Source of the DNA: an uncultured virus (IMG/VR IMGVR_UViG_3300021579_000006)
Lineage: Duplodnaviria > Heunggongvirae > Uroviricota > Caudoviricetes
Length of the DNA stretch: 64,000 nt
Virus record (IMG/VR): IMGVR_UViG_3300021579_000006
Direction: 5' to 3' (one strand)
Below the pieces are notes generated by a model. The model was not told the DNA's origin and did not search any database. It saw nothing but the letters and a program-made list of their open reading frames with translations. Position numbers and translations under genes: made by a program. Positions 1 through 64,000 of this stretch are shown here, in pieces. The stretch's first letter is position 1. The number at the start of each line of letters is the position of its first letter.

Positions 1-48
1 AACACAACAACAAACCCTATCCGCCTACTCCTCTTCAGCGATAACTCA

Positions 49-78
49 ATCCTACCACCCCCTTCCATCAAAAGTCAA
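49..78 (-). promoter_or_regulatory. sigma-A-like promoter TTGACT-18-TAGGAT
   Basis: agtcaa at 73-78 and atccta at 49-54; drives a gene left of the window. Confidence 0.6.
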
Positions 79-160
79 ATCAACAACACCCCGTGTTGGA
101 TCCGCGTATTTATTTTTTCTCCACGCAAAAAAAAAAAAAAAAAAAAAAAAAGAAAAAAGA

Positions 161-210
161 AACCCCCTCTACGCTGGACGGGAATCCATTTTATTGCGTA
201 GAAGGGGTTT
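161..210 (-). terminator. Intrinsic terminator
   Basis: Long inverted repeat aacccc-tctacgc...gcgtaga-aggggtt, followed on the minus strand by a very long T tract (A run 127-151). Confidence 0.7.
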
Positions 211-284
211 CTCCCATCCATCACTATCACTAGCCCAGAAAGTGGGGGCTAGAGCCTTTTAGCCACATGCTCGGGTGGTTGTTG

Positions 285-518
285 CTAATAGCCTACATGC
301 TGGTTCTCTGGCATGTCAAGTGTTTCGTTCAGCCACTCCAATGCTTTCTGGCGACCCTTGACTCCCTTGCCAAAGGTTGCGTAGGTGTCAATGCCAGTTA
401 GACGCTCCAGGGTTTTCATAGCTGGTTCGCGAGTCATTTGCATCTTGCTTCCACGGCTCATCGAGTTGATTTCCAACTCAAGGCTTATGACAATCAACTT
501 TGCCTGAATGATGTTCAT
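285..518 (-). CDS. Hypothetical early protein (77 aa)
   Basis: ORF with GAGGGACAGAAA RBS and its own promoter. Confidence 0.8.
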   Translation of the reverse strand: MNIIQAKLIVISLELEINSMSRGSKMQMTREPAMKTLERLTGIDTYATFGKGVKGRQKALEWLNETLDMPENQHVGY

Positions 519-566
519 TTTCTGTCCCTCGTAGTCCTCCGCTATCTGCTTCCTGACTACCTTTGT

Positions 567-595
567 AGTCTATCAGGGTTTCTCCTAAAAGTCAA
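567..595 (-). promoter_or_regulatory. sigma-A-like promoter TTGACT-17-TAGACT
   Basis: Near-consensus -35/-10 with 17-bp spacer. Confidence 0.85.
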
Positions 596-706
596 GTTCA
601 TAGCCATTTCGGGTGTGTCAGATTCCACGACCAAGAAAAAATAAATACGCTCTTGAAACAAGCAAAAAATAACGCCCATCTTCCGATGAGCGTCATTCTT
701 TGAAAG

Positions 707-853
707 TTAGACTTGGCTTCTTAGAATCCGTGTGAACCAAGCATCAAAGTCTGCTTGGCAAACTTCGCACAAAGGGTGAACCTGTCCGACCTCTGCTTCA
801 ATCGATTCTTCGCATTGATAGCACTCTGTCTTTTCGAGTTTGATTACAGACAT
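707..853 (-). CDS. Small CxxC...CxxC zinc-ribbon protein (48 aa, not in ORF track)
   Basis: MSVIKLEKTECYQCEESIEAEVGQVHPLCEVCQADFDAWFTRILRSQV; TAATG coupling with the upstream gene. Confidence 0.7.
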   Translation of the reverse strand: MSVIKLEKTECYQCEESIEAEVGQVHPLCEVCQADFDAWFTRILRSQV

Positions 854-1197
854 TACTCCTCCTCTTCGTCTTCAAAGTAATCCTCTTCGTCTTCATACTC
901 ATCCTCGTCTCCCTCTCCCTGAGCGATTAGAGTCTCGAAACCAGCATTTGGGTCTTCATGGTTAGTTGATACAGCATCTACAAACCGCAGTCCGCACGAC
1001 TCTTCAAACCACTTTTTGACAGTTGCCAACATCTCGCTTGGCGACATCTCGTCGGATGTGATTAGTGGGTCATACTTATACTCACGCATGAGGGCTACCT
1101 GCTCGTCATCCATAAGAACATAAATCTTGTGGCAAGTGTCCCAAGCGATGGCTTTGGCATCTTCGATGCGACCCTCTACCAAATCAAAATCAATCAT
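853..1197 (-). CDS. Hypothetical acidic-tailed protein
   Basis: Start re-called to MIDFD (1197) behind GAGGGACAAA; Asp/Glu-rich C-terminus. Confidence 0.8.
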   Translation of the reverse strand: MIDFDLVEGRIEDAKAIAWDTCHKIYVLMDDEQVALMREYKYDPLITSDEMSPSEMLATVKKWFEESCGLRFVDAVSTNHEDPNAGFETLIAQGEGDEDEYEDEEDYFEDEEEE

Positions 1198-1249
1198 TTT
1201 GTCCCTCGCAGTCATGAACCCTACCTGAGTTCCTTTCGACTACACGAGT

Positions 1250-1278
1250 AGTCTATCCTACTTATCCTCTAATGTCAA
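1250..1278 (-). promoter_or_regulatory. sigma-A-like promoter TTGACA-17-TAGACT
   Basis: Consensus -35 with 17-bp spacer. Confidence 0.85.
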
Positions 1279-1341
1279 ATCAAATACAAGTCGCCGTGTG
1301 TCGCACGGTGTCTAGAGAAAAAATAAATACGCCTCGGCAAC

Positions 1342-1375
1342 AAAGAAAAAGAAAGCCCCACCGAAGTGGGGTTTC
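1342..1375 (-). terminator. Intrinsic terminator (UUCG loop)
   Basis: gaaaccccac-TTCG-gtggggctttc plus T tract on the minus strand. Confidence 0.85.
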
Positions 1376-1386
1376 CTGCGAAGTTT

Positions 1387-1680
1387 CTACAAACCTAGAC
1401 GCTTCACAGCGTCAATAAAACGCTGAAGTTTCGCAATCTCTCGGCTGTAGATGTCCAGCATCTCTGGGTGGTCTGCGAATAAAACCATCTTGTTCTCACG
1501 AATATCCTTGATGTGGGCTTCCAGAGTCCACACAATCTCAAAGAAGTCCCCACGCTCTACGCCCTGAAGTGCTACGGCAACCTCGTAGTTGCCCTGCTCC
1601 TCAGAAGCATAGGCAAAACCCTCAACGAAGATACCTTGCTCTACCTGCTCGTAAACGCTACGAACCTTGACCTTGCTCAT
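1387..1680 (-). CDS. Hypothetical protein
   Basis: ORF with GAGGGACAAA RBS, promoter and terminator. Confidence 0.8.
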   Translation of the reverse strand: MSKVKVRSVYEQVEQGIFVEGFAYASEEQGNYEVAVALQGVERGDFFEIVWTLEAHIKDIRENKMVLFADHPEMLDIYSREIAKLQRFIDAVKRLGL

Positions 1681-1730
1681 TTTGTCCCTCTGTAATCCTC
1701 CAGCGACCTGCTGTCCTGATTACATAAATA

Positions 1731-1759
1731 ATCATACCAACTAATCAGATAAAAGTCAA
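1731..1759 (-). promoter_or_regulatory. sigma-A-like promoter TTGACT-17-TATGAT
   Basis: Near-consensus elements. Confidence 0.8.
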
Positions 1760-1877
1760 ATCCATTTCAGCTCGCCGTGTCGATCCTTCCTCGTCAGAGA
1801 AAAAATAAATACGCCCTCGCCCGACCAGCAAAAAGAAAAACCCCAACCCTTTCGGGCTGGGGCTTCTCCTGTCCTCG

Positions 1878-2180
1878 CTACTTGCGGAAGATGTTTACAA
1901 TCACCGAGAAACGAGTTACCTTACGAGTTACTTCGTAGGCTTCTGGGAACTTCTCGGCAAGCATCTTCTCGTCTGTGCCTTTACGCTCTCGCCAGTCACG
2001 ACGAGCGATGTCGATGTTGCGGTGAACCAAGATGTCCGAGTCACCGAACGCAGCGTCAATCTCCTCGGCAAGTGCCGACTTGATTTTCTCAAGGCGAGCA
2101 ATCTCTGCCTTGACATTGGCGAACTCACCAATCTTCGCAACCATTTCCATAGTTGCCTTTACACGAATGTCGTTTGACAT
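1878..2180 (-). CDS. Hypothetical protein
   Basis: ORF with GAGGGACAAA RBS; short coiled coil; terminator at about 1830-1865. Confidence 0.8.
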   Translation of the reverse strand: MSNDIRVKATMEMVAKIGEFANVKAEIARLEKIKSALAEEIDAAFGDSDILVHRNIDIARRDWRERKGTDEKMLAEKFPEAYEVTRKVTRFSVIVNIFRK

Positions 2181-2231
2181 TTTGTCCCTCGTTGTAGCCC
2201 TCGATGTATCTCATCTCTTGACTACTAAAGT

Positions 2232-2261
2232 AGTCTATACCCTACATACGACATTTGTCAA
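2232..2261 (-). promoter_or_regulatory. sigma-A-like promoter TTGACA-18-TAGACT
   Basis: Consensus -35. Confidence 0.8.
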
Positions 2262-2374
2262 ATCCAGCTGACATTCGGGCGTGTCGGCACGGCATTCTGA
2301 GAAAAAATAAATACGCCAACTCACCCGCCAAACAAAAAAACCGCCACCCGAAGGTGACGGCTTTCGTTTGAAGT

Positions 2375-2773
2375 TTACTCTTGCTCCGTGTCCTGAGCCT
2401 TGCTGAAGGTGAACAACGCACCATACTCATCGTGGCTTGAACGCACGCAAGTCAAGTCCTTGCCATTCAACTCATAACGCAGGGTGAAGTCCCCATTCAA
2501 AGTTAGGCAGTCAATAGCCTCGCTTGCACGAATGTTTGTCCAGCCAGCAACCTTATTCCAATTCATGTTTCCGCTGAACACATAGACGATAGTATCCTCA
2601 TCCCAACCATTAGCCTCTAGCCATGGCTTGAGAATCTCATACTTGAAGTTATCACGCTCGTCATCAAAGCAACCATAGCAGTAGTCGCTAGGCGATGAAG
2701 TGTCCGTGTCCTCGTCATAAATCTCGCAAGTGCAGTCTGAAGTAATCTCAAACTTTACAACTGTCTTTTCCAT
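2375..2773 (-). CDS. Hypothetical protein with CxC/CxxC motifs
   Basis: ORF with GAGGGACAAA RBS; promoter TTGCTA-17-TATAAT at 2815-2843. Confidence 0.8.
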   Translation of the reverse strand: MEKTVVKFEITSDCTCEIYDEDTDTSSPSDYCYGCFDDERDNFKYEILKPWLEANGWDEDTIVYVFSGNMNWNKVAGWTNIRASEAIDCLTLNGDFTLRYELNGKDLTCVRSSHDEYGALFTFSKAQDTEQE

Positions 2774-2966
2774 TTTGTCCCTCTATCTAGTGGCTGTCCT
2801 TATCCACTAATTCGATTATACGCTAACTTCCAACAAATAGCAACTCTATCGCTCATTCGAAGTTGCGGCCGGCCGGAGCTGGAAGAAAAAATAAATACCA
2901 TCGAGGCAACAACGAACAAAGAAAAACCCCGAGCCTCTCTCAACTCAGGGTTTCGCTTTTTGCTTT

Positions 2967-3179
2967 TTACTTTTCTACTTTTCGCAAGTCTAATCCTAGT
3001 TTACGAATATCGCTACGAATACGGTGTAGCGCACGCACATCGCTAGGTGTGCTTGAGGTGAAAAAGAAATCACCATTCGGGGCAGTAAACCTGTAGTGGC
3101 AACTCTTTGTCTTATCAACTGTCCAGCCACAGGAAACGACTGCCTTGATAATCTTGTCTAACTCTTTCCTGTTTCCCAT
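2967..3179 (-). CDS. HicA-like (dsRBD-fold) small protein
   Basis: GW-x(6)-SCHYRF...STPSD pattern typical of phage HicA-like proteins; start re-called to MGNRK. Confidence 0.6.
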   Translation of the reverse strand: MGNRKELDKIIKAVVSCGWTVDKTKSCHYRFTAPNGDFFFTSSTPSDVRALHRIRSDIRKLGLDLRKVEK

Positions 3180-3362
3180 TTGTTGTCCTTTCATCTGGGT
3201 ATCTTGATACTAGCACCAACCTCTGACATTTTACAAAGACACGCACAAAAGAAAAACGACGTAGGTGACAAACCTACGCCGTGTTTCCCCTGAGCGGGAC
3301 AAGTGCTCAGTATTATGGGCAGGGAGTCACGCTCAACCTGCCCACAATCCTTGGTGAACTTG

Positions 3363-3704
3363 CTAAACTTTTACCTTAGCAAACTCTGTGTGAACTACGC
3401 CCTCTAAGGTGTATTCGCCTGTATCGGCATCCACGATTATTGTTGGATTGTCCATCCACAAATCCTCGCTGGCTGAATACTCCGAGGTTTCAATACCAAA
3501 AGACAACTCACCATCGTAGTTGCCTAGTTTCGCAAACTCATAAAAAATCTGCGCAGTCAAGTAACTAACATCGCCAATGCGACCAGTGCGACGCAAAACA
3601 TTACGCACGGCAGTCACATTGTCTTCACCTGACCAGTGTCCATAGAAAGTAATCGGTGTTGGAAAGGCCTTTGCCTTTACAACAATCAAACTACGGTCTC
3701 CCAT
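3363..3704 (-). CDS. Hypothetical protein (MGDR...YGHWSG type)
   Basis: Start re-called to MGDRS behind AGGGACAG; promoter TTGACT-17-TATAGT at 3750-3778. Confidence 0.8.
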   Translation of the reverse strand: MGDRSLIVVKAKAFPTPITFYGHWSGEDNVTAVRNVLRRTGRIGDVSYLTAQIFYEFAKLGNYDGELSFGIETSEYSASEDLWMDNPTIIVDADTGEYTLEGVVHTEFAKVKV

Positions 3705-3973
3705 TTCATCTGTCCCTCTGTCAACTACTTCACTTCGCTGACATAAATAACTATACGCTATGCCATTCATAAAGTCAACTTCATACAAACCTAAACATTC
3801 ATTCAAAGTCCAAATACGCATTTTCTAATCTCCAGAGAAAAAATAAATACGCCCTAAATCCAGACAAAGAAAAACCCCCGAATCGGAATCTCTGTTCCAG
3901 ATTATTCGGGGGAAGTCTTACTTGGTGTCTTGTCCTTGGGGGCAAGGGCAGTTTCTCACCTTACACTCATAAC

Positions 3974-4207
3974 TCACGACCAACACGCTCCACACTTCGG
4001 GATAGTAAATCCACGACCTAGCAACTTGTTCATTTCCCGTGTATCGTGGTCTTTCTGGTTCAACCACATCTCTGCTTCGCACGAACGACATTCGTAGCGA
4101 TAGCGTGGCTCTCCATCTTTGAAGTAGTTTGGGATTACCTGACGTAACCCAATCTGCTCCAGTTCCTCGTTGGTTGCGTCTGGATACTCTCTTGCTAGAC
4201 GGCTCAT
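3974..4207 (-). CDS. Zinc-ribbon protein
   Basis: CRSC...CGAC; ATGA overlap with the upstream gene. Confidence 0.7.
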   Translation of the reverse strand: MSRLAREYPDATNEELEQIGLRQVIPNYFKDGEPRYRYECRSCEAEMWLNQKDHDTREMNKLLGRGFTIPKCGACWS

Positions 4208-4422
4208 AGCCCACTCGCCTCACGCTCTGCCTTGATTGCGGATAGCACTTCGATAAGTTCATCAAGTGCCTCGTAGCGAATGTTGTATGAGTTGAAAATG
4301 CTGTTGTCAAAAGACGAACGCTCATAGACTGAAATGTCATAATCACTTGGTTCGATTTCAATGTAATCGGTATCTGGCATAACAATCTTGTAGGTAATCG
4401 CCTTGGTAACTTCGATAGTCAT
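4204..4422 (-). CDS. Hypothetical protein
   Basis: AAAGGACA RBS; promoter TTGCAA-18-TAAAGT at 4451-4480. Confidence 0.75.
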   Translation of the reverse strand: MTIEVTKAITYKIVMPDTDYIEIEPSDYDISVYERSSFDNSIFNSYNIRYEALDELIEVLSAIKAEREASGL

Positions 4423-4588
4423 TCTGTGTCCTTTCTTTGACTACTCTCTTACTTTACACTCACCCTCTGACATTTTGCAAGTCCACTAGCCCCGTGTCGC
4501 CCTCACGCAGAAAAAATAAATACGCCAAAGCCAGAGAGCAAAAAAAGAAACCCCCCTGCTTTCCTAAGGCAAGGGGGTTTCGCTCCTT

Positions 4589-4759
4589 TTAGTTTTTGGT
4601 GAAGAAATCCTCTAAGGCTTCATCTACGCCACACGCTGAACAAATCTCTGTTTTGCTGTCACGACGAGAAATCGCTCCTGGGTATTCTCCTGCGTGTTCG
4701 TTACTTGGAATGAAGTTTGAACACTTCGGGCATTTCTTTGCTTCTGTCTTGAGTTCCAT
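4589..4759 (-). CDS. Small zinc-finger protein (56 aa, not in ORF track)
   Basis: MELKTEAKKCPKC...GAISRRDSKTEICSACGVDEA...; AAGGGACAGAA RBS. Confidence 0.75.
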   Translation of the reverse strand: MELKTEAKKCPKCSNFIPSNEHAGEYPGAISRRDSKTEICSACGVDEALEDFFTKN

Positions 4760-4799
4760 TTCTGTCCCTTTCTATGGATAAGACTATTGTAACCTATGA

Positions 4800-5081
4800 C
4801 TACGATAAAGTCAAGTCGTCTGCGAACATAGCCTCAACTGTGTCTGGGATAGAGAGTTGAGCCATACGAAATCCTGCTTCGATTACGAGCAAGTGGGTTG
4901 GCACATTCAGCGAACGAGCAATCTGAACAACAATCTCTGACGAGGCTTCCTTGTGTCCGTGTTCAAGTTCACTTAGGTATCCGAGAGCAACATTAGCGTC
5001 AGACGCAACCTTGCGTAGAGTCTTTTGCTGGCTGTGTCGCATTTCACGCATAACCTCACCTAGAGCGTGGCGGTATAGCAT
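4800..5081 (-). CDS. XRE-family HTH regulator, ClgR-like
   Basis: LGEVMR...KTLRKVASDANVALGYLSELEHGHKEASSE closely matches the actinobacterial ClgR signature. Confidence 0.8.
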   Translation of the reverse strand: MLYRHALGEVMREMRHSQQKTLRKVASDANVALGYLSELEHGHKEASSEIVVQIARSLNVPTHLLVIEAGFRMAQLSIPDTVEAMFADDLTLS

Positions 5082-5465
5082 TTATTCTCCCTCTACTGAC
5101 ATCTGATACAAGTGTATCGCTCGGTCTACGGCTTCGTCAAGTTCGTGCCAAATCTCGCCTTCAAGGTATTCCTGCTTGGTGTCGTCCCAAATCTCAAACC
5201 ACGAGTTGTTACGCCAGCAAAAGACTTCCTCGCCCTTGTCTGTGTATTCAGCCAACTTCTCGTCGGTGTCAATACCAAGTTCCTCGAGGTCTGCTGTCGT
5301 GCGTAGGTAGTGTTCCTCGCCCTCTGGGTCGGTGTAGACAATCAACATCTCGCCAACACGCTCCACATAAAAACGCTCGTTGCCGTCCCACACGCTCATT
5401 GGGTCTTGGTCGCTGTGGTAGAACGCACTCTCTTGGCGCAAACTGTTGTCTGGCTTTGTAAACAT
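5082..5465 (-). CDS. Hypothetical acidic protein
   Basis: AAAGGGACAG RBS; promoter TTGTAT-17-TAAGAT at 5494-5522. Confidence 0.8.
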   Translation of the reverse strand: MFTKPDNSLRQESAFYHSDQDPMSVWDGNERFYVERVGEMLIVYTDPEGEEHYLRTTADLEELGIDTDEKLAEYTDKGEEVFCWRNNSWFEIWDDTKQEYLEGEIWHELDEAVDRAIHLYQMSVEGE

Positions 5466-5712
5466 CTCTGTCCCTTTCGTTGATGTTGATTTTATCTTAC
5501 GCTAACTTCCAACGAAATACAAGTTCATTCGTGGAAAGTCTTATCTTCAAGAAAAAATAAATACACCAAAAAATCCGAGCAAAGAAAAACACCTAGACGG
5601 GGGAGGTCTAGGTGTCTTTTCATCTGGGAGTCCAAGGGGGAAAGGACTTCACCAGAAATCTATTCAGTTGTGAGAAAATCCTATCACGGGATTTGTATCC
5701 GTGTCAAGTTTT

Positions 5713-5967
5713 CTAATCGGCGAGTTCTGCGTCAATCTCGTCTAGAGTTCCTAGCGAGTAGTTGTCGCAGTAGTGGCACTCATACTTCTCGCCCGTTGGT
5801 TGTGGGTGGTTGTTCTTGGCAAACCAAGCCGCCCATTCACTTCGCTCATACTCGCCAACCGAGTCTACATAGTCGATGAAGTGCTCGTCTAGGTCTGTAG
5901 CATCTACCACAACCAAGCCGTCTGCTCCACCCCAGTTGCCGTCTTCGGCGAAATAGAAGTCCGTCAT
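5713..5967 (-). CDS. Hypothetical protein
   Basis: ORF with tandem GGACA upstream. Confidence 0.7.
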   Translation of the reverse strand: MTDFYFAEDGNWGGADGLVVVDATDLDEHFIDYVDSVGEYERSEWAAWFAKNNHPQPTGEKYECHYCDNYSLGTLDEIDAELAD

Positions 5968-6016
5968 TTCTTGTCCAATCTGTCCTTGTGTTCTTACTCT
6001 ACACTATGCGAGCCGT

Positions 6017-6922
6017 TTACGCAAGTTCCTCGGATAACGGATACAGACGCTCGCCAGTTTCGCCGTCCTTGACGAAAGCCGTGTCCTCATCCTCTAGGGT
6101 GATACCGTCAGCAATCGGGGTCGGTGCGTTTACAATCTCGGTGTCAATCTTACCCCACGCCTCCTCCGCACTCTTGGCAGTCACCGTATAGGTGCGAGTA
6201 ACTACAACGGCAAACTCACGAACCTTGTTCGGGCAGTCGTCATAGTAGTCGTCCACATCATCTGAATACGAGCAGACGCAACTGTCCTCACGGTCACGGT
6301 TCACATAGTCAGCGTGGCAGTCAGGAATGTCCCATTCCTCCGTGAGAATGAGAGTGTGCTCCTCGCCCTCAGACGAAGTAAACTTAGCACCCCAGCCCTG
6401 CTCCTCCTCACACTCAAAGTCGAAACTCAACTCTGGGTGTTGGGCGACCATTGCTACGAACACAGGCTCTGGGATAGACCACGCAGTTTCAAACGAGTAT
6501 GAGGTAGACGCATTGCCCTTGCCATCAGCGATAATCTCGCCACCATCTACACTGCTTGCGTCCCACTTAGTTCCCCACTCACGAACATTCCAGTCATACC
6601 AACCATTGCCAGTAAACTTCAGGTCGTGTGCCATCTTGTCCTCGGTAGACCAGCCCTCGTATCCCTCTGGCTTTTTTCCGTGTGCGTCAGCGAAGTAGGC
6701 TTCCTTGTCCTCTGGCTCAATGAAGTTCCAGAACATCAACTTGTCCTCGTTCACCTGCTCGTATTCCACATCAGCGTCATACTTCCACTCCTTAGTTACA
6801 GGGTCATTGTAGCCCTTGCCTTTGTGCTTGGAAGTGTATGGCTTCTTTGCCTTCTCAACAAACGCAGTGATGTCTGCCTCTGTTCCTGAAACTCCTACCC
6901 AGTTTGATACCCAGTTCGGCAT
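6017..6922 (-). CDS. DUF1281/YubB ferredoxin-like-domain protein
   Basis: MPNWV start, WYDWNVREWGTKWDA and FETAWS motifs; promoter TTGACA-17-TATGTT at 6965-6993. Confidence 0.75.
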   Translation of the reverse strand: MPNWVSNWVGVSGTEADITAFVEKAKKPYTSKHKGKGYNDPVTKEWKYDADVEYEQVNEDKLMFWNFIEPEDKEAYFADAHGKKPEGYEGWSTEDKMAHDLKFTGNGWYDWNVREWGTKWDASSVDGGEIIADGKGNASTSYSFETAWSIPEPVFVAMVAQHPELSFDFECEEEQGWGAKFTSSEGEEHTLILTEEWDIPDCHADYVNRDREDSCVCSYSDDVDDYYDDCPNKVREFAVVVTRTYTVTAKSAEEAWGKIDTEIVNAPTPIADGITLEDEDTAFVKDGETGERLYPLSEELA

Positions 6923-7163
6923 CTAAATCACCAGTCCTTTTCTTTGTCCCTTGGTGTTAGTTCAAACATACCCTATTCGTTGGAAGTTGTCAAGTTCATT
7001 TGAAAATCAGTGTGTCGTCCAGAGAAAAAATAAATACGGCAGTGGTCAAAAAATACCCTCCCGGCACTAGCTAGTGGATAACTTCCAACAAACAAAGGGG
7101 AGGTTCATAGGTTCTAGGGATCGTGAGAAAGTGCGCTCCAGTGGCAACCGTTGAATAGCGAAA

Positions 7164-7195
7164 CCCCCTAACAGGGGGACAGACCTGTCAGGGGG
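7164..7195 (-). terminator. Terminator hairpin with UCUGUCCC loop
   Basis: 12-bp stem (G-U pair only on the minus strand) followed by TTTC. Confidence 0.65.
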
Positions 7196-7290
7196 CTTCT
7201 TGTTCACCGTTGGGAGTTAGAGACGGGGACAGACCGTCAATCTCAACCGCTGGCGAACCTCTAACACCACGCCGTTAGCGTGGCAAGCCG

Positions 7291-9099
7291 TTAGGCAACC
7301 GAGGCTTTGGCTAGTGCTTCAACCGCACCACGCCCGACCTCCTCGGCAATCTGGTTTTCGTCCAAGCCGTCAAGGACTACGCCGTATCCGCCAAGCAAGG
7401 TCTTTCCCATTCCTCGCCCACAAGACTTTGGCGTAATCCAGATAATGCCCACGCCGTTTTCTTTACACAAGCGAACCGCCTCTTTCGTGCGCTCGGTTTC
7501 GTTGCTCGTGTAATGTCCGTCCGACACAATCACAAGCAAGCGAACGCCGTCACCGTAAGTCAAGCCGAGAGTGCCGTCCACTGCTTCAAACGCCTCGCCA
7601 AACTTTTCCGTGCCGTCAGGCGCAGACCAGACCGAAACCTGCTCCAACTTCTGACCGACCTTTAGGGTAGGGAACACGCCAGAGCCGTAGTAGACCATAG
7701 CGGTCTTGGCTTGGACACGGCGACCTGCTTCGGACATAACCCAAGCGGTAGTTGCCAGTGCCTCCATAGCGCCAGACATAGAGCCACTGATGTCCACCAT
7801 AATCCCCATTCGGAGAGTAGGGTCGTCAGTGTGCTTGCGAACCTTGTGCGTCCACGCTGGGTTCTTGGTCACTACGCCCTTGGCTTCTAGCGCCTTGTTC
7901 TGAATGAGAGTGCGAGTGTTCAAGCGACCCTTTGGTTCTACGCTCTTACGCTCGTGAACAGAGCGCTCACGATACTTTGCCTTTTCCAACATCTGACCAA
8001 TCTTGACAGCGCTTGCTCGTTCAGAGCCAGTAGGGTTGCGCTTGTTGATTAGGGTCGAACGAGAGCCACTTTCACCTGCGCCAGAGGCGTTGCTGAAAAC
8101 CTTGGTAGCAGTTTTCTTGCTCTCGCTTTGGCGCTTTGCCTCGCTATTGCGAACCTTGGTTGCCTCTTGCCATTCCTCTGTTGTCTGCTGGTCAGCAAGG
8201 TCAGAGGCAGTAGAGGTTGAAGTGTTGCTTGCGTCCTCTGCCAAAGCGTCAAGCAAGTCTGCCAGAGCCTCTGACATTCCAGAGCCACCCTCGCCCTCGC
8301 CCTCGCCACCCTCGCCAGCCATAGCCATAGCCATTTCGCCAGCCTCACCCTCTGGGTCTGCCTCTTTCAAAAGGTCATTCCACTTTTGAGCAAGCGCCTC
8401 GCCACGAGCAACTTCGCTAGTTGCGAGTGACTGAAACTCAACCCAGATTGCTCGTAGTTTGTTGAACAGGTCTTGACCAATCACGCTCACAACCTGCTTG
8501 TAAGTTGCGTCCACATCTGACAACTTGACAACGCCAGCGTCTACACGAGCCAGAGCCAGTAGCGATACACGAGCGCAAGCACGAATGTCAGATAGGTTTT
8601 CGATTGCCTCGCTGGTCAAGTCCTCTAGCGAAAGTCCAATCGCACTTGCTCGTAGGAACAACTGATTGTTAGGCATAGCAACTACGCCCTTGCGCTCAAT
8701 GCGACTTTCGTCTAGCAACTGAAAGGTCTGGTGAACCATAGGGTTCATAGCCTCTAGCGCCTTACCATTCCACTCTGAATACTTGGCGTGAAGTGCCTCG
8801 TGGTAGATAACGCCAATCGCCTCTGCGTGGTCAAACTGATTGACACGCTGGGTCAGGTCGCCAACCATAGCAGGAGTAGTGGCAGAGCCAAACGCCTTGT
8901 CCAAGTTGATTTCGACCTCGGAGGTCTTTACATAAAAAGCGGCGATTGCCTGTCCGTCTACTGCGTCCTTACCTGCGTATACAGCAAGGTCGTTTCGACC
9001 AGACCACGAGTTCACGAGGTGTCCAATCTCGGAACAAGTCTTTAGCCACTCACTAGGAGTTTCGCTCTTGCGTTGCGCAAGTCTTGAATAGTGACCCAT
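7291..9099 (-). CDS. vWA-domain (CobT-like) protein with HExxH region
   Basis: MIDAS DISGSM, VSDG, N-terminal YHEALH and DESRIE; adjacent to an AAA+ ATPase. Confidence 0.85.
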   Translation of the reverse strand: MGHYSRLAQRKSETPSEWLKTCSEIGHLVNSWSGRNDLAVYAGKDAVDGQAIAAFYVKTSEVEINLDKAFGSATTPAMVGDLTQRVNQFDHAEAIGVIYHEALHAKYSEWNGKALEAMNPMVHQTFQLLDESRIERKGVVAMPNNQLFLRASAIGLSLEDLTSEAIENLSDIRACARVSLLALARVDAGVVKLSDVDATYKQVVSVIGQDLFNKLRAIWVEFQSLATSEVARGEALAQKWNDLLKEADPEGEAGEMAMAMAGEGGEGEGEGGSGMSEALADLLDALAEDASNTSTSTASDLADQQTTEEWQEATKVRNSEAKRQSESKKTATKVFSNASGAGESGSRSTLINKRNPTGSERASAVKIGQMLEKAKYRERSVHERKSVEPKGRLNTRTLIQNKALEAKGVVTKNPAWTHKVRKHTDDPTLRMGIMVDISGSMSGAMEALATTAWVMSEAGRRVQAKTAMVYYGSGVFPTLKVGQKLEQVSVWSAPDGTEKFGEAFEAVDGTLGLTYGDGVRLLVIVSDGHYTSNETERTKEAVRLCKENGVGIIWITPKSCGRGMGKTLLGGYGVVLDGLDENQIAEEVGRGAVEALAKASVA

Positions 9100-9231
9100 T
9101 TTTTTTCTGTCCTTTCAATGGGGTTGTTTTTCTGTCCTAAAGAAACAATAGCATAGGTTGTTGGAGAGCGCAAGTTCATTTAGAAAAAAGTTTCTTGCGC
9201 CCTCCACCTATCTAGGTTCGGACAGGTGAAC

Positions 9232-10245
9232 CTAAATCTTGGCTGGGCGGACTTCCTCACCAAAGACACGAGTGAACACATCTGCCACGATTGGGCGGTC
9301 AATCTCTGGGCTTGAAGCAAGCAAGTTTTGGACTGCCCACTTTGAACCAAAGACCTTGCTCAAGTCACGGAACGCTAGGAGTTCACGCATTTGAGGCGAC
9401 CACGAAACTTCACCATTCATCTGCTTCTTGGCAAGGTTCTGGCTTGCGCTCACTGCTGTTACAGGAACACCCAACTTCTTGGCAAGACCCCAGTCAGTAG
9501 TCATTTCGACCTGAATGGTGAAGCGAGAAAGTAGAGCCTCTGAAAGACGAACCCCCGGTGCGTTTGGGTTGGTCGCACCAATCACGAAAAAGCCGTCCTT
9601 AGCCTTGACAGTTCCTCGCTCTGGGTTCTGGGTGATTGTGATTTCCTTGCGTCCGTCCATAAGACCATAGACTGCCGAAAGAATCTTTGGGTCAATCAGA
9701 CCAATCTCGTCAATCAGGAGGACTTTGCCCTCCTCGGCAGACTTGACCAAAGCGCCGTCAATCCACTCAAAGCCACCTGACGGAGTTTGGACATAGCCAC
9801 CAATGAAGTCGGCAAGTTCAGTGTCACCCGAACCAATGACGGTGTAAAGTTCCTCTGGGAACGCACCCTCTACACAGGCGGTCTTTCCAGTTCCAGGAGC
9901 GCCATAGAGCATTACATACTGACCAGCGCCTCGTGCTTTGCGCAAGACTTCAATGTCAGTGTGTTCACCCCAAGGGCGAGCGTAGTAGTCGTGTCCATTT
10001 GGACGAGCATACTTTTCAGCACCTGCTAGTGCCTCCACATTTACCACCTTGTTAGTCTTTGGCTTGGTTGCGCCAGTTCCCATTTTAGCACGGAGGTTTG
10101 CCTTAGCGCTTTCAGGTAGTAGGTCTTTCAGCGCTGGGATTACTGCGCTAGGGTCTTTCGACTGAATAGCAATACTGTAAATCAGTGACGATAGTTCTGG
10201 GTAGAGGGCATTTACCTCTGGGGTTTCAACTGCGAGAGTAGTCAT
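9232..10245 (-). CDS. MoxR/CbbQ/CobS-like AAA+ ATPase
   Basis: Walker A GAPGTGKT, Walker B LLIDE, GATNP and ALLSRF. Confidence 0.9.
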   Translation of the reverse strand: MTTLAVETPEVNALYPELSSLIYSIAIQSKDPSAVIPALKDLLPESAKANLRAKMGTGATKPKTNKVVNVEALAGAEKYARPNGHDYYARPWGEHTDIEVLRKARGAGQYVMLYGAPGTGKTACVEGAFPEELYTVIGSGDTELADFIGGYVQTPSGGFEWIDGALVKSAEEGKVLLIDEIGLIDPKILSAVYGLMDGRKEITITQNPERGTVKAKDGFFVIGATNPNAPGVRLSEALLSRFTIQVEMTTDWGLAKKLGVPVTAVSASQNLAKKQMNGEVSWSPQMRELLAFRDLSKVFGSKWAVQNLLASSPEIDRPIVADVFTRVFGEEVRPAKI

Positions 10246-10277
10246 TTTTCCTGTCCTTTTCTTTTGACTAAATCTAA

Positions 10278-10799
10278 CTATACCAGTTTTTCAGGGAATG
10301 TCAAGGCGACACGAGCCTTGTTGATACGGCGTAGTGCCGAGGCTGGTGCTTTCCAATCAAGAATGTCAGTGAAGTCCACATCAGTAAGTTCAAAGACGAT
10401 TGGCTTGTTACGGAGGTTGGTCAGACCATACATCATCTGACGCTTCAAGATACGCTCAACCTGCTCTGCGAAATCAGTGGCAGTAGAGGTGGGAGTAGTG
10501 AGAGCGACCTCCTCTGGGGTCTTGGCGTTTGGGCGAATGAATGAGGTGCGCCACTGCGCACGAGGCGACCAAGTGGCAACAGTGCGAGAGATAACGCCCA
10601 TAGGCACATCATCACCCTTTTCAGTCTTACCCTCTGGGGTAATCAAAATCTGGGTGGTTTGAGTTCCAGCCTCGTTTGGAAGTTCTAGGTAGATACCCAT
10701 TCCCATTAGGCGTGGGTTGTTTGAGGCTTCAACAGTCGCTACTGCGCCAGCAACCTCTGGGTCAAGAGTTCCAAAACTGCTTAGGGTTTCAGGGTTCAT
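10278..10799 (-). CDS. Hypothetical protein
   Basis: ORF with tandem AAGGACA; promoter TTGACA-17-TAATGT at 10848-10876. Confidence 0.75.
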   Translation of the reverse strand: MNPETLSSFGTLDPEVAGAVATVEASNNPRLMGMGIYLELPNEAGTQTTQILITPEGKTEKGDDVPMGVISRTVATWSPRAQWRTSFIRPNAKTPEEVALTTPTSTATDFAEQVERILKRQMMYGLTNLRNKPIVFELTDVDFTDILDWKAPASALRRINKARVALTFPEKLV

Positions 10800-10920
10800 T
10801 TGTTTCTGTCCTTGTCTTTTGTCCTTGTTGGTTTTCCAACATCTCCAACATTACGCTAACTTCTAACGAATGTCAAATCTATTTATGAAGTTTTTTATAA
10901 CGAAACTATAACAGGGTTTT

Positions 10921-11454
10921 TTAGAAGTGGAAGTCCACAGGGATTAGCCACTGCTTGTCTGGGTTGGTCTTGACACGCTCAATGAATGAGTTCAAGTTCG
11001 CTGACCAAGTAGTGAGGTCATAGATAGCAGTGTCGCAAGTCCAGTCGTCATTTAGAAGTTCTGCCAACTTCTTGGTTGAATACAGGTTCGTGTCCCAGCC
11101 AGACTTGTATGGGTCGTACTTGTATGAGGCTAGGTCAACAGCTTTTGCCTGATACGAACGAATGTCATTGAAGCGCTGGTCTAGGTAGGAAGTAATAGCA
11201 CGCTCTGCCAGTGCTGGGTCTTCCGAGTAGCGTAGGAAGTTCGGAGCCTCATCTGCGTTGTATACGCCATTCTTGTCTGGGGTTCCGAACACAGTTCCTG
11301 TCCAACGATCTGCGAAGTTCTTGGCGTCAACATTCGAGAAGTTGGCATTGTGCCAGTCGCTCCAACTAGGGTTCTCCTCCAGTGCGCTGGCAACTTGCTC
11401 AAACGCCTCCTCGGCGTTATCTGCTTCAATGAGCATAATCTGGCAAACGTGCAT
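10921..11454 (-). CDS. Hypothetical protein (C-terminal VDFHF)
   Basis: Start re-called to MHVCQ behind AAAGGACAGAAA; promoter TTGCAA-17-TATAGT at 11486-11514. Confidence 0.8.
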   Translation of the reverse strand: MHVCQIMLIEADNAEEAFEQVASALEENPSWSDWHNANFSNVDAKNFADRWTGTVFGTPDKNGVYNADEAPNFLRYSEDPALAERAITSYLDQRFNDIRSYQAKAVDLASYKYDPYKSGWDTNLYSTKKLAELLNDDWTCDTAIYDLTTWSANLNSFIERVKTNPDKQWLIPVDFHF

Positions 11455-11591
11455 TTTCTGTCCTTTCGTGTTTGCTCTTGGCTCCACTATACACCAATTC
11501 GTTAGAAGTTGCAAGGCGCTCGCGGTATCAAAGAAAAAATAAATACAACTTAGGACAAAGAAAAAAGCCAGCATTTCTGCTGGCTCTCTCT

Positions 11592-12155
11592 CTACAGGGT
11601 CACATTCAACTCTGTGATTGGTAGATAACACTTCGTGCATTTCTCTAACTCGACCCAAGTCTTAGTTGTGTAGTCGAAATGCTTACCTAAAACAAACTCG
11701 TGGTCTTTGTTGATTAGGTGCATAACACGCTCGTGACGACTACTACCGTGCCAACGAACAACTGCCCACATCATATCTGTCCAGTCAGAGGTGTCCAGCA
11801 TTGTAAGTTCAGAGGCGTCACCAATATTACCGTTAGTGTCAATGTAAGTCTGCTTACGCTCAATCTTGGTGGCTGGTAGTGCTAGGTAGTCCACGCCTGA
11901 GAATCCTGCGTAATATCGCGACTTGCTCTTGAACTCTTTGTAAAGACGGTCAACCTTACGAACCGCTAGAGTTTGGGTGTTGTGCATACTGGCCACATTC
12001 ACTACAATCTCGCCGTCGTCCTTGGTCAACACTTCAAGCACACACGCCGTCTTATTGTAGTCATTGTTGTCCGCAATGACCTCGTTCTTGCCGATTGCTT
12101 TCAGTAGTCCCTCTGGGACATCAACCTTGTAGTTGAAAAATTCATAGTTCTTCAT
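11592..12155 (-). CDS. Hypothetical protein, probably leaderless
   Basis: Promoter TTGACA-17-TATAGT at 12163-12191 places the start site at ATG 12155 (MKNYEFF). Confidence 0.7.
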   Translation of the reverse strand: MKNYEFFNYKVDVPEGLLKAIGKNEVIADNNDYNKTACVLEVLTKDDGEIVVNVASMHNTQTLAVRKVDRLYKEFKSKSRYYAGFSGVDYLALPATKIERKQTYIDTNGNIGDASELTMLDTSDWTDMMWAVVRWHGSSRHERVMHLINKDHEFVLGKHFDYTTKTWVELEKCTKCYLPITELNVTL

Positions 12156-12207
12156 ACCTGCAACTATAGCAAGATAGTCCGCTAATGTCAAGCAGGCCGT
12201 GTCGTAT

Positions 12208-12489
12208 CTAGAATTCTTCCAGGTCCTCATCGGTATCAAAGCTTAGAACTTCGTTGGAAGATGATGGATCCGTCACATCCTCGATGCATGTCGTGCACAT
12301 CAGCCATCGATCTTCGTGATCAAGAACTACCGCAAACGGAAAGTATGCAGAGACAGCTACCCCTACGTTCTCAGAGCACGCCGTACATGCTAGCTCAGCA
12401 TATAGGTCTTCAGTTTCTAGCAGGCCCGCGGTAACAGCTTTATCCATATCCGAGCCGTGTTCCATTACGTGTAGTTCAATTGATCTCAT
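12208..12489 (-). CDS. Zinc-binding hypothetical protein
   Basis: CTAC...CTTC; -10 TATGCT just upstream of ATG 12489. Confidence 0.6.
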   Translation of the reverse strand: MRSIELHVMEHGSDMDKAVTAGLLETEDLYAELACTACSENVGVAVSAYFPFAVVLDHEDRWLMCTTCIEDVTDPSSSNEVLSFDTDEDLEEF

Positions 12490-12524
12490 ACGGGTTAGCA
12501 TACCCGTGTTTTTAGATAGTGAGT

Positions 12525-12719
12525 TTAATACTCCCAAACACTATCCTGGCCAGTGTATCCGTCAGCCTCTAGTTCGTAGTCGAACTCCTTCTCCATCTCT
12601 GGAGTCAGGCCGTCCGTTAAAAGTTGGTACCCGAGCTGAAGGGCCTCACCAGCTGTTTCAGCTTCGATGACCAGGCTATGGGTTACCCGCTCATCAATCT
12701 TTACAACATACTGAGTCAT
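12525..12719 (-). CDS. Hypothetical protein
   Basis: ORF with ATGA coupling. Confidence 0.7.
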   Translation of the reverse strand: MTQYVVKIDERVTHSLVIEAETAGEALQLGYQLLTDGLTPEMEKEFDYELEADGYTGQDSVWEY

Positions 12720-13036
12720 GCGATTGCTCCCAGTCGATTCTGGAGGCGGGCCGAGTAATGGAAGAACCCGCGGTTGATTGGGTAGTCGGGGAAGTCATTT
12801 GGAGTAAGCACGCCGCCGATACGATTCTCGAGGCACCCAATGCACAGCATCACATCCGTGCCGCAGTGGTTATCGTTTGCAGCGTAGATGGTAGCGGACT
12901 TCCAAAGTTCATTGTCAACCATGTAGTACTCGTTGATGTCCATGGTATTAATGTTGCAGTCCCAGCAATTGAACGCGGTGTAGCAACTAGCGTCCTTGCA
13001 TCCGTCTTGGCAGATGCAGTCTTCATGAATTGTCAT
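12716..13036 (-). CDS. Cys-rich hypothetical protein
   Basis: CWDC...EYYMV...LCIGCLENRIG, a common actinophage pattern. Confidence 0.75.
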   Translation of the reverse strand: MTIHEDCICQDGCKDASCYTAFNCWDCNINTMDINEYYMVDNELWKSATIYAANDNHCGTDVMLCIGCLENRIGGVLTPNDFPDYPINRGFFHYSARLQNRLGAIA

Positions 13037-13077
13037 GAGTTAACTGTACCAGGTGCACGCCTTAAATGCAAGCCGTG

Positions 13078-13308
13078 TTAGAAAGCTTTCTCGAACTCCT
13101 GGCCATCAGGGCCTTTAACCGTAATGATTCGTCGGAAGTTTGAACCGGTCGGTAGGTCCGCAGCACGCACGAACTTCGTATGAAAGATTCGTCCGAACTC
13201 TTCCTGGATGACTCGATGAGCTTCTTCCTTCGAAGGTGCAGCAAACGTAGCAATGGCAGGCCGCGTCGCATTCGACGGGTGCGTTAGTTCGAAGGTATAG
13301 ATCTGCAT
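13078..13308 (-). CDS. Hypothetical protein
   Basis: ORF in operon orientation. Confidence 0.6.
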   Translation of the reverse strand: MQIYTFELTHPSNATRPAIATFAAPSKEEAHRVIQEEFGRIFHTKFVRAADLPTGSNFRRIITVKGPDGQEFEKAF

Positions 13309-13343
13309 CCGTTAATTCTAGCATGTCCTGGATTCGTCAGAAG

Positions 13344-14045
13344 TTAGTAGCTGCTGAGATCCGTCTTCTCACCAAAGTCTCCCCAACCGGCCATGGTTCC
13401 ATCTGGGTGTACAGCTTTGACAAACGTTGGTATTACGTAACGGGTAGGTCCCGCAGCTACTGCATGCACGCCGTGTTCAAATTCTCTTGTTCCTGGGAAG
13501 ATGACCAGGTCTCCTGCAGCAGGTTTGATGGTTAATTCGAAGTTAGGAAAGAAGAGCTCGCCGGCCATGTAGTCGTCATTCAAATAAAGAACCGCTGCAT
13601 ATTCGACGAGCTTATCTGAGTACTGGTCCCAGTGAGACTTTAGTTCCACGCCTTCGTACATTCTTTGGACCGTCGTGAAGCTTGTTACTTCCAGGCCCCC
13701 TACCGCGGAGAAGATCTCAGATGCACGCCGGTGAATCTCATCGGTTAATTGGAAGTTGTGAAGGGTGGCATTCTTATCCGCCCAGGAACTAGTTACCTCG
13801 AGCAGGCCCTCTTCAATCAAAGCTTCGATATCATCGCGGCCAAACTTTGCATAAGCATTCTTACGCATCTGCTCCAGGTACATGTAAGACCACGCCGCTT
13901 CATCAAAAGTTGACAGCTTCTGGAGAATCTCTTCGAGCTCGCCGGTTCGTGTGAAGTTGTGGATCCGGAAGATCCTGGGGTAGATCTCTTCGACGTCATA
14001 CCCGTGTACGGCAATGTCTGCTAGTTCAAGTTGCTTATTCATCAA
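13344..14045 (-). CDS. 2OG-Fe(II) oxygenase
   Basis: HWD...YLNDDYMAGEL.FP...HGV...R. Confidence 0.85.
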   Translation of the reverse strand: MMNKQLELADIAVHGYDVEEIYPRIFRIHNFTRTGELEEILQKLSTFDEAAWSYMYLEQMRKNAYAKFGRDDIEALIEEGLLEVTSSWADKNATLHNFQLTDEIHRRASEIFSAVGGLEVTSFTTVQRMYEGVELKSHWDQYSDKLVEYAAVLYLNDDYMAGELFFPNFELTIKPAAGDLVIFPGTREFEHGVHAVAAGPTRYVIPTFVKAVHPDGTMAGWGDFGEKTDLSSY

Positions 14046-14856
14046 TCTTAAATATACCAGATTCTGCAGCTAAGCGCTTCAGTGTGTTTACCTCGGGCAG
14101 GCCGCTTGCATCAGATCCAACTCTTCCGATGTTTCGTTGGTACCGTGCGAATGCATTCTGTGTAGCTGCGTCCCACTTCCCTGGTTCGCATCCGTTGATA
14201 TCCGTCACTGTGCTTAGTGCTAGCTGCACAAGCTTGATGGATTTGTTCTTGGTACCTGGCCGCACTAACTTCGCACTAACCGTTTCTTGTATCCGGGCCG
14301 CTTCTTCCAGGTCCTGGAGTTCTAGCTTATCCGGGCCGCTGCGGCTGAGCTTCAAATAAAGCTTCGTTAGAAGTGAGCCGCGGGACTCGATCCGACAGAA
14401 CACAACAACATCCGTTAGATGTCTAACTTTCTGATGCACGCCGTCTTTGTCCTGGTAAGAAGACTGGCCCGTCGTATTTCCTTCGATGGTAGTAAACATG
14501 CCGGTGTTCTTAAGATGACGGACGTCGGTAACAATGCCAGCGTGCGGTTGAGAGAAGGCGCTCGCCGTGGTTGATGCGAAGTTGAATATCGCGATATCCC
14601 CTGGCCGTGGTTTCTTAGAGACCTGGCCGTTACGTAGGAATTCGGCGAGCGCCGCCGGTGTATACATAAAGCTAGGTACCGTACGTAGACCGCTCTCCCT
14701 GAGGACTACGTCGATGAATGCTCCAGCCCATGGGGCTGTTGTATATCCGGTGCGCTCACCGAAACTTGTTTTACCTAAGATTTCGGACGTATAGCCTAAG
14801 TACTTGCGGGCCGTTAACAGAACGGCTGCAGTAAGGTCCTTCGTCTTCTTGGTCAT
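14035..14856 (-). CDS. CHAP-like domain plus C-terminal peptidoglycan-binding domain
   Basis: PWAGAF, PRPGDIAIF, HAGIV and IEGNT; C-terminal VQLAL...GKWDAATQNAFARYQ. Confidence 0.75.
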   Translation of the reverse strand: MTKKTKDLTAAVLLTARKYLGYTSEILGKTSFGERTGYTTAPWAGAFIDVVLRESGLRTVPSFMYTPAALAEFLRNGQVSKKPRPGDIAIFNFASTTASAFSQPHAGIVTDVRHLKNTGMFTTIEGNTTGQSSYQDKDGVHQKVRHLTDVVVFCRIESRGSLLTKLYLKLSRSGPDKLELQDLEEAARIQETVSAKLVRPGTKNKSIKLVQLALSTVTDINGCEPGKWDAATQNAFARYQRNIGRVGSDASGLPEVNTLKRLAAESGIFKIDE

Positions 14857-14892
14857 GATCCGATCTTAGCACATAGTGCTCATCAGATGTTG

Positions 14893-15108
14893 TTAGCTGC
14901 GGCGGGCCGCACGCTTTGAACGAATGCGGGCCCAGACTCTCTCGTGAGCAAAGAATGTGATCGACTCCCAGATGAGCTCGGCTGATGCAATCATTGCTGC
15001 AAAGTCAAACCGATGGGTAATAACCAAAGCAATCAGGCCGGCCATCAAGAAATGAAGGACGTGCCAAGAGATGGTCTTTACCAGGCTGAGCTTAATTGAA
15101 TCACTCAT
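14893..15108 (-). CDS. DUF2061-like small membrane protein
   Basis: SLVKTISW...FFAHERVW. Confidence 0.7.
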   Translation of the reverse strand: MSDSIKLSLVKTISWHVLHFLMAGLIALVITHRFDFAAMIASAELIWESITFFAHERVWARIRSKRAARRS

Positions 15109-15286
15109 GTGATGTGGTTCCTTCCTGGAGATCCGTTTCGATCTCATCGAGTAATGCTACCAGGTTCTCTGCTTCTTGCGCAAGAGCTGTCAACCTTACG
15201 TGCTCGAGTCTGGTTGATGCATTGTTGATATCCGCTTTGAGGTTCTCGTAGAGAGACCGGGCCGCTTGGTTGATTTCATTAGTCAT
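15101..15286 (-). CDS. Hypothetical protein
   Basis: Short helical ORF coupled to its neighbours. Confidence 0.6.
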   Translation of the reverse strand: MTNEINQAARSLYENLKADINNASTRLEHVRLTALAQEAENLVALLDEIETDLQEGTTSHE

Positions 15287-16199
15287 GAAGATTGTGCTCC
15301 TTGAGAATTAATCCTAGCTCAGGAAAAAGCTGTTGAGTCTTCTTACGCCAGGATTCCTCGAATGCTGATAGATCATTTGATCCTGGAGTAGGTCCGTTGA
15401 AAGTTGCATCCGGGAACATGTCCAGGTAGATCTTTCTCCAGGCCGCTTCGAATGAAGTTGTGTTTCCGTATTGGATCCACGGTTTGTAGCTTCCGATGAA
15501 GTGAAAGATCAACGGGAATGATCCTCTAAACGGGCCGCCAAGTTCAACAAACTCCCACCGGTAATTGAAAGATACTGGCAGCGGGGACCAAACATCAAAT
15601 AAGAAACGGTTCATCAGATCTTGTTCGATGCAGGCCGTCTCTTCGTAAGAAGGATCCGTTAAGTAGCTCAGCATCTTCTCTTCTATCCGGGCCGCTCTCC
15701 AGTATTCAAGTGATGTGATGAACACACCGTTTCCAAAGTAGGCTCGGTCAGGATCATCAAACACTGTTAACGACGAGCCGTCACTTTCAACGGTGGCCAG
15801 AAACTTATTCACAAGTGGATACTCGAGTGCAGGCCGGATGTCCCTGGTGATCATGCAGTCCGGATCAATATACAAGACGTCATCATATTCGTGCAAAGTT
15901 GCGGCCATGAAGATCCGCTGCATTGCATTACTTGTGATATGTGGAATCTTGTCGAAGTTATACCGGCCGCTAGCTACTAACTGTTCGTAAGAAGTTGAGC
16001 TCCGGAACTGGATCCGTAACTTCTCACGACGGTCAACCTTCGATACGTACTCTTCTTCGCGGGCCGCTAAGTCAAGGGGGACTAGACAGATTAACTCAAG
16101 GCGCTCGCCGCCGTTATAGTTATCCGCTAAAGATCTAGCAAGAACCATCGAGTACTGAAAGTAGTTCCCGTCGAAAGATGTAACTATAGCACGGTTCAT
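15279..16199 (-). CDS. Glycosyltransferase family 8
   Basis: VLYIDPD (DxD), YFGNGV, EQDLMN and HFIGSYKPW. Confidence 0.85.
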   Translation of the reverse strand: MNRAIVTSFDGNYFQYSMVLARSLADNYNGGERLELICLVPLDLAAREEEYVSKVDRREKLRIQFRSSTSYEQLVASGRYNFDKIPHITSNAMQRIFMAATLHEYDDVLYIDPDCMITRDIRPALEYPLVNKFLATVESDGSSLTVFDDPDRAYFGNGVFITSLEYWRAARIEEKMLSYLTDPSYEETACIEQDLMNRFLFDVWSPLPVSFNYRWEFVELGGPFRGSFPLIFHFIGSYKPWIQYGNTTSFEAAWRKIYLDMFPDATFNGPTPGSNDLSAFEESWRKKTQQLFPELGLILKEHNLHD

Positions 16200-17119
16200 T
16201 ATTCCTCGTTAGTTGTTGGTACCGGTGTAGGTTCTTCCGTTACCTCTTCAGCATCAATGACATCTTCGTTCGAAGTCATACCGGCCGCTTCGGCTAACCG
16301 TGCAGCATTTGCGAGTGCTCCTGCAGATAACCGTTCAAGGCGCTCAGCAATGATGGAAGCAGCAGGCCGTGCATCAATCGTAATGTTCGTATCGATCTCC
16401 ACGCCGCCTCGAACACCAGCACGGTCAAGGATTTCAGTAGCCGCTTTAAGTTGAACTGGTTCGGACTCAGCGTACTCCATCAACTCTTCAAGCTTATCTA
16501 CCGCGTAAGGCGCAGCTTGCATCAACTTGTTGCGGGCCCGTTCGATGTCATCGGATGTGTGTTTCTTGATGGACCGTAGATGTATCCGGCACAGGCCGTC
16601 GTCCTTAGGTCGGCCGCTAGACCAGAGTAGGCAGCGGATTCCGTCATCCTTGATCTGGCGGCAGCGGTGGGGTTGGCAAAGAGGTTGGCGCTTAGTGTTT
16701 GTGTAACCTTCTGCTTGTTCCTTGAGATAGAGGCGGGTACTGTGTATAACCCATGGCGGAACAAGGAAGTCGCTCTTCTCTTCAGCTAGTAGATCCAAGC
16801 CGGTTAGGTAGTCTGAGTTGTTTCGATCCGGTTCAACAAGAATCGGGCGCTTCTCTGCTAAAGAAAGAATTCTTCTTTCTTTAAGAGACTCCTTCGACTT
16901 CGCACGAATCAATCCAGTAGGCACGCCGTTATCCGAATAAACCGTGTCCCAGTTCAGATGAGCCTTACGAAGGATGCCGCGGTTAACAAACGTGTCCTCA
17001 CAAATACCGCGGTCGACTTCGTCAATTCCGAGGGACGCTAGGTCGGGGCGGAGGTCGAGGGGTTCATCAATCCGGTACTCGGCTTGCTCTTCCTCTGCCG
17101 ACTGGTCAAACATTGTCAC
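16199..17119 (-). CDS. Zn-finger protein, possibly terminase small subunit-like
   Basis: C-x9-C...C-xx-H followed by AVDKLEEL...LKAATEILDRAG, a pattern seen in actinophage TerS-like proteins. Confidence 0.5.
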   Translation of the reverse strand: MTMFDQSAEEEQAEYRIDEPLDLRPDLASLGIDEVDRGICEDTFVNRGILRKAHLNWDTVYSDNGVPTGLIRAKSKESLKERRILSLAEKRPILVEPDRNNSDYLTGLDLLAEEKSDFLVPPWVIHSTRLYLKEQAEGYTNTKRQPLCQPHRCRQIKDDGIRCLLWSSGRPKDDGLCRIHLRSIKKHTSDDIERARNKLMQAAPYAVDKLEELMEYAESEPVQLKAATEILDRAGVRGGVEIDTNITIDARPAASIIAERLERLSAGALANAARLAEAAGMTSNEDVIDAEEVTEEPTPVPTTNEE

Positions 17120-17381
17120 CGTATAAGTCCTTAGTTCGTATGAAGTTCGTTGGAAGTTAATATAACTAACTAGTTAGGCTTACCTAACTTAAGCGACGGT
17201 GGATCACTTAACCGGGGAGAGGACTTGTAAATGATCCACCGTCCTATTAATTTTACGATAAGTCAAATCGTCTGATTTTTGATTCAAAGGGAATTGAAAA
17301 GTTTTTTTGAGCGTGGATAGGGTGAGGTAAGGCTTTTTACCGATTTATAAACAAGCAATCCTACTTGTACAATCCAGGCCG

Positions 17382-17657
17382 CTATGCTACAATCTGCTTT
17401 TCAAAGATAGCCATACCATGCTCAGCGAATCTACGCTTGCCATATTCTTTTGCCCATTCGTGCTGGGTAGCGATGCGTTGGTTAATGATTTCCTCGATGC
17501 CATCAAGTTCATCAAGTGAAACCAAATAACTTCGTTTGCTTCCCTCGGTGTAGTATTTTTGAATCAATCCGTCACATGCGTATCGGCGGATGCATCTATC
17601 CGTGACACCAAGATAGTATCCCGCTACCTTCGTGCTAACCAATCTTCCGCTCTTCAT
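17382..17657 (-). CDS. MerR/excisionase-type HTH DNA-binding protein
   Basis: VSTKVAGYYLGVTDRCIRRYACDGLI. Confidence 0.7.
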   Translation of the reverse strand: MKSGRLVSTKVAGYYLGVTDRCIRRYACDGLIQKYYTEGSKRSYLVSLDELDGIEEIINQRIATQHEWAKEYGKRRFAEHGMAIFEKQIVA

Positions 17658-17716
17658 ATCTCCAGCATAAAAGAAAACAGACCCGAACGCAAGTTCGAGT
17701 CTGTAGTCTTTAAGTT

Positions 17717-17962
17717 TTATAGGCTACCGTTAGGTTTAAGTTCAGCCCAATCGATATCCTTGCTATCAGACCAAGTCTTCAGTAGGGTCTGAGACCAAAG
17801 CTGGTAACCGTCATCTGTTACGACAACATTGTGTGGACCAAGTACAGTCCAATCGACTTCATCACCAACTCGCTCCATGACCTGCTTCACTAGTTCTTGT
17901 GGCGTGAAAGCAGTAACGATGTCGTAATTAACAATCTTGTCGGGGTGAATAAACGAGCTCAT
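17717..17962 (-). CDS. Hypothetical protein (DUF1737-like)
   Basis: YDIV...LVKQV...W..LGP...Q. Confidence 0.55.
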   Translation of the reverse strand: MSSFIHPDKIVNYDIVTAFTPQELVKQVMERVGDEVDWTVLGPHNVVVTDDGYQLWSQTLLKTWSDSKDIDWAELKPNGSL

Positions 17963-18471
17963 TACTTACCCTCTGCCTTCTTTGGAGTTGTCTTCTTAGC
18001 AGGAGTCTTCTTAGCAACAGGCTTTACTGGTTCATCAGCAACATCCTTTGCAATCGCTTCCTTCTTGGCAGTTGTCTTTGCAACAGGCTTCTTCTTAACA
18101 GGCTTTACCTGATGCCCATCTTGAACGATTCCCTTAGCCTGCATTGCTTCTGCATCTGCCTTAACCTGCTCCAACTTTGGAGTGCGAGGCTTACGTGCTG
18201 GCTTGGCAGGTGTCAAAGTTCCTTCATCAACCATGTGATCTACAACCTCACGTGGAATAGACACTGGAGTTCCATCTACAGTTGCCTTTACAATCTGCAC
18301 CGAAACCTTCTTAGTAATTCCGGCTGAACGCTCTAGTGATTCAACCGAATCACAACCACACTCTTTGCCACAACCACACTTGTCGGCCAATGCCTTCGGA
18401 CCATGCTCCCACGGCTTCGGCTTCGACTCTCCACGAGTCAACTTATAAAACAGGTCAGCAAGCTTTCCCAT
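17962..18471 (-). CDS. Protein with histone H1/HupB-like Lys-Ala-Pro tail
   Basis: KKPVAKTTAKK...PVAKKTPAKKTTPKK. Confidence 0.7.
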   Translation of the reverse strand: MGKLADLFYKLTRGESKPKPWEHGPKALADKCGCGKECGCDSVESLERSAGITKKVSVQIVKATVDGTPVSIPREVVDHMVDEGTLTPAKPARKPRTPKLEQVKADAEAMQAKGIVQDGHQVKPVKKKPVAKTTAKKEAIAKDVADEPVKPVAKKTPAKKTTPKKAEGK

Positions 18472-18668
18472 ATCTTTTCTCTTCCTTATCTTTTTTCTAG
18501 CTAGCTAGCTATTGCTACTTATGCTACTTGTAACTTGCGGGGCGACTTCCGCCACGATATTCCGACATCGTCATTCCGTTTACAGGGCAACGAGCTTCCT
18601 CTGCGTCAGCAGAGGGAGTTCGTATCGGCACACGCAAAACAAAGTGTACTACATTCTTTACCAAAAGT

Positions 18669-18884
18669 CTAATTGATTTCATCTTCGCCACCCAACTTCT
18701 CCCAGTACGCTTTCAACTCCGAGACATTGTGAATCCCAACATCAGGATTCTCTTCCTCAGTCAAAATCTTCCAGACGTATTCAGTCAGTGTTTCAACAAC
18801 TCCAACGTCTATAACATCATAGTCCGCCAGAATCATCAGATGCTCCTCGATCTTCCGAGCTGCTTCTTCCTTCGTCACTTCCAC
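18669..18884 (-). CDS. Hypothetical protein (start uncertain)
   Basis: Acidic ORF overlapping its upstream neighbour. Confidence 0.5.
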   Translation of the reverse strand: MEVTKEEAARKIEEHLMILADYDVIDVGVVETLTEYVWKILTEEENPDVGIHNVSELKAYWEKLGGEDEIN

Positions 18885-19014
18885 ATCCTTCCTTCTCACA
18901 ATGACAATACCACTTTTTCCCGAAATACTCAATAACAGGTTTGCAGTCCTTGTGAAATCCTGTAGAACACCATCCACAAAGTAGAAGCCCGGAGCCAGAA
19001 CTTCCTCTAGCCAT
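18817..19014 (-). CDS. Small Cys/His protein
   Basis: CGWC..H..C...CHC; TAATG coupling at 19014. Confidence 0.5.
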   Translation of the reverse strand: MARGSSGSGLLLCGWCSTGFHKDCKPVIEYFGKKWYCHCEKEGCGSDEGRSSSEDRGASDDSGGL

Positions 19015-19490
19015 TAAATCTCAGCACTACACTTCATGCAAAGCAATAGCGTAGCAGGTCCACTCTCTTCAAGTCGAACACCGTCATACGAAATTGACAC
19101 CGGAATAATATTTCCAACCTCGTCACAGCGATCACACTTTGGATCTTCCAACCATTCAACCTTCATGTCAGCCTTCAAGGAAGCAACAACTCCCTGACCC
19201 AAAGCATGAAGATGACCAACACCTTTGGTACTTCGCAAGAAGTATCGAAGGTCCTCCGCCTTCAAAATTGGTCTTGGCCCTGCGCACTTACAGAAACTAG
19301 CATTTGGCTTACAAGCATGAGTCTCTCCACGCATACCTGGACCAAAAGGCAAAGGACGGTGTCTACCAACCGGATGTCCACATGCACATACTCGATTATC
19401 CAAAACCTTCTTGTCTCTCTGCTTCAACTCTTCCAGCTCTGCAGCTGCATCATCCAAGTCAAAAGCAAAACCGTTAATTCCGTCAACCAT
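19014..19490 (-). CDS. Cys-rich zinc-binding protein
   Basis: CACGH...H, C...CKC and CDRC...CMKC. Confidence 0.75.
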   Translation of the reverse strand: MVDGINGFAFDLDDAAAELEELKQRDKKVLDNRVCACGHPVGRHRPLPFGPGMRGETHACKPNASFCKCAGPRPILKAEDLRYFLRSTKGVGHLHALGQGVVASLKADMKVEWLEDPKCDRCDEVGNIIPVSISYDGVRLEESGPATLLLCMKCSAEI

Positions 19491-20093
19491 TCTTTTTCTT
19501 CCTATCCATTTCTATTTCCATATCCACGAGTATAACTACAACGAAAACCGCAAACGCCACCCGCCTAACCCCCATTTGACACTTGACATTTGCATTTCCA
19601 CAAAATCATATCTCCTTTTTATAGTATCATATAAAATCCATATCAATTCGATATCAAACCCCCTATTTTTATATTCAGGACTATCTATACGTCACGCGTA
19701 TAGAGTTTGAATCCCCGGTCTTCCTAAACTATAATCCAGAATATAAATATATTAGATATAAATATAGTCGATATTATCAGTTTTTTCCCTCTCAAAAGAC
19801 TTTTTTCTTGATAATAACCACCTCTACTTATTATCAAGATTTTCATAACGGCGTTTATCATTTTCTGATAATAACCCCAACTCGAACTATACCATACTCC
19901 CACCCTACCTTACCCCATTTTATCTACCTTTTACAAGCATTTCCCACCTCCTTTTTCTCTACTTATTAGCCAATATTTAATAAGGGCGTCCATTATTTTT
20001 TGCTAATAAGCCAACAACCCCGCACGAACTCCCGTCCCCACCTCCAAAAAGAGAAGAAAACACCCACCCTCAGCTAACCCTTAAACTATTCTT

Positions 20094-20342
20094 ATGATGC
20101 AGCCAGAGCCATACAGCATCCCCAGCCCAGACAGTAGGGATGCACTCAAGAAAGCCCTCAATAGGCTAGAGCTCTGCCGCTTTGCCATCCAAGAAGCTCA
20201 CTACGAGATCGAGAACCCCTCTAACCCAGAGCACAAGGCAGACCTACTATTAGCAGTAGAAGCCCTCACATTCGAAGCAATCGACCTTCTCCACACCGCA
20301 AAATTGTATGCGTGGGGGCCGGAAGAAGAAGACGAAGACTAG
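20094..20342 (+). CDS. Hypothetical protein
   Basis: ORF with -10 TAAACT immediately upstream. Confidence 0.7.
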   Translation: MMQPEPYSIPSPDSRDALKKALNRLELCRFAIQEAHYEIENPSNPEHKADLLLAVEALTFEAIDLLHTAKLYAWGPEEEDED

Positions 20343-20437
20343 ACAGTCTACCTAGCAGGGCAAGTCATTTTACCTAAAATCCGCTATTCTTATATATAGG
20401 GAGAGACCATCCAACCGACTACCGCCGGGGTCTCAGA

Positions 20438-23400
20438 TTGTCTTCATATTCAAAGTCTTTTAAAAGAGCACTACAAAACATAAAAAAGCCGCTACTGATA
20501 ACAGTAACGGCTCTCTTAGCGACCCTTCCTATAACTACGGCTCAGGTCGCACTTGCTAATCAGGCTAGAACTTTCGCTTACCTTGAGAAGAACTACGACG
20601 AGCTCTACCCCCAGCAACAGCTGCAGCTACTACTAGCGCCACAAGCTCTACAACAACAGTTAGGCCTACCCCTAACCACAGGGAACCCCAATCAAGACCT
20701 ACTACAGAAACTACCATTTCACACCTCCAGTGCACTCAACGACTTACAGGCTACTCTAGCACAATTACAACAACAACTCAACCAACAACAGGCACAATTA
20801 CAAGAAGCCCAATCCACCCTTACAGCAGCCCAATCCTCTAAGGCCACAACTTCCCAACAACTAGTAGCTGTCCAGTCTAAGGTTTCTTCCGCACAGGCAG
20901 CCCTAGAGTCCACCAAGGCACAACTACAGGCAGCCACATCCGCCGCCAACGTAGCCAAAGCAGCTCTAGAAACTGCTAATCAAAACTACCAAGTAGCCCT
21001 CCAACAATTAACCCAAGCGAACTCTACCCAGCAAACCAAAGCACAGAATAACTCCTACGCTATCTCTGCCCTAGAGCTTCAACAACAGCGTACCCAAAAC
21101 GCACTCTCCACACTTAACCAAGCTATCCAAGAGAACCAACGAACCTTAGACCTTCTTAACTCTGCTGATGCAGCATTGACCGGTCAAACTATAACCACCT
21201 CTAATTCACACGTCAATCTTCTAACGAAGCAAATGCAAGACAGCGCAGCAGCATCTTCCTACACCCAAGCACAAGATAATTACGCTAACTCACAGCTAGA
21301 GCTCACCAACGCAACTTACAACCAACAGCAGGCGCAGCAGGATTACGACACCCTTCTTAACCTCTACCACCAAGCACAGGCTCTAACCCAGCAAGCTTTC
21401 AACGACTACAGCCAAGCACAGCAAACCCACCAATCTACGCAAGCAACCTTGCAGCAAAAACTTTCCGCCCTGCAACAAGCACAGCAAGAAGAACAGCAAG
21501 CACAAATCAATTATCTCCAAGCAGCAGCCGACGCAGACTCTACTTATTCAAACCTTGCAGCAGCACAAATCCAATACAACATTGCTTATACCAACCTCCA
21601 ACAAGCACAGTCCGACTACAACACTGCCTATGCTGCATCCATCCCGCAAGGTACTGGAGTTACTGCCAGAGTTTATAACCAGCTGACTTCCAGCAACCCC
21701 CAGATGAGCGATACTGCGTATCACTACTGCAAGACCGTTACGCTTCCAAATATTCAAGCTAACTGGGGTGGCGGAGACATCCTCGGGTGTGGCGCAGATC
21801 AGGTAATGATTCACTACACCGGCTACCTGATGTTCCCACAAACCACCAGCATGTATTTCATGAACCAATCTGATGATGGTTTCTATATGTCACTCAACGG
21901 ACAAACCACAATTTCAAACTGGAACCTTCAGGGTTGCTCAGGACGTACCTCTTCTCTATACACCCTTAATGCAGGACAGTTCTACCCAATCGATGTTTGG
22001 TTCTATGAGTGGGGTGGAGGCGCTTGCTCTACCCTTTATTACTACCAACCTGTAAATGCAGCCTACTGGCAGCCAATCCCATCTTCCTTCTACTTCTCTA
22101 CCCAAACTCCACCAGCTGCCACACCAATCCCACAGTCTGTTATTGACGCTCTCACAGCAGCACAGGCACAGTTCACGCAAGCGCAGTCCCAGCTAAGCCA
22201 AGCAACACAGACTAATAACATCGCACAGGCAAATAAGCAGTCTGCCTTAGCTAACTACCAAGCTAAACAATCATCTTTCAACGAAGCTCTTAATAATTAC
22301 AATGCAGCCGACGCAGCAAACAACCAAGCAATTCAAGATGAAGCCACGGCCCTAGGAAACTTACAACAAGCACAGGCTTCAGAAGCAGACGCTCTACAGG
22401 CTCTCAACCAAGCAACCATAACCCTAAACCAAGCTAACGAAAACCTAGCAGCTGCACAACTCAACTTCGATGAAGCAACCTCCGCACTTTCCACTTCATA
22501 CAGCAACCTCATCCAGGCAGACCAAGAACTCCAGGCAGCACAAACTTATTACGAGGAACAAACTAATCTTCTTGCTGCAGCGCAGTCCTACCGAGACCAA
22601 AACCTTTCCAACCACGTAGCTACCGACCTACAAGAACAAATTGCACAGCAGGACTATAACAACGAACTAAATATCCTGCACTCCCTTGAGCTAGCTTTAG
22701 CAGCTGCCAGTGCTTCCCTTCAAGAATCAACTGCAGCACAGCAAGTAGCAGCCAACCTTCTGATTATTTCCGGACAACTTCTAATGAATGCTCAGGAAGA
22801 TCTCGATGCTGCCTCAGCTATACAAGGTGCAGCACAGTCCCAAGTCCAAGCAGCAGAACAAGCTATGGCCGCTGCAACTTCTGATCTATCTTCTGCACAG
22901 TCTGCAGACGCAGCAGCCACTTCACAAATAGAAGCAGCCCAGTCAGCAGTATCTTCTGCACAAGCATCCGTTGATTCAATCTCAGCTCAGATATCATCTA
23001 CCCAACAAGCTCTACAAGCTCAGGATGCTGCAGATGCTTTAGCAGTTCAACAGGCAGCTGATGCAGCCAAGGCAAAGGCAGAAGCCGATGCTCTAGCAGC
23101 ACAAGAAGCGCAGAAGGCAGCTGACGAATTAGTAGCACAGCAAGCAGCTGACGCTAAGGCTAAGGCGGAAGCAGAGGCTAAAGCAGAAGCAAAAGCCAAC
23201 GAAGCTCCTAAGAAGGCAGAAGATATTCCGGAAGTTCTCTCCACAGAACAACTAATGAAGGTAGACCTGAAGGAAATCATTGCAACGGACCTAACCCCTA
23301 AGCAAGCAGAAGCAATTAAGGAAGCTGCCCTTCAAACCTTCGAGACTGCAACCCAAGGTTCACCAGAGTACCAACAAGCACTTGATGCTCTCCTAGTTGC

Positions 23401-23668
23401 AGCACAGGCTGATGACATCGTACTTCCAGAGAACCTTGCAGCAATCCCCGGAGCAGCAGCCCTTGTAGATGCAATAAATCTACTTTCAAACGTAGGAGCC
23501 GATATCAGCCCTACAGTTCGCAAGGAAGCCCAGCGTGCTACGGTAGCCGCGGTAATAGTCGGTCAGGTAGCAGGAGCAGCCGTTGCTGCAGCTTCCTCAG
23601 GTTCAGGCTCATCCGGTTCATCCAGAAAACAAGAAACAAATAAGACAACTAGAAAGAACGGAAAATAA
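20438..23668 (+). CDS. Secreted or membrane Gln/Ala-rich coiled-coil protein with central PA14 domain
   Basis: N-terminal signal-like segment; SDDGF...W...GQFYPIDVWFYEWGGGA PA14 signature; hydrophobic C-terminal segment plus basic tail. Confidence 0.8.
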   Translation: MSSYSKSFKRALQNIKKPLLITVTALLATLPITTAQVALANQARTFAYLEKNYDELYPQQQLQLLLAPQALQQQLGLPLTTGNPNQDLLQKLPFHTSSALNDLQATLAQLQQQLNQQQAQLQEAQSTLTAAQSSKATTSQQLVAVQSKVSSAQAALESTKAQLQAATSAANVAKAALETANQNYQVALQQLTQANSTQQTKAQNNSYAISALELQQQRTQNALSTLNQAIQENQRTLDLLNSADAALTGQTITTSNSHVNLLTKQMQDSAAASSYTQAQDNYANSQLELTNATYNQQQAQQDYDTLLNLYHQAQALTQQAFNDYSQAQQTHQSTQATLQQKLSALQQAQQEEQQAQINYLQAAADADSTYSNLAAAQIQYNIAYTNLQQAQSDYNTAYAASIPQGTGVTARVYNQLTSSNPQMSDTAYHYCKTVTLPNIQANWGGGDILGCGADQVMIHYTGYLMFPQTTSMYFMNQSDDGFYMSLNGQTTISNWNLQGCSGRTSSLYTLNAGQFYPIDVWFYEWGGGACSTLYYYQPVNAAYWQPIPSSFYFSTQTPPAATPIPQSVIDALTAAQAQFTQAQSQLSQATQTNNIAQANKQSALANYQAKQSSFNEALNNYNAADAANNQAIQDEATALGNLQQAQASEADALQALNQATITLNQANENLAAAQLNFDEATSALSTSYSNLIQADQELQAAQTYYEEQTNLLAAAQSYRDQNLSNHVATDLQEQIAQQDYNNELNILHSLELALAAASASLQESTAAQQVAANLLIISGQLLMNAQEDLDAASAIQGAAQSQVQAAEQAMAAATSDLSSAQSADAAATSQIEAAQSAVSSAQASVDSISAQISSTQQALQAQDAADALAVQQAADAAKAKAEADALAAQEAQKAADELVAQQAADAKAKAEAEAKAEAKANEAPKKAEDIPEVLSTEQLMKVDLKEIIATDLTPKQAEAIKEAALQTFETATQGSPEYQQALDALLVAAQADDIVLPENLAAIPGAAALVDAINLLSNVGADISPTVRKEAQRATVAAVIVGQVAGAAVAAASSGSGSSGSSRKQETNKTTRKNGK

Positions 23669-23669
23669 A

Positions 23670-23870
23670 TTGAAGCACTTTATAAAAGCATTAATGAAGG
23701 ACCTTGTAGATCAGGCATATACCTTATTAGGTTTGGCAACTGCGTGGGTTTTACTAGAGGGTTCTGCCCGTGATTTAGTAGGGAACATGATTCTAGTAAC
23801 GCTCGGTATCTGGGTTCTCACCTTCTACCCAATGCGTTATGAAAAAGAAGACTCAGAACTAGAGGAGTAA
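23670..23870 (+). CDS. Two-TM membrane protein (holin candidate)
   Basis: TTG start; two hydrophobic helices and an acidic tail; near the endolysin. Confidence 0.55.
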   Translation: MKHFIKALMKDLVDQAYTLLGLATAWVLLEGSARDLVGNMILVTLGIWVLTFYPMRYEKEDSELEE

Positions 23871-23876
23871 TACCAA

Positions 23877-24068
23877 ATGTGTGGTGAAGAACTAAAGTGC
23901 AACCGTCAACACACCCACTCCTTAGAATCTAGATACCACGCATATGCAGCTCTCTGGCGTGCACAGGAAGCAGCAAAACCAGGACTTCTAACATGGAGAG
24001 AAGAGTCAACCATTATGTGGGAAGCTATGCACGAATACGATTCTGAACACCCTGGTAAAATTAGCTAG
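23877..24068 (+). CDS. Hypothetical protein
   Basis: GAGGAG RBS. Confidence 0.6.
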   Translation: MCGEELKCNRQHTHSLESRYHAYAALWRAQEAAKPGLLTWREESTIMWEAMHEYDSEHPGKIS

Positions 24069-24286
24069 TGAAACGCTTATTCAATTACATCAAGTTCTAT
24101 CTAGAACCCAATGGTAAAGACCTACGCCGAGAGGCATTCCTCTCTGCCAAGTTCTATTACATGGATAGGCCTTTCAATAACTACTATCTGAGAACCATCG
24201 AGTTCCAGACGTACCAACAAAACTACGTCCGGGCATATCGGGAGAACTATGCCAAGACTCAACTTAATAAGTTAACTTCTAACTAG
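24068..24286 (+). CDS. Hypothetical protein
   Basis: Coupled ORF. Confidence 0.55.
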   Translation: MKRLFNYIKFYLEPNGKDLRREAFLSAKFYYMDRPFNNYYLRTIEFQTYQQNYVRAYRENYAKTQLNKLTSN

Positions 24287-24294
24287 GAGAGAAA

Positions 24295-25107
24295 ATGGCA
24301 GCACCGAAAGTTAAGGTTCAATATAAAGAACCATTTGATAAGAAGCTACGTAACGACCAGTTCGGCAACATGGCACCTTATCGCTCACACCCCCACCGTG
24401 GAACCGACTGGTCTCCAAAGGAACTTAGCCCAATCCCATCTGCAGCTGATGGTAAGGTCACTCAGGTATTCTGGTCTAACGTTCTTGGCTGGGTTGTAGA
24501 AATCCTTCACGCAGATGGCGTTTACTTCCAATACTGCCATATCGCACCAAAGACTGTATGTGTAGACCCAGGGGAGCATGTAAAGCTTGGTCAGATCATT
24601 GGTAAGGTTGGTGGCGGTAAGAAGACTCCATCAGGTTCTGCCTCAACTGGAGCTCACCTTCACCTGGGTGCTTCTCGTGTTAAGAATGGCCACCTTGCAG
24701 CTTACGATAAGCTCATGGACCCAACTAAGTGGATTGTTGCTAACTCAGCTCCAGTTGCTACTCCTACAGCACCTGCAGCTCCAGCAGCTCCAGCTGTAAC
24801 TTCAGCAGAGACTCTTGCTGCAGCAGTAGCACCAGATGCTCCAGTCGCAACGCCAGCAGCAGACATTGATTTCGTAGATGAAGTAGCTCGTCAAATGAAT
24901 CTTGATATCCGTAAATATCCAAAGCTAGTTCCAGGATCTAAGAACCGTTACGTTGCTTATATCCAGACTAAGTTTAAGTTTAAGGTTATTAACGGCGTCT
25001 ACGATGATCGCACTAAGAAGGTAGTAGTTGCTCTTCAAAAGAAGAACGGCTTTGTTGCTGATGGAGTTATCGGCAAGCTCACCTGGGGAAAGATCATCGA
25101 ACTATAA
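24295..25107 (+). CDS. M23 peptidase endolysin with PG-binding domain
   Basis: HRGTD (HxxxD), GAHLH (HxH), Pro/Ala linker, LQKKNGFVADGVIGKLTW. Confidence 0.85.
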   Translation: MAAPKVKVQYKEPFDKKLRNDQFGNMAPYRSHPHRGTDWSPKELSPIPSAADGKVTQVFWSNVLGWVVEILHADGVYFQYCHIAPKTVCVDPGEHVKLGQIIGKVGGGKKTPSGSASTGAHLHLGASRVKNGHLAAYDKLMDPTKWIVANSAPVATPTAPAAPAAPAVTSAETLAAAVAPDAPVATPAADIDFVDEVARQMNLDIRKYPKLVPGSKNRYVAYIQTKFKFKVINGVYDDRTKKVVVALQKKNGFVADGVIGKLTWGKIIEL

Positions 25108-25125
25108 ACCCTTCCATGTCAAACG

Positions 25126-25160
25126 AAAAACCCCCGGCACACAACTACCGGGGGTTTTCC
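25126..25160. terminator. Terminator between convergent genes
   Basis: aaaacccccgg...ccgggggtttt. Confidence 0.75.
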
Positions 25161-25237
25161 TTTGCGAAAGGAGTTGAAATGATACACAATAGCTACAAAA
25201 CAGAAAAATAGCTACGGGATTATTCTAACACAGCTCA

Positions 25238-25525
25238 CTAACGTGTTGGACCAAAATCATCATCATCTTCATCTAAATCATCATCTAGATCGAAATCCAT
25301 TGCCTGATTTAGTGCATCAACAATATCCTGGAATGACTGATTGACTCGAATGATTTGCTTATTACGCACGTTCATCTCGATCATCTCAGCCTTATAAATC
25401 AGCTTAGACATCTTACGCTGATCACGCTCGGACAAATTCTTAAAGAGCGGGTTGTTCAAAAGCATAATAAAAATGTTCGACATGTGTCGCTGCTTTTGTA
25501 GTTTAATTAACTGTTTTTCTTTCAT
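25238..25525 (-). CDS. Hypothetical protein
   Basis: ORF with acidic tail. Confidence 0.65.
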   Translation of the reverse strand: MKEKQLIKLQKQRHMSNIFIMLLNNPLFKNLSERDQRKMSKLIYKAEMIEMNVRNKQIIRVNQSFQDIVDALNQAMDFDLDDDLDEDDDDFGPTR

Positions 25526-25558
25526 GCATCCGCTCCAGAGGGTTATCTCAAATAGATT

Positions 25559-25873
25559 CTATAGTAGATTGTTTAAGATTTCTACCAATAATGCTTTTGG
25601 TTTTGCACCAATTACAGAATGTACCACAGCACCATCTTTAAATACAAGCGTAGTAGGGGTACTTCTTATATCAAACTTCTCAAGTATAGCAGTAGCTTCA
25701 TCTGCATTCAACTTAAAAAAGTTTGCCTTATCTGCAAAATCATTTGCAACAAGTCCCATCACGGGACTCATCATCTTACAAGGGCCACACCAAGGTGCCC
25801 AAATATAAATAACTGAAGCACCTTCAGCAATAGCCGAATCAAAGTCTTCAGCTACTAATTCAGTCAAAGCCAT
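25559..25873 (-). CDS. trxA: Thioredoxin
   Basis: WAPWCGPCK. Confidence 0.92.
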   Translation of the reverse strand: MALTELVAEDFDSAIAEGASVIYIWAPWCGPCKMMSPVMGLVANDFADKANFFKLNADEATAILEKFDIRSTPTTLVFKDGAVVHSVIGAKPKALLVEILNNLL

Positions 25874-25875
25874 AC

Positions 25876-26100
25876 TTAGTCCTCGATCTCTACATTTCTA
25901 TATGAGTTAAAGTCTAGCAGCTCAAGCAGACCAGAATCTTCTTCCTCCAATACTACCTTTGTTGCATCAGAAGAAGCCTCTACATACCTAACAATTCCGC
26001 AGCGATAGCACTTATCAGAAGGGAAATAAGGAGAGTACATTGAAATACGACGACCAATCAGGTCATCATTAATATAGCTTGAATCAATAGGATCTCCCAT
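25876..26100 (-). CDS. Hypothetical protein
   Basis: ORF with leaderless-type -10 TACACT. Confidence 0.55.
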   Translation of the reverse strand: MGDPIDSSYINDDLIGRRISMYSPYFPSDKCYRCGIVRYVEASSDATKVVLEEEDSGLLELLDFNSYRNVEIED

Positions 26101-26134
26101 AATTCAAGTGTAAAGGGGATAACACCCACTGACT

Positions 26135-27088
26135 TTAACGCCAATGACGGCGAGCACGTCTACGCTCGTCTCGTTCCCATCGCTCTTCAAAAGGTATTAC
26201 AGACTCGAGCTCCTCCTCTAGATTAGGTTCCTTTAAGTCTGCAAGTAGGGGCTTATCAAGAATAGCTTTGCTATCTTCCAAAATAGAAGCACTTTCCTCA
26301 CCCACTAAAGCATATACACCAGCGATAGTAAACTCACCCTCGGGATTGAGGGAATAGTCAATAATCTTAGCTACATGGCTATTAAACTTAAACCACTCAC
26401 CCTCAGCTCTATGAGCTCTAAGTAGCCAGTGATAGACACTTTCCATATCCTCAGATCCAGGTATATATCCAAGCAATTTAGCATTTGCCATATCGATACT
26501 TGCTGGCTTTAGAGTAGGGTCACTTTTATTAATTAGTGACTTAAATCTAGAATCAGGGCGTTTGGATCTACCGATCTTTACATACCCATCACACTCGATG
26601 AAGTAGACATAGGTGGGTGGAGTCTGAGATAAGAGTGCCTTCAACGGCATATCAGCTAAACGTTCAATTTCTTCTAGCTTTTTATGTAGTCGAATCTTCC
26701 ACTCTGCAACCGTACGTCGTTCATATGCAGAGAGCCAATCCTCTAACTGATCAATACTAAATAAACGACGACTACCATGATTTTGATCAGAATGTTTAGA
26801 GCAGTAGCCGTTATAGTTACCAGCATTTTTACATCCCTTACCAGTAGATGTAATCCCCTTGCAGTAATAATCAAAATCAGAACGATGGCAGAATACGCAA
26901 CGATAAACTACTGTCCCACCATTAGGGCTAGTTTCCTCACGTTCTACACAATTTCTAGCATATGGCCCACTCGTCTGAGTACAAATAGAGTCAAGACTGT
27001 CTACATATAAAACAGTTGTTCTACCACCACGAGTCAGTTGGTCATAGCTTTTAACTAATTCACAATCACAACCAGCAACCATACACAT
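26135..27088 (-). CDS. GIY-YIG (T5orf172/MUG113-like) protein with Zn knuckle
   Basis: YVYFIEC.GYVKIGRS.RPDSR...E...H...GEWF; CKGITSTGKGCKN...YCSKH. Confidence 0.75.
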   Translation of the reverse strand: MCMVAGCDCELVKSYDQLTRGGRTTVLYVDSLDSICTQTSGPYARNCVEREETSPNGGTVVYRCVFCHRSDFDYYCKGITSTGKGCKNAGNYNGYCSKHSDQNHGSRRLFSIDQLEDWLSAYERRTVAEWKIRLHKKLEEIERLADMPLKALLSQTPPTYVYFIECDGYVKIGRSKRPDSRFKSLINKSDPTLKPASIDMANAKLLGYIPGSEDMESVYHWLLRAHRAEGEWFKFNSHVAKIIDYSLNPEGEFTIAGVYALVGEESASILEDSKAILDKPLLADLKEPNLEEELESVIPFEERWERDERRRARRHWR

Positions 27089-27142
27089 AATAATTCTCCT
27101 TCAAAAAGAGATTACTATAGTTTTAGATAAAAAGCAAATAAG

Positions 27143-27430
27143 TTATTTTTCTAGCTTACTTTCCCACCCAGATGGCATACAACAGCCATCACAGCCATGA
27201 ACAGCATCAGGAAAGATTTCATCAGGGTCAGGATGTCCAATACCATGCGTACAGATACGCTCGATATACCCTAAATCGCCACGCCAGTTCTGCTTCATAC
27301 CACGCATATGGTGATCACTGCGGTTATGTAGAGTGCAATACTCTCCACGGCAGCTTAGTTCGTCATGGCACCAAATATATAAATGTGTATTCTCCAACAG
27401 CATCCGAGTCGACTGCAGGGCATCACTCAT
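27143..27430 (-). CDS. Cys/His-rich hypothetical protein
   Basis: ERICTHGIGHPDPD...HGCDGCC. Confidence 0.75.
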   Translation of the reverse strand: MSDALQSTRMLLENTHLYIWCHDELSCRGEYCTLHNRSDHHMRGMKQNWRGDLGYIERICTHGIGHPDPDEIFPDAVHGCDGCCMPSGWESKLEK

Positions 27431-27713
27431 AGCGATCCACCTTCTCTATCTTTAATACAGGGGTAGAGTATCGGTATGTAAAGACATCATCGTCATCGGC
27501 AATATCATTAGTCCAAATTCTCATCTCTTTACCGACTTCGCAAGACACTGTTATGAACTTAAACCATTCACCATCTCGGCGAAGAGTATCTCCGGAGTTA
27601 TTAACTCTCATACCCTTAAGGTCATCAAAATCTAGCAGGTAGACACTATTAGCAGCAGTATCTACCTTATACATTCCAGACTTAATACCATTTAGGTTTT
27701 TTATATCTAGCAT
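27423..27713 (-). CDS. Hypothetical protein
   Basis: SVYLLD...STPVLKIE; similar to 30331-30585. Confidence 0.7.
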   Translation of the reverse strand: MLDIKNLNGIKSGMYKVDTAANSVYLLDFDDLKGMRVNNSGDTLRRDGEWFKFITVSCEVGKEMRIWTNDIADDDDVFTYRYSTPVLKIEKVDRYE

Positions 27714-27877
27714 TATCCACCTACCGAATTCTGCATACGCAGCATCTCAACTACGATACGCTCAGCAGTTTCTTCACTAAAACCCTCATCCATTGCTTGC
27801 TTCTTAACACCAGCAAACATTGCAATGAGATTCTTGCTCTCCTCCAAGAAAGTAAGCATTGGAGTATTATCTATCAT
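27713..27877 (-). CDS. Hypothetical protein (54 aa, not in ORF track)
   Basis: MIDNTPMLTFLEESK...EGFSEETAERIVV; coupled at both ends. Confidence 0.55.
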   Translation of the reverse strand: MIDNTPMLTFLEESKNLIAMFAGVKKQAMDEGFSEETAERIVVEMLRMQNSVGG

Positions 27878-28109
27878 TAAAAGTACCATCCTCTACTTCA
27901 GCATATCTATTTAAATTTGCTTCATATTCAACAAGTTCAGGGTATTTAGCTAGATACTCGATCTGTAATGCAACAGCCCGAAGCCAGTCCGTATCTATAT
28001 ACATAGCATCAGGACCAGCATCTTCACAATAGCAGTTGTATTGATTTCTGTCAACTGCTTCTAGAAGCTTCCCTGTCCAATACTTTATTCCATCTAGCGA
28101 TGCACTCAT
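27867..28109 (-). CDS. Hypothetical protein
   Basis: Coupled ORF. Confidence 0.65.
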   Translation of the reverse strand: MSASLDGIKYWTGKLLEAVDRNQYNCYCEDAGPDAMYIDTDWLRAVALQIEYLAKYPELVEYEANLNRYAEVEDGTFNDR

Positions 28110-28591
28110 TAACTTCTCCCCTTTGTGACTACATCAAATGCCACGGGCGTATAGTCAATCTGCTCAACACTAACATTAATATACCAAGGATCGGCCATAT
28201 TCTGCTCATGCAGATGCCCATGGATATTCCCACCCGGATAACGCAACTTCTGCTCAATAGCCACAGGAATATGAGTAAGAATAAAGTTACCCAACCCATG
28301 GGACCCACGAATATCATAGAAATGAGGGGTATAGAACTTAAGTTTCTGGATATCATGGTTACCTTTTATAAGTACCTTGCGACCATTCAGTTGAGACATA
28401 ATGTCTAAACTTTTAGAGTTCATAGTTACATCACCAAGGTGGTACACCTTATCCCCCTGCTTAACTACAGAATTCCAATTCTCGACTAACGCCTCATTCA
28501 TTTCTTCCACAGAGTCAAACGGGCGGTTAGCATATTTAATAATGTTGGCATGGCCAAAGTGAGTATCGCTTATTAGAAAAATATTACTCAT
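28109..28591 (-). CDS. Calcineurin-like metallophosphoesterase
   Basis: SDTHFGH, HLGD, GNHD and HGHLH. Confidence 0.9.
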   Translation of the reverse strand: MSNIFLISDTHFGHANIIKYANRPFDSVEEMNEALVENWNSVVKQGDKVYHLGDVTMNSKSLDIMSQLNGRKVLIKGNHDIQKLKFYTPHFYDIRGSHGLGNFILTHIPVAIEQKLRYPGGNIHGHLHEQNMADPWYINVSVEQIDYTPVAFDVVTKGRS

Positions 28592-28753
28592 CTACTTCTC
28601 TCCTTTTCTCAACTCTGCAAGTTTCACAGGCCCATCTAGGAATTGCCCGCAGTCTAGGCATTGAAGCCGATTCCAATTTGGAGTAGCAAAGATAACCTCG
28701 TCACCATAGATTCCACGAAGATTAGAATGAGGGCAACGACTTTTCTTACTCAT
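28592..28753 (-). CDS. Small Zn-binding protein (53 aa, not in ORF track)
   Basis: CPH.NLRGIYGDE...RLQCLDCG. Confidence 0.6.
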   Translation of the reverse strand: MSKKSRCPHSNLRGIYGDEVIFATPNWNRLQCLDCGQFLDGPVKLAELRKGEK

Positions 28754-28973
28754 TTACTTCTCCCGTGATAAGAAACATAAGATGAGCAATTATGCGTGAG
28801 TCATTTGGGTTTTCGGTTTCAGTAGTTCTCAGCAACTTGATAATGCGTTCCTCAGTTGCCTTAGCAACCTCTGCATCGTGCTGTTCAAGCCATTCATCAA
28901 AAACATCACTATTCCAGAAACCTCCATCAGTAAAAAGTTCCCTTATCCTTTCGGTTGTTGCGATTTCGTTCAT
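28746..28973 (-). CDS. Hypothetical protein
   Basis: TTERIRE...FDEWLEQHDAEV. Confidence 0.65.
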   Translation of the reverse strand: MNEIATTERIRELFTDGGFWNSDVFDEWLEQHDAEVAKATEERIIKLLRTTETENPNDSRIIAHLMFLITGEVNE

Positions 28974-29438
28974 TTACTTCTCTCCTTTGAAAGTCCAGAA
29001 AGGATTCGTTGAAACTACTCCACATTCACATTTAGCAGTTGCTTGATTTTCGAGAAAATCAAAGCCACAGTGATGACTCTGACGACGCAAAGACATCTCC
29101 GGGTCCTCCGCTAGTAGGCGGTAACCTTTCTCTACTGCATCATCTACAGACTTCTCTTCTTCTATGTAAGGATTAGGGATACAGTCTTTATCCCAGTCTT
29201 CCCCTGCCTCTCCATGCTGATGTTCCCAGACATCTCTTTCTCCAGCATCAAAACCTTCTGCCCAAGCTTTAGCCTTCACTTGCTTCAGCCAACGATCAAA
29301 CTCAGCATCAGCAATATCTATTGACACCTCTATAGGACCATCATACCAATCACTATAACGCTCACGAACATTCTCGGTTGTTGGCATAAAGTTTGTGCAA
29401 GGGTTGTGCTCACAAGATACATCACAATATTTAGACAC
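28974..29438 (-). CDS. Hypothetical protein
   Basis: PTTENVRERY...FDRWL...AKAWAEG...NPY. Confidence 0.65.
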   Translation of the reverse strand: MSKYCDVSCEHNPCTNFMPTTENVRERYSDWYDGPIEVSIDIADAEFDRWLKQVKAKAWAEGFDAGERDVWEHQHGEAGEDWDKDCIPNPYIEEEKSVDDAVEKGYRLLAEDPEMSLRRQSHHCGFDFLENQATAKCECGVVSTNPFWTFKGEK

Positions 29439-29440
29439 TT

Positions 29441-29773
29441 CTATTCCTTAATCCCCAAATGAGCATCAATAATACGATTTATATAGTGATTACGTAGACT
29501 CATAACCGCCAACAACATTGTCATTTTATTTGCTTGCGGAAGGTCATTCCACTCCACACGAGTACTCTCCTGGGTAGACCACCCAGTAATTTTTGCAGCT
29601 TCCTCGTACGCATTGTGGAGATGCTCGCAAGCTTCATCAAGTCCACCCTCTAGAAGTTCAATACTTTCCTGATACTGGAGCTTACGTCCCTTATTGATCC
29701 CATTAGTAAAGGCTTGCTCTACAGCTTCATCCATAGCAGATTGCTTAGGGATATTTCCTAGATTCTTGCTCAT
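29441..29773 (-). CDS. Hypothetical protein
   Basis: ORF with GAGG RBS. Confidence 0.65.
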   Translation of the reverse strand: MSKNLGNIPKQSAMDEAVEQAFTNGINKGRKLQYQESIELLEGGLDEACEHLHNAYEEAAKITGWSTQESTRVEWNDLPQANKMTMLLAVMSLRNHYINRIIDAHLGIKE

Positions 29774-29781
29774 AGTTACCT

Positions 29782-30126
29782 CTAATACCAGTCCGGATCA
29801 AAACCAAGCTGAGGTTCCAGCGGCTTAGCAGGATCTGCTAAAATAACTAAGCCTAACTTCTCTGCATCTTTTGACTTACGAAAAACTTTTTCTAGTCGTG
29901 CAAGATCTTCCTTGCGGTGCTTGATCTGGCTTACGCCAATCTTCTTGATAAGTGCGCCCTTAAATAGGCCTGGAGTCTTAGCTTCAACCTCAAGGATTGC
30001 CTCACGGAGCACATCATTTTCGTGAGTTAGCTTATCAAGATCTTCCTTATACTTAGCAAGCTTTAGATTAACCTCAGAATCATCGCGATAGACTACGGTT
30101 GGTCCATCATCATACATGCAAGGCAT
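29782..30126 (-). CDS. Hypothetical protein
   Basis: MPC start; AGGAG RBS. Confidence 0.7.
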   Translation of the reverse strand: MPCMYDDGPTVVYRDDSEVNLKLAKYKEDLDKLTHENDVLREAILEVEAKTPGLFKGALIKKIGVSQIKHRKEDLARLEKVFRKSKDAEKLGLVILADPAKPLEPQLGFDPDWY

Positions 30127-30146
30127 TTCTTCTCCTAGTTAGGTGA

Positions 30147-30341
30147 TTACTCTTTATGCCAAACTTCCACACCTAAGTACCAGTGAATAATCTCTAGAGT
30201 AAAAGATCTATCCCAAAAATTGAAATCAAATCCCAAACCCCAGTGATCAGTTTGACCAGCGTAGAGACTAACTCTTCCGCCTACAGTTAAACGTACACTA
30301 CCAACCCATGACTTGTCAAGTTTAATAAATCTATTCTTCAA
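30147..30341 (-). CDS. Hypothetical protein
   Basis: Coupled ORF. Confidence 0.55.
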   Translation of the reverse strand: MKNRFIKLDKSWVGSVRLTVGGRVSLYAGQTDHWGLGFDFNFWDRSFTLEIIHWYLGVEVWHKE

Positions 30342-30585
30342 TATAAACTACCTCGGTACTTAGCCACCAAGATTCTCTTCCACTTATGTAGAGTAGCTTT
30401 CCAACTTCTGGCTTACTAAATGGGTAATCCCATATCTCACCTAAAGTCTTAACTGTAGTTGGTATAGCCTTCATATAGAATGCCTTGAAGGCATCAATGC
30501 ATTCTCCAGAAGCATCATATTTATGGCAGACTCCACTTACATTATCAATATCATATAGTGAACCGCTAATAGTTTTAATCTTCAT
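30331..30585 (-). CDS. Hypothetical protein
   Basis: TISGSLYDID...STEVVYIE. Confidence 0.65.
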   Translation of the reverse strand: MKIKTISGSLYDIDNVSGVCHKYDASGECIDAFKAFYMKAIPTTVKTLGEIWDYPFSKPEVGKLLYISGRESWWLSTEVVYIEE

Positions 30586-30806
30586 CAGGTATCGTAATCC
30601 GTAAAAGGTAGGCTAATATATTGAACTGGTTCTTTACGCTGCTTAAGAACTTTAATTACATAGCGGTTAGCAGCCTTAACGCTACGGCAGTATTTTAATG
30701 GAACCCACCCATTGCTAACTTCAGACTTACCCTGAACCCAGCCAGCATAACGGGTCTGCCAATCACGTTTGAATCGAAATTCAATCATTTTAAATTCTTC
30801 ACTCAT
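30585..30806 (-). CDS. Hypothetical protein
   Basis: Coupled ORF. Confidence 0.6.
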   Translation of the reverse strand: MSEEFKMIEFRFKRDWQTRYAGWVQGKSEVSNGWVPLKYCRSVKAANRYVIKVLKQRKEPVQYISLPFTDYDT

Positions 30807-30969
30807 TTAGTATCTCTTTCCAAACTTAACTACTAAAATTCTAGAACCAAGAAAAATATCTAAGGTATAAGTACGTGGACCTCTAATACCATTACCCTTG
30901 TAACCCCAAAGCTGCCATCCCCAGTATTTAGATAGGTGGTCAGTCTTCTTGAGGTCAAGCCATCGAAAT

Positions 30970-31284
30970 CTAATCACGTTTATATATCTCCTCGAAGAGC
31001 TTACGTTGGCGCTCTCTGACTTCAGGTGGAGTTACATATGGTTGGATCTCTTCATCGAGATCCTCGTACTCCTTTTCAATTCTACCGCGAGCGCCACCAA
31101 TATCGTAACCAGCAGCTTCATGTAAATCCAAATGAGCTAGAGCCTCACGAGGAGTTTTAAACTCAGCAAACCCAACATATTCATCCTCTTCTGGAGGAGT
31201 TAGCCAACACCCACAACACTGAATAAACCCGCCAGTGTGCTCGAACATATAGATATCAGAACTACTAAATCGTGCAAAACTCAT
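30970..31284 (-). CDS. Hypothetical protein
   Basis: MSFARFSSSDIY...QCCGCWL...AHLDLH. Confidence 0.75.
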   Translation of the reverse strand: MSFARFSSSDIYMFEHTGGFIQCCGCWLTPPEEDEYVGFAEFKTPREALAHLDLHEAAGYDIGGARGRIEKEYEDLDEEIQPYVTPPEVRERQRKLFEEIYKRD

Positions 31285-31523
31285 TCGATACTCATTCCCC
31301 AGAGATCTTTCAAAAATAAAACAGCATGTTCAAAACCATCAACATATCCAGGTTCATCAGAACGTAGATCAATAACAGCGTCTAGTTCTTTCTGAAGAAA
31401 CTTTATACTAGACTCCTGATTACGAAGGGCACCCTCTTCCATCACTACAGTAATAGCCAACTCCTGAGCCTCAGTTAAACCATCTAGCTCAATCTTCTCT
31501 GTTTTATCTGACATATTAACCAA
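31281..31523 (-). CDS. Hypothetical protein
   Basis: Coupled ORF. Confidence 0.6.
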   Translation of the reverse strand: MVNMSDKTEKIELDGLTEAQELAITVVMEEGALRNQESSIKFLQKELDAVIDLRSDEPGYVDGFEHAVLFLKDLWGMSIE

Positions 31524-31986
31524 GGTATTCCAACTCTCCAGCCTCTGCTTTATTTAACAACTTACCCCACTCCTTCATATCTGTATCCCAGATACCGGTT
31601 CCAGAGTAGTAGTAGAGATTAGCCTTATCGTCTTGATACCAACCCAAAGGGATATTAGGAATTGGCTTCATTTCCTTCTCTGCCGGAACCTCTACACCTT
31701 CAGGTGCCAACTCCGGAGCAAGCTTTAACCCATGAGGATCAACGTATCTAGGAATAGCCGTAGGATCCAGCTGCTTCCACTCTCCAGACACATGCGGCTC
31801 AGTCTTCATAACATACATAATGCCATTCTTCTTACGTAGATAGAGCATATCATTATCATTTACAGCAATACTATTTGCCCAGGCATCTACAGTTTTAATT
31901 TCGGTATCAATAATTTCCATATCTTCATACGGGTTTGTCAGTCCTGCAAAGATTCTTTCAATCTCGTCTGCGGTTTCTTCATTCAT
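31516..31986 (-). CDS. Hypothetical protein with GWYQD domain
   Basis: C-terminal domain shared with 31983-32330. Confidence 0.7.
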   Translation of the reverse strand: MNEETADEIERIFAGLTNPYEDMEIIDTEIKTVDAWANSIAVNDNDMLYLRKKNGIMYVMKTEPHVSGEWKQLDPTAIPRYVDPHGLKLAPELAPEGVEVPAEKEMKPIPNIPLGWYQDDKANLYYYSGTGIWDTDMKEWGKLLNKAEAGELEYLG

Positions 31987-32330
31987 CCTATGAACTCCAA
32001 CTTCCCTGAATAAAACTTATTAGTAAGATCTTCACTAACTACTCGACCAGCATTCTTCCAATAACCCTTACCTTCATAATAGAACAGATCTGCTCTAGCA
32101 TCCTGATACCAGCCAATAGAAAACTCAGGTATATCACCTAAAAAAGTTCCAGCACTAATATTTTCGGGATACTCACTAGAAATGCTGATATTACGAATAT
32201 CAACACCTCGATGCCCACTTCCATTGTCCTGAACAATATTTACCTGAAACCCGTCAGGAGTTCTAACAATGGAACCAACCTGACCAACAACAGGCATCAT
32301 CTCTATAAGTTGTTCCAATACAGTAGCCAT
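31983..32330 (-). CDS. Hypothetical protein with GWYQD domain
   Basis: C-terminal domain shared with 31516-31986. Confidence 0.7.
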   Translation of the reverse strand: MATVLEQLIEMMPVVGQVGSIVRTPDGFQVNIVQDNGSGHRGVDIRNISISSEYPENISAGTFLGDIPEFSIGWYQDARADLFYYEGKGYWKNAGRVVSEDLTNKFYSGKLEFIG

Positions 32331-32337
32331 AATCTAT

Positions 32338-33363
32338 CTATCCAATCTTCAGAACTAAACTAGAGCCAGCTCCAACTACAACTCGATAATACCCTACTCC
32401 AGTAATATTTGCAAATTTATTTGGAGTTACTGCCAATACAGTCCAAGTAACTCCATCCTTACTCTTCTGAACGGTATAGCTAGAAGAGTTACCGGACCAA
32501 CTAAGTACTCCATTAATTACGGATAGTCCAGTTGGCTTTACCTCTGTAGGCTTGCTAACAAATCCAGCATTAACCATCCCATTCACTACTCCACCAACCA
32601 AGGCACCACTAACCTGAGCAGGAGTTGCTTTAGGGTTACGTTCTAAATACAAAGCAGCTATACCACTGACAAATCCAGCAGCCATAGAAGTACCAGTCTT
32701 TACTACACTACCAGCAGGATTAAAAGCATCTTCAGAAGTAATAAGCCCACCAGGAGCCCAAACATCAACGCAACTTCCAAAGTCCGAGTCAATAGTCTTC
32801 ATACCATTTAGATTTAGACCGCCAACCGTAATAGCCTGACTAACTCCAGCAGGACTGTAGTTACAAGCATCACTACTCAAGTTTCCTGCAGCAACTACTG
32901 GAACTAACCCAGCAGAATACAAACTAACTACTGCAGCATCTAGAGCAGGGGTTTTATTTAGAGCAAGGCTCATATTGACCACACCTGGAGTACCCTTAGG
33001 GTGACTCTTAATTACCCAGTTGATTGCAGATATAACCGTTGCAGGATTGACTCCACCGCTACAGTCTGCAACCTTTAGAGAAACAATCTGGGCACTACGT
33101 GCTACACCAAACTGACTACTGCCAATGATTCCAGCAACGTGAGTACCATGACCATTGCAGTCAGACATATCTCCGCTTAGGCGTCCACTAAATCCAGGGT
33201 CATTAGCAACACCAGTATCTAGAACATAAACACGAACACCAGTACCGCTTGCACCAGCAGGTACTTGGACAGCATCCAACCCCCACGAAGCAGAGACAGC
33301 ATTAGCAGGAGTTGCCCCAAACATGAGCCCCAGGGCAGTCAGGGCAATCAATGACTTTTTCAT
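32338..33363 (-). CDS. Secreted S8 subtilisin-like (aqualysin/proteinase K type) protease
   Basis: Signal peptide; VLDTG, GHGTHVAG, AAGN and GTSMA. Confidence 0.9.
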   Translation of the reverse strand: MKKSLIALTALGLMFGATPANAVSASWGLDAVQVPAGASGTGVRVYVLDTGVANDPGFSGRLSGDMSDCNGHGTHVAGIIGSSQFGVARSAQIVSLKVADCSGGVNPATVISAINWVIKSHPKGTPGVVNMSLALNKTPALDAAVVSLYSAGLVPVVAAGNLSSDACNYSPAGVSQAITVGGLNLNGMKTIDSDFGSCVDVWAPGGLITSEDAFNPAGSVVKTGTSMAAGFVSGIAALYLERNPKATPAQVSGALVGGVVNGMVNAGFVSKPTEVKPTGLSVINGVLSWSGNSSSYTVQKSKDGVTWTVLAVTPNKFANITGVGYYRVVVGAGSSLVLKIG

Positions 33364-33422
33364 AGTGCAAAACTATAGCACTATTAGCTATTTGTCAACT
33401 ATTTAAGTGATATAGTTTTTAT

Positions 33423-34091
33423 ATGGAAAATAGTGTAGAACATCCAAACTGGTTTGTAGAGACAGATGTAATTTCTATCTTTGAAAAGAACCTATCTGAA
33501 TATACAGGCAAGAAGCTAGACTTTCTTCAGATCGGAGTCTTCACGGGAGACGCCTCCCTCTGGCTAATCGAGAATATTCTTACCCACCCTGAATCCACCT
33601 TAACTGATGTAGACCCTTGGATGGGTGACCCGGGGTTAATAGGTTTTGACTGGGAGACGGCCTATATTGCCTATAAAGAAAAAATGTCTGACTACTTTGG
33701 AAAAGTAACTCCACTTCAAATGATGAGCGATGAGTTCTTCAAACAAAATACTAAGACCTATGACATTATCTATGTCGATGGTGATCACGTGGCTAGTGCA
33801 GTACTGAGAGATGCAATACATGCGTTTGACTGCCTACGTGACGGCGGGCTTCTTATATTTGATGACTACGAGTTTGGCTATCACGCAATCCCATCACGCT
33901 TTGCCCCGAAGGATGCAATTGATGCATTCCTTCAAATTCACTGGTTCGAGTTTGAAAAAGTATTTGAAGGACGCCAAATGTGGATTAAGAAGGTAGACCG
34001 TTTAGCTCAGAATAAAATTTATAACTGGCAGAGCCCAGCTAGAGAAGATGCAAGAACTGACCCACATTTTGTAAATACTTCAGAGATTTAG
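33423..34091 (+). CDS. Class I SAM methyltransferase (Methyltransf_24-like)
   Basis: LQIGVFTGDAS, YDIIYVDGDH and GGLLIFDDY. Confidence 0.85.
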   Translation: MENSVEHPNWFVETDVISIFEKNLSEYTGKKLDFLQIGVFTGDASLWLIENILTHPESTLTDVDPWMGDPGLIGFDWETAYIAYKEKMSDYFGKVTPLQMMSDEFFKQNTKTYDIIYVDGDHVASAVLRDAIHAFDCLRDGGLLIFDDYEFGYHAIPSRFAPKDAIDAFLQIHWFEFEKVFEGRQMWIKKVDRLAQNKIYNWQSPAREDARTDPHFVNTSEI

Positions 34092-34981
34092 ATTAAATGA
34101 ATAGTTTCTTCAACTAAAGAAGCAAGTGCTTCTAAATCAGAATTATTAGATAAAACCTTATTGAAACTATAACCATCAAGAGCAGTTTCCGATATATGGC
34201 TATTAGCTGGACCAACACCATTACGCTCAATACGCCAGACTCGACCACCTAGATCACGAATAGCTTTAGCTTCATTAGGAAAACGAACATCAGCAAACAC
34301 AATCTTACTTCCATCAGGAATGCTGTTAATAGCTGCGTTTACCCAAAAATCTTCACCCCACATATTGCGACCAATCTCGGTACCGAGGCGTTGAAGCAGG
34401 GGTCGAATCTCAGTGCTGTTACTCTTTAACTCATCCCAGCCAACCCGAACTGCCTGTGACAAGTAAGCACGTCCTTCACCAAAATCAATATTTGGATCTA
34501 AAGTTAGTAGGGCCTGCTTCATAGGATCTGCAAAAGACATTTTTGTATAGCCATAGTTCTCAACTAAATAGTCAGCAACTGTATCTTTCCCAGAACGAGC
34601 ATAGCCACTCAGCCCAAGCACGGTAACACGAGGGATAAGTTGACCATCTTTATTAAGAACCATCAATGGAAGACCTAGAGCTTTGGCTACAGTAACTTCT
34701 AAAGAAGCACCCTTAGATTTTTGCCAACCAGGAAGTAAGCAAACCATATCTACATTCATCACATGCGGTAAATCACGGCGCATATAGTCAGACCAAAGAT
34801 GATTAGGGTGATCGACTGGCCCAGCTGACTCTAAAGCTTCTTGAACCGTTGCACCATCATTATGCGCAGGATTAATTACTTCATAGCCAAGCTTTTCTAA
34901 CTGAGCTTCAGCTTCGAAAAATGCAGGGAAATTCCATTTAGGGAGACCCGTCATTGGGCCAGCGATGTAAACCTTAGTCAT
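34088..34981 (-). CDS. DUF4406 (nucleoside deoxyribosyltransferase-like) plus dNMP kinase fusion
   Basis: N-terminal VYIAGPMTG...NPA...GWQKSKGASLE; C-terminal GLSGYARSGKDT, SFADP, LQRLGTE, DVRFPNE and HISE. Confidence 0.85.
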   Translation of the reverse strand: MTKVYIAGPMTGLPKWNFPAFFEAEAQLEKLGYEVINPAHNDGATVQEALESAGPVDHPNHLWSDYMRRDLPHVMNVDMVCLLPGWQKSKGASLEVTVAKALGLPLMVLNKDGQLIPRVTVLGLSGYARSGKDTVADYLVENYGYTKMSFADPMKQALLTLDPNIDFGEGRAYLSQAVRVGWDELKSNSTEIRPLLQRLGTEIGRNMWGEDFWVNAAINSIPDGSKIVFADVRFPNEAKAIRDLGGRVWRIERNGVGPANSHISETALDGYSFNKVLSNNSDLEALASLVEETIHLI

Positions 34982-34984
34982 AAA

Positions 34985-35533
34985 TTACAGTGTAGCTCCA
35001 CCAACTGGTCGACTGCAAGCAGTTAGCTCACCAGTCTGTAGGGCATCAAGAATACGAAGAGTCTCCTGTGCATTACGTCCAGTATCAAGACCATTAACAG
35101 TAACATGCTGAATCACATTATTAGGATCAACTAGGAAGGTAGCACGGAGTGCAACACCACTTTCGTGACGGACACCCATACCATCAACTAGAGATCCATC
35201 CCACGCATTGTGGCGAGTATCAGCAAACATCCAGCTAGTTAGCTTTGCAAGATCTGGGTGCGCTTCTTTCCAAGCAAGCTTGCAAAACTCATTGTCAGTA
35301 GATCCAGACATAAGAACTGCACCACGAGCTTCAAACTCAGCATTAAGCTTGTCATACTCAATAATCTCGGTAGGACATACAAAGGTAAAGTCCTTAGGAT
35401 AAAAGACAATAACCTTCCACTTACCCTCAAAGCTCTTTTCCGTGAGCTCTTGAAAATAAGTTCCATCATCAAGAAGAGTAGGAGAAACTCCAACTACCTT
35501 GAAATCATAGATTGTGTCTCCAACAGTTAGCAT
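34985..35533 (-). CDS. ahpC: Peroxiredoxin AhpC
   Basis: FYPKDFTFVCPTEI and GRN; start re-called to MLTVGD. Confidence 0.9.
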   Translation of the reverse strand: MLTVGDTIYDFKVVGVSPTLLDDGTYFQELTEKSFEGKWKVIVFYPKDFTFVCPTEIIEYDKLNAEFEARGAVLMSGSTDNEFCKLAWKEAHPDLAKLTSWMFADTRHNAWDGSLVDGMGVRHESGVALRATFLVDPNNVIQHVTVNGLDTGRNAQETLRILDALQTGELTACSRPVGGATL

Positions 35534-35751
35534 TACGCCTCCTTTATTTCTGCGACTACGGCTTCTGCGATAGCTTCTGCCTTCATCGTCATCTGCTGCT
35601 GAGGGGAGATACTCCATCCGCCAACAACCTCCGGTTCAATATTTGTGTAAGTTCCATTAAGCTTTTGCTTAACGATATGTGCTACTTCTTTTGCAAAATC
35701 TTGCAGTTCATCTTCAGGGCGTACATACCACCCACCAACTAATTTAGACAT
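35533..35751 (-). CDS. Hypothetical protein
   Basis: Internal VGGW repeat; TAATG coupling. Confidence 0.6.
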   Translation of the reverse strand: MSKLVGGWYVRPEDELQDFAKEVAHIVKQKLNGTYTNIEPEVVGGWSISPQQQMTMKAEAIAEAVVAEIKEA

Positions 35752-35781
35752 GCAATAACACTATCATGCAAAAAAAGCAAA

Positions 35782-36276
35782 TTAGGTGTACAACTCGAGG
35801 TTTAGTTGACCAATTGGTATCAAATCTTCATTAGGTACAAAGTAACCATCTGGTCTACCAGATCCATCATTTCTTAGGTATTTAGGATCCTTAGCACTAT
35901 CACCATAGGTATATCCTTGAATCTTAAGATTAGGGGCATAACCACTAACTAAGATATATACATCTTTTTCAGAGTCAGCAGGGCGAACTATGAGGCTATA
36001 GTTGTGGCTCCACGTCCAGCGAACCTGAATCTTCGATCCCAGATCGGCAGACTTAAAAGTATCTACGCTACCATTCCAATAGATGTCATAATATTTTGCG
36101 ACTGCAAGCTCAGCACAAGCACCTTCAATATTGTCGGTCCACCCAGAACCTTGGCTATACCCATGAGCATTAGCTCTCTGATCTTTAATAGATGATACAC
36201 ACCTCTGTACGGCAGTACTTGCTGCCATGTGAACCTCGAAAGGTTCCAAAGTAATTTCTGGTTTAATAAATTCCAT
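35782..36276 (-). CDS. Hypothetical protein, possibly PD-(D/E)xK-like
   Basis: EGACAELAVAKY...ADLG..IQVR. Confidence 0.6.
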   Translation of the reverse strand: MEFIKPEITLEPFEVHMAASTAVQRCVSSIKDQRANAHGYSQGSGWTDNIEGACAELAVAKYYDIYWNGSVDTFKSADLGSKIQVRWTWSHNYSLIVRPADSEKDVYILVSGYAPNLKIQGYTYGDSAKDPKYLRNDGSGRPDGYFVPNEDLIPIGQLNLELYT

Positions 36277-36351
36277 AGCCTATTTCTTTCTGTTTGACTA
36301 GTAGATTACAACGGTATATAGTAATAATCAAGTAACTAATAAGGAGATGTT

Positions 36352-36645
36352 ATGGAAATTAAAGCAGGAGCAGGTCAGCTACGAGGTGTTCGAGTTCTAC
36401 CAGACCCTAAGGGGATTCTACTTAGCGTATTCACCCATTTTGATGGGGTTCAGTACGGTTATCTAATTATCCCATCTGAAGGTGAGCCAGCAGTATATGA
36501 TGGCGAGAACTGGCACCCAATCCATACGGGTTCTGCAAGTGATCTATCTGATATTGCAACTAAGCAGTATGAGGCAGCAATCGCGGCTCTAGAGGAGAAT
36601 CCAGAGTATCAGCAGATTGTAGCAGCTATATCAGTATCAGCCTAA
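36352..36645 (+). CDS. Hypothetical protein
   Basis: AAGGAG RBS; terminator at about 36645-36685. Confidence 0.7.
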   Translation: MEIKAGAGQLRGVRVLPDPKGILLSVFTHFDGVQYGYLIIPSEGEPAVYDGENWHPIHTGSASDLSDIATKQYEAAIAALEENPEYQQIVAAISVSA

Positions 36646-36682
36646 AAAAATAAACCCCGTGCTAATCACACGGGGTATATTT

Positions 36683-37282
36683 TTATTTTCTAGGATCTAT
36701 TGCATAGTTTGGATTGTACTCAATAGAAGTATCAATCACATCGAAGAAATGCGTGAGAACATTTAATCTAGTTCCGGAAGTAACCAAATTAACCCCATGA
36801 CGGGTATAGAACCCAGGAAAGAACACTAGGTCACCAACTTCCGGCTTAAGGCTTGTAGCTTGCTCTTCAAAAACTAATTCTCCACCCCCATAGTCATCAG
36901 ATAGAAATAGACCACATACATAGGTCATGCTATTTAATGAATCTATATCCTCTTTACGGTAGTCTCTATCATCATGATGTGAGTGGAGTAGGGCACCCTC
37001 GTGCATGAAGTTAGCATGAGATCTATTAAGACCAAAGGTACCCTTCATCTTATAGTTATCTAAGAAGAACTTATAGGCAAATTGAACCATATTAACCAGT
37101 CGGTCATCTGGATCATAATCAAACTTCTTAGGAGGATTTCCAAAGAACTCCACTGGACCACCAAGACCAATGTTCCCATAGAATTCTCTAGGGTCATAGT
37201 CTTCATTCTCTATGAAATGCTCAATCAGCGGAGCGCACTGCTCCGGAGTTAGGTATCCCTTAATTATGTGATAAGGCTGCAT
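36683..37282 (-). CDS. 2OG-Fe(II) oxygenase
   Basis: HHD...DDYGGGELVF...HGV...GTR. Confidence 0.85.
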   Translation of the reverse strand: MQPYHIIKGYLTPEQCAPLIEHFIENEDYDPREFYGNIGLGGPVEFFGNPPKKFDYDPDDRLVNMVQFAYKFFLDNYKMKGTFGLNRSHANFMHEGALLHSHHDDRDYRKEDIDSLNSMTYVCGLFLSDDYGGGELVFEEQATSLKPEVGDLVFFPGFYTRHGVNLVTSGTRLNVLTHFFDVIDTSIEYNPNYAIDPRK

Positions 37283-37523
37283 TTATAACCCCAAGAGCCC
37301 AGCCGACACATTCAGTGCTTTCTGCCTCAAACGCCTCAATAATCTTTAGCTTCATGTCTTCTGCGCCCAGCTCATAGCCAAAGGTAGACGAGGAATCAAT
37401 AGCCTCTGCAATAGCATCATTTAATACTTCTTTTGCAGCCATTGCAGCTTGAACTGCAGACCCTATCTTAGAGATGATAACATCATCTGGGTCAGCGGAG
37501 AATTCAAAATCAGTTATAGACAT
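37260..37523 (-). CDS. Hypothetical protein
   Basis: Coupled ORF. Confidence 0.6.
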   Translation of the reverse strand: MSITDFEFSADPDDVIISKIGSAVQAAMAAKEVLNDAIAEAIDSSSTFGYELGAEDMKLKIIEAFEAESTECVGWALGVINAALSHN

Positions 37524-38218
37524 TACGGAGCAACGCGTCCATTCTTGTTAAAAGTTTCATAAGTTACTGGCATCTTCTCAGCAAAGAAGCATTCCATCTT
37601 CTCAGCAACCATCTCAATCTCCCGCTGAGGGAATGAAGGGAAGTGGGTTCCTTCACGAGTAGTACGCAGGCTCAGGAAGTTCATCAAGCTACGAGCATTC
37701 ATGGTTACGTACATTGAAGAATAAGTATTTACAGGAAGAACTGCACGAGCTACTTCACGAGCAACTCCGGCCTTAAGCATCTCTTGATAGTGCTCGTATG
37801 CACTCTTGCTAGCCATGTAAATCTCTTGACGAGTAGTAGAGAACTGCTCCTTAGATCCATCTACAAATATGTAGGCTCCAGGCTTACCCTGCTGAACAAG
37901 CTTACGCTCTTCATTAGGGGTATAAAAAATAGGAGCCAACTCCTTATAACGACCGCTCTCTTCATTGTAAGAGGCAATGCGGTGACGCATGAACTCACGG
38001 AAGACGAAGATTGGAGCTTCAATATAGAAGGTAAAAGCATTGTGCTCAAATGGCGACCCGTGACGGTCACGCATTAGGTAGTTGATGAGGCCCTTATCTC
38101 GGTTCTCATTGGCCTCGGCTCCAGTGGATACACGGGCAGCCATGACGACAGCATCGTCAGATGCCATAGAGTTGATCAACTCTACAGTTACATCAGATCT
38201 AAATTCAATATTAAGCAT
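37523..38218 (-). CDS. thyX: Flavin-dependent thymidylate synthase
   Basis: HGSPFEH, RHRIASYNEESGRY and REVARAVLP. Confidence 0.95.
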   Translation of the reverse strand: MLNIEFRSDVTVELINSMASDDAVVMAARVSTGAEANENRDKGLINYLMRDRHGSPFEHNAFTFYIEAPIFVFREFMRHRIASYNEESGRYKELAPIFYTPNEERKLVQQGKPGAYIFVDGSKEQFSTTRQEIYMASKSAYEHYQEMLKAGVAREVARAVLPVNTYSSMYVTMNARSLMNFLSLRTTREGTHFPSFPQREIEMVAEKMECFFAEKMPVTYETFNKNGRVAP

Positions 38219-38244
38219 GAGACCATGCTAACACATTAAACCTT

Positions 38245-38925
38245 CTAAATCAGCGGTATCCAGTGCTGCTCGAACTCTTCTTTATGCTTATTAGAGATAA
38301 TATCTTTTAGCGGAACAACATCATAAGCAATAGTGATTCTTTTACCAAGCCACTCCCACTCCATCTGGGTATGCGGGTGACCCATCTCAGAGAGAATAGC
38401 TCTATTATTCTTATTCACATTTACCTTAGTTTTACCAAACACCGAGTATAGAGTCTCAGATGGCTCTGCATTTACACAGTAGTAGCCGTGAAAGTTAGGG
38501 GCACCCTCTAATCCATGCTCGTGCCAGCCTAAAAGACCTTCACCTCGGTGATTAATATTGAACCAACCTTGGACCATATACTGCTGCTTATCAAAATCAA
38601 TGCCATAGTAGTCACAGGCTTCATGAACCATTTCAGAGACTGCAACAAACAATGAATGAATAGCAGGGATATGAAACTGAAAAACATTATATTGACGCCA
38701 CTTTGCAGTAGAAACACTTCCGGCTTCTAAAAAGACTTCACCTTCAGCTAGTACTGGAGTAACCCCAAGTAGCTTAGCTTCCTCGATCTTTTTATATCTA
38801 TCTTCAAGATTAGCTGCAAGTTCTAATAGATCAGAGTCTAGATATCTTTCAAAAAATCTATGCTCTCTATCCGTAGTACTAAATCCTGAAGGAGCCAGAG
38901 ACATCAGCTCATTATATTTATCCAT
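38245..38925 (-). CDS. Putative 2OG-Fe(II) oxygenase-like (cupin) protein
   Basis: QGWFNIN, WHEH, HGYY, HPH and RITIAYD. Confidence 0.65.
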   Translation of the reverse strand: MDKYNELMSLAPSGFSTTDREHRFFERYLDSDLLELAANLEDRYKKIEEAKLLGVTPVLAEGEVFLEAGSVSTAKWRQYNVFQFHIPAIHSLFVAVSEMVHEACDYYGIDFDKQQYMVQGWFNINHRGEGLLGWHEHGLEGAPNFHGYYCVNAEPSETLYSVFGKTKVNVNKNNRAILSEMGHPHTQMEWEWLGKRITIAYDVVPLKDIISNKHKEEFEQHWIPLI

Positions 38926-38927
38926 GG

Positions 38928-39569
38928 CTATCCTTCAAAAAATCCCATTGATGACACATTACCGTACCGTGAAAAGAACATAATTAATGCAATACGAACA
39001 CCAGAAGTTATTGGATGAACCTCATGGATGTGTTCAACATCTCCTTTAAAGAAGAATAGAGATCCAGCCGAGGGGGTGTATTTAAGTTCTTGCTTAGGAA
39101 ATTCTATCTCTCCACCAGAGAAATCCACCCCACCGCCAGAGTTAAGGTAGAGAACAGCTGAGTACTCTAGCTCTTCCGGAATACCGTCATCACGGTAGGT
39201 AGAGCCATCCAGCTTCGTACTATCAGAATGCATAGGGATTCCAGGGCCCTCGTAGAACTCCGTATAGCTAGCATTAACTAGTGACATATCAAGATTAAAT
39301 CCAATTTCGATAGCTTTTCTAGAACTAACTAAGGCTGAAGTAAGTAGCCGTATTCGAGAGTCAGTAAGTGGATCACCCGAGTAAGCAAGAGCTGGATTGT
39401 CAATTGCTACCTCCGAGGCAATCTCCGAGTTAGGGAATCCAAGTGCTACCCGATGTGTAGGACGCTCATCTCCAGATATACACCTAGGAGATAGAAGGGC
39501 TATTATTTCCTGACATTCGGAGTCAGTAAGAAACTTCTCCAGCTCTACAGGGAAATCACTCATCTCCAA
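38928..39569 (-). CDS. 2OG-Fe(II) oxygenase
   Basis: HSD...YLN...GGEIEFP...HEV...GVR. Confidence 0.85.
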   Translation of the reverse strand: MEMSDFPVELEKFLTDSECQEIIALLSPRCISGDERPTHRVALGFPNSEIASEVAIDNPALAYSGDPLTDSRIRLLTSALVSSRKAIEIGFNLDMSLVNASYTEFYEGPGIPMHSDSTKLDGSTYRDDGIPEELEYSAVLYLNSGGGVDFSGGEIEFPKQELKYTPSAGSLFFFKGDVEHIHEVHPITSGVRIALIMFFSRYGNVSSMGFFEG

Positions 39570-40116
39570 AGATGACCATTCTCTTCAAAATATCTGTATC
39601 AGAATCTAATTGGAAGTCTTTACATCTATCAAAGAACCAACTATTCCCAGGTTCAAAGTGGAATAGGAGAATTTCATATTCGTTATTCTCTGGATCTGGA
39701 AGAGGTTTACGGTAGTGCTCGAGCTTACTTCCAACAAAGCACAAAGCTTGATTAGGTTCTAAATAGTATGGCTTCTCATCTATATAGATAGGCCATGGCT
39801 CCGTTTTCTGAGTTAGACAATAGTCAATCGTATACTCACCAGCATCCATATCTAGATGATGTGGAAGCCTAGACCCTTCCCAAGCATACCTAGCATAGGA
39901 AGAATAGCTAGTTTTAATAGTTGGATCGCCAAAGACTTCACGAGCAACAGGTTCCAGCTGAGAGCTGTAATCTCTTTCAAGCTCATTGTTGTATACCAAA
40001 AATCGCCTACAATATGGATCATATTCACGATTTCGACCAGGCTCATGCTTAAGCTCATGGATGCGAGCAATCTGTTCGTCTGTAAAGACGTTATCAATTA
40101 TGACTGGCTCTAGCAT
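39556..40116 (-). CDS. 2OG-Fe(II) oxygenase-like protein
   Basis: LPHHLD...PWPIYID...EHYR; paralog of 40437-40979. Confidence 0.75.
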   Translation of the reverse strand: MLEPVIIDNVFTDEQIARIHELKHEPGRNREYDPYCRRFLVYNNELERDYSSQLEPVAREVFGDPTIKTSYSSYARYAWEGSRLPHHLDMDAGEYTIDYCLTQKTEPWPIYIDEKPYYLEPNQALCFVGSKLEHYRKPLPDPENNEYEILLFHFEPGNSWFFDRCKDFQLDSDTDILKRMVIFGDE

Positions 40117-40131
40117 GGATATAATTTTAGC

Positions 40132-40440
40132 ATGTTAGAAAACGAGTACGAGGACAACCTAGATATCAGCGAATACGCTAAACAAGGGTTTCCAGACCCC
40201 ACCCCCGGTAAAGAAGAGATGACTTTCGAGGAGTGGCTACGCTACGGGTCATCCCGATACTGGACCTCAGCGCCAATCTGTTTTACTCATGACGGAATAC
40301 CTCCAGAGAAGGAGGACTGCCACCATTACATCTTGGTATACAAGAATTTTAACCAAGCAATGGAATCAACACAAGAGTTTGCACCAGCAACTTGGAGGCA
40401 CCACTCCCGTGGATTCAAGTGGTGGAATAAGGAAGTTTAG
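40132..40440 (+). CDS. Hypothetical protein (FEEWL...C.THDG family)
   Basis: Paralog of 46182-46415. Confidence 0.7.
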   Translation: MLENEYEDNLDISEYAKQGFPDPTPGKEEMTFEEWLRYGSSRYWTSAPICFTHDGIPPEKEDCHHYILVYKNFNQAMESTQEFAPATWRHHSRGFKWWNKEV

Positions 40441-40979
40441 TCTTCTTTAGATTCCTTGAATAGCTTATATACATAATCAGGACCCTCAGTAAAATACCAA
40501 TGGTCCTCGGGGCAGAAGTGGAACATGATCATTTCCACTCGATTATTCTCTGGATCTGGCATATCGTATCTACCATGAGCATCATGCCCACCCATAAAAG
40601 CTAAAGCCTGGCCCGGCGCTATAAAGAACTCTTCATCCTCAATAACCACACCCCAGGGCGTAACCTGAGAGACGCAGTAGTCAAGGGTATATACACACGC
40701 ATTCTGGTCATGGTGCATTGGAAGTCTAGATGTTGGTTGGTTGTAGTCAACATATGCTGAATAAGTTGTCTTTAAGGTTTCATCACCAAAGATCTGACGA
40801 GCAAGTGGTTCTAGTTTCTTACTAAAGTATTCTTCTAGTTCAGCAAACTTACGGATGCGTCGATCATGGGCTTTATCTGCCCATGACTTAAGATATGACT
40901 TCGAATCAAGAAGTTCACGTAGAGCCAACTTATCTTCTTCAGAAAAGACATCTGAAATAATTACTGGATTAAAGTGCAT
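40437..40979 (-). CDS. 2OG-Fe(II) oxygenase-like protein
   Basis: LPMHHD...PWGVVIE...AHGR...PDPENN. Confidence 0.75.
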   Translation of the reverse strand: MHFNPVIISDVFSEEDKLALRELLDSKSYLKSWADKAHDRRIRKFAELEEYFSKKLEPLARQIFGDETLKTTYSAYVDYNQPTSRLPMHHDQNACVYTLDYCVSQVTPWGVVIEDEEFFIAPGQALAFMGGHDAHGRYDMPDPENNRVEMIMFHFCPEDHWYFTEGPDYVYKLFKESKED

Positions 40980-40994
40980 ACATTAATCCTACAA

Positions 40995-41071
40995 TGGAGC
41001 CGCCTATCGGACTCGAACCGATAACATCCGCGTTACAAAGGCGGCGCTCTGCCAATTGGAGCTAAGGCGGC
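40995..41071 (-). tRNA. tRNA-Thr(UGU)
   Basis: Cloverleaf GCCGCCT...AGGCGGC-TCCA; anticodon loop TT-TGT-AA; C-C mismatch at the base of the anticodon stem. Confidence 0.9.
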
Positions 41072-41072
41072 G

Positions 41073-41147
41073 TGGCAGTCCCAGCGAGAATCGAACTCGC
41101 CCTACCGCCGTGAAAGGGCGGCGTTCTAACCGATAAACTATGGGACC
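41073..41147 (-). tRNA. tRNA-Glu(UUC)
   Basis: CCGCC-CT-TTC-AC-GGCGG; encoded CCA. Confidence 0.93.
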
Positions 41148-41258
41148 ATATTCAATTAAAAGGATCGTTCTTTATCTCTACGCTCTAAATAACATTTAGG
41201 GCAGTAGCTACCTTTAAATCTTATACGATGCTTTCGACAAGGATAGCCCTTCAAAGAT

Positions 41259-41750
41259 TTAAATTGGCCAAACATAGTCATAGCTTTCCGGCTTCACTCC
41301 AGAGTCTTCAGGCCAACCCCATTGCGAATACCATTCATAATCTTTATTAAGAAGAGCCATTCGATGAGATGCAGCAACTTCCTTAAATACTTTAGCATCA
41401 GTAACCCAACTCGGAGCAACTGCTTGAGTATTTTCAAGCAAGCCTAGCGAGATAGCAGTCTTAATAGTTGACTTTGCTTTATCACCAATAGTTGACTTAT
41501 AGCCACGACGAATCCACTCATCCACCATTGCCTGGATATATAGGTAGAGTGATATCTCATGACCACGCCACATTTTTACAGCTGGATGGTTTACCCAGCC
41601 TTTAGGGGCACGGTGATTTCCCTGCGGGTCTAGTTCGAGTAGAGTCATAAGAATCTGCCAACCCTCAAGGGCATTTTTATTAAGGCGACGGTTGTCTAGA
41701 AGACGTGCGCAAGATTCAAAAGATTCAGTTGAGGGGACAAATGACTGCAT
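41259..41750 (-). CDS. Pyrimidine-dimer DNA glycosylase/DenV-like (MSMEG_6728-type) protein
   Basis: MQSFVP...LDNRRLNK...E..QI...NHPAVKMWRGHE...SHR..LL.KD...YVWP. Confidence 0.8.
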   Translation of the reverse strand: MQSFVPSTESFESCARLLDNRRLNKNALEGWQILMTLLELDPQGNHRAPKGWVNHPAVKMWRGHEISLYLYIQAMVDEWIRRGYKSTIGDKAKSTIKTAISLGLLENTQAVAPSWVTDAKVFKEVAASHRMALLNKDYEWYSQWGWPEDSGVKPESYDYVWPI

Positions 41751-41753
41751 TTT

Positions 41754-42380
41754 TTATTCTCGTTTCTTTAGAGTATTTTTATCATACCCTAAAGACTCTA
41801 TAAAGTCAACCAACCGTTTATTTTCAGATAATAATGATCTATAGGCGTGCATCCGCTTAACATTATCTCTTAAAGGTATAGCCTCTAAATGCTCCGGATT
41901 AACACATAGTCTATTTCTACATAAATGGTCTATAGTTTCTCCAGGCTCCAGCACCCTTACCAGTTCTTCAAAAATAATTCTATGAACCATAACTTGTTTC
42001 CCAGACAAAGATATCTGCGGATAGCCCTTTTTTCCAGAGACCCTACCATTCCAAGACCAGCAATATTCAGTTTTTTCTATATTTTTATTAATTCTATCTA
42101 GAATAGAGACTTGATTTGAGAGGGTTGTAAGTTCTTTTCCCAGTCTTTGCTGACGCCAATGGGCACCACACAGCCCTTTAGATATCTGATTATTGACACA
42201 CGAAGGAAAAGAGCAAGGGATTGAAGTTACAGAATTACCTTTAATGGTTAGTGGTCTCAGGGGTTGATTTCGTTTTAATTGGCTATAGTGGCCAGAACAT
42301 ACGTCACGAGCGTATTTCTTATTTACACACTTATTAAAGGAGCATATTTCTATCATATATAGATAATAACATATTTTCAA
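41754..42380 (-). CDS. Free-standing HNH endonuclease with N-terminal Zn ribbons
   Basis: CWSWNG, VHR and IDHLCRNRLCVNPEHLE; two C-x4-C...C-xx-H repeats; AT-rich. Confidence 0.85.
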   Translation of the reverse strand: MKICYYLYMIEICSFNKCVNKKYARDVCSGHYSQLKRNQPLRPLTIKGNSVTSIPCSFPSCVNNQISKGLCGAHWRQQRLGKELTTLSNQVSILDRINKNIEKTEYCWSWNGRVSGKKGYPQISLSGKQVMVHRIIFEELVRVLEPGETIDHLCRNRLCVNPEHLEAIPLRDNVKRMHAYRSLLSENKRLVDFIESLGYDKNTLKKRE

Positions 42381-42410
42381 TAAGCAGAATATCTATATTT
42401 TGGCAAAAAG

Positions 42411-42487
42411 TGGCGATCCTGAACGGGCTTGAACCGTCGACCTCCGCCGTGACAGGGCGGCGCTCTAACCAACTGAGCTACAGGACC
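42411..42487 (-). tRNA. tRNA-Asp(GUC)
   Basis: CCGCC-CT-GTC-AC-GGCGG; encoded CCA. Confidence 0.95.
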
Positions 42488-42503
42488 ATGTATTTAAGTA
42501 TAG

Positions 42504-42576
42504 CGCCTCATGTAGGATTTGAACCCACGGCCTACCGGGTAGAAACCGGACGCTCTATCCGCTGAGCTAATGAGGC
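42504..42576 (-). tRNA. tRNA-Arg(UCU)
   Basis: CCGG-TT-TCT-AC-CCGG; no encoded CCA. Confidence 0.9.
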
Positions 42577-43088
42577 ATTTCTATTAGTTTAGTGATATCA
42601 GTATAGATGTCAAGTGCAGTTTCCTTAGGACCTCCACCTCTATATATGTATAATTCTTCAGGAGAGTAGTCGCCAATATTATCTATAGATAAAGTATCAA
42701 CCGGTCTACTATAGTCAGCTGAACACGAGACTATTGAGCTAAGTAGGATCTCAGACCCATACGCATTAGACAGTTCTAGAATTTTTTCCGAGCTAGTCCA
42801 GAGCAGTTCTTTATTACACAAAATAGCATCGCAGCCAGCAGCTAAAGAGATCTCCAGTAAATAAAAACTAGATATGTGATCACTACTAACATCGATAAAT
42901 ACATCAAACCCAGAGTCAAAGAACTCAGATACGGAATTGGTATAGAGATATTTATTGTATTTTCTAGCCTTAGTAGTGTCTTTAACCAGTATTGATGCTA
43001 CAGATATCTGACTATCTCCATCCAGAAGAGACAGCAATTCTTCACCTACTTGACCACAGCCAACTATACCTACGCGGATACTGCTCAA
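42567..43088 (-). CDS. Stand-alone homoserine-dehydrogenase-like NAD-binding domain
   Basis: VGIVGCGQVG Rossmann motif, ILVKD and ILCNK (ANK-like); lacks the catalytic domain. Confidence 0.65.
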   Translation of the reverse strand: MSSIRVGIVGCGQVGEELLSLLDGDSQISVASILVKDTTKARKYNKYLYTNSVSEFFDSGFDVFIDVSSDHISSFYLLEISLAAGCDAILCNKELLWTSSEKILELSNAYGSEILLSSIVSCSADYSRPVDTLSIDNIGDYSPEELYIYRGGGPKETALDIYTDITKLIEMPH

Positions 43089-43700
43089 CTATGAACTCCA
43101 CACGAAAGAGGTAATGACATATCTAGTTGGACCGTCACCGACAGACTTAACTCCATGCACAAAGTCAGGGCCAGCAGCAAAAATAACCAGGCTTTTCTCA
43201 GGAAACCTATAGCTCAAACCCTTGTTAGGAAAGTATAGTTCTCCGTCTACAAAGTCTTCATTGAGATATAAAACACTAGCAAAAGCTATCTTCTCGTCGT
43301 AAGCCTGATCGTGGTGCTCGGCTAAAGAAACACCTGTATATTGGCGTTGTACATTGATAAAAGGTTTAACTAGCAGCGTACCAGCACTGCTTAAAAATTT
43401 ATACAATCTGTCAGCAAGTTTGAAGCTTAGGTCTAGATCAGGGACCGAGATACATTTGTCCAACCAAAACTCATTTACATGGTTTTGAATATTAGCCAAT
43501 TCTTCTTTACCGTGGCGATACTCCACTTCTCCTCGTAGAGTTTCCATATACGAATCAGCCCACTCAGATTCAGGAGCAGACTTGCAAACATTTAAAAGAT
43601 AGTTATGCTCTTCATCAATAATAAAGTTTCTAATTAGATAGATACCGTCTTCTAGCTCCTCGAGAATCAGGCCATCTATTGTTGTAGGGGTTAGTCGCAT
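43089..43700 (-). CDS. 2OG-Fe(II) oxygenase
   Basis: HHD...YLNEDFVDGELYFP...HGV...GPTRY; similar to 13344-14045. Confidence 0.85.
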   Translation of the reverse strand: MRLTPTTIDGLILEELEDGIYLIRNFIIDEEHNYLLNVCKSAPESEWADSYMETLRGEVEYRHGKEELANIQNHVNEFWLDKCISVPDLDLSFKLADRLYKFLSSAGTLLVKPFINVQRQYTGVSLAEHHDQAYDEKIAFASVLYLNEDFVDGELYFPNKGLSYRFPEKSLVIFAAGPDFVHGVKSVGDGPTRYVITSFVWSS

Positions 43701-43719
43701 TATTCCTCCACTACTATTA

Positions 43720-43804
43720 TGGTCCCTGCAGCGAGACTTGAACTCGCAATCCCGAAGGCGGCTGATTTTAAGTCAGCTGCGTATACCAATTCCACCATGC
43801 AGGG
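43720..43804 (-). tRNA. tRNA-Leu(UAA)
   Basis: GCTGA-CT-TAA-AA-TCAGC; long variable arm; CCA. Confidence 0.93.
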
Positions 43805-43809
43805 GTGAG

Positions 43810-43883
43810 TCGAGGTTGTGGGACTTGAACCCACGACGACCGAATTATGAGTTCGGGGCTCTAACCAGCTGAGCTAAACCTCG
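43810..43883 (-). tRNA. tRNA-CAU (elongator Met or Ile2)
   Basis: CCGAA-CT-CAT-AA-TTCGG; paired 1:72, so not an initiator. Confidence 0.88.
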
Positions 43884-43900
43884 TGTCCATCAGTCTACAG

Positions 43901-44329
43901 CTAAACTCCTGTAGAACCAAATCCACCTTCGCCACGATCTGACGATGGGAGAACCTCTACCAACTCAAAGTCAGCAGATACAAATTCTTGAATAACTAGC
44001 TGAGCAATACGATCTCCACGACGGATAACAAAATCAGCATCGCCAGCATTATAAAGAATAACCTTAATTTCACCACGATAACCGGAGTCCACGGTTCCAG
44101 GGGTATTAAGAACAGTAACGCCATTACGAACAGCTAAACCACTGCGAGGGTGCACTAGACCTACATAGTTATCTGGAAGTGCAATCGAGACTCCAGTAGG
44201 GATTAGGAAGCGCTCTCCAGGAAGAAGTACGTAGTCGATAGCTGACTTAAGGTCAGCACCGGCATCACCGTGCTTTGCGTAGGATGGCATAAAGTCAGGA
44301 CTAGTTGCAGTAATTTGAATTTTTGTCAT
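43901..44329 (-). CDS. dut: Trimeric dUTPase
   Basis: [27 protein letters not shown] and [10 protein letters not shown]. Confidence 0.96.
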
Positions 44330-44351
44330 GCGACTACATTACTACAGATAA

Positions 44352-44386
44352 AGAAAAAACTCCACGCCTTCCCGGGCATGGAGTTT
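44352..44386 (-). terminator. Intrinsic terminator
   Basis: AAACTCCATGCC...GGCGTGGAGTTTTTTC. Confidence 0.75.
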
Positions 44387-44568
44387 AATCGCCAATGAAA
44401 TAACCTAGACCGGAAACCAGCCCCTCAGTTGTTGGCACAACCTTCTCGATTACTCCGTAGTTTCTAGGGTCACGATCCCTACACACCCCTAACCCATCCC
44501 GCGAAGATGGCGATGTGGCTCCTTGCGAAACCTGTACATGTAGCATTTTAACCAAGTGCAAAGCACCG

Positions 44569-44639
44569 AGCGGATAGCGAGAATCGAACTCGCACCTTCA
44601 ACTTGGAAGGATGAGGCACTACCATTATGCAATATCCGC
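44569..44639 (-). tRNA. tRNA-Gly(UCC)
   Basis: GCGGATA...TATCCGC-T; anticodon loop CT-TCC-AA. Confidence 0.9.
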
Positions 44640-44782
44640 GTAGCTGCGTCCAGCTACTTTTATTTTATATCATTCTCATAGTCACCGCTACACCAATTCG
44701 CGAAAATGGTCCTCCGACGTTATTTCCTTTTTAGGGGACGTGGGATATGCTGACTGCAATACATCATCACGGTTAGTAGATT

Positions 44783-44811
44783 AGATTAACATAACTTATT
44801 CATGAAGTCAA
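44783..44811 (-). promoter_or_regulatory. Promoter TTGACT-17-TAATCT
   Basis: Upstream of tRNA-Gly and downstream of the terminator at about 44827-44873. Confidence 0.7.
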
Positions 44812-45120
44812 ACTAAAAATACAGTTAAAAATAAAACACCCTGGCACTCTTTCGAGCTTGTTCCAGGGTGTTTAGTGTGAATAGGTGGAATGCTTTTTAC
44901 CACCAGGGCCTAGCTATTACGGTCCAGTAGATCCGCTTTTGAGCCCACATGACGTTTGTCCGCTAAGACGATCCGCTAAGATCCGCCACTGCCTTACCTG
45001 CCCCATATAGCTTTGCAGGTTATTCAGCCATACTCCAAGATTTCCGTCGAAATCTTGTTGTCTATACTCTAACACACTTTTATTAGAAATGTTAGAAATT
45101 CTTATTTTTATTTTTAACTG

Positions 45121-45192
45121 CTGTCCCACCAGGACTCGAACCTAGAATGACGGTACCAAAAACCGTAGTGTTGCCGATTACACCATGGGACA
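45121..45192 (-). tRNA. tRNA-Gln(UUG)
   Basis: ACGGT-TT-TTG-GT-ACCGT. Confidence 0.92.
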
Positions 45193-45194
45193 AG

Positions 45195-45283
45195 TGGAGG
45201 AAGATGTGGGATTTGAACCCACGGTGGCTATTAACCACGACAGTTTTCAAGACTGTTCCGTTCGGCCGCTCCGGCAATCTTCC
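45195..45283 (-). tRNA. tRNA-Ser(UGA)
   Basis: ACAGT-CT-TGA-AA-ACTGT; long variable arm; U discriminator plus CCA. Confidence 0.92.
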
Positions 45284-45466
45284 ATTCGCTCTTCGTGCTC
45301 ACCAGTTTTTTGCATGCTGGAAGCTATCGCCAAGAGCTCTATATGCTAGATGGTCGCTGCAGGCTCCGGACCTGAATGTCCTCACCAGTTTGCATCTATG
45401 GCTCCACCAGGGTCGGTTTCGCATACAGATAGCAGTCATAGAAATTATTCAGATTTCTATCTTGCG

Positions 45467-45540
45467 CTGCCCCTGTTGGAGTCGAACCAACAAACCTTCG
45501 AGTTAACGGCTCGCTGCTCTGCCAATTGAGCTAAGGGGCA
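45467..45540 (-). tRNA. tRNA-Asn(GUU)
   Basis: CGAG-CC-GTT-AA-CTCG; C at position 33. Confidence 0.88.
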
Positions 45541-45657
45541 TTATTTAGCCCTAGAGGTCCGCCCACCGTCCGGAAGGCTCCCTCTAGCACTTGTCCTACC
45601 GTACCTTGGACCATTTACCTACCACGCCCATATGTCGTGTTTCAGAGTACGGAATAG

Positions 45658-45994
45658 TGGAGATGGGGGGAATTGAACCCCCGTCCGATCAAAGACAAAC
45701 TATTCTTCTACAAGCTTAGGCAGTTTATATTTCCAGGACCGAACTGCCACATCCTGTGGTGCTTCAGTTTTACGTCTCCAGCATGGACGTGGTGCGGGTT
45801 TGTTCTACTTATTTAAAACCTGACTGCCCACCTAGAACTGGTGCTTTGTCAGGGGTACTAGTTACCTATTACTAAGCAGCTAGTGCGAATGCTGAACGTG
45901 AGTTTGCATTTATTTGGTTGCCCGATTCAAGAGGTACAGGCTTCTCTGCTTGCTTCACTAGTTTTTCGAATGACCGTCGAATCCGATCATCCCC
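45658..45994 (-). ncRNA. ssrA: tmRNA, tag ANSRSAFALAA
   Basis: 5' GGGGATGATCGGATTCGAC; 3' GACGGGGGTTCAATTCCCCCCATCTCCA; resume context AAATAAAT-GCA; tag ends ALAA-TAG-TAA. Confidence 0.95.
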
Positions 45995-46026
45995 GTATTC
46001 AATTATAAGTTAATTATAGCGACTAA

Positions 46027-46161
46027 TTAGTTATCTGCTACAAGACGACGCTTGATTGGATCAAACTTCTTCGGGTGCTTCTTGAATGCCTTCTGATTTG
46101 GACGATCAGTGCTTCCCTTAGTTGGTGCTGCTGGCTTTGCGCCACCTTTACCCTTTGCCAT
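46027..46161 (-). CDS. Small very basic protein (44 aa, not in ORF track)
   Basis: MAKGKGGAKPAAPTKGSTDRPNQKAFKKHPKKFDPIKRRLVADN; AAGGAAAG RBS. Confidence 0.7.
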   Translation of the reverse strand: MAKGKGGAKPAAPTKGSTDRPNQKAFKKHPKKFDPIKRRLVADN

Positions 46162-46181
46162 TGTCTTTCCTTCTTTCTTTT

Positions 46182-46415
46182 TTAGAGCTCAATGCCGCGA
46201 TTAGTTGCTCGCCACACACTGGGTCCGTGGTTTGTTTCTACACCAATCTTAGTAGCTTCATCTTCATAAAGTCTAACGATATGGATGCATGGATCAGATT
46301 CTTCAAACTCTTCATCTTCTGCAACTGTAGTTGGAAGCCCGTCATGTGTGTGGCAAACCGCTGGACCACACCATCCATTTTCAATTCCCGTTCGAAGCCA
46401 TTCTTCAAAATCCAT
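46182..46415 (-). CDS. Hypothetical protein (FEEWL...CHTHDG family)
   Basis: AGGAG RBS; paralog of 40132-40440. Confidence 0.75.
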   Translation of the reverse strand: MDFEEWLRTGIENGWCGPAVCHTHDGLPTTVAEDEEFEESDPCIHIVRLYEDEATKIGVETNHGPSVWRATNRGIEL

Positions 46416-46480
46416 AATCTCTCCTAAAAATTAAACCCTCCACTCACTATAGAGCAGAGGGTTTAATTTAGCAAATCTAT

Positions 46481-46798
46481 TTACTGGTATGGCTCGTGAT
46501 CTGCATCATCAAGACCATCGATCTTAACTTCTGCAACTTCAGGTTCACCAAGTCCATCAGCAGTCTTCTTTGGATCCTTGACATTAAATGCTGCATTCAC
46601 TTCTTCCATGGTCAACTTACCGTCATCCATAAATGCACGTGCAAGACGCTCGATAACAGCAGCTACAGCACCAGCACCAGCCATAAGGGCAGATTGTGCA
46701 ATGCTTACACCGACAAGCGATCCAGTACCAATTGTTGCTAACGCTGTAGCAACGAAAACCGCGATAATGCGGTATACGATGTCCAAAAACATCTTCAT
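46481..46798 (-). CDS. Membrane protein (holin-like)
   Basis: Two hydrophobic helices then DDGKLT.EEVNAAF; start re-called to MKMFL. Confidence 0.65.
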   Translation of the reverse strand: MKMFLDIVYRIIAVFVATALATIGTGSLVGVSIAQSALMAGAGAVAAVIERLARAFMDDGKLTMEEVNAAFNVKDPKKTADGLGEPEVAEVKIDGLDDADHEPYQ

Positions 46799-46854
46799 AG
46801 TGTTCTCCCGGGAGTAGAGGTAATTAAGGAAGTCCTCTCTCCCAAGGGACACTA

Positions 46855-47184
46855 TTATTTTACATCAAATTGTGCTAGCTTAGTACGAATATTGTCGCGA
46901 CGACGTAAGCGACGACGGGTATTAGAACGGTCAGCTTCGGTAGTACCACCCCAGATACCGTCAATATATGGCTGCTTCATAGCATAGGCATAGCAAGCCA
47001 TCTTATAAGGGCACTTAGAGCATAGCTCTTTAGCCCCAGTTACATTGGCATATACGGCAGATATAAACTTCCCATTTTGGTCATAATTCTCACGCGGGAA
47101 AAAAATTTCAGGATCAGTCTGAGCGCACATAGGCACCCCAAGCTCCGAAAAATCTGGCATATCTGTATAAATGTCATCTAGCAT
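46855..47184 (-). CDS. whiB: WhiB-family transcription factor
   Basis: CAQTDPEIFFP...AKELCSKCP...C...GIWGGTTEADR. Confidence 0.92.
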   Translation of the reverse strand: MLDDIYTDMPDFSELGVPMCAQTDPEIFFPRENYDQNGKFISAVYANVTGAKELCSKCPYKMACYAYAMKQPYIDGIWGGTTEADRSNTRRRLRRRDNIRTKLAQFDVK

Positions 47185-47206
47185 CGGAGCTCTTTTCTAG
47201 TTCTAG

Positions 47207-47392
47207 TTATCCTTTTTTAGCATGAAATCCACTACCCTTAAAGGTGATTGGAGGTGCGCTAAATACTCTAATTAGTCTACCTTCACACCCTTCAGTAGCG
47301 CAAGTCTCTCTTGTAGGTTCACTATTAATTCCACGAATCTCAGAGAATTTATGATCCGGGTCTATGCTGCACTTATATTCGTAGGTCGGCAA
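47207..47392 (-). CDS. FmdB-family zinc-ribbon protein
   Basis: MPTYEYKC...C..C...RVFSAPPITFKGSGF. Confidence 0.85.
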   Translation of the reverse strand: MPTYEYKCSIDPDHKFSEIRGINSEPTRETCATEGCEGRLIRVFSAPPITFKGSGFHAKKG

Positions 47393-47451
47393 GGTGTCTC
47401 CATAAAGCTGTTAGTATTGTCATGTAAATTCTACCAATAGGAAGAGCATCG

Positions 47452-48750
47452 GTGGTTACTACCTACGTCCTCGACACTAGCGTTCTGCTAGCAAACCCAA
47501 AATCAATTTTTTCATTCGAAAAGCACGAGGTAGTTTTACCACTAATCGTCCTAAAAGAGTTGGAAAATAAAAGAAATGACCCCGAACTCGGATATCCGGC
47601 TCGTCAAGCCCTTAGGTCTTTAGAAGAGCTAAGAGGCTCTAAAGGTGATCTCAAGCATGGTGTTGTAGTTAATGCTGATGGAGGCACCCTTCGAGTTGAG
47701 GTATATCCAGGTGATAGATCACTTCTTCCAGAAACTATTAAAGATGATCGCTCCCACGATACTGCAATTATTACAGTAGCTGCCTCTCTACGTGAAAGAG
47801 GTCAAGATGTAGTGCTAGTAAGCAAAGATCTACCAATGCGACTACTAGCATCTACAGCTGTAGACATTACTGCTGAAGATTACCGTGCAGATATTCTTCC
47901 AGACTCTGGCTATACCGGAGTTGTACAAGTAAATGTTGAAAAAGAAATACTTGATTCACTATACGAAAATAAAGTTTTACCAACCTCTAGAGTTAGTGAT
48001 GAACTAAAAGACACCCCCGTCCACACTGGAGTGATTCTAAAGGCAGGTAGATCATCTGCTATTGCACGAATCACTGCCTCAGGTGGAGTAGAGCTAGTCC
48101 CCCAAGACCTAGAAGCATTTGGTGTCCGCGGCAGATCAGCTCAGCAGCGTATTGCCTTATCACAGCTACTTGATAACTCTATTGGTATTGTCTCGATGAG
48201 CGGTAGCGGTGGAACCGGTAAGAGCATGCTTGCCTTAGCTGCCGGACTAGAAGCAGTAATCGAGCAACGTACTCATAAGAAGATAGTTGTCTTCCGCCCA
48301 CTCTTTGCTGTTGGTGGTCAGGAACTAGGATTCCTTCCGGGCTCTGAAGCGGAGAAGATGAACCCATGGGCAGCAGCAGTATTCGATGCCTTAAGTGCAT
48401 TTGCATCTAAGAACGTCATCGAGGATGTAATTGATCGTGGAATCATCGAGGTGCTACCTCTAACCCATATTCGTGGTCGTACCTTCACCGATACCATCAT
48501 AATTATTGACGAGGCTCAAAACCTGGAGCGTAACGTACTCCTCACCGCTCTGAGCCGTACTGGAGAGAATACTCGAGTATTCATCAGTAGCGATGTTGCC
48601 CAGCGTGACAACCTGCGTGTTGGTCGTCACGATGGAATCGCCTCTGTTGTTGAGAAGCTTAAGGGCGAAGAACTATTTGCCCACATCAAGCTAACTCGTT
48701 CAGAGCGAAGCCAGGTTGCCGAGATGGTTACTCGACTCCTTGACGAATAA
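47452..48750 (+). CDS. phoH: PIN-PhoH (PhoH2-like) protein
   Basis: YVLDTSVL PIN motif, GSGGTGKS, LGFLPG, IRGRTF and IIDEAQN. Confidence 0.93.
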   Translation: MVTTYVLDTSVLLANPKSIFSFEKHEVVLPLIVLKELENKRNDPELGYPARQALRSLEELRGSKGDLKHGVVVNADGGTLRVEVYPGDRSLLPETIKDDRSHDTAIITVAASLRERGQDVVLVSKDLPMRLLASTAVDITAEDYRADILPDSGYTGVVQVNVEKEILDSLYENKVLPTSRVSDELKDTPVHTGVILKAGRSSAIARITASGGVELVPQDLEAFGVRGRSAQQRIALSQLLDNSIGIVSMSGSGGTGKSMLALAAGLEAVIEQRTHKKIVVFRPLFAVGGQELGFLPGSEAEKMNPWAAAVFDALSAFASKNVIEDVIDRGIIEVLPLTHIRGRTFTDTIIIIDEAQNLERNVLLTALSRTGENTRVFISSDVAQRDNLRVGRHDGIASVVEKLKGEELFAHIKLTRSERSQVAEMVTRLLDE

Positions 48751-48758
48751 AACCAAGC

Positions 48759-48798
48759 AAAAGAAAACCCCTCCTTCGGGAGGGGTTCTCTTTTTTTT
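48759..48798. terminator. Bidirectional terminator
   Basis: aacccctcc-TTCG-ggaggggtt flanked by A and T tracts between convergent genes. Confidence 0.9.
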
Positions 48799-48805
48799 CT
48801 AAAGA

Positions 48806-51891
<3,086 letters not shown>

Positions 51892-52285
51892 AGCAGCTCT
51901 AGCCTCTCTTTTACTTGTTCTACATCGTCTGGTGTGCCAGTTATTTCAACTTTATACAGCAAAGGCACTCCGGTTTTTGCTGAAATAATCTCCGCAGCCT
52001 TACAGAAGTGAGTACCGAAGTTGAAATCTCCAGTACCTATAACACCTCTAAGTAAAGCACGATTACTTTCTATATTCAAGAAATTAATCACCGATTTAGG
52101 AACAGTTCTATTGTCTGCTCCACCACCGTACGTAGGACTTACTATAACGTATTCACGTTCTACAGTCAAGGGGGATTTTTCATCCCAGCGCAGGGGTATC
52201 TGAATTAGGTTAAAACCTAATTTATTTACAAATCTTTTAGTATTCCCCGACACGTTTGAGAAATAAACGATGTCGTACATACGAG

Positions 52286-52507
52286 CTACTTCAGGGAGTT
52301 TAGTCGGTCAGGGAGGAAACCACTCCAATGCGCATCTCCGGCAACTACAACAGGAGCAGCTTGATAGCCAAGACCCTTCACATAATCAGCGGCATCAGAG
52401 TCAACGCTAAGGTCAATAGTAGTGAAATCAATGCCGTTATTTGTTAAATATCTCTTTGTTGTGTCGCACTGTACGCAAGAGGGGAGAGTATAAACGGTTA
52501 CGGCCAT
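52286..52507 (-). CDS. nrdH: Glutaredoxin-like NrdH
   Basis: CVQC, APVV and WSGF; start re-called to MAVTV. Confidence 0.93.
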   Translation of the reverse strand: MAVTVYTLPSCVQCDTTKRYLTNNGIDFTTIDLSVDSDAADYVKGLGYQAAPVVVAGDAHWSGFLPDRLNSLK

Positions 52508-52598
52508 TTTTGATTTTCTTTCAATAGGAGATGAGAAATCCTGACGTTTTTTGAGGACGCCAGGACCATTAGTTAATCCAGTATAGGACAAAAATCAA

Positions 52599-52850
52599 CT
52601 ACTGATTTTCGTCATTATTCAAGAATAGTGCATCCATAATCTCTTTGCAAGCTGAACAAATTCGGAGCTTATCCGGATTGCGGAATGGCACAAAAACCTT
52701 GCCACAGATGGCTTGAACAGGGGTACCTAAGACATATCCAGCAGTGGTCGAGACTTTCTCAGCATAGTGAGCAAAGACTTCGTTGCCTTCATCATCAAGC
52801 TGAATCTGATTTTCAGTCTCTACAATTTCTAAGGTAGATACGCTAGTCAT
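52599..52850 (-). CDS. DUF3039-like protein
   Basis: AHY..K...GTPVQAICGKVFVP...CSACKEI. Confidence 0.8.
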   Translation of the reverse strand: MTSVSTLEIVETENQIQLDDEGNEVFAHYAEKVSTTAGYVLGTPVQAICGKVFVPFRNPDKLRICSACKEIMDALFLNNDENQ

Positions 52851-52965
52851 TAGGGACCTCTAGGGGGTTTTTAAAAGCCATACACGTATTTTACCTCAAA
52901 ATTAAAGTTTTATCCATGATGTAAAATAAGAATAGCCAAATCCTACTCTCCTGCGGAAGAAATAT

Positions 52966-53328
52966 ATGAGCACACCAGCTGGACTATACAATATGGTTGC
53001 TGACCAAGGCTCTACTTTTTCACGCACTATCCTATGGAGAGACCCTGCAAAAAAGCCTATCCTACTTAGAGGATACACAGCCCGCATGCAGGTGAGAAAA
53101 ACAAGCGATAGCGATGTAATAATCCTTGACCTAACAACTGAAAATGGTGGGATCAGTTTAGGAGCTTCAAATGGAAACATTGAACTTTATGTTTCTGATG
53201 AAGATATGGCAACCATACCTGAAGATAAGTACGTTTACGATCTAGAGCTAGTTGCCCCAAACTCCGAGCTTTATGTATACAAACTGATTCAGGGAAATTT
53301 TGTAGTTAGAGCAGAGGTGACCAGATAA
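52966..53328 (+). CDS. Virion structural protein (tail or baseplate associated)
   Basis: AGLYN...DQGSTF...GYTARMQVR...YVYDLEL...QGNFVVRAEVTR; first gene of the fibre operon. Confidence 0.7.
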   Translation: MSTPAGLYNMVADQGSTFSRTILWRDPAKKPILLRGYTARMQVRKTSDSDVIILDLTTENGGISLGASNGNIELYVSDEDMATIPEDKYVYDLELVAPNSELYVYKLIQGNFVVRAEVTR

Positions 53329-53645
53329 TGGCTGGAGATGTAGCGAGTAGTGTCGCATCCGGTAAATATGTTCGCCAAATCATAGTCTCCGCCCCCGGAC
53401 CCCAAGGTCCAGCTGGAACTAACGGTATTGCTGCCAGTGAAATTGTACCCCTAGTTTCTTATAGGCATCTACAAAGCACTCCGGCAACAATCTGGACTGT
53501 ACTGCACAATTTAAACTTCTTTCCAAATGTGACTGTCTTTGACAGTGGGGAATCGCAGATAGAAGGAACAGTGACACATATCAATGAAACTCAACTAACC
53601 ATATCTTTTTCAGAGGCAATTTCTGGAAAAGCTCATCTCTCATAA
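53328..53645 (+). CDS. Tail-fibre-associated protein
   Basis: Short collagen GPQGPAG; W.V.HNL.FFP.VTV.D. Confidence 0.7.
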   Translation: MAGDVASSVASGKYVRQIIVSAPGPQGPAGTNGIAASEIVPLVSYRHLQSTPATIWTVLHNLNFFPNVTVFDSGESQIEGTVTHINETQLTISFSEAISGKAHLS

Positions 53646-53654
53646 GGAAACATA

Positions 53655-55025
53655 ATGTCACGTCAATTCCTAACGGGGCTCAATCTTAATAAGAATGAGC
53701 TGCTGAATGCCAGAATCCAAAACCTGGCTATTGCTCCTCAGTCACCTGTAGCTGGTCAAATCTATTACAACACTGGTGACAACACTCTTCGCTACTTCAA
53801 TGGCACCTCTTGGCTAACCCTTGCTCAGGGTGGAAGCGTTTCAGATGCTATCAATGCAGCAATCACAGCTCTTGATCTAGCAAACACCTATGATGCTAAG
53901 GGTGCTGCAGCAGCGGCTCAGACTGCAGCTGAAGGATATGCAGATTCACTCGCAGGTAACTACGATGCAGTGGGCTCAGCGGCTTCTGCTGAAGCAGCTG
54001 CTAAATCATATGCCAATGGTCTTGCTGTCAACTATGACGTAGCTGGAGCAGCATCAGCTGCCCAAACTGCAGCTCAGAACTACGCTGATGGTCTAGCTGT
54101 AAACTACGATGCTGCAGGTTCTGCAAGCACCGTACAAGGACACCTAGATACCCACACTGGATCTTCCTCTGGAGTTCACGGAGTAACTGGTGATGTTGTT
54201 GGAACTTCTGATATTCAGAATCTTTCTAATAAGACCTTCACCGGGGATACCTACTTCCAATCAGCTGGTGGAGCAGGCGGGGCTAATAACTTTGTTAGCG
54301 TTGATAATAGTTCTGGAAAACTAACCGTACATTCAGGTTATGCAGTAGACATAACTACTCCCGGAACCGTAGACATTGTTTCCACTACTGGAAATATCGT
54401 TCTTAATGCTGATGGTACTGCCTATATTACAGCCGCGTCGGCAGGCAATGAGATCGCTTCTCACGGTTATGTAGGCGGTCTTATTGGTGATGCAACTGTT
54501 AATGGCTCAACTGGAAATACTGTTAAGGATCGCATTGACTCTGCAGTAGCAGGATTAGTCGCTGGTGCTCCGGATCTTCTTAACACTCTCAATGAACTTG
54601 CAGCAGCAATTGCTGATGACCCAAGCTTCGCAACCTCTGTTACCAATGCTATTGCTAATAAGGTTGCTAAGAATGGCGACACCATGACTGGTGACCTAAC
54701 TCTTGCAAGCGATCCGACATCTAACTTAATGGCTGCAACCAAGCAGTATGTAGATAATACTGTATCTGGAGCTATCTCGGCTGCTGCTCCTACTACTAAG
54801 CACACCGAAGCAAATGCGGAACTAGTGCCGTCTAGTAATGTTGTTTCATGGACCGTGACTCACGGACTAGGTACCCGCAACGTACTAGTTCAGGTATTTG
54901 ATGCCGTATCATATGATCAGGTTGAAGTAGATGTAGTTCGTACCAGCACTACTGTTGCAACTCTTTCATGGGTTTCAGCAGCTACTGTTGCAGCTGGTGC
55001 ATATCAAGTTGTAGTAATCGGCTAA
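53655..55025 (+). CDS. Tail fibre protein
   Basis: YDA.G.A.AA repeats, [31 protein letters not shown] and HGLGT. Confidence 0.8.
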
Positions 55026-55052
55026 TAAGCCTTTAAATAAAGAGGAAAAACT

Positions 55053-55451
55053 TTGTCAAGAAAGTTTTTAACGCCAGTAAACCTGCCACATGGGCCAGTT
55101 CTACCTGCGGCAGGTTTAACTGGCGACCTCTTTTTTCTAACTACAGACAAAAAGGTATATACCTTTGATGGCAGTTCCTGGTCTGCTTCTAGCGGGCCAT
55201 CTGCAGCAATGTCAACCCTTACAGATGTTCAGGCACCCTCACCTGCAGGCGGAGATGTCCTTCTCTACGACCAAACCACTACCTCCTGGGTAAATATTAG
55301 TTTGATCAGCCTACTGTCCGATTTCGGGCTTATTTCTGCAGATGCTGGACTATACAACGTGTCTTCAGTAACTGGTACAATTGATGGTGGAACCTCTACC
55401 ACTACTACCTACAACTTTACCTATGATGGTGGAAACGAAAGTAGCTTCTAA
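55053..55451 (+). CDS. Tail-fibre-associated protein
   Basis: MSRKFLT start like 53655; LTDV...GDVLLYD..WVN; DGG repeats. Confidence 0.7.
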   Translation: MSRKFLTPVNLPHGPVLPAAGLTGDLFFLTTDKKVYTFDGSSWSASSGPSAAMSTLTDVQAPSPAGGDVLLYDQTTTSWVNISLISLLSDFGLISADAGLYNVSSVTGTIDGGTSTTTTYNFTYDGGNESSF

Positions 55452-58400
55452 TGGCAATTAAGATTCAGCTTAGACGCGGTACTGCCGCTAACTGGACCTC
55501 AACTAACCCTACCCTTTCTGATGGTGAAGTCGGCTTTGAGTCAGACTCTGGCAAGTTTAAAATTGGTCGAGCCGGCCTCGCTTGGGCTGATCTCGGATAT
55601 GCAACCGATCTACCTAGTCAGGTTGATGCATTAATTGCTGACCTTGCAAATACAGTCTCAGCACACAGCAGCTCACACACTAACGTTCACGGCATCGCTG
55701 ATACAAACGAACTAGAGACTAAGACTGGTGCTCAGAATAGGGTAGATGTTGGAGTTTCCACTGCAGAGTCATATACAGATTCAGAGCTATATGCCCACAA
55801 CTCTTCAATTCTTAATATTCACGGTATTGCAAACACTGCTGCCCTCGAAACTAAGACTGGCGCTCAGACCAAGGCAGATACTGCTGAATCAGCAGCAAAG
55901 GCTTACGCTGACTCAGCCATCTCTGCGCTAGTAGATTCATCACCAAACCTACTAAATACCTTAAATGAACTGGCCGCAGCTCTTGGAGATGACCCTAACT
56001 TCTCCACTACTGTTGCTAATAACATTGCAACTAAGGCAACTCTTGTTGTAGACACTGCCGCCAACCTGACTTCTGCTAATGCAGTACCTGAGGCAAGCAG
56101 CTTCGTTCTAGAGTCAAATACCGGTAAGTTCAAGATCGGTAATGGTACCTCCCACTGGACTGCTCTTCCATATGCTGGAACAACCTCTACAGAGATTACC
56201 GATCTAACAGCTCAGCTAGAGAACTATGCCAACAATATGATGGCATATCACATGGCCCAAACCACCGAGGTCCATGGTATTGCTAATGTTGCCGACCTAG
56301 TTGTTTCATCAACTCTTTATGCACACACAAGCGATACTACAAATGTACATGGTATCGCTAATACTGCCGATCTAGCGATGCTCTCAGACATCGATACCCA
56401 CAACCTAGACACCACAAACGTGCACGGTATCGCAAATACTGCAGCACTTGCAACTAAGTCAGACATCGACACCCACAACACTACGACTACCAACGTACAT
56501 GGTATTGCTAATACTGCACTCCTTCTAACAACTGCCGACCAAACCACTATCAACAACTCGATAGCTCTCAAGGCAGACATTAACTCCCCGACTCTAACTG
56601 GAACTGTCGTTCTCCCTGCCACTACCTCAATTGGCAATGTGTCAGCGTCAGAGATTAGTTACGTAGATGGTGTTACCTCAGGTATTCAGGCTCAGCTTGA
56701 TAGCAAGGCCCCGACTGCCAATGCCACATTTACCGGAACAACCTCCGGTATTACCAAAGCAATGGTTGGTTTATCTAATGTTGACAACACCTCAGATGCT
56801 AATAAGTCAATCTCTACAGCAACCCAATCTGCCCTAGATTTGAAGGCACCTACTTCAAACCCAACCTTTACCGGTACTGTAGTTCTACCAGCAGCAACCT
56901 CTATCGGAAACGTATCTGCAACCGAGCTAGGCTATGTAGATGGTGTTACTTCAAGCATTCAAGCTCAGCTTGATTCAAAGCTAAGCACAGCCTCTATTGC
57001 AGCAACTTACGCACCGATCGAGTCACCAACCTTCACAGGAACCGTTTCCGGTGTAACTAAGGCTATGGTAGGACTCGGCAACGTAGATAACACTTCGGAT
57101 GCTGGCAAGCCTGTATCAACTGCTCAGCAGGCTGCACTTGACCTAAAGGCACCACTTGCCAACGCAACACTTACTGGAACTGTAGTTCTTCCTGCAACTA
57201 CATCTATCGGTACAGTATCTGCCGCCGAGATCGGATATGTAGATGGAGTAACATCTTCAATCCAAACTCAGTTGGATTCTAAGGCACCTACTTCAAACCC
57301 AACCTTTACCGGTACCGTTTCCGGAATTACCAAGTCAATGGTTGGTCTTGCTAACGTAGATAATACATCGGATGCCAATAAGCCAGTATCTACTGCAACT
57401 CAGACTGCTTTGGATCTTAAGGCTAACCTAGCTAGCCCAACCTTCACTGGAACTCTTGTTGCCCCTACAGTTAATGCAACTGACCTAACTACTGCTAACC
57501 TAACGGTCACCGGAACCCAAACTATTGTAAATAGTACTAACCTTGCAGTAGCTGACTCACTTATCTACCTAGCTGACTCGCAGTATTCAGCTGATATTTT
57601 AGATATAGGTATTTATGGTGCCTACGGTAATGGTGGAACCAACAGCTCTAACCACCCACACACTGGTCTTGTCCGCGATGCCTCCGATGGAGTATGGAAG
57701 CTAGTATCTGGAGCAACCGAACCAACAGATAGCGTAGTCGACTTCACTGGAGTTACCTATGACACTCTAAAGATTGGTGCTCTGCAGGCAACATCTGCAA
57801 CTATTGGAAATGTCTCAAACACCGAGCTCCAATATCTTGATGGCGTAACCTCGGCAGTCCAGACTCAGATTGATTCAAAGGCTCCAACGGCCAGTCCAAC
57901 CTTTACAGGAACTGTAACCCTCCCAACTGGAACTGTTACTTCAGCAATGATCCTGGACGGGACCATTGTTAATGGCGATATTTCAGACTCAGCTGCTATC
58001 GCAGTTTCTAAGCTTGCAGCATCAACCATCTCAGGTATCACCCTAGGAAGTAACCTAAACACTCTTACCATCAACAGCGGCCTAACCGGAACTTCATACA
58101 ACGGTTCAAGCGCTGTGACTATCGGTATTGATACTGCAGTGGTTGCAACCCTAACTGGAACTCAGACCCTCACCAACAAGACAATCAGCCTCGCTTCCGG
58201 TGGAGTTACATTCTCAGATGGGTCAGTTCAAACTGTTGCTGGCGTTCCTTCAATTACTACTATCTCGGGTAAGAGCGCTTCATACACCCTAAGCGCACTA
58301 ACTGAGCGTGACACAATCATTGAAGTTGCTAATACATCAGCCACTACTCTAACTATTCCTCTGGACTCAACATTGAACTTCCCAGTAGGCACTACAATTG

Positions 58401-58561
58401 ATATTATTCAGACTTCAACAGGTCAGGTAACAATTGCTGGTGCCGGTGGAGTTACCGTAAATGCTACTCCAGGTCTGAAGCTTCGCACTCAGTGGTCATC
58501 TGCTACACTACTAAAGCGTGCAGCAAACACCTGGTTGGTCTACGGAGACCTGTCAGCTTAA
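55451..58561 (+). CDS. Long tail fibre with Mtd-N-like domains and His repeats
   Basis: IQLRRGTAANW..NP.L..GE.GFESDSGKFKIG with a second internal copy; NVHGIANT repeats; VGL.NVDNTSD repeats; C-terminal W...GDL. Confidence 0.85.
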   Translation: MAIKIQLRRGTAANWTSTNPTLSDGEVGFESDSGKFKIGRAGLAWADLGYATDLPSQVDALIADLANTVSAHSSSHTNVHGIADTNELETKTGAQNRVDVGVSTAESYTDSELYAHNSSILNIHGIANTAALETKTGAQTKADTAESAAKAYADSAISALVDSSPNLLNTLNELAAALGDDPNFSTTVANNIATKATLVVDTAANLTSANAVPEASSFVLESNTGKFKIGNGTSHWTALPYAGTTSTEITDLTAQLENYANNMMAYHMAQTTEVHGIANVADLVVSSTLYAHTSDTTNVHGIANTADLAMLSDIDTHNLDTTNVHGIANTAALATKSDIDTHNTTTTNVHGIANTALLLTTADQTTINNSIALKADINSPTLTGTVVLPATTSIGNVSASEISYVDGVTSGIQAQLDSKAPTANATFTGTTSGITKAMVGLSNVDNTSDANKSISTATQSALDLKAPTSNPTFTGTVVLPAATSIGNVSATELGYVDGVTSSIQAQLDSKLSTASIAATYAPIESPTFTGTVSGVTKAMVGLGNVDNTSDAGKPVSTAQQAALDLKAPLANATLTGTVVLPATTSIGTVSAAEIGYVDGVTSSIQTQLDSKAPTSNPTFTGTVSGITKSMVGLANVDNTSDANKPVSTATQTALDLKANLASPTFTGTLVAPTVNATDLTTANLTVTGTQTIVNSTNLAVADSLIYLADSQYSADILDIGIYGAYGNGGTNSSNHPHTGLVRDASDGVWKLVSGATEPTDSVVDFTGVTYDTLKIGALQATSATIGNVSNTELQYLDGVTSAVQTQIDSKAPTASPTFTGTVTLPTGTVTSAMILDGTIVNGDISDSAAIAVSKLAASTISGITLGSNLNTLTINSGLTGTSYNGSSAVTIGIDTAVVATLTGTQTLTNKTISLASGGVTFSDGSVQTVAGVPSITTISGKSASYTLSALTERDTIIEVANTSATTLTIPLDSTLNFPVGTTIDIIQTSTGQVTIAGAGGVTVNATPGLKLRTQWSSATLLKRAANTWLVYGDLSA

Positions 58562-58578
58562 TAGGAGAGAATTAAGAA

Positions 58579-59544
58579 ATGGCAAAAAGAGCTGGTAGAC
58601 ACTCACAGTCACAGAATGACTTCCTACAGCCTAATGATGTAACAATCACAACTGCAACTAACGTTGGAACTAACCGACCATACCTTGCTGTAGCTACCGG
58701 AACTAATGGTCAGGGTGGTGCTGTAAACCTAGTATGGACCCTTCCAGCACTATCTCCAGCAGCAACAAGCTATGACATCACTTCAACCCCAGCAACTGTA
58801 ACTAAGAATACAACTACACTACCTACTGGTGGTGCACCGTTTGTGTTTGAAGGTCTTGCTTCTGGAGTTTCATATACATTCTCTGTAGTTGCAAAGAATG
58901 CTGCTGGAAATTCTAATGCAGTAACATCATCTTCAGTTGCAGTTACTACTGTTCCTCAAGCTCCTCAGTCGCCAGCCCTAAGCTCGCCAAGTGCTGACTC
59001 TGACCGAATTGCTTGGACTGTAGGAGCAACTGGTGGTTCAGCTATTACTCAAACTACGCTGGTTCCATCGCTAGCCCCAAATACTCCTATCGTCATCGGA
59101 GTAGGGTCCCTAGCCAATAGCGGCACTCCTACTAGCGCTGTATACTACGATACCCCCGTTCCAGGTGGAACAAATGAGTACTTTAGCCTCTATGCCACTA
59201 ACGCAAATGGTAACTCGGCTACTGTAACCACTAATACTATCTCTACTACACCACCGTTCTTCCCACCGTTCTTCCCACCGTTCTTCCCTCCTTACTTCCC
59301 ATTCTTCCCACCGTTCTTCCCACCGTTCTTCCCACCGTTCTTCCCTCCTTACTTCCCATTCTTCCCACCGTTCTTCCCACCGTTCTTCCCTTACTTCCCA
59401 TTCTTCCCACCGTTCTTCCCACCGTTCTTCCCACCGTTCTTCCCACCGTTCTTCCCACCTTCATTCCCACCACGCTTTGGAATCTTCTCTATTGATCCGA
59501 GTATGATGGAAGAGGAATCTGAAGTCGAAGAAGACGAAGAATAA
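58579..59544 (+). CDS. Fn3-domain virion protein with (PPFF)n tail
   Basis: Fn3 motifs (GL.SG.SYTFSV.A.NAAG.S), then a 74-aa Pro/Phe/Tyr repeat and acidic end. Confidence 0.85.
   Translation: MAKRAGRHSQSQNDFLQPNDVTITTATNVGTNRPYLAVATGTNGQGGAVNLVWTLPALSPAATSYDITSTPATVTKNTTTLPTGGAPFVFEGLASGVSYTFSVVAKNAAGNSNAVTSSSVAVTTVPQAPQSPALSSPSADSDRIAWTVGATGGSAITQTTLVPSLAPNTPIVIGVGSLANSGTPTSAVYYDTPVPGGTNEYFSLYATNANGNSATVTTNTISTTPPFFPPFFPPFFPPYFPFFPPFFPPFFPPFFPPYFPFFPPFFPPFFPYFPFFPPFFPPFFPPFFPPFFPPSFPPRFGIFSIDPSMMEEESEVEEDEE
59251..59472 (+). repeat. Coding tandem repeat of 12-bp unit CCACCGTTCTTC (PPFF) with a 57-bp higher-order unit
   Basis: Directly visible; variant units CCTCCTTACTTC and CCATTCTTC. Confidence 0.97.
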
Positions 59545-59610
59545 AAAAAGATATAACCTAGAAGAGGGGCAGAGAAATCTGCTCCTCTTTTAGCATTCCC
59601 AGGAGAGATT

Positions 59611-60405
59611 GTGCCTATACACGCTGATACTAGTCCAAACATTAAATGGAAGCTTCCAGAAGGCAAGCCAGCTTTTTATCTAGAAAATGTATTTACTAAA
59701 GATATTTTGAATAAGGTAAAAACAACTATTGATGAACAAGCAAACTGGGGACCAGGTTCAGAAAATAAACCTAATGCAACTCCGTATCACAACATCCTCG
59801 GTAGATGGCATACAGAGGTAGACTTTCCACCAGAGGTCTGGGAGTACCTAGAGAATCTAGGAAAAGAACAATGGGGATTACCAGAACTTAGACTAAAAAT
59901 AGTTTGGGTAGCCAGATACCAGCAATATAAGGGAATAACCCCATACATCTGGGAGCACATGGATCAACCAGCTACTCAATACACAGCGGATATTTGCGTG
60001 GAATCACATCGAGTTCCGAGCTGGGGGCTCTCAATTGATGGTGAGCGTTTCGAGGAGCAAAATAATAGCGGAATCTTTTTTATGGGCCAACAGCAGGTAC
60101 ATACTCGGCCTAGATATCCAGTAGACGATGAAGAAGCTTACGTAACAGTTCTTTTTGCTAATTATGCAACTAAAGACCACTGGATTTATGACATTGATTG
60201 CTACTCCGAAGAAGGAAATATCCAGTACGCAGAGGCTATGAAGAAGTATAAGCTCGATGGTGACATAAGATATTACGAGCATTCCGGGCATGGGCCATAC
60301 TTTAACGACTTACCGGAAGGTAATAAGGAATGTCCTGGATGTCAGCAATGCACTGTTGTAGGTATAGACTTTATTAAGAATGTTGAAGGATATATACCTC
60401 TATGA
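59611..60405 (+). CDS. 2OG-Fe(II) oxygenase-like protein
   Basis: EHMD...QYTAD...W.LSIDG...FMGQQQVHTR; same subfamily as 39556 and 40437. Confidence 0.7.
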   Translation: MPIHADTSPNIKWKLPEGKPAFYLENVFTKDILNKVKTTIDEQANWGPGSENKPNATPYHNILGRWHTEVDFPPEVWEYLENLGKEQWGLPELRLKIVWVARYQQYKGITPYIWEHMDQPATQYTADICVESHRVPSWGLSIDGERFEEQNNSGIFFMGQQQVHTRPRYPVDDEEAYVTVLFANYATKDHWIYDIDCYSEEGNIQYAEAMKKYKLDGDIRYYEHSGHGPYFNDLPEGNKECPGCQQCTVVGIDFIKNVEGYIPL

Positions 60406-61400
60406 CAAAAATACTTGTCTCAATGATCGCCTATCGCGAGCGTCAACTAGCTGAGTCAGTTAGAGATTGCTATGAGAAGGCAGCTAAGCCAGGGAATCTA
60501 ATATTCTCGATTGTATCGGAGCAAAGTAAGCCAGAGCTTCATGCAGACCTAAGTTTCATCCCTGAGGGTCAGCTAGTCTATAGAAAATACGATCTCTCAA
60601 AATATAGAGGGGTACTTTGGTCTAGGGATAAGACAACAGAAGTATCTGAAGAATATGACTATATTCTCTATACCTGCGGGCACAACTTATTTGCCGAAGG
60701 CTGGGACACTATAGTTCTAGAGGAATACGAAAAAGCAAAAGAAATAAATCCTAAAGCGCTACTCACGGTCTCTGGGCCAGAGTACGAGATGAATTCAGAC
60801 TGGAGCATTAGCTATACTTCTAGAGCAGGACGAGTAAAAAATAGCTATAGACCATTCATAACTGAAGGATATATTCCAGGCCATAGTTTCCCGGGAACTC
60901 AGCTAGTTCCGGAGGATAGTTCGGTTCATGAAGACTACTACCTACAGCTCAGCTGGGTATTTGCACCTAAAGAGTTTGTAGATGAAGTCCCGCTAGACCC
61001 GGATATGTGTTATCACGGTGAAGAGATTTATGTAACCATCCAAGCATGGTGCCGCGGGTGGCGTTTCTATTCAACACCAAGAATCCTTTATTACCACAAT
61101 ACATACAAAGAGTACCCAGACGAGATCCACTCTAGAATGACTACCCACCGCCCGTGGTCAGATATGAATAAAGATGCTTTCTGGAAACAATCAGATGATT
61201 CAATGTTGAAACTAAATCTATTACTATCAGGGAGACTTACAGGCATATATGGAGACATCCCTAAAGAGTCCGTAGAAGAGTATTGCAAAATGTCAGGGAT
61301 GGATCATAGAATTTGCGAATATAATCCAAACTATAACAACTTAGGTATACCTAGACACGCAGAAGATTTTAGACTTTTAGAGCCAATTATTTTAGAATAA
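60402..61400 (+). CDS. GT60-like glycosyltransferase (Skp1 hydroxyproline GlcNAc transferase/Gnt1-like)
   Basis: ILVSMIAYRE...KA.KP..L...I..Q, G..W.R, YIL..CGH..F..GWD, VPLDP and GEEI....AW..GW..Y.....YH follow the Gnt1/GlcNAc family pattern. Confidence 0.75.
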   Translation: MTKILVSMIAYRERQLAESVRDCYEKAAKPGNLIFSIVSEQSKPELHADLSFIPEGQLVYRKYDLSKYRGVLWSRDKTTEVSEEYDYILYTCGHNLFAEGWDTIVLEEYEKAKEINPKALLTVSGPEYEMNSDWSISYTSRAGRVKNSYRPFITEGYIPGHSFPGTQLVPEDSSVHEDYYLQLSWVFAPKEFVDEVPLDPDMCYHGEEIYVTIQAWCRGWRFYSTPRILYYHNTYKEYPDEIHSRMTTHRPWSDMNKDAFWKQSDDSMLKLNLLLSGRLTGIYGDIPKESVEEYCKMSGMDHRICEYNPNYNNLGIPRHAEDFRLLEPIILE

Positions 61401-61416
61401 GGTATAGACTGGATCT

Positions 61417-62151
61417 ATGAATGATTGGTTCACTAAAGATAGATCAGAGACCTCATCTAATAGAATGCCAGATCGACAGTATGGTAACGTTACCGTACTA
61501 AATCCAGCTCTAGGTATAAATATCTATAGAGGCGCCTATACACCAGAGCAATGCGCAAAGTTTATTCAAACCCTCGAAAATAAGCTAGATGGGTCAGGAC
61601 CCTACAAATGGCAGGGTGCCATGGTTACCAACTCAGCTGAGGCGGATGTTTCAGCTAGAAATGCCCTAGACTTTAAGTTTGGCTCGAAGGATTTAGGGCC
61701 TAGAACTCCTCAGAATGCCGAGCTTCTGGATATGCATGAAGAAATTTTTCAGAGCATGTATAGCTGCGTATCAGACTACGGGCGCTACTGGGGTGTAGGG
61801 ATGCAGTCATTCGAGGCATTTAATTTTGTAAAGTATCCCGGTAAGGGTACCCACTTTAAGATTCACGCTGACCATGGTCCAACCTATGTCAGTACTGTAT
61901 CTATCGTTATCTATTTGAATGATGACTATGAAGGCGGAGAGATTTATTTCCCTCGAATGGATGGCTTGAAGATTAAGCCTAAAGCAGGAGATATTGTAGT
62001 ATTCCCGTCTATCTTTATCTATGAGCATGCCTCTGAAGATATGATCGACGGAACCAAGTACGCTATAGTCATCATGAGCGACTACAATGATCGTGATAAT
62101 GTTAATCGTCGAGTACCACATGTAATTACGGAATATGAGTTGAAATACTAA
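61417..62151 (+). CDS. Prolyl-4-hydroxylase-like 2OG-Fe(II) oxygenase
   Basis: HAD...YLNDDYEGGEIYF...H...GTKY (Lys 2OG ligand). Confidence 0.85.
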   Translation: MNDWFTKDRSETSSNRMPDRQYGNVTVLNPALGINIYRGAYTPEQCAKFIQTLENKLDGSGPYKWQGAMVTNSAEADVSARNALDFKFGSKDLGPRTPQNAELLDMHEEIFQSMYSCVSDYGRYWGVGMQSFEAFNFVKYPGKGTHFKIHADHGPTYVSTVSIVIYLNDDYEGGEIYFPRMDGLKIKPKAGDIVVFPSIFIYEHASEDMIDGTKYAIVIMSDYNDRDNVNRRVPHVITEYELKY

Positions 62152-62909
62152 TGCAACCAGAGATAGTAAGTACCTCAGCGAAAATAGAAGAGCTAGGTAA
62201 GCAAGAGCAGAAGACAGTAGAAGAACGTCTAAAAGCTTGGTATAACATCGAAGAGAAAACCTGGACATCCTGCGAAGAGGTTGCCCCTGGGTCAGGAATT
62301 TGGGTATATCGAGATGTCCTACCAAAGGATATGAATATCATCGAGCGACTGGAAACAGTGCTAGCTGATCCAAGCAATAACTACTCATACGCCGAGGCTA
62401 TGGTTGGCTATGCCATGCGAATGCCAGAATACCGTGATTGCGTAGATTTTAAATACAAAAAGTCAGACATTATCAACGATAAGTCAGAAGCTGGACTAGC
62501 ACTACAAGAGTTGGCAGATGATGTCAACTATCGCCAACTCCAAGCTGTTAAGGACTATACCCGCCGATACAACGTAGGAGAGCTTCGATACTGGGAAGCA
62601 ACTAACTACGTTCGTTATGGAGAAGGTCAGCACTTCCAGGAGCACCACGACCACGGCTACTCATACAACTGCGTAGTATCTCTAGTTAGCTTTCCTAATG
62701 ATGACTATGAAGGTGGAGAATTGTTCTTCCGTCTACAGGGTGCAACCATTAAACCAAAGGCTGGAGAGACTTATATCTTCCCTTCAAACTTCATGTACCC
62801 GCATCGTGCAATGCCAGTAATCTCTGGTGTCAAATATTCGATGGTTACCATGCTTGACTTCTCAGAGAAGTTCCACAACCCTAAGTTCTACGAGGAGACT
62901 GGTAACTAG
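62151..62909 (+). CDS. Prolyl-4-hydroxylase-like 2OG-Fe(II) oxygenase
   Basis: RYGEGQHF.EHHD...NDDYEGGEL...H...GVKY. Confidence 0.85.
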   Translation: MQPEIVSTSAKIEELGKQEQKTVEERLKAWYNIEEKTWTSCEEVAPGSGIWVYRDVLPKDMNIIERLETVLADPSNNYSYAEAMVGYAMRMPEYRDCVDFKYKKSDIINDKSEAGLALQELADDVNYRQLQAVKDYTRRYNVGELRYWEATNYVRYGEGQHFQEHHDHGYSYNCVVSLVSFPNDDYEGGELFFRLQGATIKPKAGETYIFPSNFMYPHRAMPVISGVKYSMVTMLDFSEKFHNPKFYEETGN

Positions 62910-63643
62910 TGAAGACTATTACTGTAACCAAGGCTGGAAACAATGTAGCAAACATTGAACCATTAACCGCTAGACGAGACTGGATGGACGAGACTGCAGA
63001 TAAGCACGCATATATGTGCTTCCCTGTAAGTCTGACTAATAAACTAGGCTGGGGAATATCGTTCCCTAAGGATATTCGCTTCATCTGGGATGGAATTACC
63101 GATACTACTGACACCCACATCAAAGTCCTCGAGGGGGAAGAGTATGTATACACTGGCCGCGGAAATGCGACTATTAGCTTCAGATCAGGTTTAGTGTTTA
63201 AAACTGATCAGAACACTACCCTTCTATCGATGCCTGTTCCAAATCAGTTCATTCGTGGTGCTCAATGCTATACAACCCTGATTAGTACTTCATTCTATAT
63301 GCCAGAACTACCTCTGGGTTGGCGTCTAACGGAACCAAACATTGAAGTATTCATCCCGGCTGGAACTCCAGTTGCTGCAGTTCTCCCTATCTCTTTAGGA
63401 GCCTTAGAGGGCGACTATCAACTAGAGATTTCAGATAAATTCCTTGACCGTGCGTACTGGGAAGAAGTAACCAAGTACGGAGATGCTGCAGAAATCAAAA
63501 ATGGTGTCGGGGACTGGTCAAAAATGTATCGAGATGCTTTGAACTACAAGGGTGAAGTCGTCGGAAAACACGAAACTAAATCGATTAAATTGAAGACCAT
63601 TACATGCCCAGTGACAGGAGCCACGATTGAGCAACAAGATTAA
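62909..63643 (+). CDS. DUF6065-like protein
   Basis: RRDWMD....HAY.CFP...N..GW...PVPN...GTP. Confidence 0.7.
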   Translation: MKTITVTKAGNNVANIEPLTARRDWMDETADKHAYMCFPVSLTNKLGWGISFPKDIRFIWDGITDTTDTHIKVLEGEEYVYTGRGNATISFRSGLVFKTDQNTTLLSMPVPNQFIRGAQCYTTLISTSFYMPELPLGWRLTEPNIEVFIPAGTPVAAVLPISLGALEGDYQLEISDKFLDRAYWEEVTKYGDAAEIKNGVGDWSKMYRDALNYKGEVVGKHETKSIKLKTITCPVTGATIEQQD

Positions 63644-64000
63644 ATTTATTGCTAACCGCCCGTGGCTTAAAAAAGACAGTAAGTCAACACCTGAACCCAC
63701 ATCTAAAAACATTCCAGACTGGTATCGTAAAGCAGATCGGTTTGCCATCAATCCAATGACTAACGAGCCATGGGAGCACCCACAGCAAGGGAAGATCCCT
63801 ACATGGAAGGCGTGCCCAGCAATCATGGATGTAATGATGACTGGATATGTCTATAAAACACCATGTGACCTAGAGTTCTATCTAGATTCAAATAATCAAA
63901 TTGCAGTAAAAGTATTAGACCCTCAGAACCAAGATTTCTGCGGCCCCCGAGACCCACTACCTCAGTTTGTCCACCCCATGGGTTATCACGAGAAGCACTT
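63627..64000 (+). CDS. DUF6065-like protein, truncated by the window end
   Basis: TTG start after ACAGGAG; IPDWY...TWKACPAIMD....GY...TPCD; open to the window end. Confidence 0.7.
   Translation, partial: MSNKIKFIANRPWLKKDSKSTPEPTSKNIPDWYRKADRFAINPMTNEPWEHPQQGKIPTWKACPAIMDVMMTGYVYKTPCDLEFYLDSNNQIAVKVLDPQNQDFCGPRDPLPQFVHPMGYHEKH

Follow-up and report, generated by a model that had tools for sequence, protein, structure and literature searches.

Anti-ribosome-binding-site hairpins at the 3' ends of two neighbouring early messages of an uncultured phage and their co-variation in relatives

The early region of an uncultured phage encodes two neighbouring messages, for a MoxR-type AAA-ATPase and for a vWA protein, with hairpins at their 3' ends whose loops complement the ribosome-binding site (RBS) of early genes. 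In this study we propose, with a probability of about 0.55, that these 3' untranslated region (UTR) loops pair with the RBS of the same message and limit initiation on the two messages, in the manner of icaR of Staphylococcus aureus. The hairpins H1, H2 and H3 would represent, in this phage, an element conserved across the family, with one copy over the ATPase stop codon and two in the vWA 3' UTR. Each element would be a stable 3'-end hairpin with an open loop complementing the RBS of its message, and loop and 5' RBS would pair within one mRNA molecule.

The DNA analysed (the window) is a stretch of 64 kb from a record of 66.65 kb which is about 45% complete. Its source is a freshwater (lake) phage, probably of actinobacteria. 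Megablast of positions 6000-11500 gave no match to GenBank phages. Among the 33 proteins encoded in 1-19.5 kb, 19 are without any family match at E <= 0.01 and none matched an RNA-binding family. Comparison of positions 1-20000 with the Rfam 15 covariance models returned only two hits at E <= 1, both at chance level. The early region is organised as early-gene cassettes, each separately promoted, and the GGACA element described below tags the cassettes. Promoter-like sites precede the ATPase gene, and from the genes to H1-H3 there is no intervening terminator-like site. In total 21 terminator-like sites were found, including ordinary early terminators with GNRA- or UUCG-type loops; H1, H2 and H3 are absent from this set and do not have the form of an intrinsic terminator, a GC-rich stem followed by a U tract. 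Parts of the window are contained in six metatranscriptome runs from six studies. The four runs examined consist of contigs, which cannot show transcript ends, strand, level or stable fragments, and cover the vWA 3' UTR thinly. One contig of 1241 nt covers 9100-10339, that is the ATPase gene and H1, contigs of this kind not showing single transcripts.

A motif of the form (G/A)A(G/A)GGACA stands 2-8 nt before the ATG of 15 early genes on the minus strand. Its GGACA is located, the higher coordinate being the 5' G, at 523-527 (gene 518-285, GAGGGACAGAAAATG), 1200-1204 (gene 1197-853, GAGGGACAAAATG), 1683-1687 (gene 1680-1387), 2183-2187 (gene 2180-1878), 2776-2780 (gene 2773-2375), 3184-3188 (gene 3179-2967), 3711-3715 (gene 3704-3363), 4427-4431 (gene 4422-4204), 4763-4767 (gene 4759-4589), 5469-5473 (gene 5465-5082) and 11459-11463 (gene 11454-10921, where ACGAAAGGACAGAAAATG is the family-wide form). 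Two copies precede gene 5967-5713 (5972-5985, 5' G of the motif at 5976) and gene 10799-10278 (10807-10824, 5' G at 10811). The vWA leader (9100-9137) holds AGGACAGA twice, at 9137-9131 and 9112-9106, the second being the RBS of the vWA gene 9099-7291 with its 5' G at 9112. Upstream of the ATPase gene 10245-9232, a promoter-like TTGACA-16-TATAGT and a leader occupy 10246-10304, with the RBS AAGGACAGG and the 5' G at 10256. A sixteenth early gene, 6922-6017, has an atypical leader (6932-6949, minus strand) with GGGACA 24 nt upstream of the start, followed by AAGGACT. The preliminary description had reported about 16 early genes with this motif, often with an extra upstream copy, which agrees with the 15 genes at 2-8 nt plus the one at 24 nt. 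All five places named for extra copies were found as well (1712-1716 before gene 1680-1387, 2795-2799 before gene 2773-2375, and 5981-5985, 9133-9137 and 10820-10824); in these five leaders the two GGACA copies are 9-25 nt apart, and the copy at 2795-2799 lies in the loop of a 7-bp hairpin.

Concerning the frequency of the motif, the pattern GGACAN{2,8}ATG occurs 23 times in the window versus 11.8 +/- 3.5 times in shuffled sequence, and none of 100 shuffles reached 23. Of these matches, 20 lie within 516-12072 on the minus strand. Bare GGACA is not enriched in the window (107 copies versus 106.4 expected), with 61 of the 107 copies lying within 1-12300 and 52 of these on the minus strand. GGACA is the top 5-mer upstream of candidate starts in 1-12300 (12 of 28 ORFs). 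It is not among the top upstream words of the later genes in 20000-64000, where GGAGA (15 of 79 ORFs) and AGGAG (12 of 79) lead and the sites are of the GGAG type. The leaders of the early genes share only roughly 10 nt, the motif itself, and differ in their flanks.

GGACA may be understood as a lineage-private 3' extension of a purine-rich Shine-Dalgarno (SD)-like element, (G/A)A(G/A)GGA, which could pair with the UCCUUUC 3' tail of 16S rRNA. What follows GGA is lineage-specific: CA dominates in the window (11 of 14), and among related lineages (numbered with the prefix L) the dominant extension is CG in L015, L041, L043 and L060, AA in L044 and L063, TA in L034 and GA in L023. A published parallel to such a word is the start-associated sequence (SAS) of Cluster K mycobacteriophages, an asymmetric short repeat that, in many non-structural genes, stands 3-7 bp ahead of the ATG (Pope et al. 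2011, PMC3203893). It is described there as having a single orientation, an SD core together with conserved positions unable to pair with 16S rRNA, and no known function; on the ESAS inverted repeats the authors concluded that these do not form RNA hairpins. Like SAS, GGACA is an oriented short repeat close to the ATG, present at 15 genes at 2-8 nt and on the minus strand only. Unlike SAS, it is shorter and varies by lineage, and hairpins in two 3' UTRs offer it a complementary partner, something not reported for SAS. The SAS 13-mer consensus 5'-GGGATAGGAGCCC has no match in the window at up to 2 mismatches.

All three hairpins are read on the minus strand. H1 (9210-9237) lies over the ATPase stop codon, the TAG at 9234-9232 being inside its 5' arm. 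Its arms, 9237-9228 and 9219-9210, form with pair probabilities of 0.97-0.99 and enclose the loop ACCUGUCC (9227-9220), which complements the GGACAGG of the ATPase RBS (CCUGUCC versus GGACAGG). In the vWA 3' UTR, the 5-bp hairpin H2 (7222-7238; arms 7238-7234 and 7226-7222, pair probabilities 0.87-0.89) presents the loop UCUGUCC at 7233-7227, and H3 (7160-7199), with 12-16 bp and a pair probability of 1.0, presents the loop UCUGUCCC at 7183-7176. UCUGUCC, in H3 as in H2, complements GGACAGA of the vWA leader. H3 contains one G-U pair, which, as the preliminary description had stated, forms only in the minus-strand reading; this is seen directly in the sequence. The loop-RBS duplexes of the window are short, 7-8 nt, with energies of about -11 to -14 kcal/mol. 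A shuffle test proposed in the preliminary description bore out the enrichment of UGUCC in such loops. The word occurs in 3 of the 18 minimum-free-energy hairpin loops of 13 early 3' UTRs, and among 400 dinucleotide shuffles the count was 0 in 371 and 1 in 29. The 7-mer CCTGTCC has a single copy and TCTGTCC two copies on the transcribed strand of the entire 64 kb, all three inside the loops of H1-H3. Only the ATPase and vWA messages bear such anti-RBS hairpins.

Four hairpins had originally been flagged. H1, H2 and H3 proved stable and above chance, but the fourth, H4, did not. H4 is a 6-bp inverted repeat around ACUUGUCCC (3296-3304, within 3290-3310 on the minus strand) of doubtful membership, with a pair probability of 0.01 in its 3' UTR context, where the fold is not favoured. 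The sole close homologue with a 3' UTR in hand (L060) has a C-rich loop instead, and the remaining homologues run directly into the next gene. The C-rich, anti-SD-like loops noted earlier are present (5605-5599, 5643-5634 and one near 17220) but are without support as part of the element. One of them belongs to the hairpin 5647-5630 (AGUCCUUUCC), which matches the unusual AAAGGACU leader of gene 6922 over 8 nt, a tie with GAAAGGAC of the early genes g1, g4, g10 and g13 as read from their leaders. The table of 3' UTRs against RBSs for this hairpin also gives matches of 8 for g3 and 9 for g5, both through the terminator U tract. Because terminator U tracts on A-rich leaders confounded this first matrix, single hairpins were judged instead. 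Among 26 distinct homologue loci of gene 6922 no consistent anti-RBS hairpin was seen, and the hairpin 5647-5630 was treated as generic. H4 and the C-rich loops probably lie outside the element.

Strong evidence for pairing comes from relatives, for which 43 distinct phage lineages were compared for vWA and 41 for the ATPase. The preliminary description had suggested looking for conservation in related phages, and for both genes the loops do co-vary with the RBS of their own gene across these 43 related lineages. The relatives' start codons were set by rule, so that some RBS windows may be wrong. For vWA, the longest Watson-Crick match of the RBS window with the 110-nt 3' region of the same gene is 8.70 nt on average over the 43 lineages, versus 6.07 nt when the two come from different genomes. 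By match length as by duplex energy, 0 of 20,000 permutations were as high. The window's own vWA match of 7 nt ranks 1.5 of 43 and its own duplex energy 28 of 43. For the ATPase the own match averages 6.54 nt versus 4.99 nt (0 of 20,000 permutations), and the ATPase loop of the window matches its own RBS, GGACAGG, best of the 41. When about 10.8 kb was scanned for the stretch with the longest complementarity to the vWA 3' region, this stretch ended 0-7 nt ahead of the vWA ATG at 21 of 57 unique loci, and in 8 of those 21 it was the sole top match. Changes occur on both sides, with RBS and loop reading GGACG and CGUCC, GGAAC and GUUCC, or AGAAAGGG and CCCUUUCU; in L018 and L019 the loop complements CACCCAATGT at the ATPase start.

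The structural setting is kept as well. Of the 28 lineages whose match reaches at least 8 nt, 27 have the anti-RBS stretch 60% or more unpaired within the apical loop on a long stem. At the ATPase stop codon, 22 of 41 lineages have the start of a hairpin with arms of 7 bp or more, versus 249 of 2580 random places. In a MAFFT alignment of the H1 hairpins the loops are in register and the inner stems are not, and pairs were therefore counted from the stem ends; positions 5 and 6 of H1-type stems each show five pair types, in a set selected for having a stem, for which the comparison with random places is the unbiased control. RNA-RNA pairing between loop and RBS on these messages is strongly supported by the co-variation in relatives.

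Which RBS is the partner has to be asked across the family, since the H2/H3 loop UCUGUCCC of the window matches GGGACAGA over 8 nt in four sibling genes and the vWA RBS over 7 nt, so that the window's loops cannot separate own from sibling RBS. When the vWA loop was compared with all RBSs of its genome, its own ranked strictly first in 17 of 43 lineages and shared first place in 10, with a mean normalised rank of 0.17 that none of 20,000 null draws equalled or undercut. L034 is a natural experiment favouring own-message pairing. Here the ATPase gene is separated from the vWA gene by 8 nt that hold no hairpin, and the hairpin after vWA contains a 14-nt complement to the ATPase RBS, the first RBS of the transcript. 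Across the family, the partner favoured by these comparisons would be the RBS of the hairpin's own message and not those of its siblings. The translational circuit suggested in the preliminary description is upheld in that loop-RBS pairing co-varies in 43 lineages, but its choice of sibling partners is the less favoured one.

Such a circuit acting in trans, in which the 3' hairpins, possibly released as stable fragments by processing, would serve as small RNAs that pair with sibling RBSs and jointly shut down early translation, appears unlikely, yet it has real points in its favour. It would account for the private extension kept at every early gene, and own-message pairing on two messages does not explain why CA is kept by the other 13-14 early genes. 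Each lineage has a dominant extension after GGA which the loops track, and with only the motif of about 10 nt common to the leaders, selection would seem to act on the word itself. The better fit of H2/H3 to the four siblings by one nt and the ties between sibling and own RBS in 10 of 43 lineages, and in the 10.8-kb scan in L026, L030 and L090, point the same way. However, where the own RBS is written in the common dialect, a match to siblings comes automatically. Against a trans circuit also stand the 17 lineages given above with the own RBS as strictly the best partner, and the reach of the matches into flanks peculiar to one gene (lengths of 15, 13, 13 and 11 nt, each unique within about 10.8 kb); a global repressor would have no use for this.

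What own-message pairing would do is suggested by icaR, in which the 3'-UTR motif UCCCCUG base-pairs with the SD region of its own mRNA, so that formation of the initiation complex is blocked and a substrate for RNase III arises, as described by Ruiz de los Mozos et al. 2013 (PMC3868564). The phage elements resemble icaR in that a pyrimidine-rich 3' UTR motif complements the SD region of its own message, and a block of initiation may be expected by analogy. They differ in belonging to a phage and to two neighbouring messages known from sequence, in placing the motif in the open loop of a strong hairpin, with the H1 stem spanning the stop codon, and in matching a lineage-private SD extension with co-variation over 43 lineages. 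Few cases of end-to-end pairing of bacterial mRNAs were found in the literature (icaR, hbs), and we found no paper describing 3' loop-RBS pairing for a phage. On the analogy with icaR, the pairing probably represses rather than stabilises. A positive or protective effect, by shielding the message from ribonucleases or from early-mRNA shut-off or by bringing the start site near terminating ribosomes for re-initiation, is distinctly unlikely. Its precedent is the hbs mRNA of Bacillus subtilis, where a 5'/3'-UTR interaction is reported to govern ribonuclease access (PMC5737220). As in hbs, the two ends of one mRNA would pair here, but unlike hbs the paired part would be the RBS itself. Moreover, the stop codon lies in or directly beside the ATPase hairpin in 22 of 41 lineages as well as in the window, and a terminating ribosome must therefore melt this hairpin, which would suit re-initiation. 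Yet the paired stretch is the SD itself, in some relatives also the start codon, and a block of the 30S subunit is to be expected. We regard as rather unlikely, too, the wider notion that the anti-RBS hairpins matched to each lineage-private RBS dialect would go beyond restraining their own messages, either serving as a phage-encoded RNA switch for silencing all early genes or closing the message into a loop, with the stem on the stop codon, so that terminating ribosomes free the start site and re-initiate.

Explanations other than pairing between RNAs fare less well. GGACA could be the site of a phage or host RNA-binding protein or nuclease, CsrA-like or RegB-like, that turns early messages off, the hairpins being decoys or unrelated. 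The leaders with two GGACA copies, one of them in a hairpin loop, resemble CsrA-type paired sites, and early and late genes differ in their upstream word. In phage T4, the GGAG word of early messages is the handle for switch-off by the nuclease RegB (PMC1702504); the likeness lies in a short SD-like word on early phage messages, but the complementary partner here is an RNA, and RegB (PF10715) has no match at E <= 1 in the record, itself about 45% complete. CsrA (PF02599) likewise has none at E <= 1 in the 66.65 kb. The loops carry UCC or UGUCC and not GGA, the complement rather than the motif, and could not serve as decoys for a GGACA-binding protein; the CsrA-like decoy alternative raised earlier loses its footing here, and the reading as a whole is very unlikely. 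On duplex DNA, RBS word and loop word are one site in opposite orientations, and the inverted repeats flanking genes could be sites of a DNA-binding regulator or recombination seams. An HTH protein is encoded at 5081-4800, and the early region consists of swappable cassettes with a further conserved word, GTATTTATTTTTTCT, in 11 copies. Against such a DNA-level role, which we consider highly improbable, the complement always lies in a hairpin loop, the stems change by compensation, H3 requires its G-U pair, and the motif is strictly oriented at 2-8 nt from the ATG. Chance, i.e. accidental complementarity of short C/U-rich loops to a purine-rich RBS, may explain part of the first observations, namely H4 with its unfavoured fold and the hairpin after genes 6922-5713, which ties with five RBSs in a gene family without a conserved counterpart. 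For H1-H3 it is rejected by the shuffle test, the uniqueness of the 7-mers and the family-wide co-variation, and as a general account it is hardly credible.

Own-message pairing of 3' loop and RBS thus remains the preferred reading. Comparative data alone yield a clear co-variation signal for end-to-end pairing on two phage messages: the ribosome-binding word of the early genes drifts by lineage, and the partner loop follows. Two questions become testable hereby. One is why words associated with start codons persist beyond what pairing with 16S rRNA requires, a question going back to the report on the Cluster K SAS (PMC3203893). The other is whether phages meter the translation of host-takeover genes through their 3' UTRs.

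The window corresponds, in reverse complement, to a 66.65-kb virus record whose completeness CheckV estimates at about 45%. The phage encodes a ribonucleotide reductase, PhoH, tail fibre proteins and endolysins, and ten tRNA genes and a tmRNA gene (tag ANSRSAFALAA) are located at 40995-45994. The closest GenBank phage to its vWA protein is the metagenome-assembled Actinomycetia phage DSL-LC01 (44% identity), followed by Microbacterium and Gordonia phages. Since these nearest matches are actinobacterial phages and the metatranscriptome runs containing the sequence carry a freshwater label, the host is probably a freshwater actinobacterium. About 20 small minus-strand genes lie within positions 1 to ~12,300, most of them with their own sigma-70-like promoter and intrinsic terminator. 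A 15-mer, GTATTTATTTTTTCT, occurs 11 times in the window (0.01 expected): ten minus-strand copies from 634 to 11546 are placed between a cassette terminator and the next promoter, and one inverted copy on the plus strand (106-120) at the left end adjoins a long T run. Near 130-165 the window has some 30 T in a row, and the genome record G000 ends there in a shorter and different way; an assembly end or an artefact of terminal repeats may account for this.

Fifteen genes carry GGACA 2-8 nt upstream of the ATG opening their ORF; the gene starting at 6922 has GGGACA farther upstream, then AAGGACU. GGACAN{2,8}ATG was matched 23 times as compared to 11.8 +/- 3.5 in shuffles, and 20 of the 23 matches are on the minus strand within 516-12072. 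The early-gene start motif noticed in the preliminary description is thus real and non-random. Bare GGACA shows no enrichment across the window (107 copies, 106.4 expected); the first 12.3 kb holds 61 of them, including 52 on the minus strand. Upstream of candidate starts in 1-12300 GGACA is the top 5-mer (12/28 ORFs), whereas beyond 20 kb GGAGA (15/79 ORFs) and AGGAG (12/79 ORFs) take the lead. Given this clustering and the different words of the later region, GGACA marks the early cassettes. The leaders have only about 10 bases in common and their flanks differ, which speaks for selection on the start word itself and against entire leaders having been copied recently. The 3' tail of 16S rRNA reads CCUCCUUUCU-3'; (G/A)A(G/A)GGA can pair with UCCUUU(C) at this end and, as had been claimed, the CA following GGA is unable to pair with the tail.

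Relatives were sampled through loci encoding homologues of the vWA protein (38-66% identity), first 14 and then 80. Among the initial 14, each locus has 5-22 genes with ACGAAAGGACA-N3-8-ATG on the coding strand, compared with 0-2 on the opposite strand. Among 688 RGGA-N3-10-ATG sites from 43 non-redundant lineages, the two bases following GGA vary between lineages: CA dominates in the window (11/14), L021, L026, L054 and L093, CG in the closest relatives of the window (L015, L060) and in L041 and L043, AA in L044 and L063, TA in L034 and GA in L023. Because these bases differ by lineage, CA is a private dialect and no universal signal. Leaders of vWA genes (window 9133-9137; L021, L030, L040, L076) often contain two or three copies of the private ribosome-binding site (RBS) word, and the first copy is near where the message is predicted to begin. 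In the window this leader holds two copies, and there are likewise two matching 3' loops.

Four hairpins had been proposed to expose the complement of the start word in their loops, and three of them proved real and non-random. H1 (minus strand, 9237-9210), behind the MoxR-type AAA-ATPase gene (10245-9232), has a stem of 7-10 bp holding the ATPase stop codon, the loop ACCUGUCC and a pair probability of 0.97-0.99. Two further minus-strand hairpins follow the vWA gene (9099-7291): H2 (7238-7222), with a 5-bp stem, the loop UCUGUCC and a pair probability of 0.87-0.89, and H3 (7199-7160), with a 12-16 bp stem including one G-U pair, the loop UCUGUCCC and a pair probability of 1.0. The fourth, H4 (3310-3290), is present as a 6-bp inverted repeat; within its 3' UTR the loop pairs elsewhere, which leaves the hairpin a pair probability of only 0.01. 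None of H1, H2 and H3 is among the predicted terminator-like sites; loops of ordinary early terminators are GAAA, UUCG, GGAA or similar. UGUCC is found in 3 of 18 MFE hairpin loops from 13 early 3' UTRs and never in more than one loop in 400 dinucleotide shuffles, confirming the suspected enrichment. Over all 64 kb, the transcribed strand has a single CCTGTCC and two copies of TCTGTCC, all of them within the loops of H1-H3.

The C-rich loops reported at 5643-5634 and 5605-5599 exist as well, with a promoter-like site (5707-5678) before them and a terminator at the end. This minus-strand stretch, 5707-5580, comprises TTGACA-18-TAGGAT with TG, then about 90 nt with the loops UUUCCCCCUU and CUCCCCC, and the terminator. 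It is a candidate small RNA or, alternatively, the 3' UTR of the gene at 5967-5713; an Rfam match to the stretch was absent. A long minus-strand hairpin at ~17195-17243 precedes the gene that starts at 17119. Within its loop, AAGUCCUCUCCCCGGU, AAGUCCU is complementary to AGGACUU in the RBS of that gene; metatranscriptome contigs from two runs (X1, X4) both stop at 17233, within this hairpin. Parts of the sequence are contained in six metatranscriptome runs from six studies, four of which were aligned as contigs. One contig of 1241 nt spans 9100-10339, covering the ATPase gene, H1 and the spacer to the vWA ATG; it documents presence in RNA libraries, not a transcript with ends or strand, and DNA carry-over is possible.

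Conservation in related phages, suggested as a check, was evident from the way the loops follow the RBS across lineages. For 43 lineages the vWA RBS (-25 to -1) was compared with its own 110-nt 3' region by the longest Watson-Crick match. The own match averaged 8.70 nt versus 6.07 nt in cross-genome pairs, and mean duplex energy -17.5 versus -13.7 kcal/mol; on either measure the observed value was reached in 0 of 20,000 permutations. RBS and loop change together, ACGAAAGGACGAA with UUCGUCCUUUCGU, UUUUAGAAAGGG with CCCUUUCUAAAA, GAAAGGAACGGAA with UUCCGUUCCUUUC and ACAAGAAAGGU with ACCUUUCUUGU. In 21 of 57 unique loci, a scan of about 10.8 kb placed the end of the longest complement to the vWA 3' region 0-7 nt upstream of the vWA ATG. 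ATPase genes of 41 lineages gave a mean own match of 6.54 nt versus 4.99 nt (0/20,000 permutations), with matched pairs that include GGACUAA/UUAGUCC, GGACGAA/UUCGUCC, GGACGGA/UCCGUCC and GAACGGAA/UUCCGUUC, and GGACAGG/CCUGUCC in the window. H1 of the window fits its own RBS better than all 40 other ATPase RBSs; the window's vWA 3' region ranks 1.5/43 by match length and only 28/43 by energy. Of the 28 lineages whose vWA match reaches 8 nt or more, 27 present the anti-RBS stretch in the apical loop of a long stem, with at least 60% of it unpaired in the MFE fold. In 22/41 lineages a hairpin whose arms are at least 7 bp long starts within a few bases of the ATPase stop codon, as compared to 249/2580 random places. 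A set of 19 hairpins in which the 5' arm begins one base ahead of the stop codon has five pair types at each of the inner stem positions, which stay paired; as the set was selected for having a stem, the variety of pair types is informative and the pairing is not. In L012 and L040, ~60-330 nt past the vWA stop, the anti-RBS hairpin is followed by an array of repeat units (caggctcgtcg ... agacgggc), which could be iterons or protein-binding repeats.

The preliminary description had the loops shutting off sibling early genes. Their pairing with RBSs is strongly supported by the co-variation; the partner favoured across the family is the loop's own message. Within genomes, the own RBS is strictly the best partner of the vWA loop in 17/43 lineages and tied best in 10/43, with a mean normalised rank of 0.17 (0.5 expected; 0/20,000 null draws reached 0.17). 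In L034, where the ATPase and vWA genes are 8 nt apart without an intervening hairpin, the one that follows vWA shows 14 nt of complementarity to the ATPase RBS, which comes first on the joint message, and only 5 nt to that of vWA. L018 (3890-3935) and L019 have a second hairpin between both genes, and 10 nt of its loop complement CACCCAATGT, which comprises the ATPase spacer and start codon. These observations favour a model in which the two ends of one message would pair, occluding the initiation region. In other relatives, similar YAUUGGGUG or GUAGGUKGG loops match the starts of the ATPase gene or of the gene preceding it. In the window itself, H1 matches its own RBS over 7 nt and others over 6 nt, whereas H2 and H3 match GGGACAGA of four sibling genes over 8 nt and the two AGGACAGA copies in the vWA leader over 7 nt, which keeps sibling shut-off alive as a minority reading for this phage. 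A comparable conserved hairpin was not found behind homologues of the next gene, and the element is therefore restricted to ATPase and vWA messages.

Two other explanations, protein and DNA ALTERNATIVES, invoke a GGACA-binding protein with the hairpins as decoys, or a purely DNA-level feature. Contrary to the CsrA-like protein proposed earlier, the loops carry the complement of GGACA and cannot be decoys for such a protein. Neither CsrA nor RegB was matched in the incomplete 66.65-kb record, and no RNA-binding family was recognisable among the 33 proteins of 1-19.5 kb; these absences argue weakly against a protein, given the missing part of the genome and the many encoded proteins without a family. 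A DNA-level feature leaves the hairpin context, the compensatory stems and the G-U pair unexplained. Self-pairing of messages, for its part, leaves unexplained why all early genes retain the private CA.

In the literature searched, with most subscription journals outside its coverage, no paper on phage 3'-UTR anti-RBS hairpins was found. The proposed pairing resembles the icaR 5'-3' UTR interaction (PMC3868564) and recalls that of the hbs 5'/3'-UTRs (PMC5737220). As for the start motif, it is similar to the start-associated sequences known from Cluster K mycobacteriophages, to which no function has been assigned (PMC3203893); their consensus was not found in the window. T4 RegB inactivates early phage mRNAs by cutting GGAG, and a short SD-like word can thus serve as a handle to switch off early messages (PMC1702504). 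In the best-supported reading, to which we assign a probability of roughly 0.55, the 3' loops of the ATPase and vWA messages would pair with their own 5' RBS, and this self-directed pairing would probably repress both messages.
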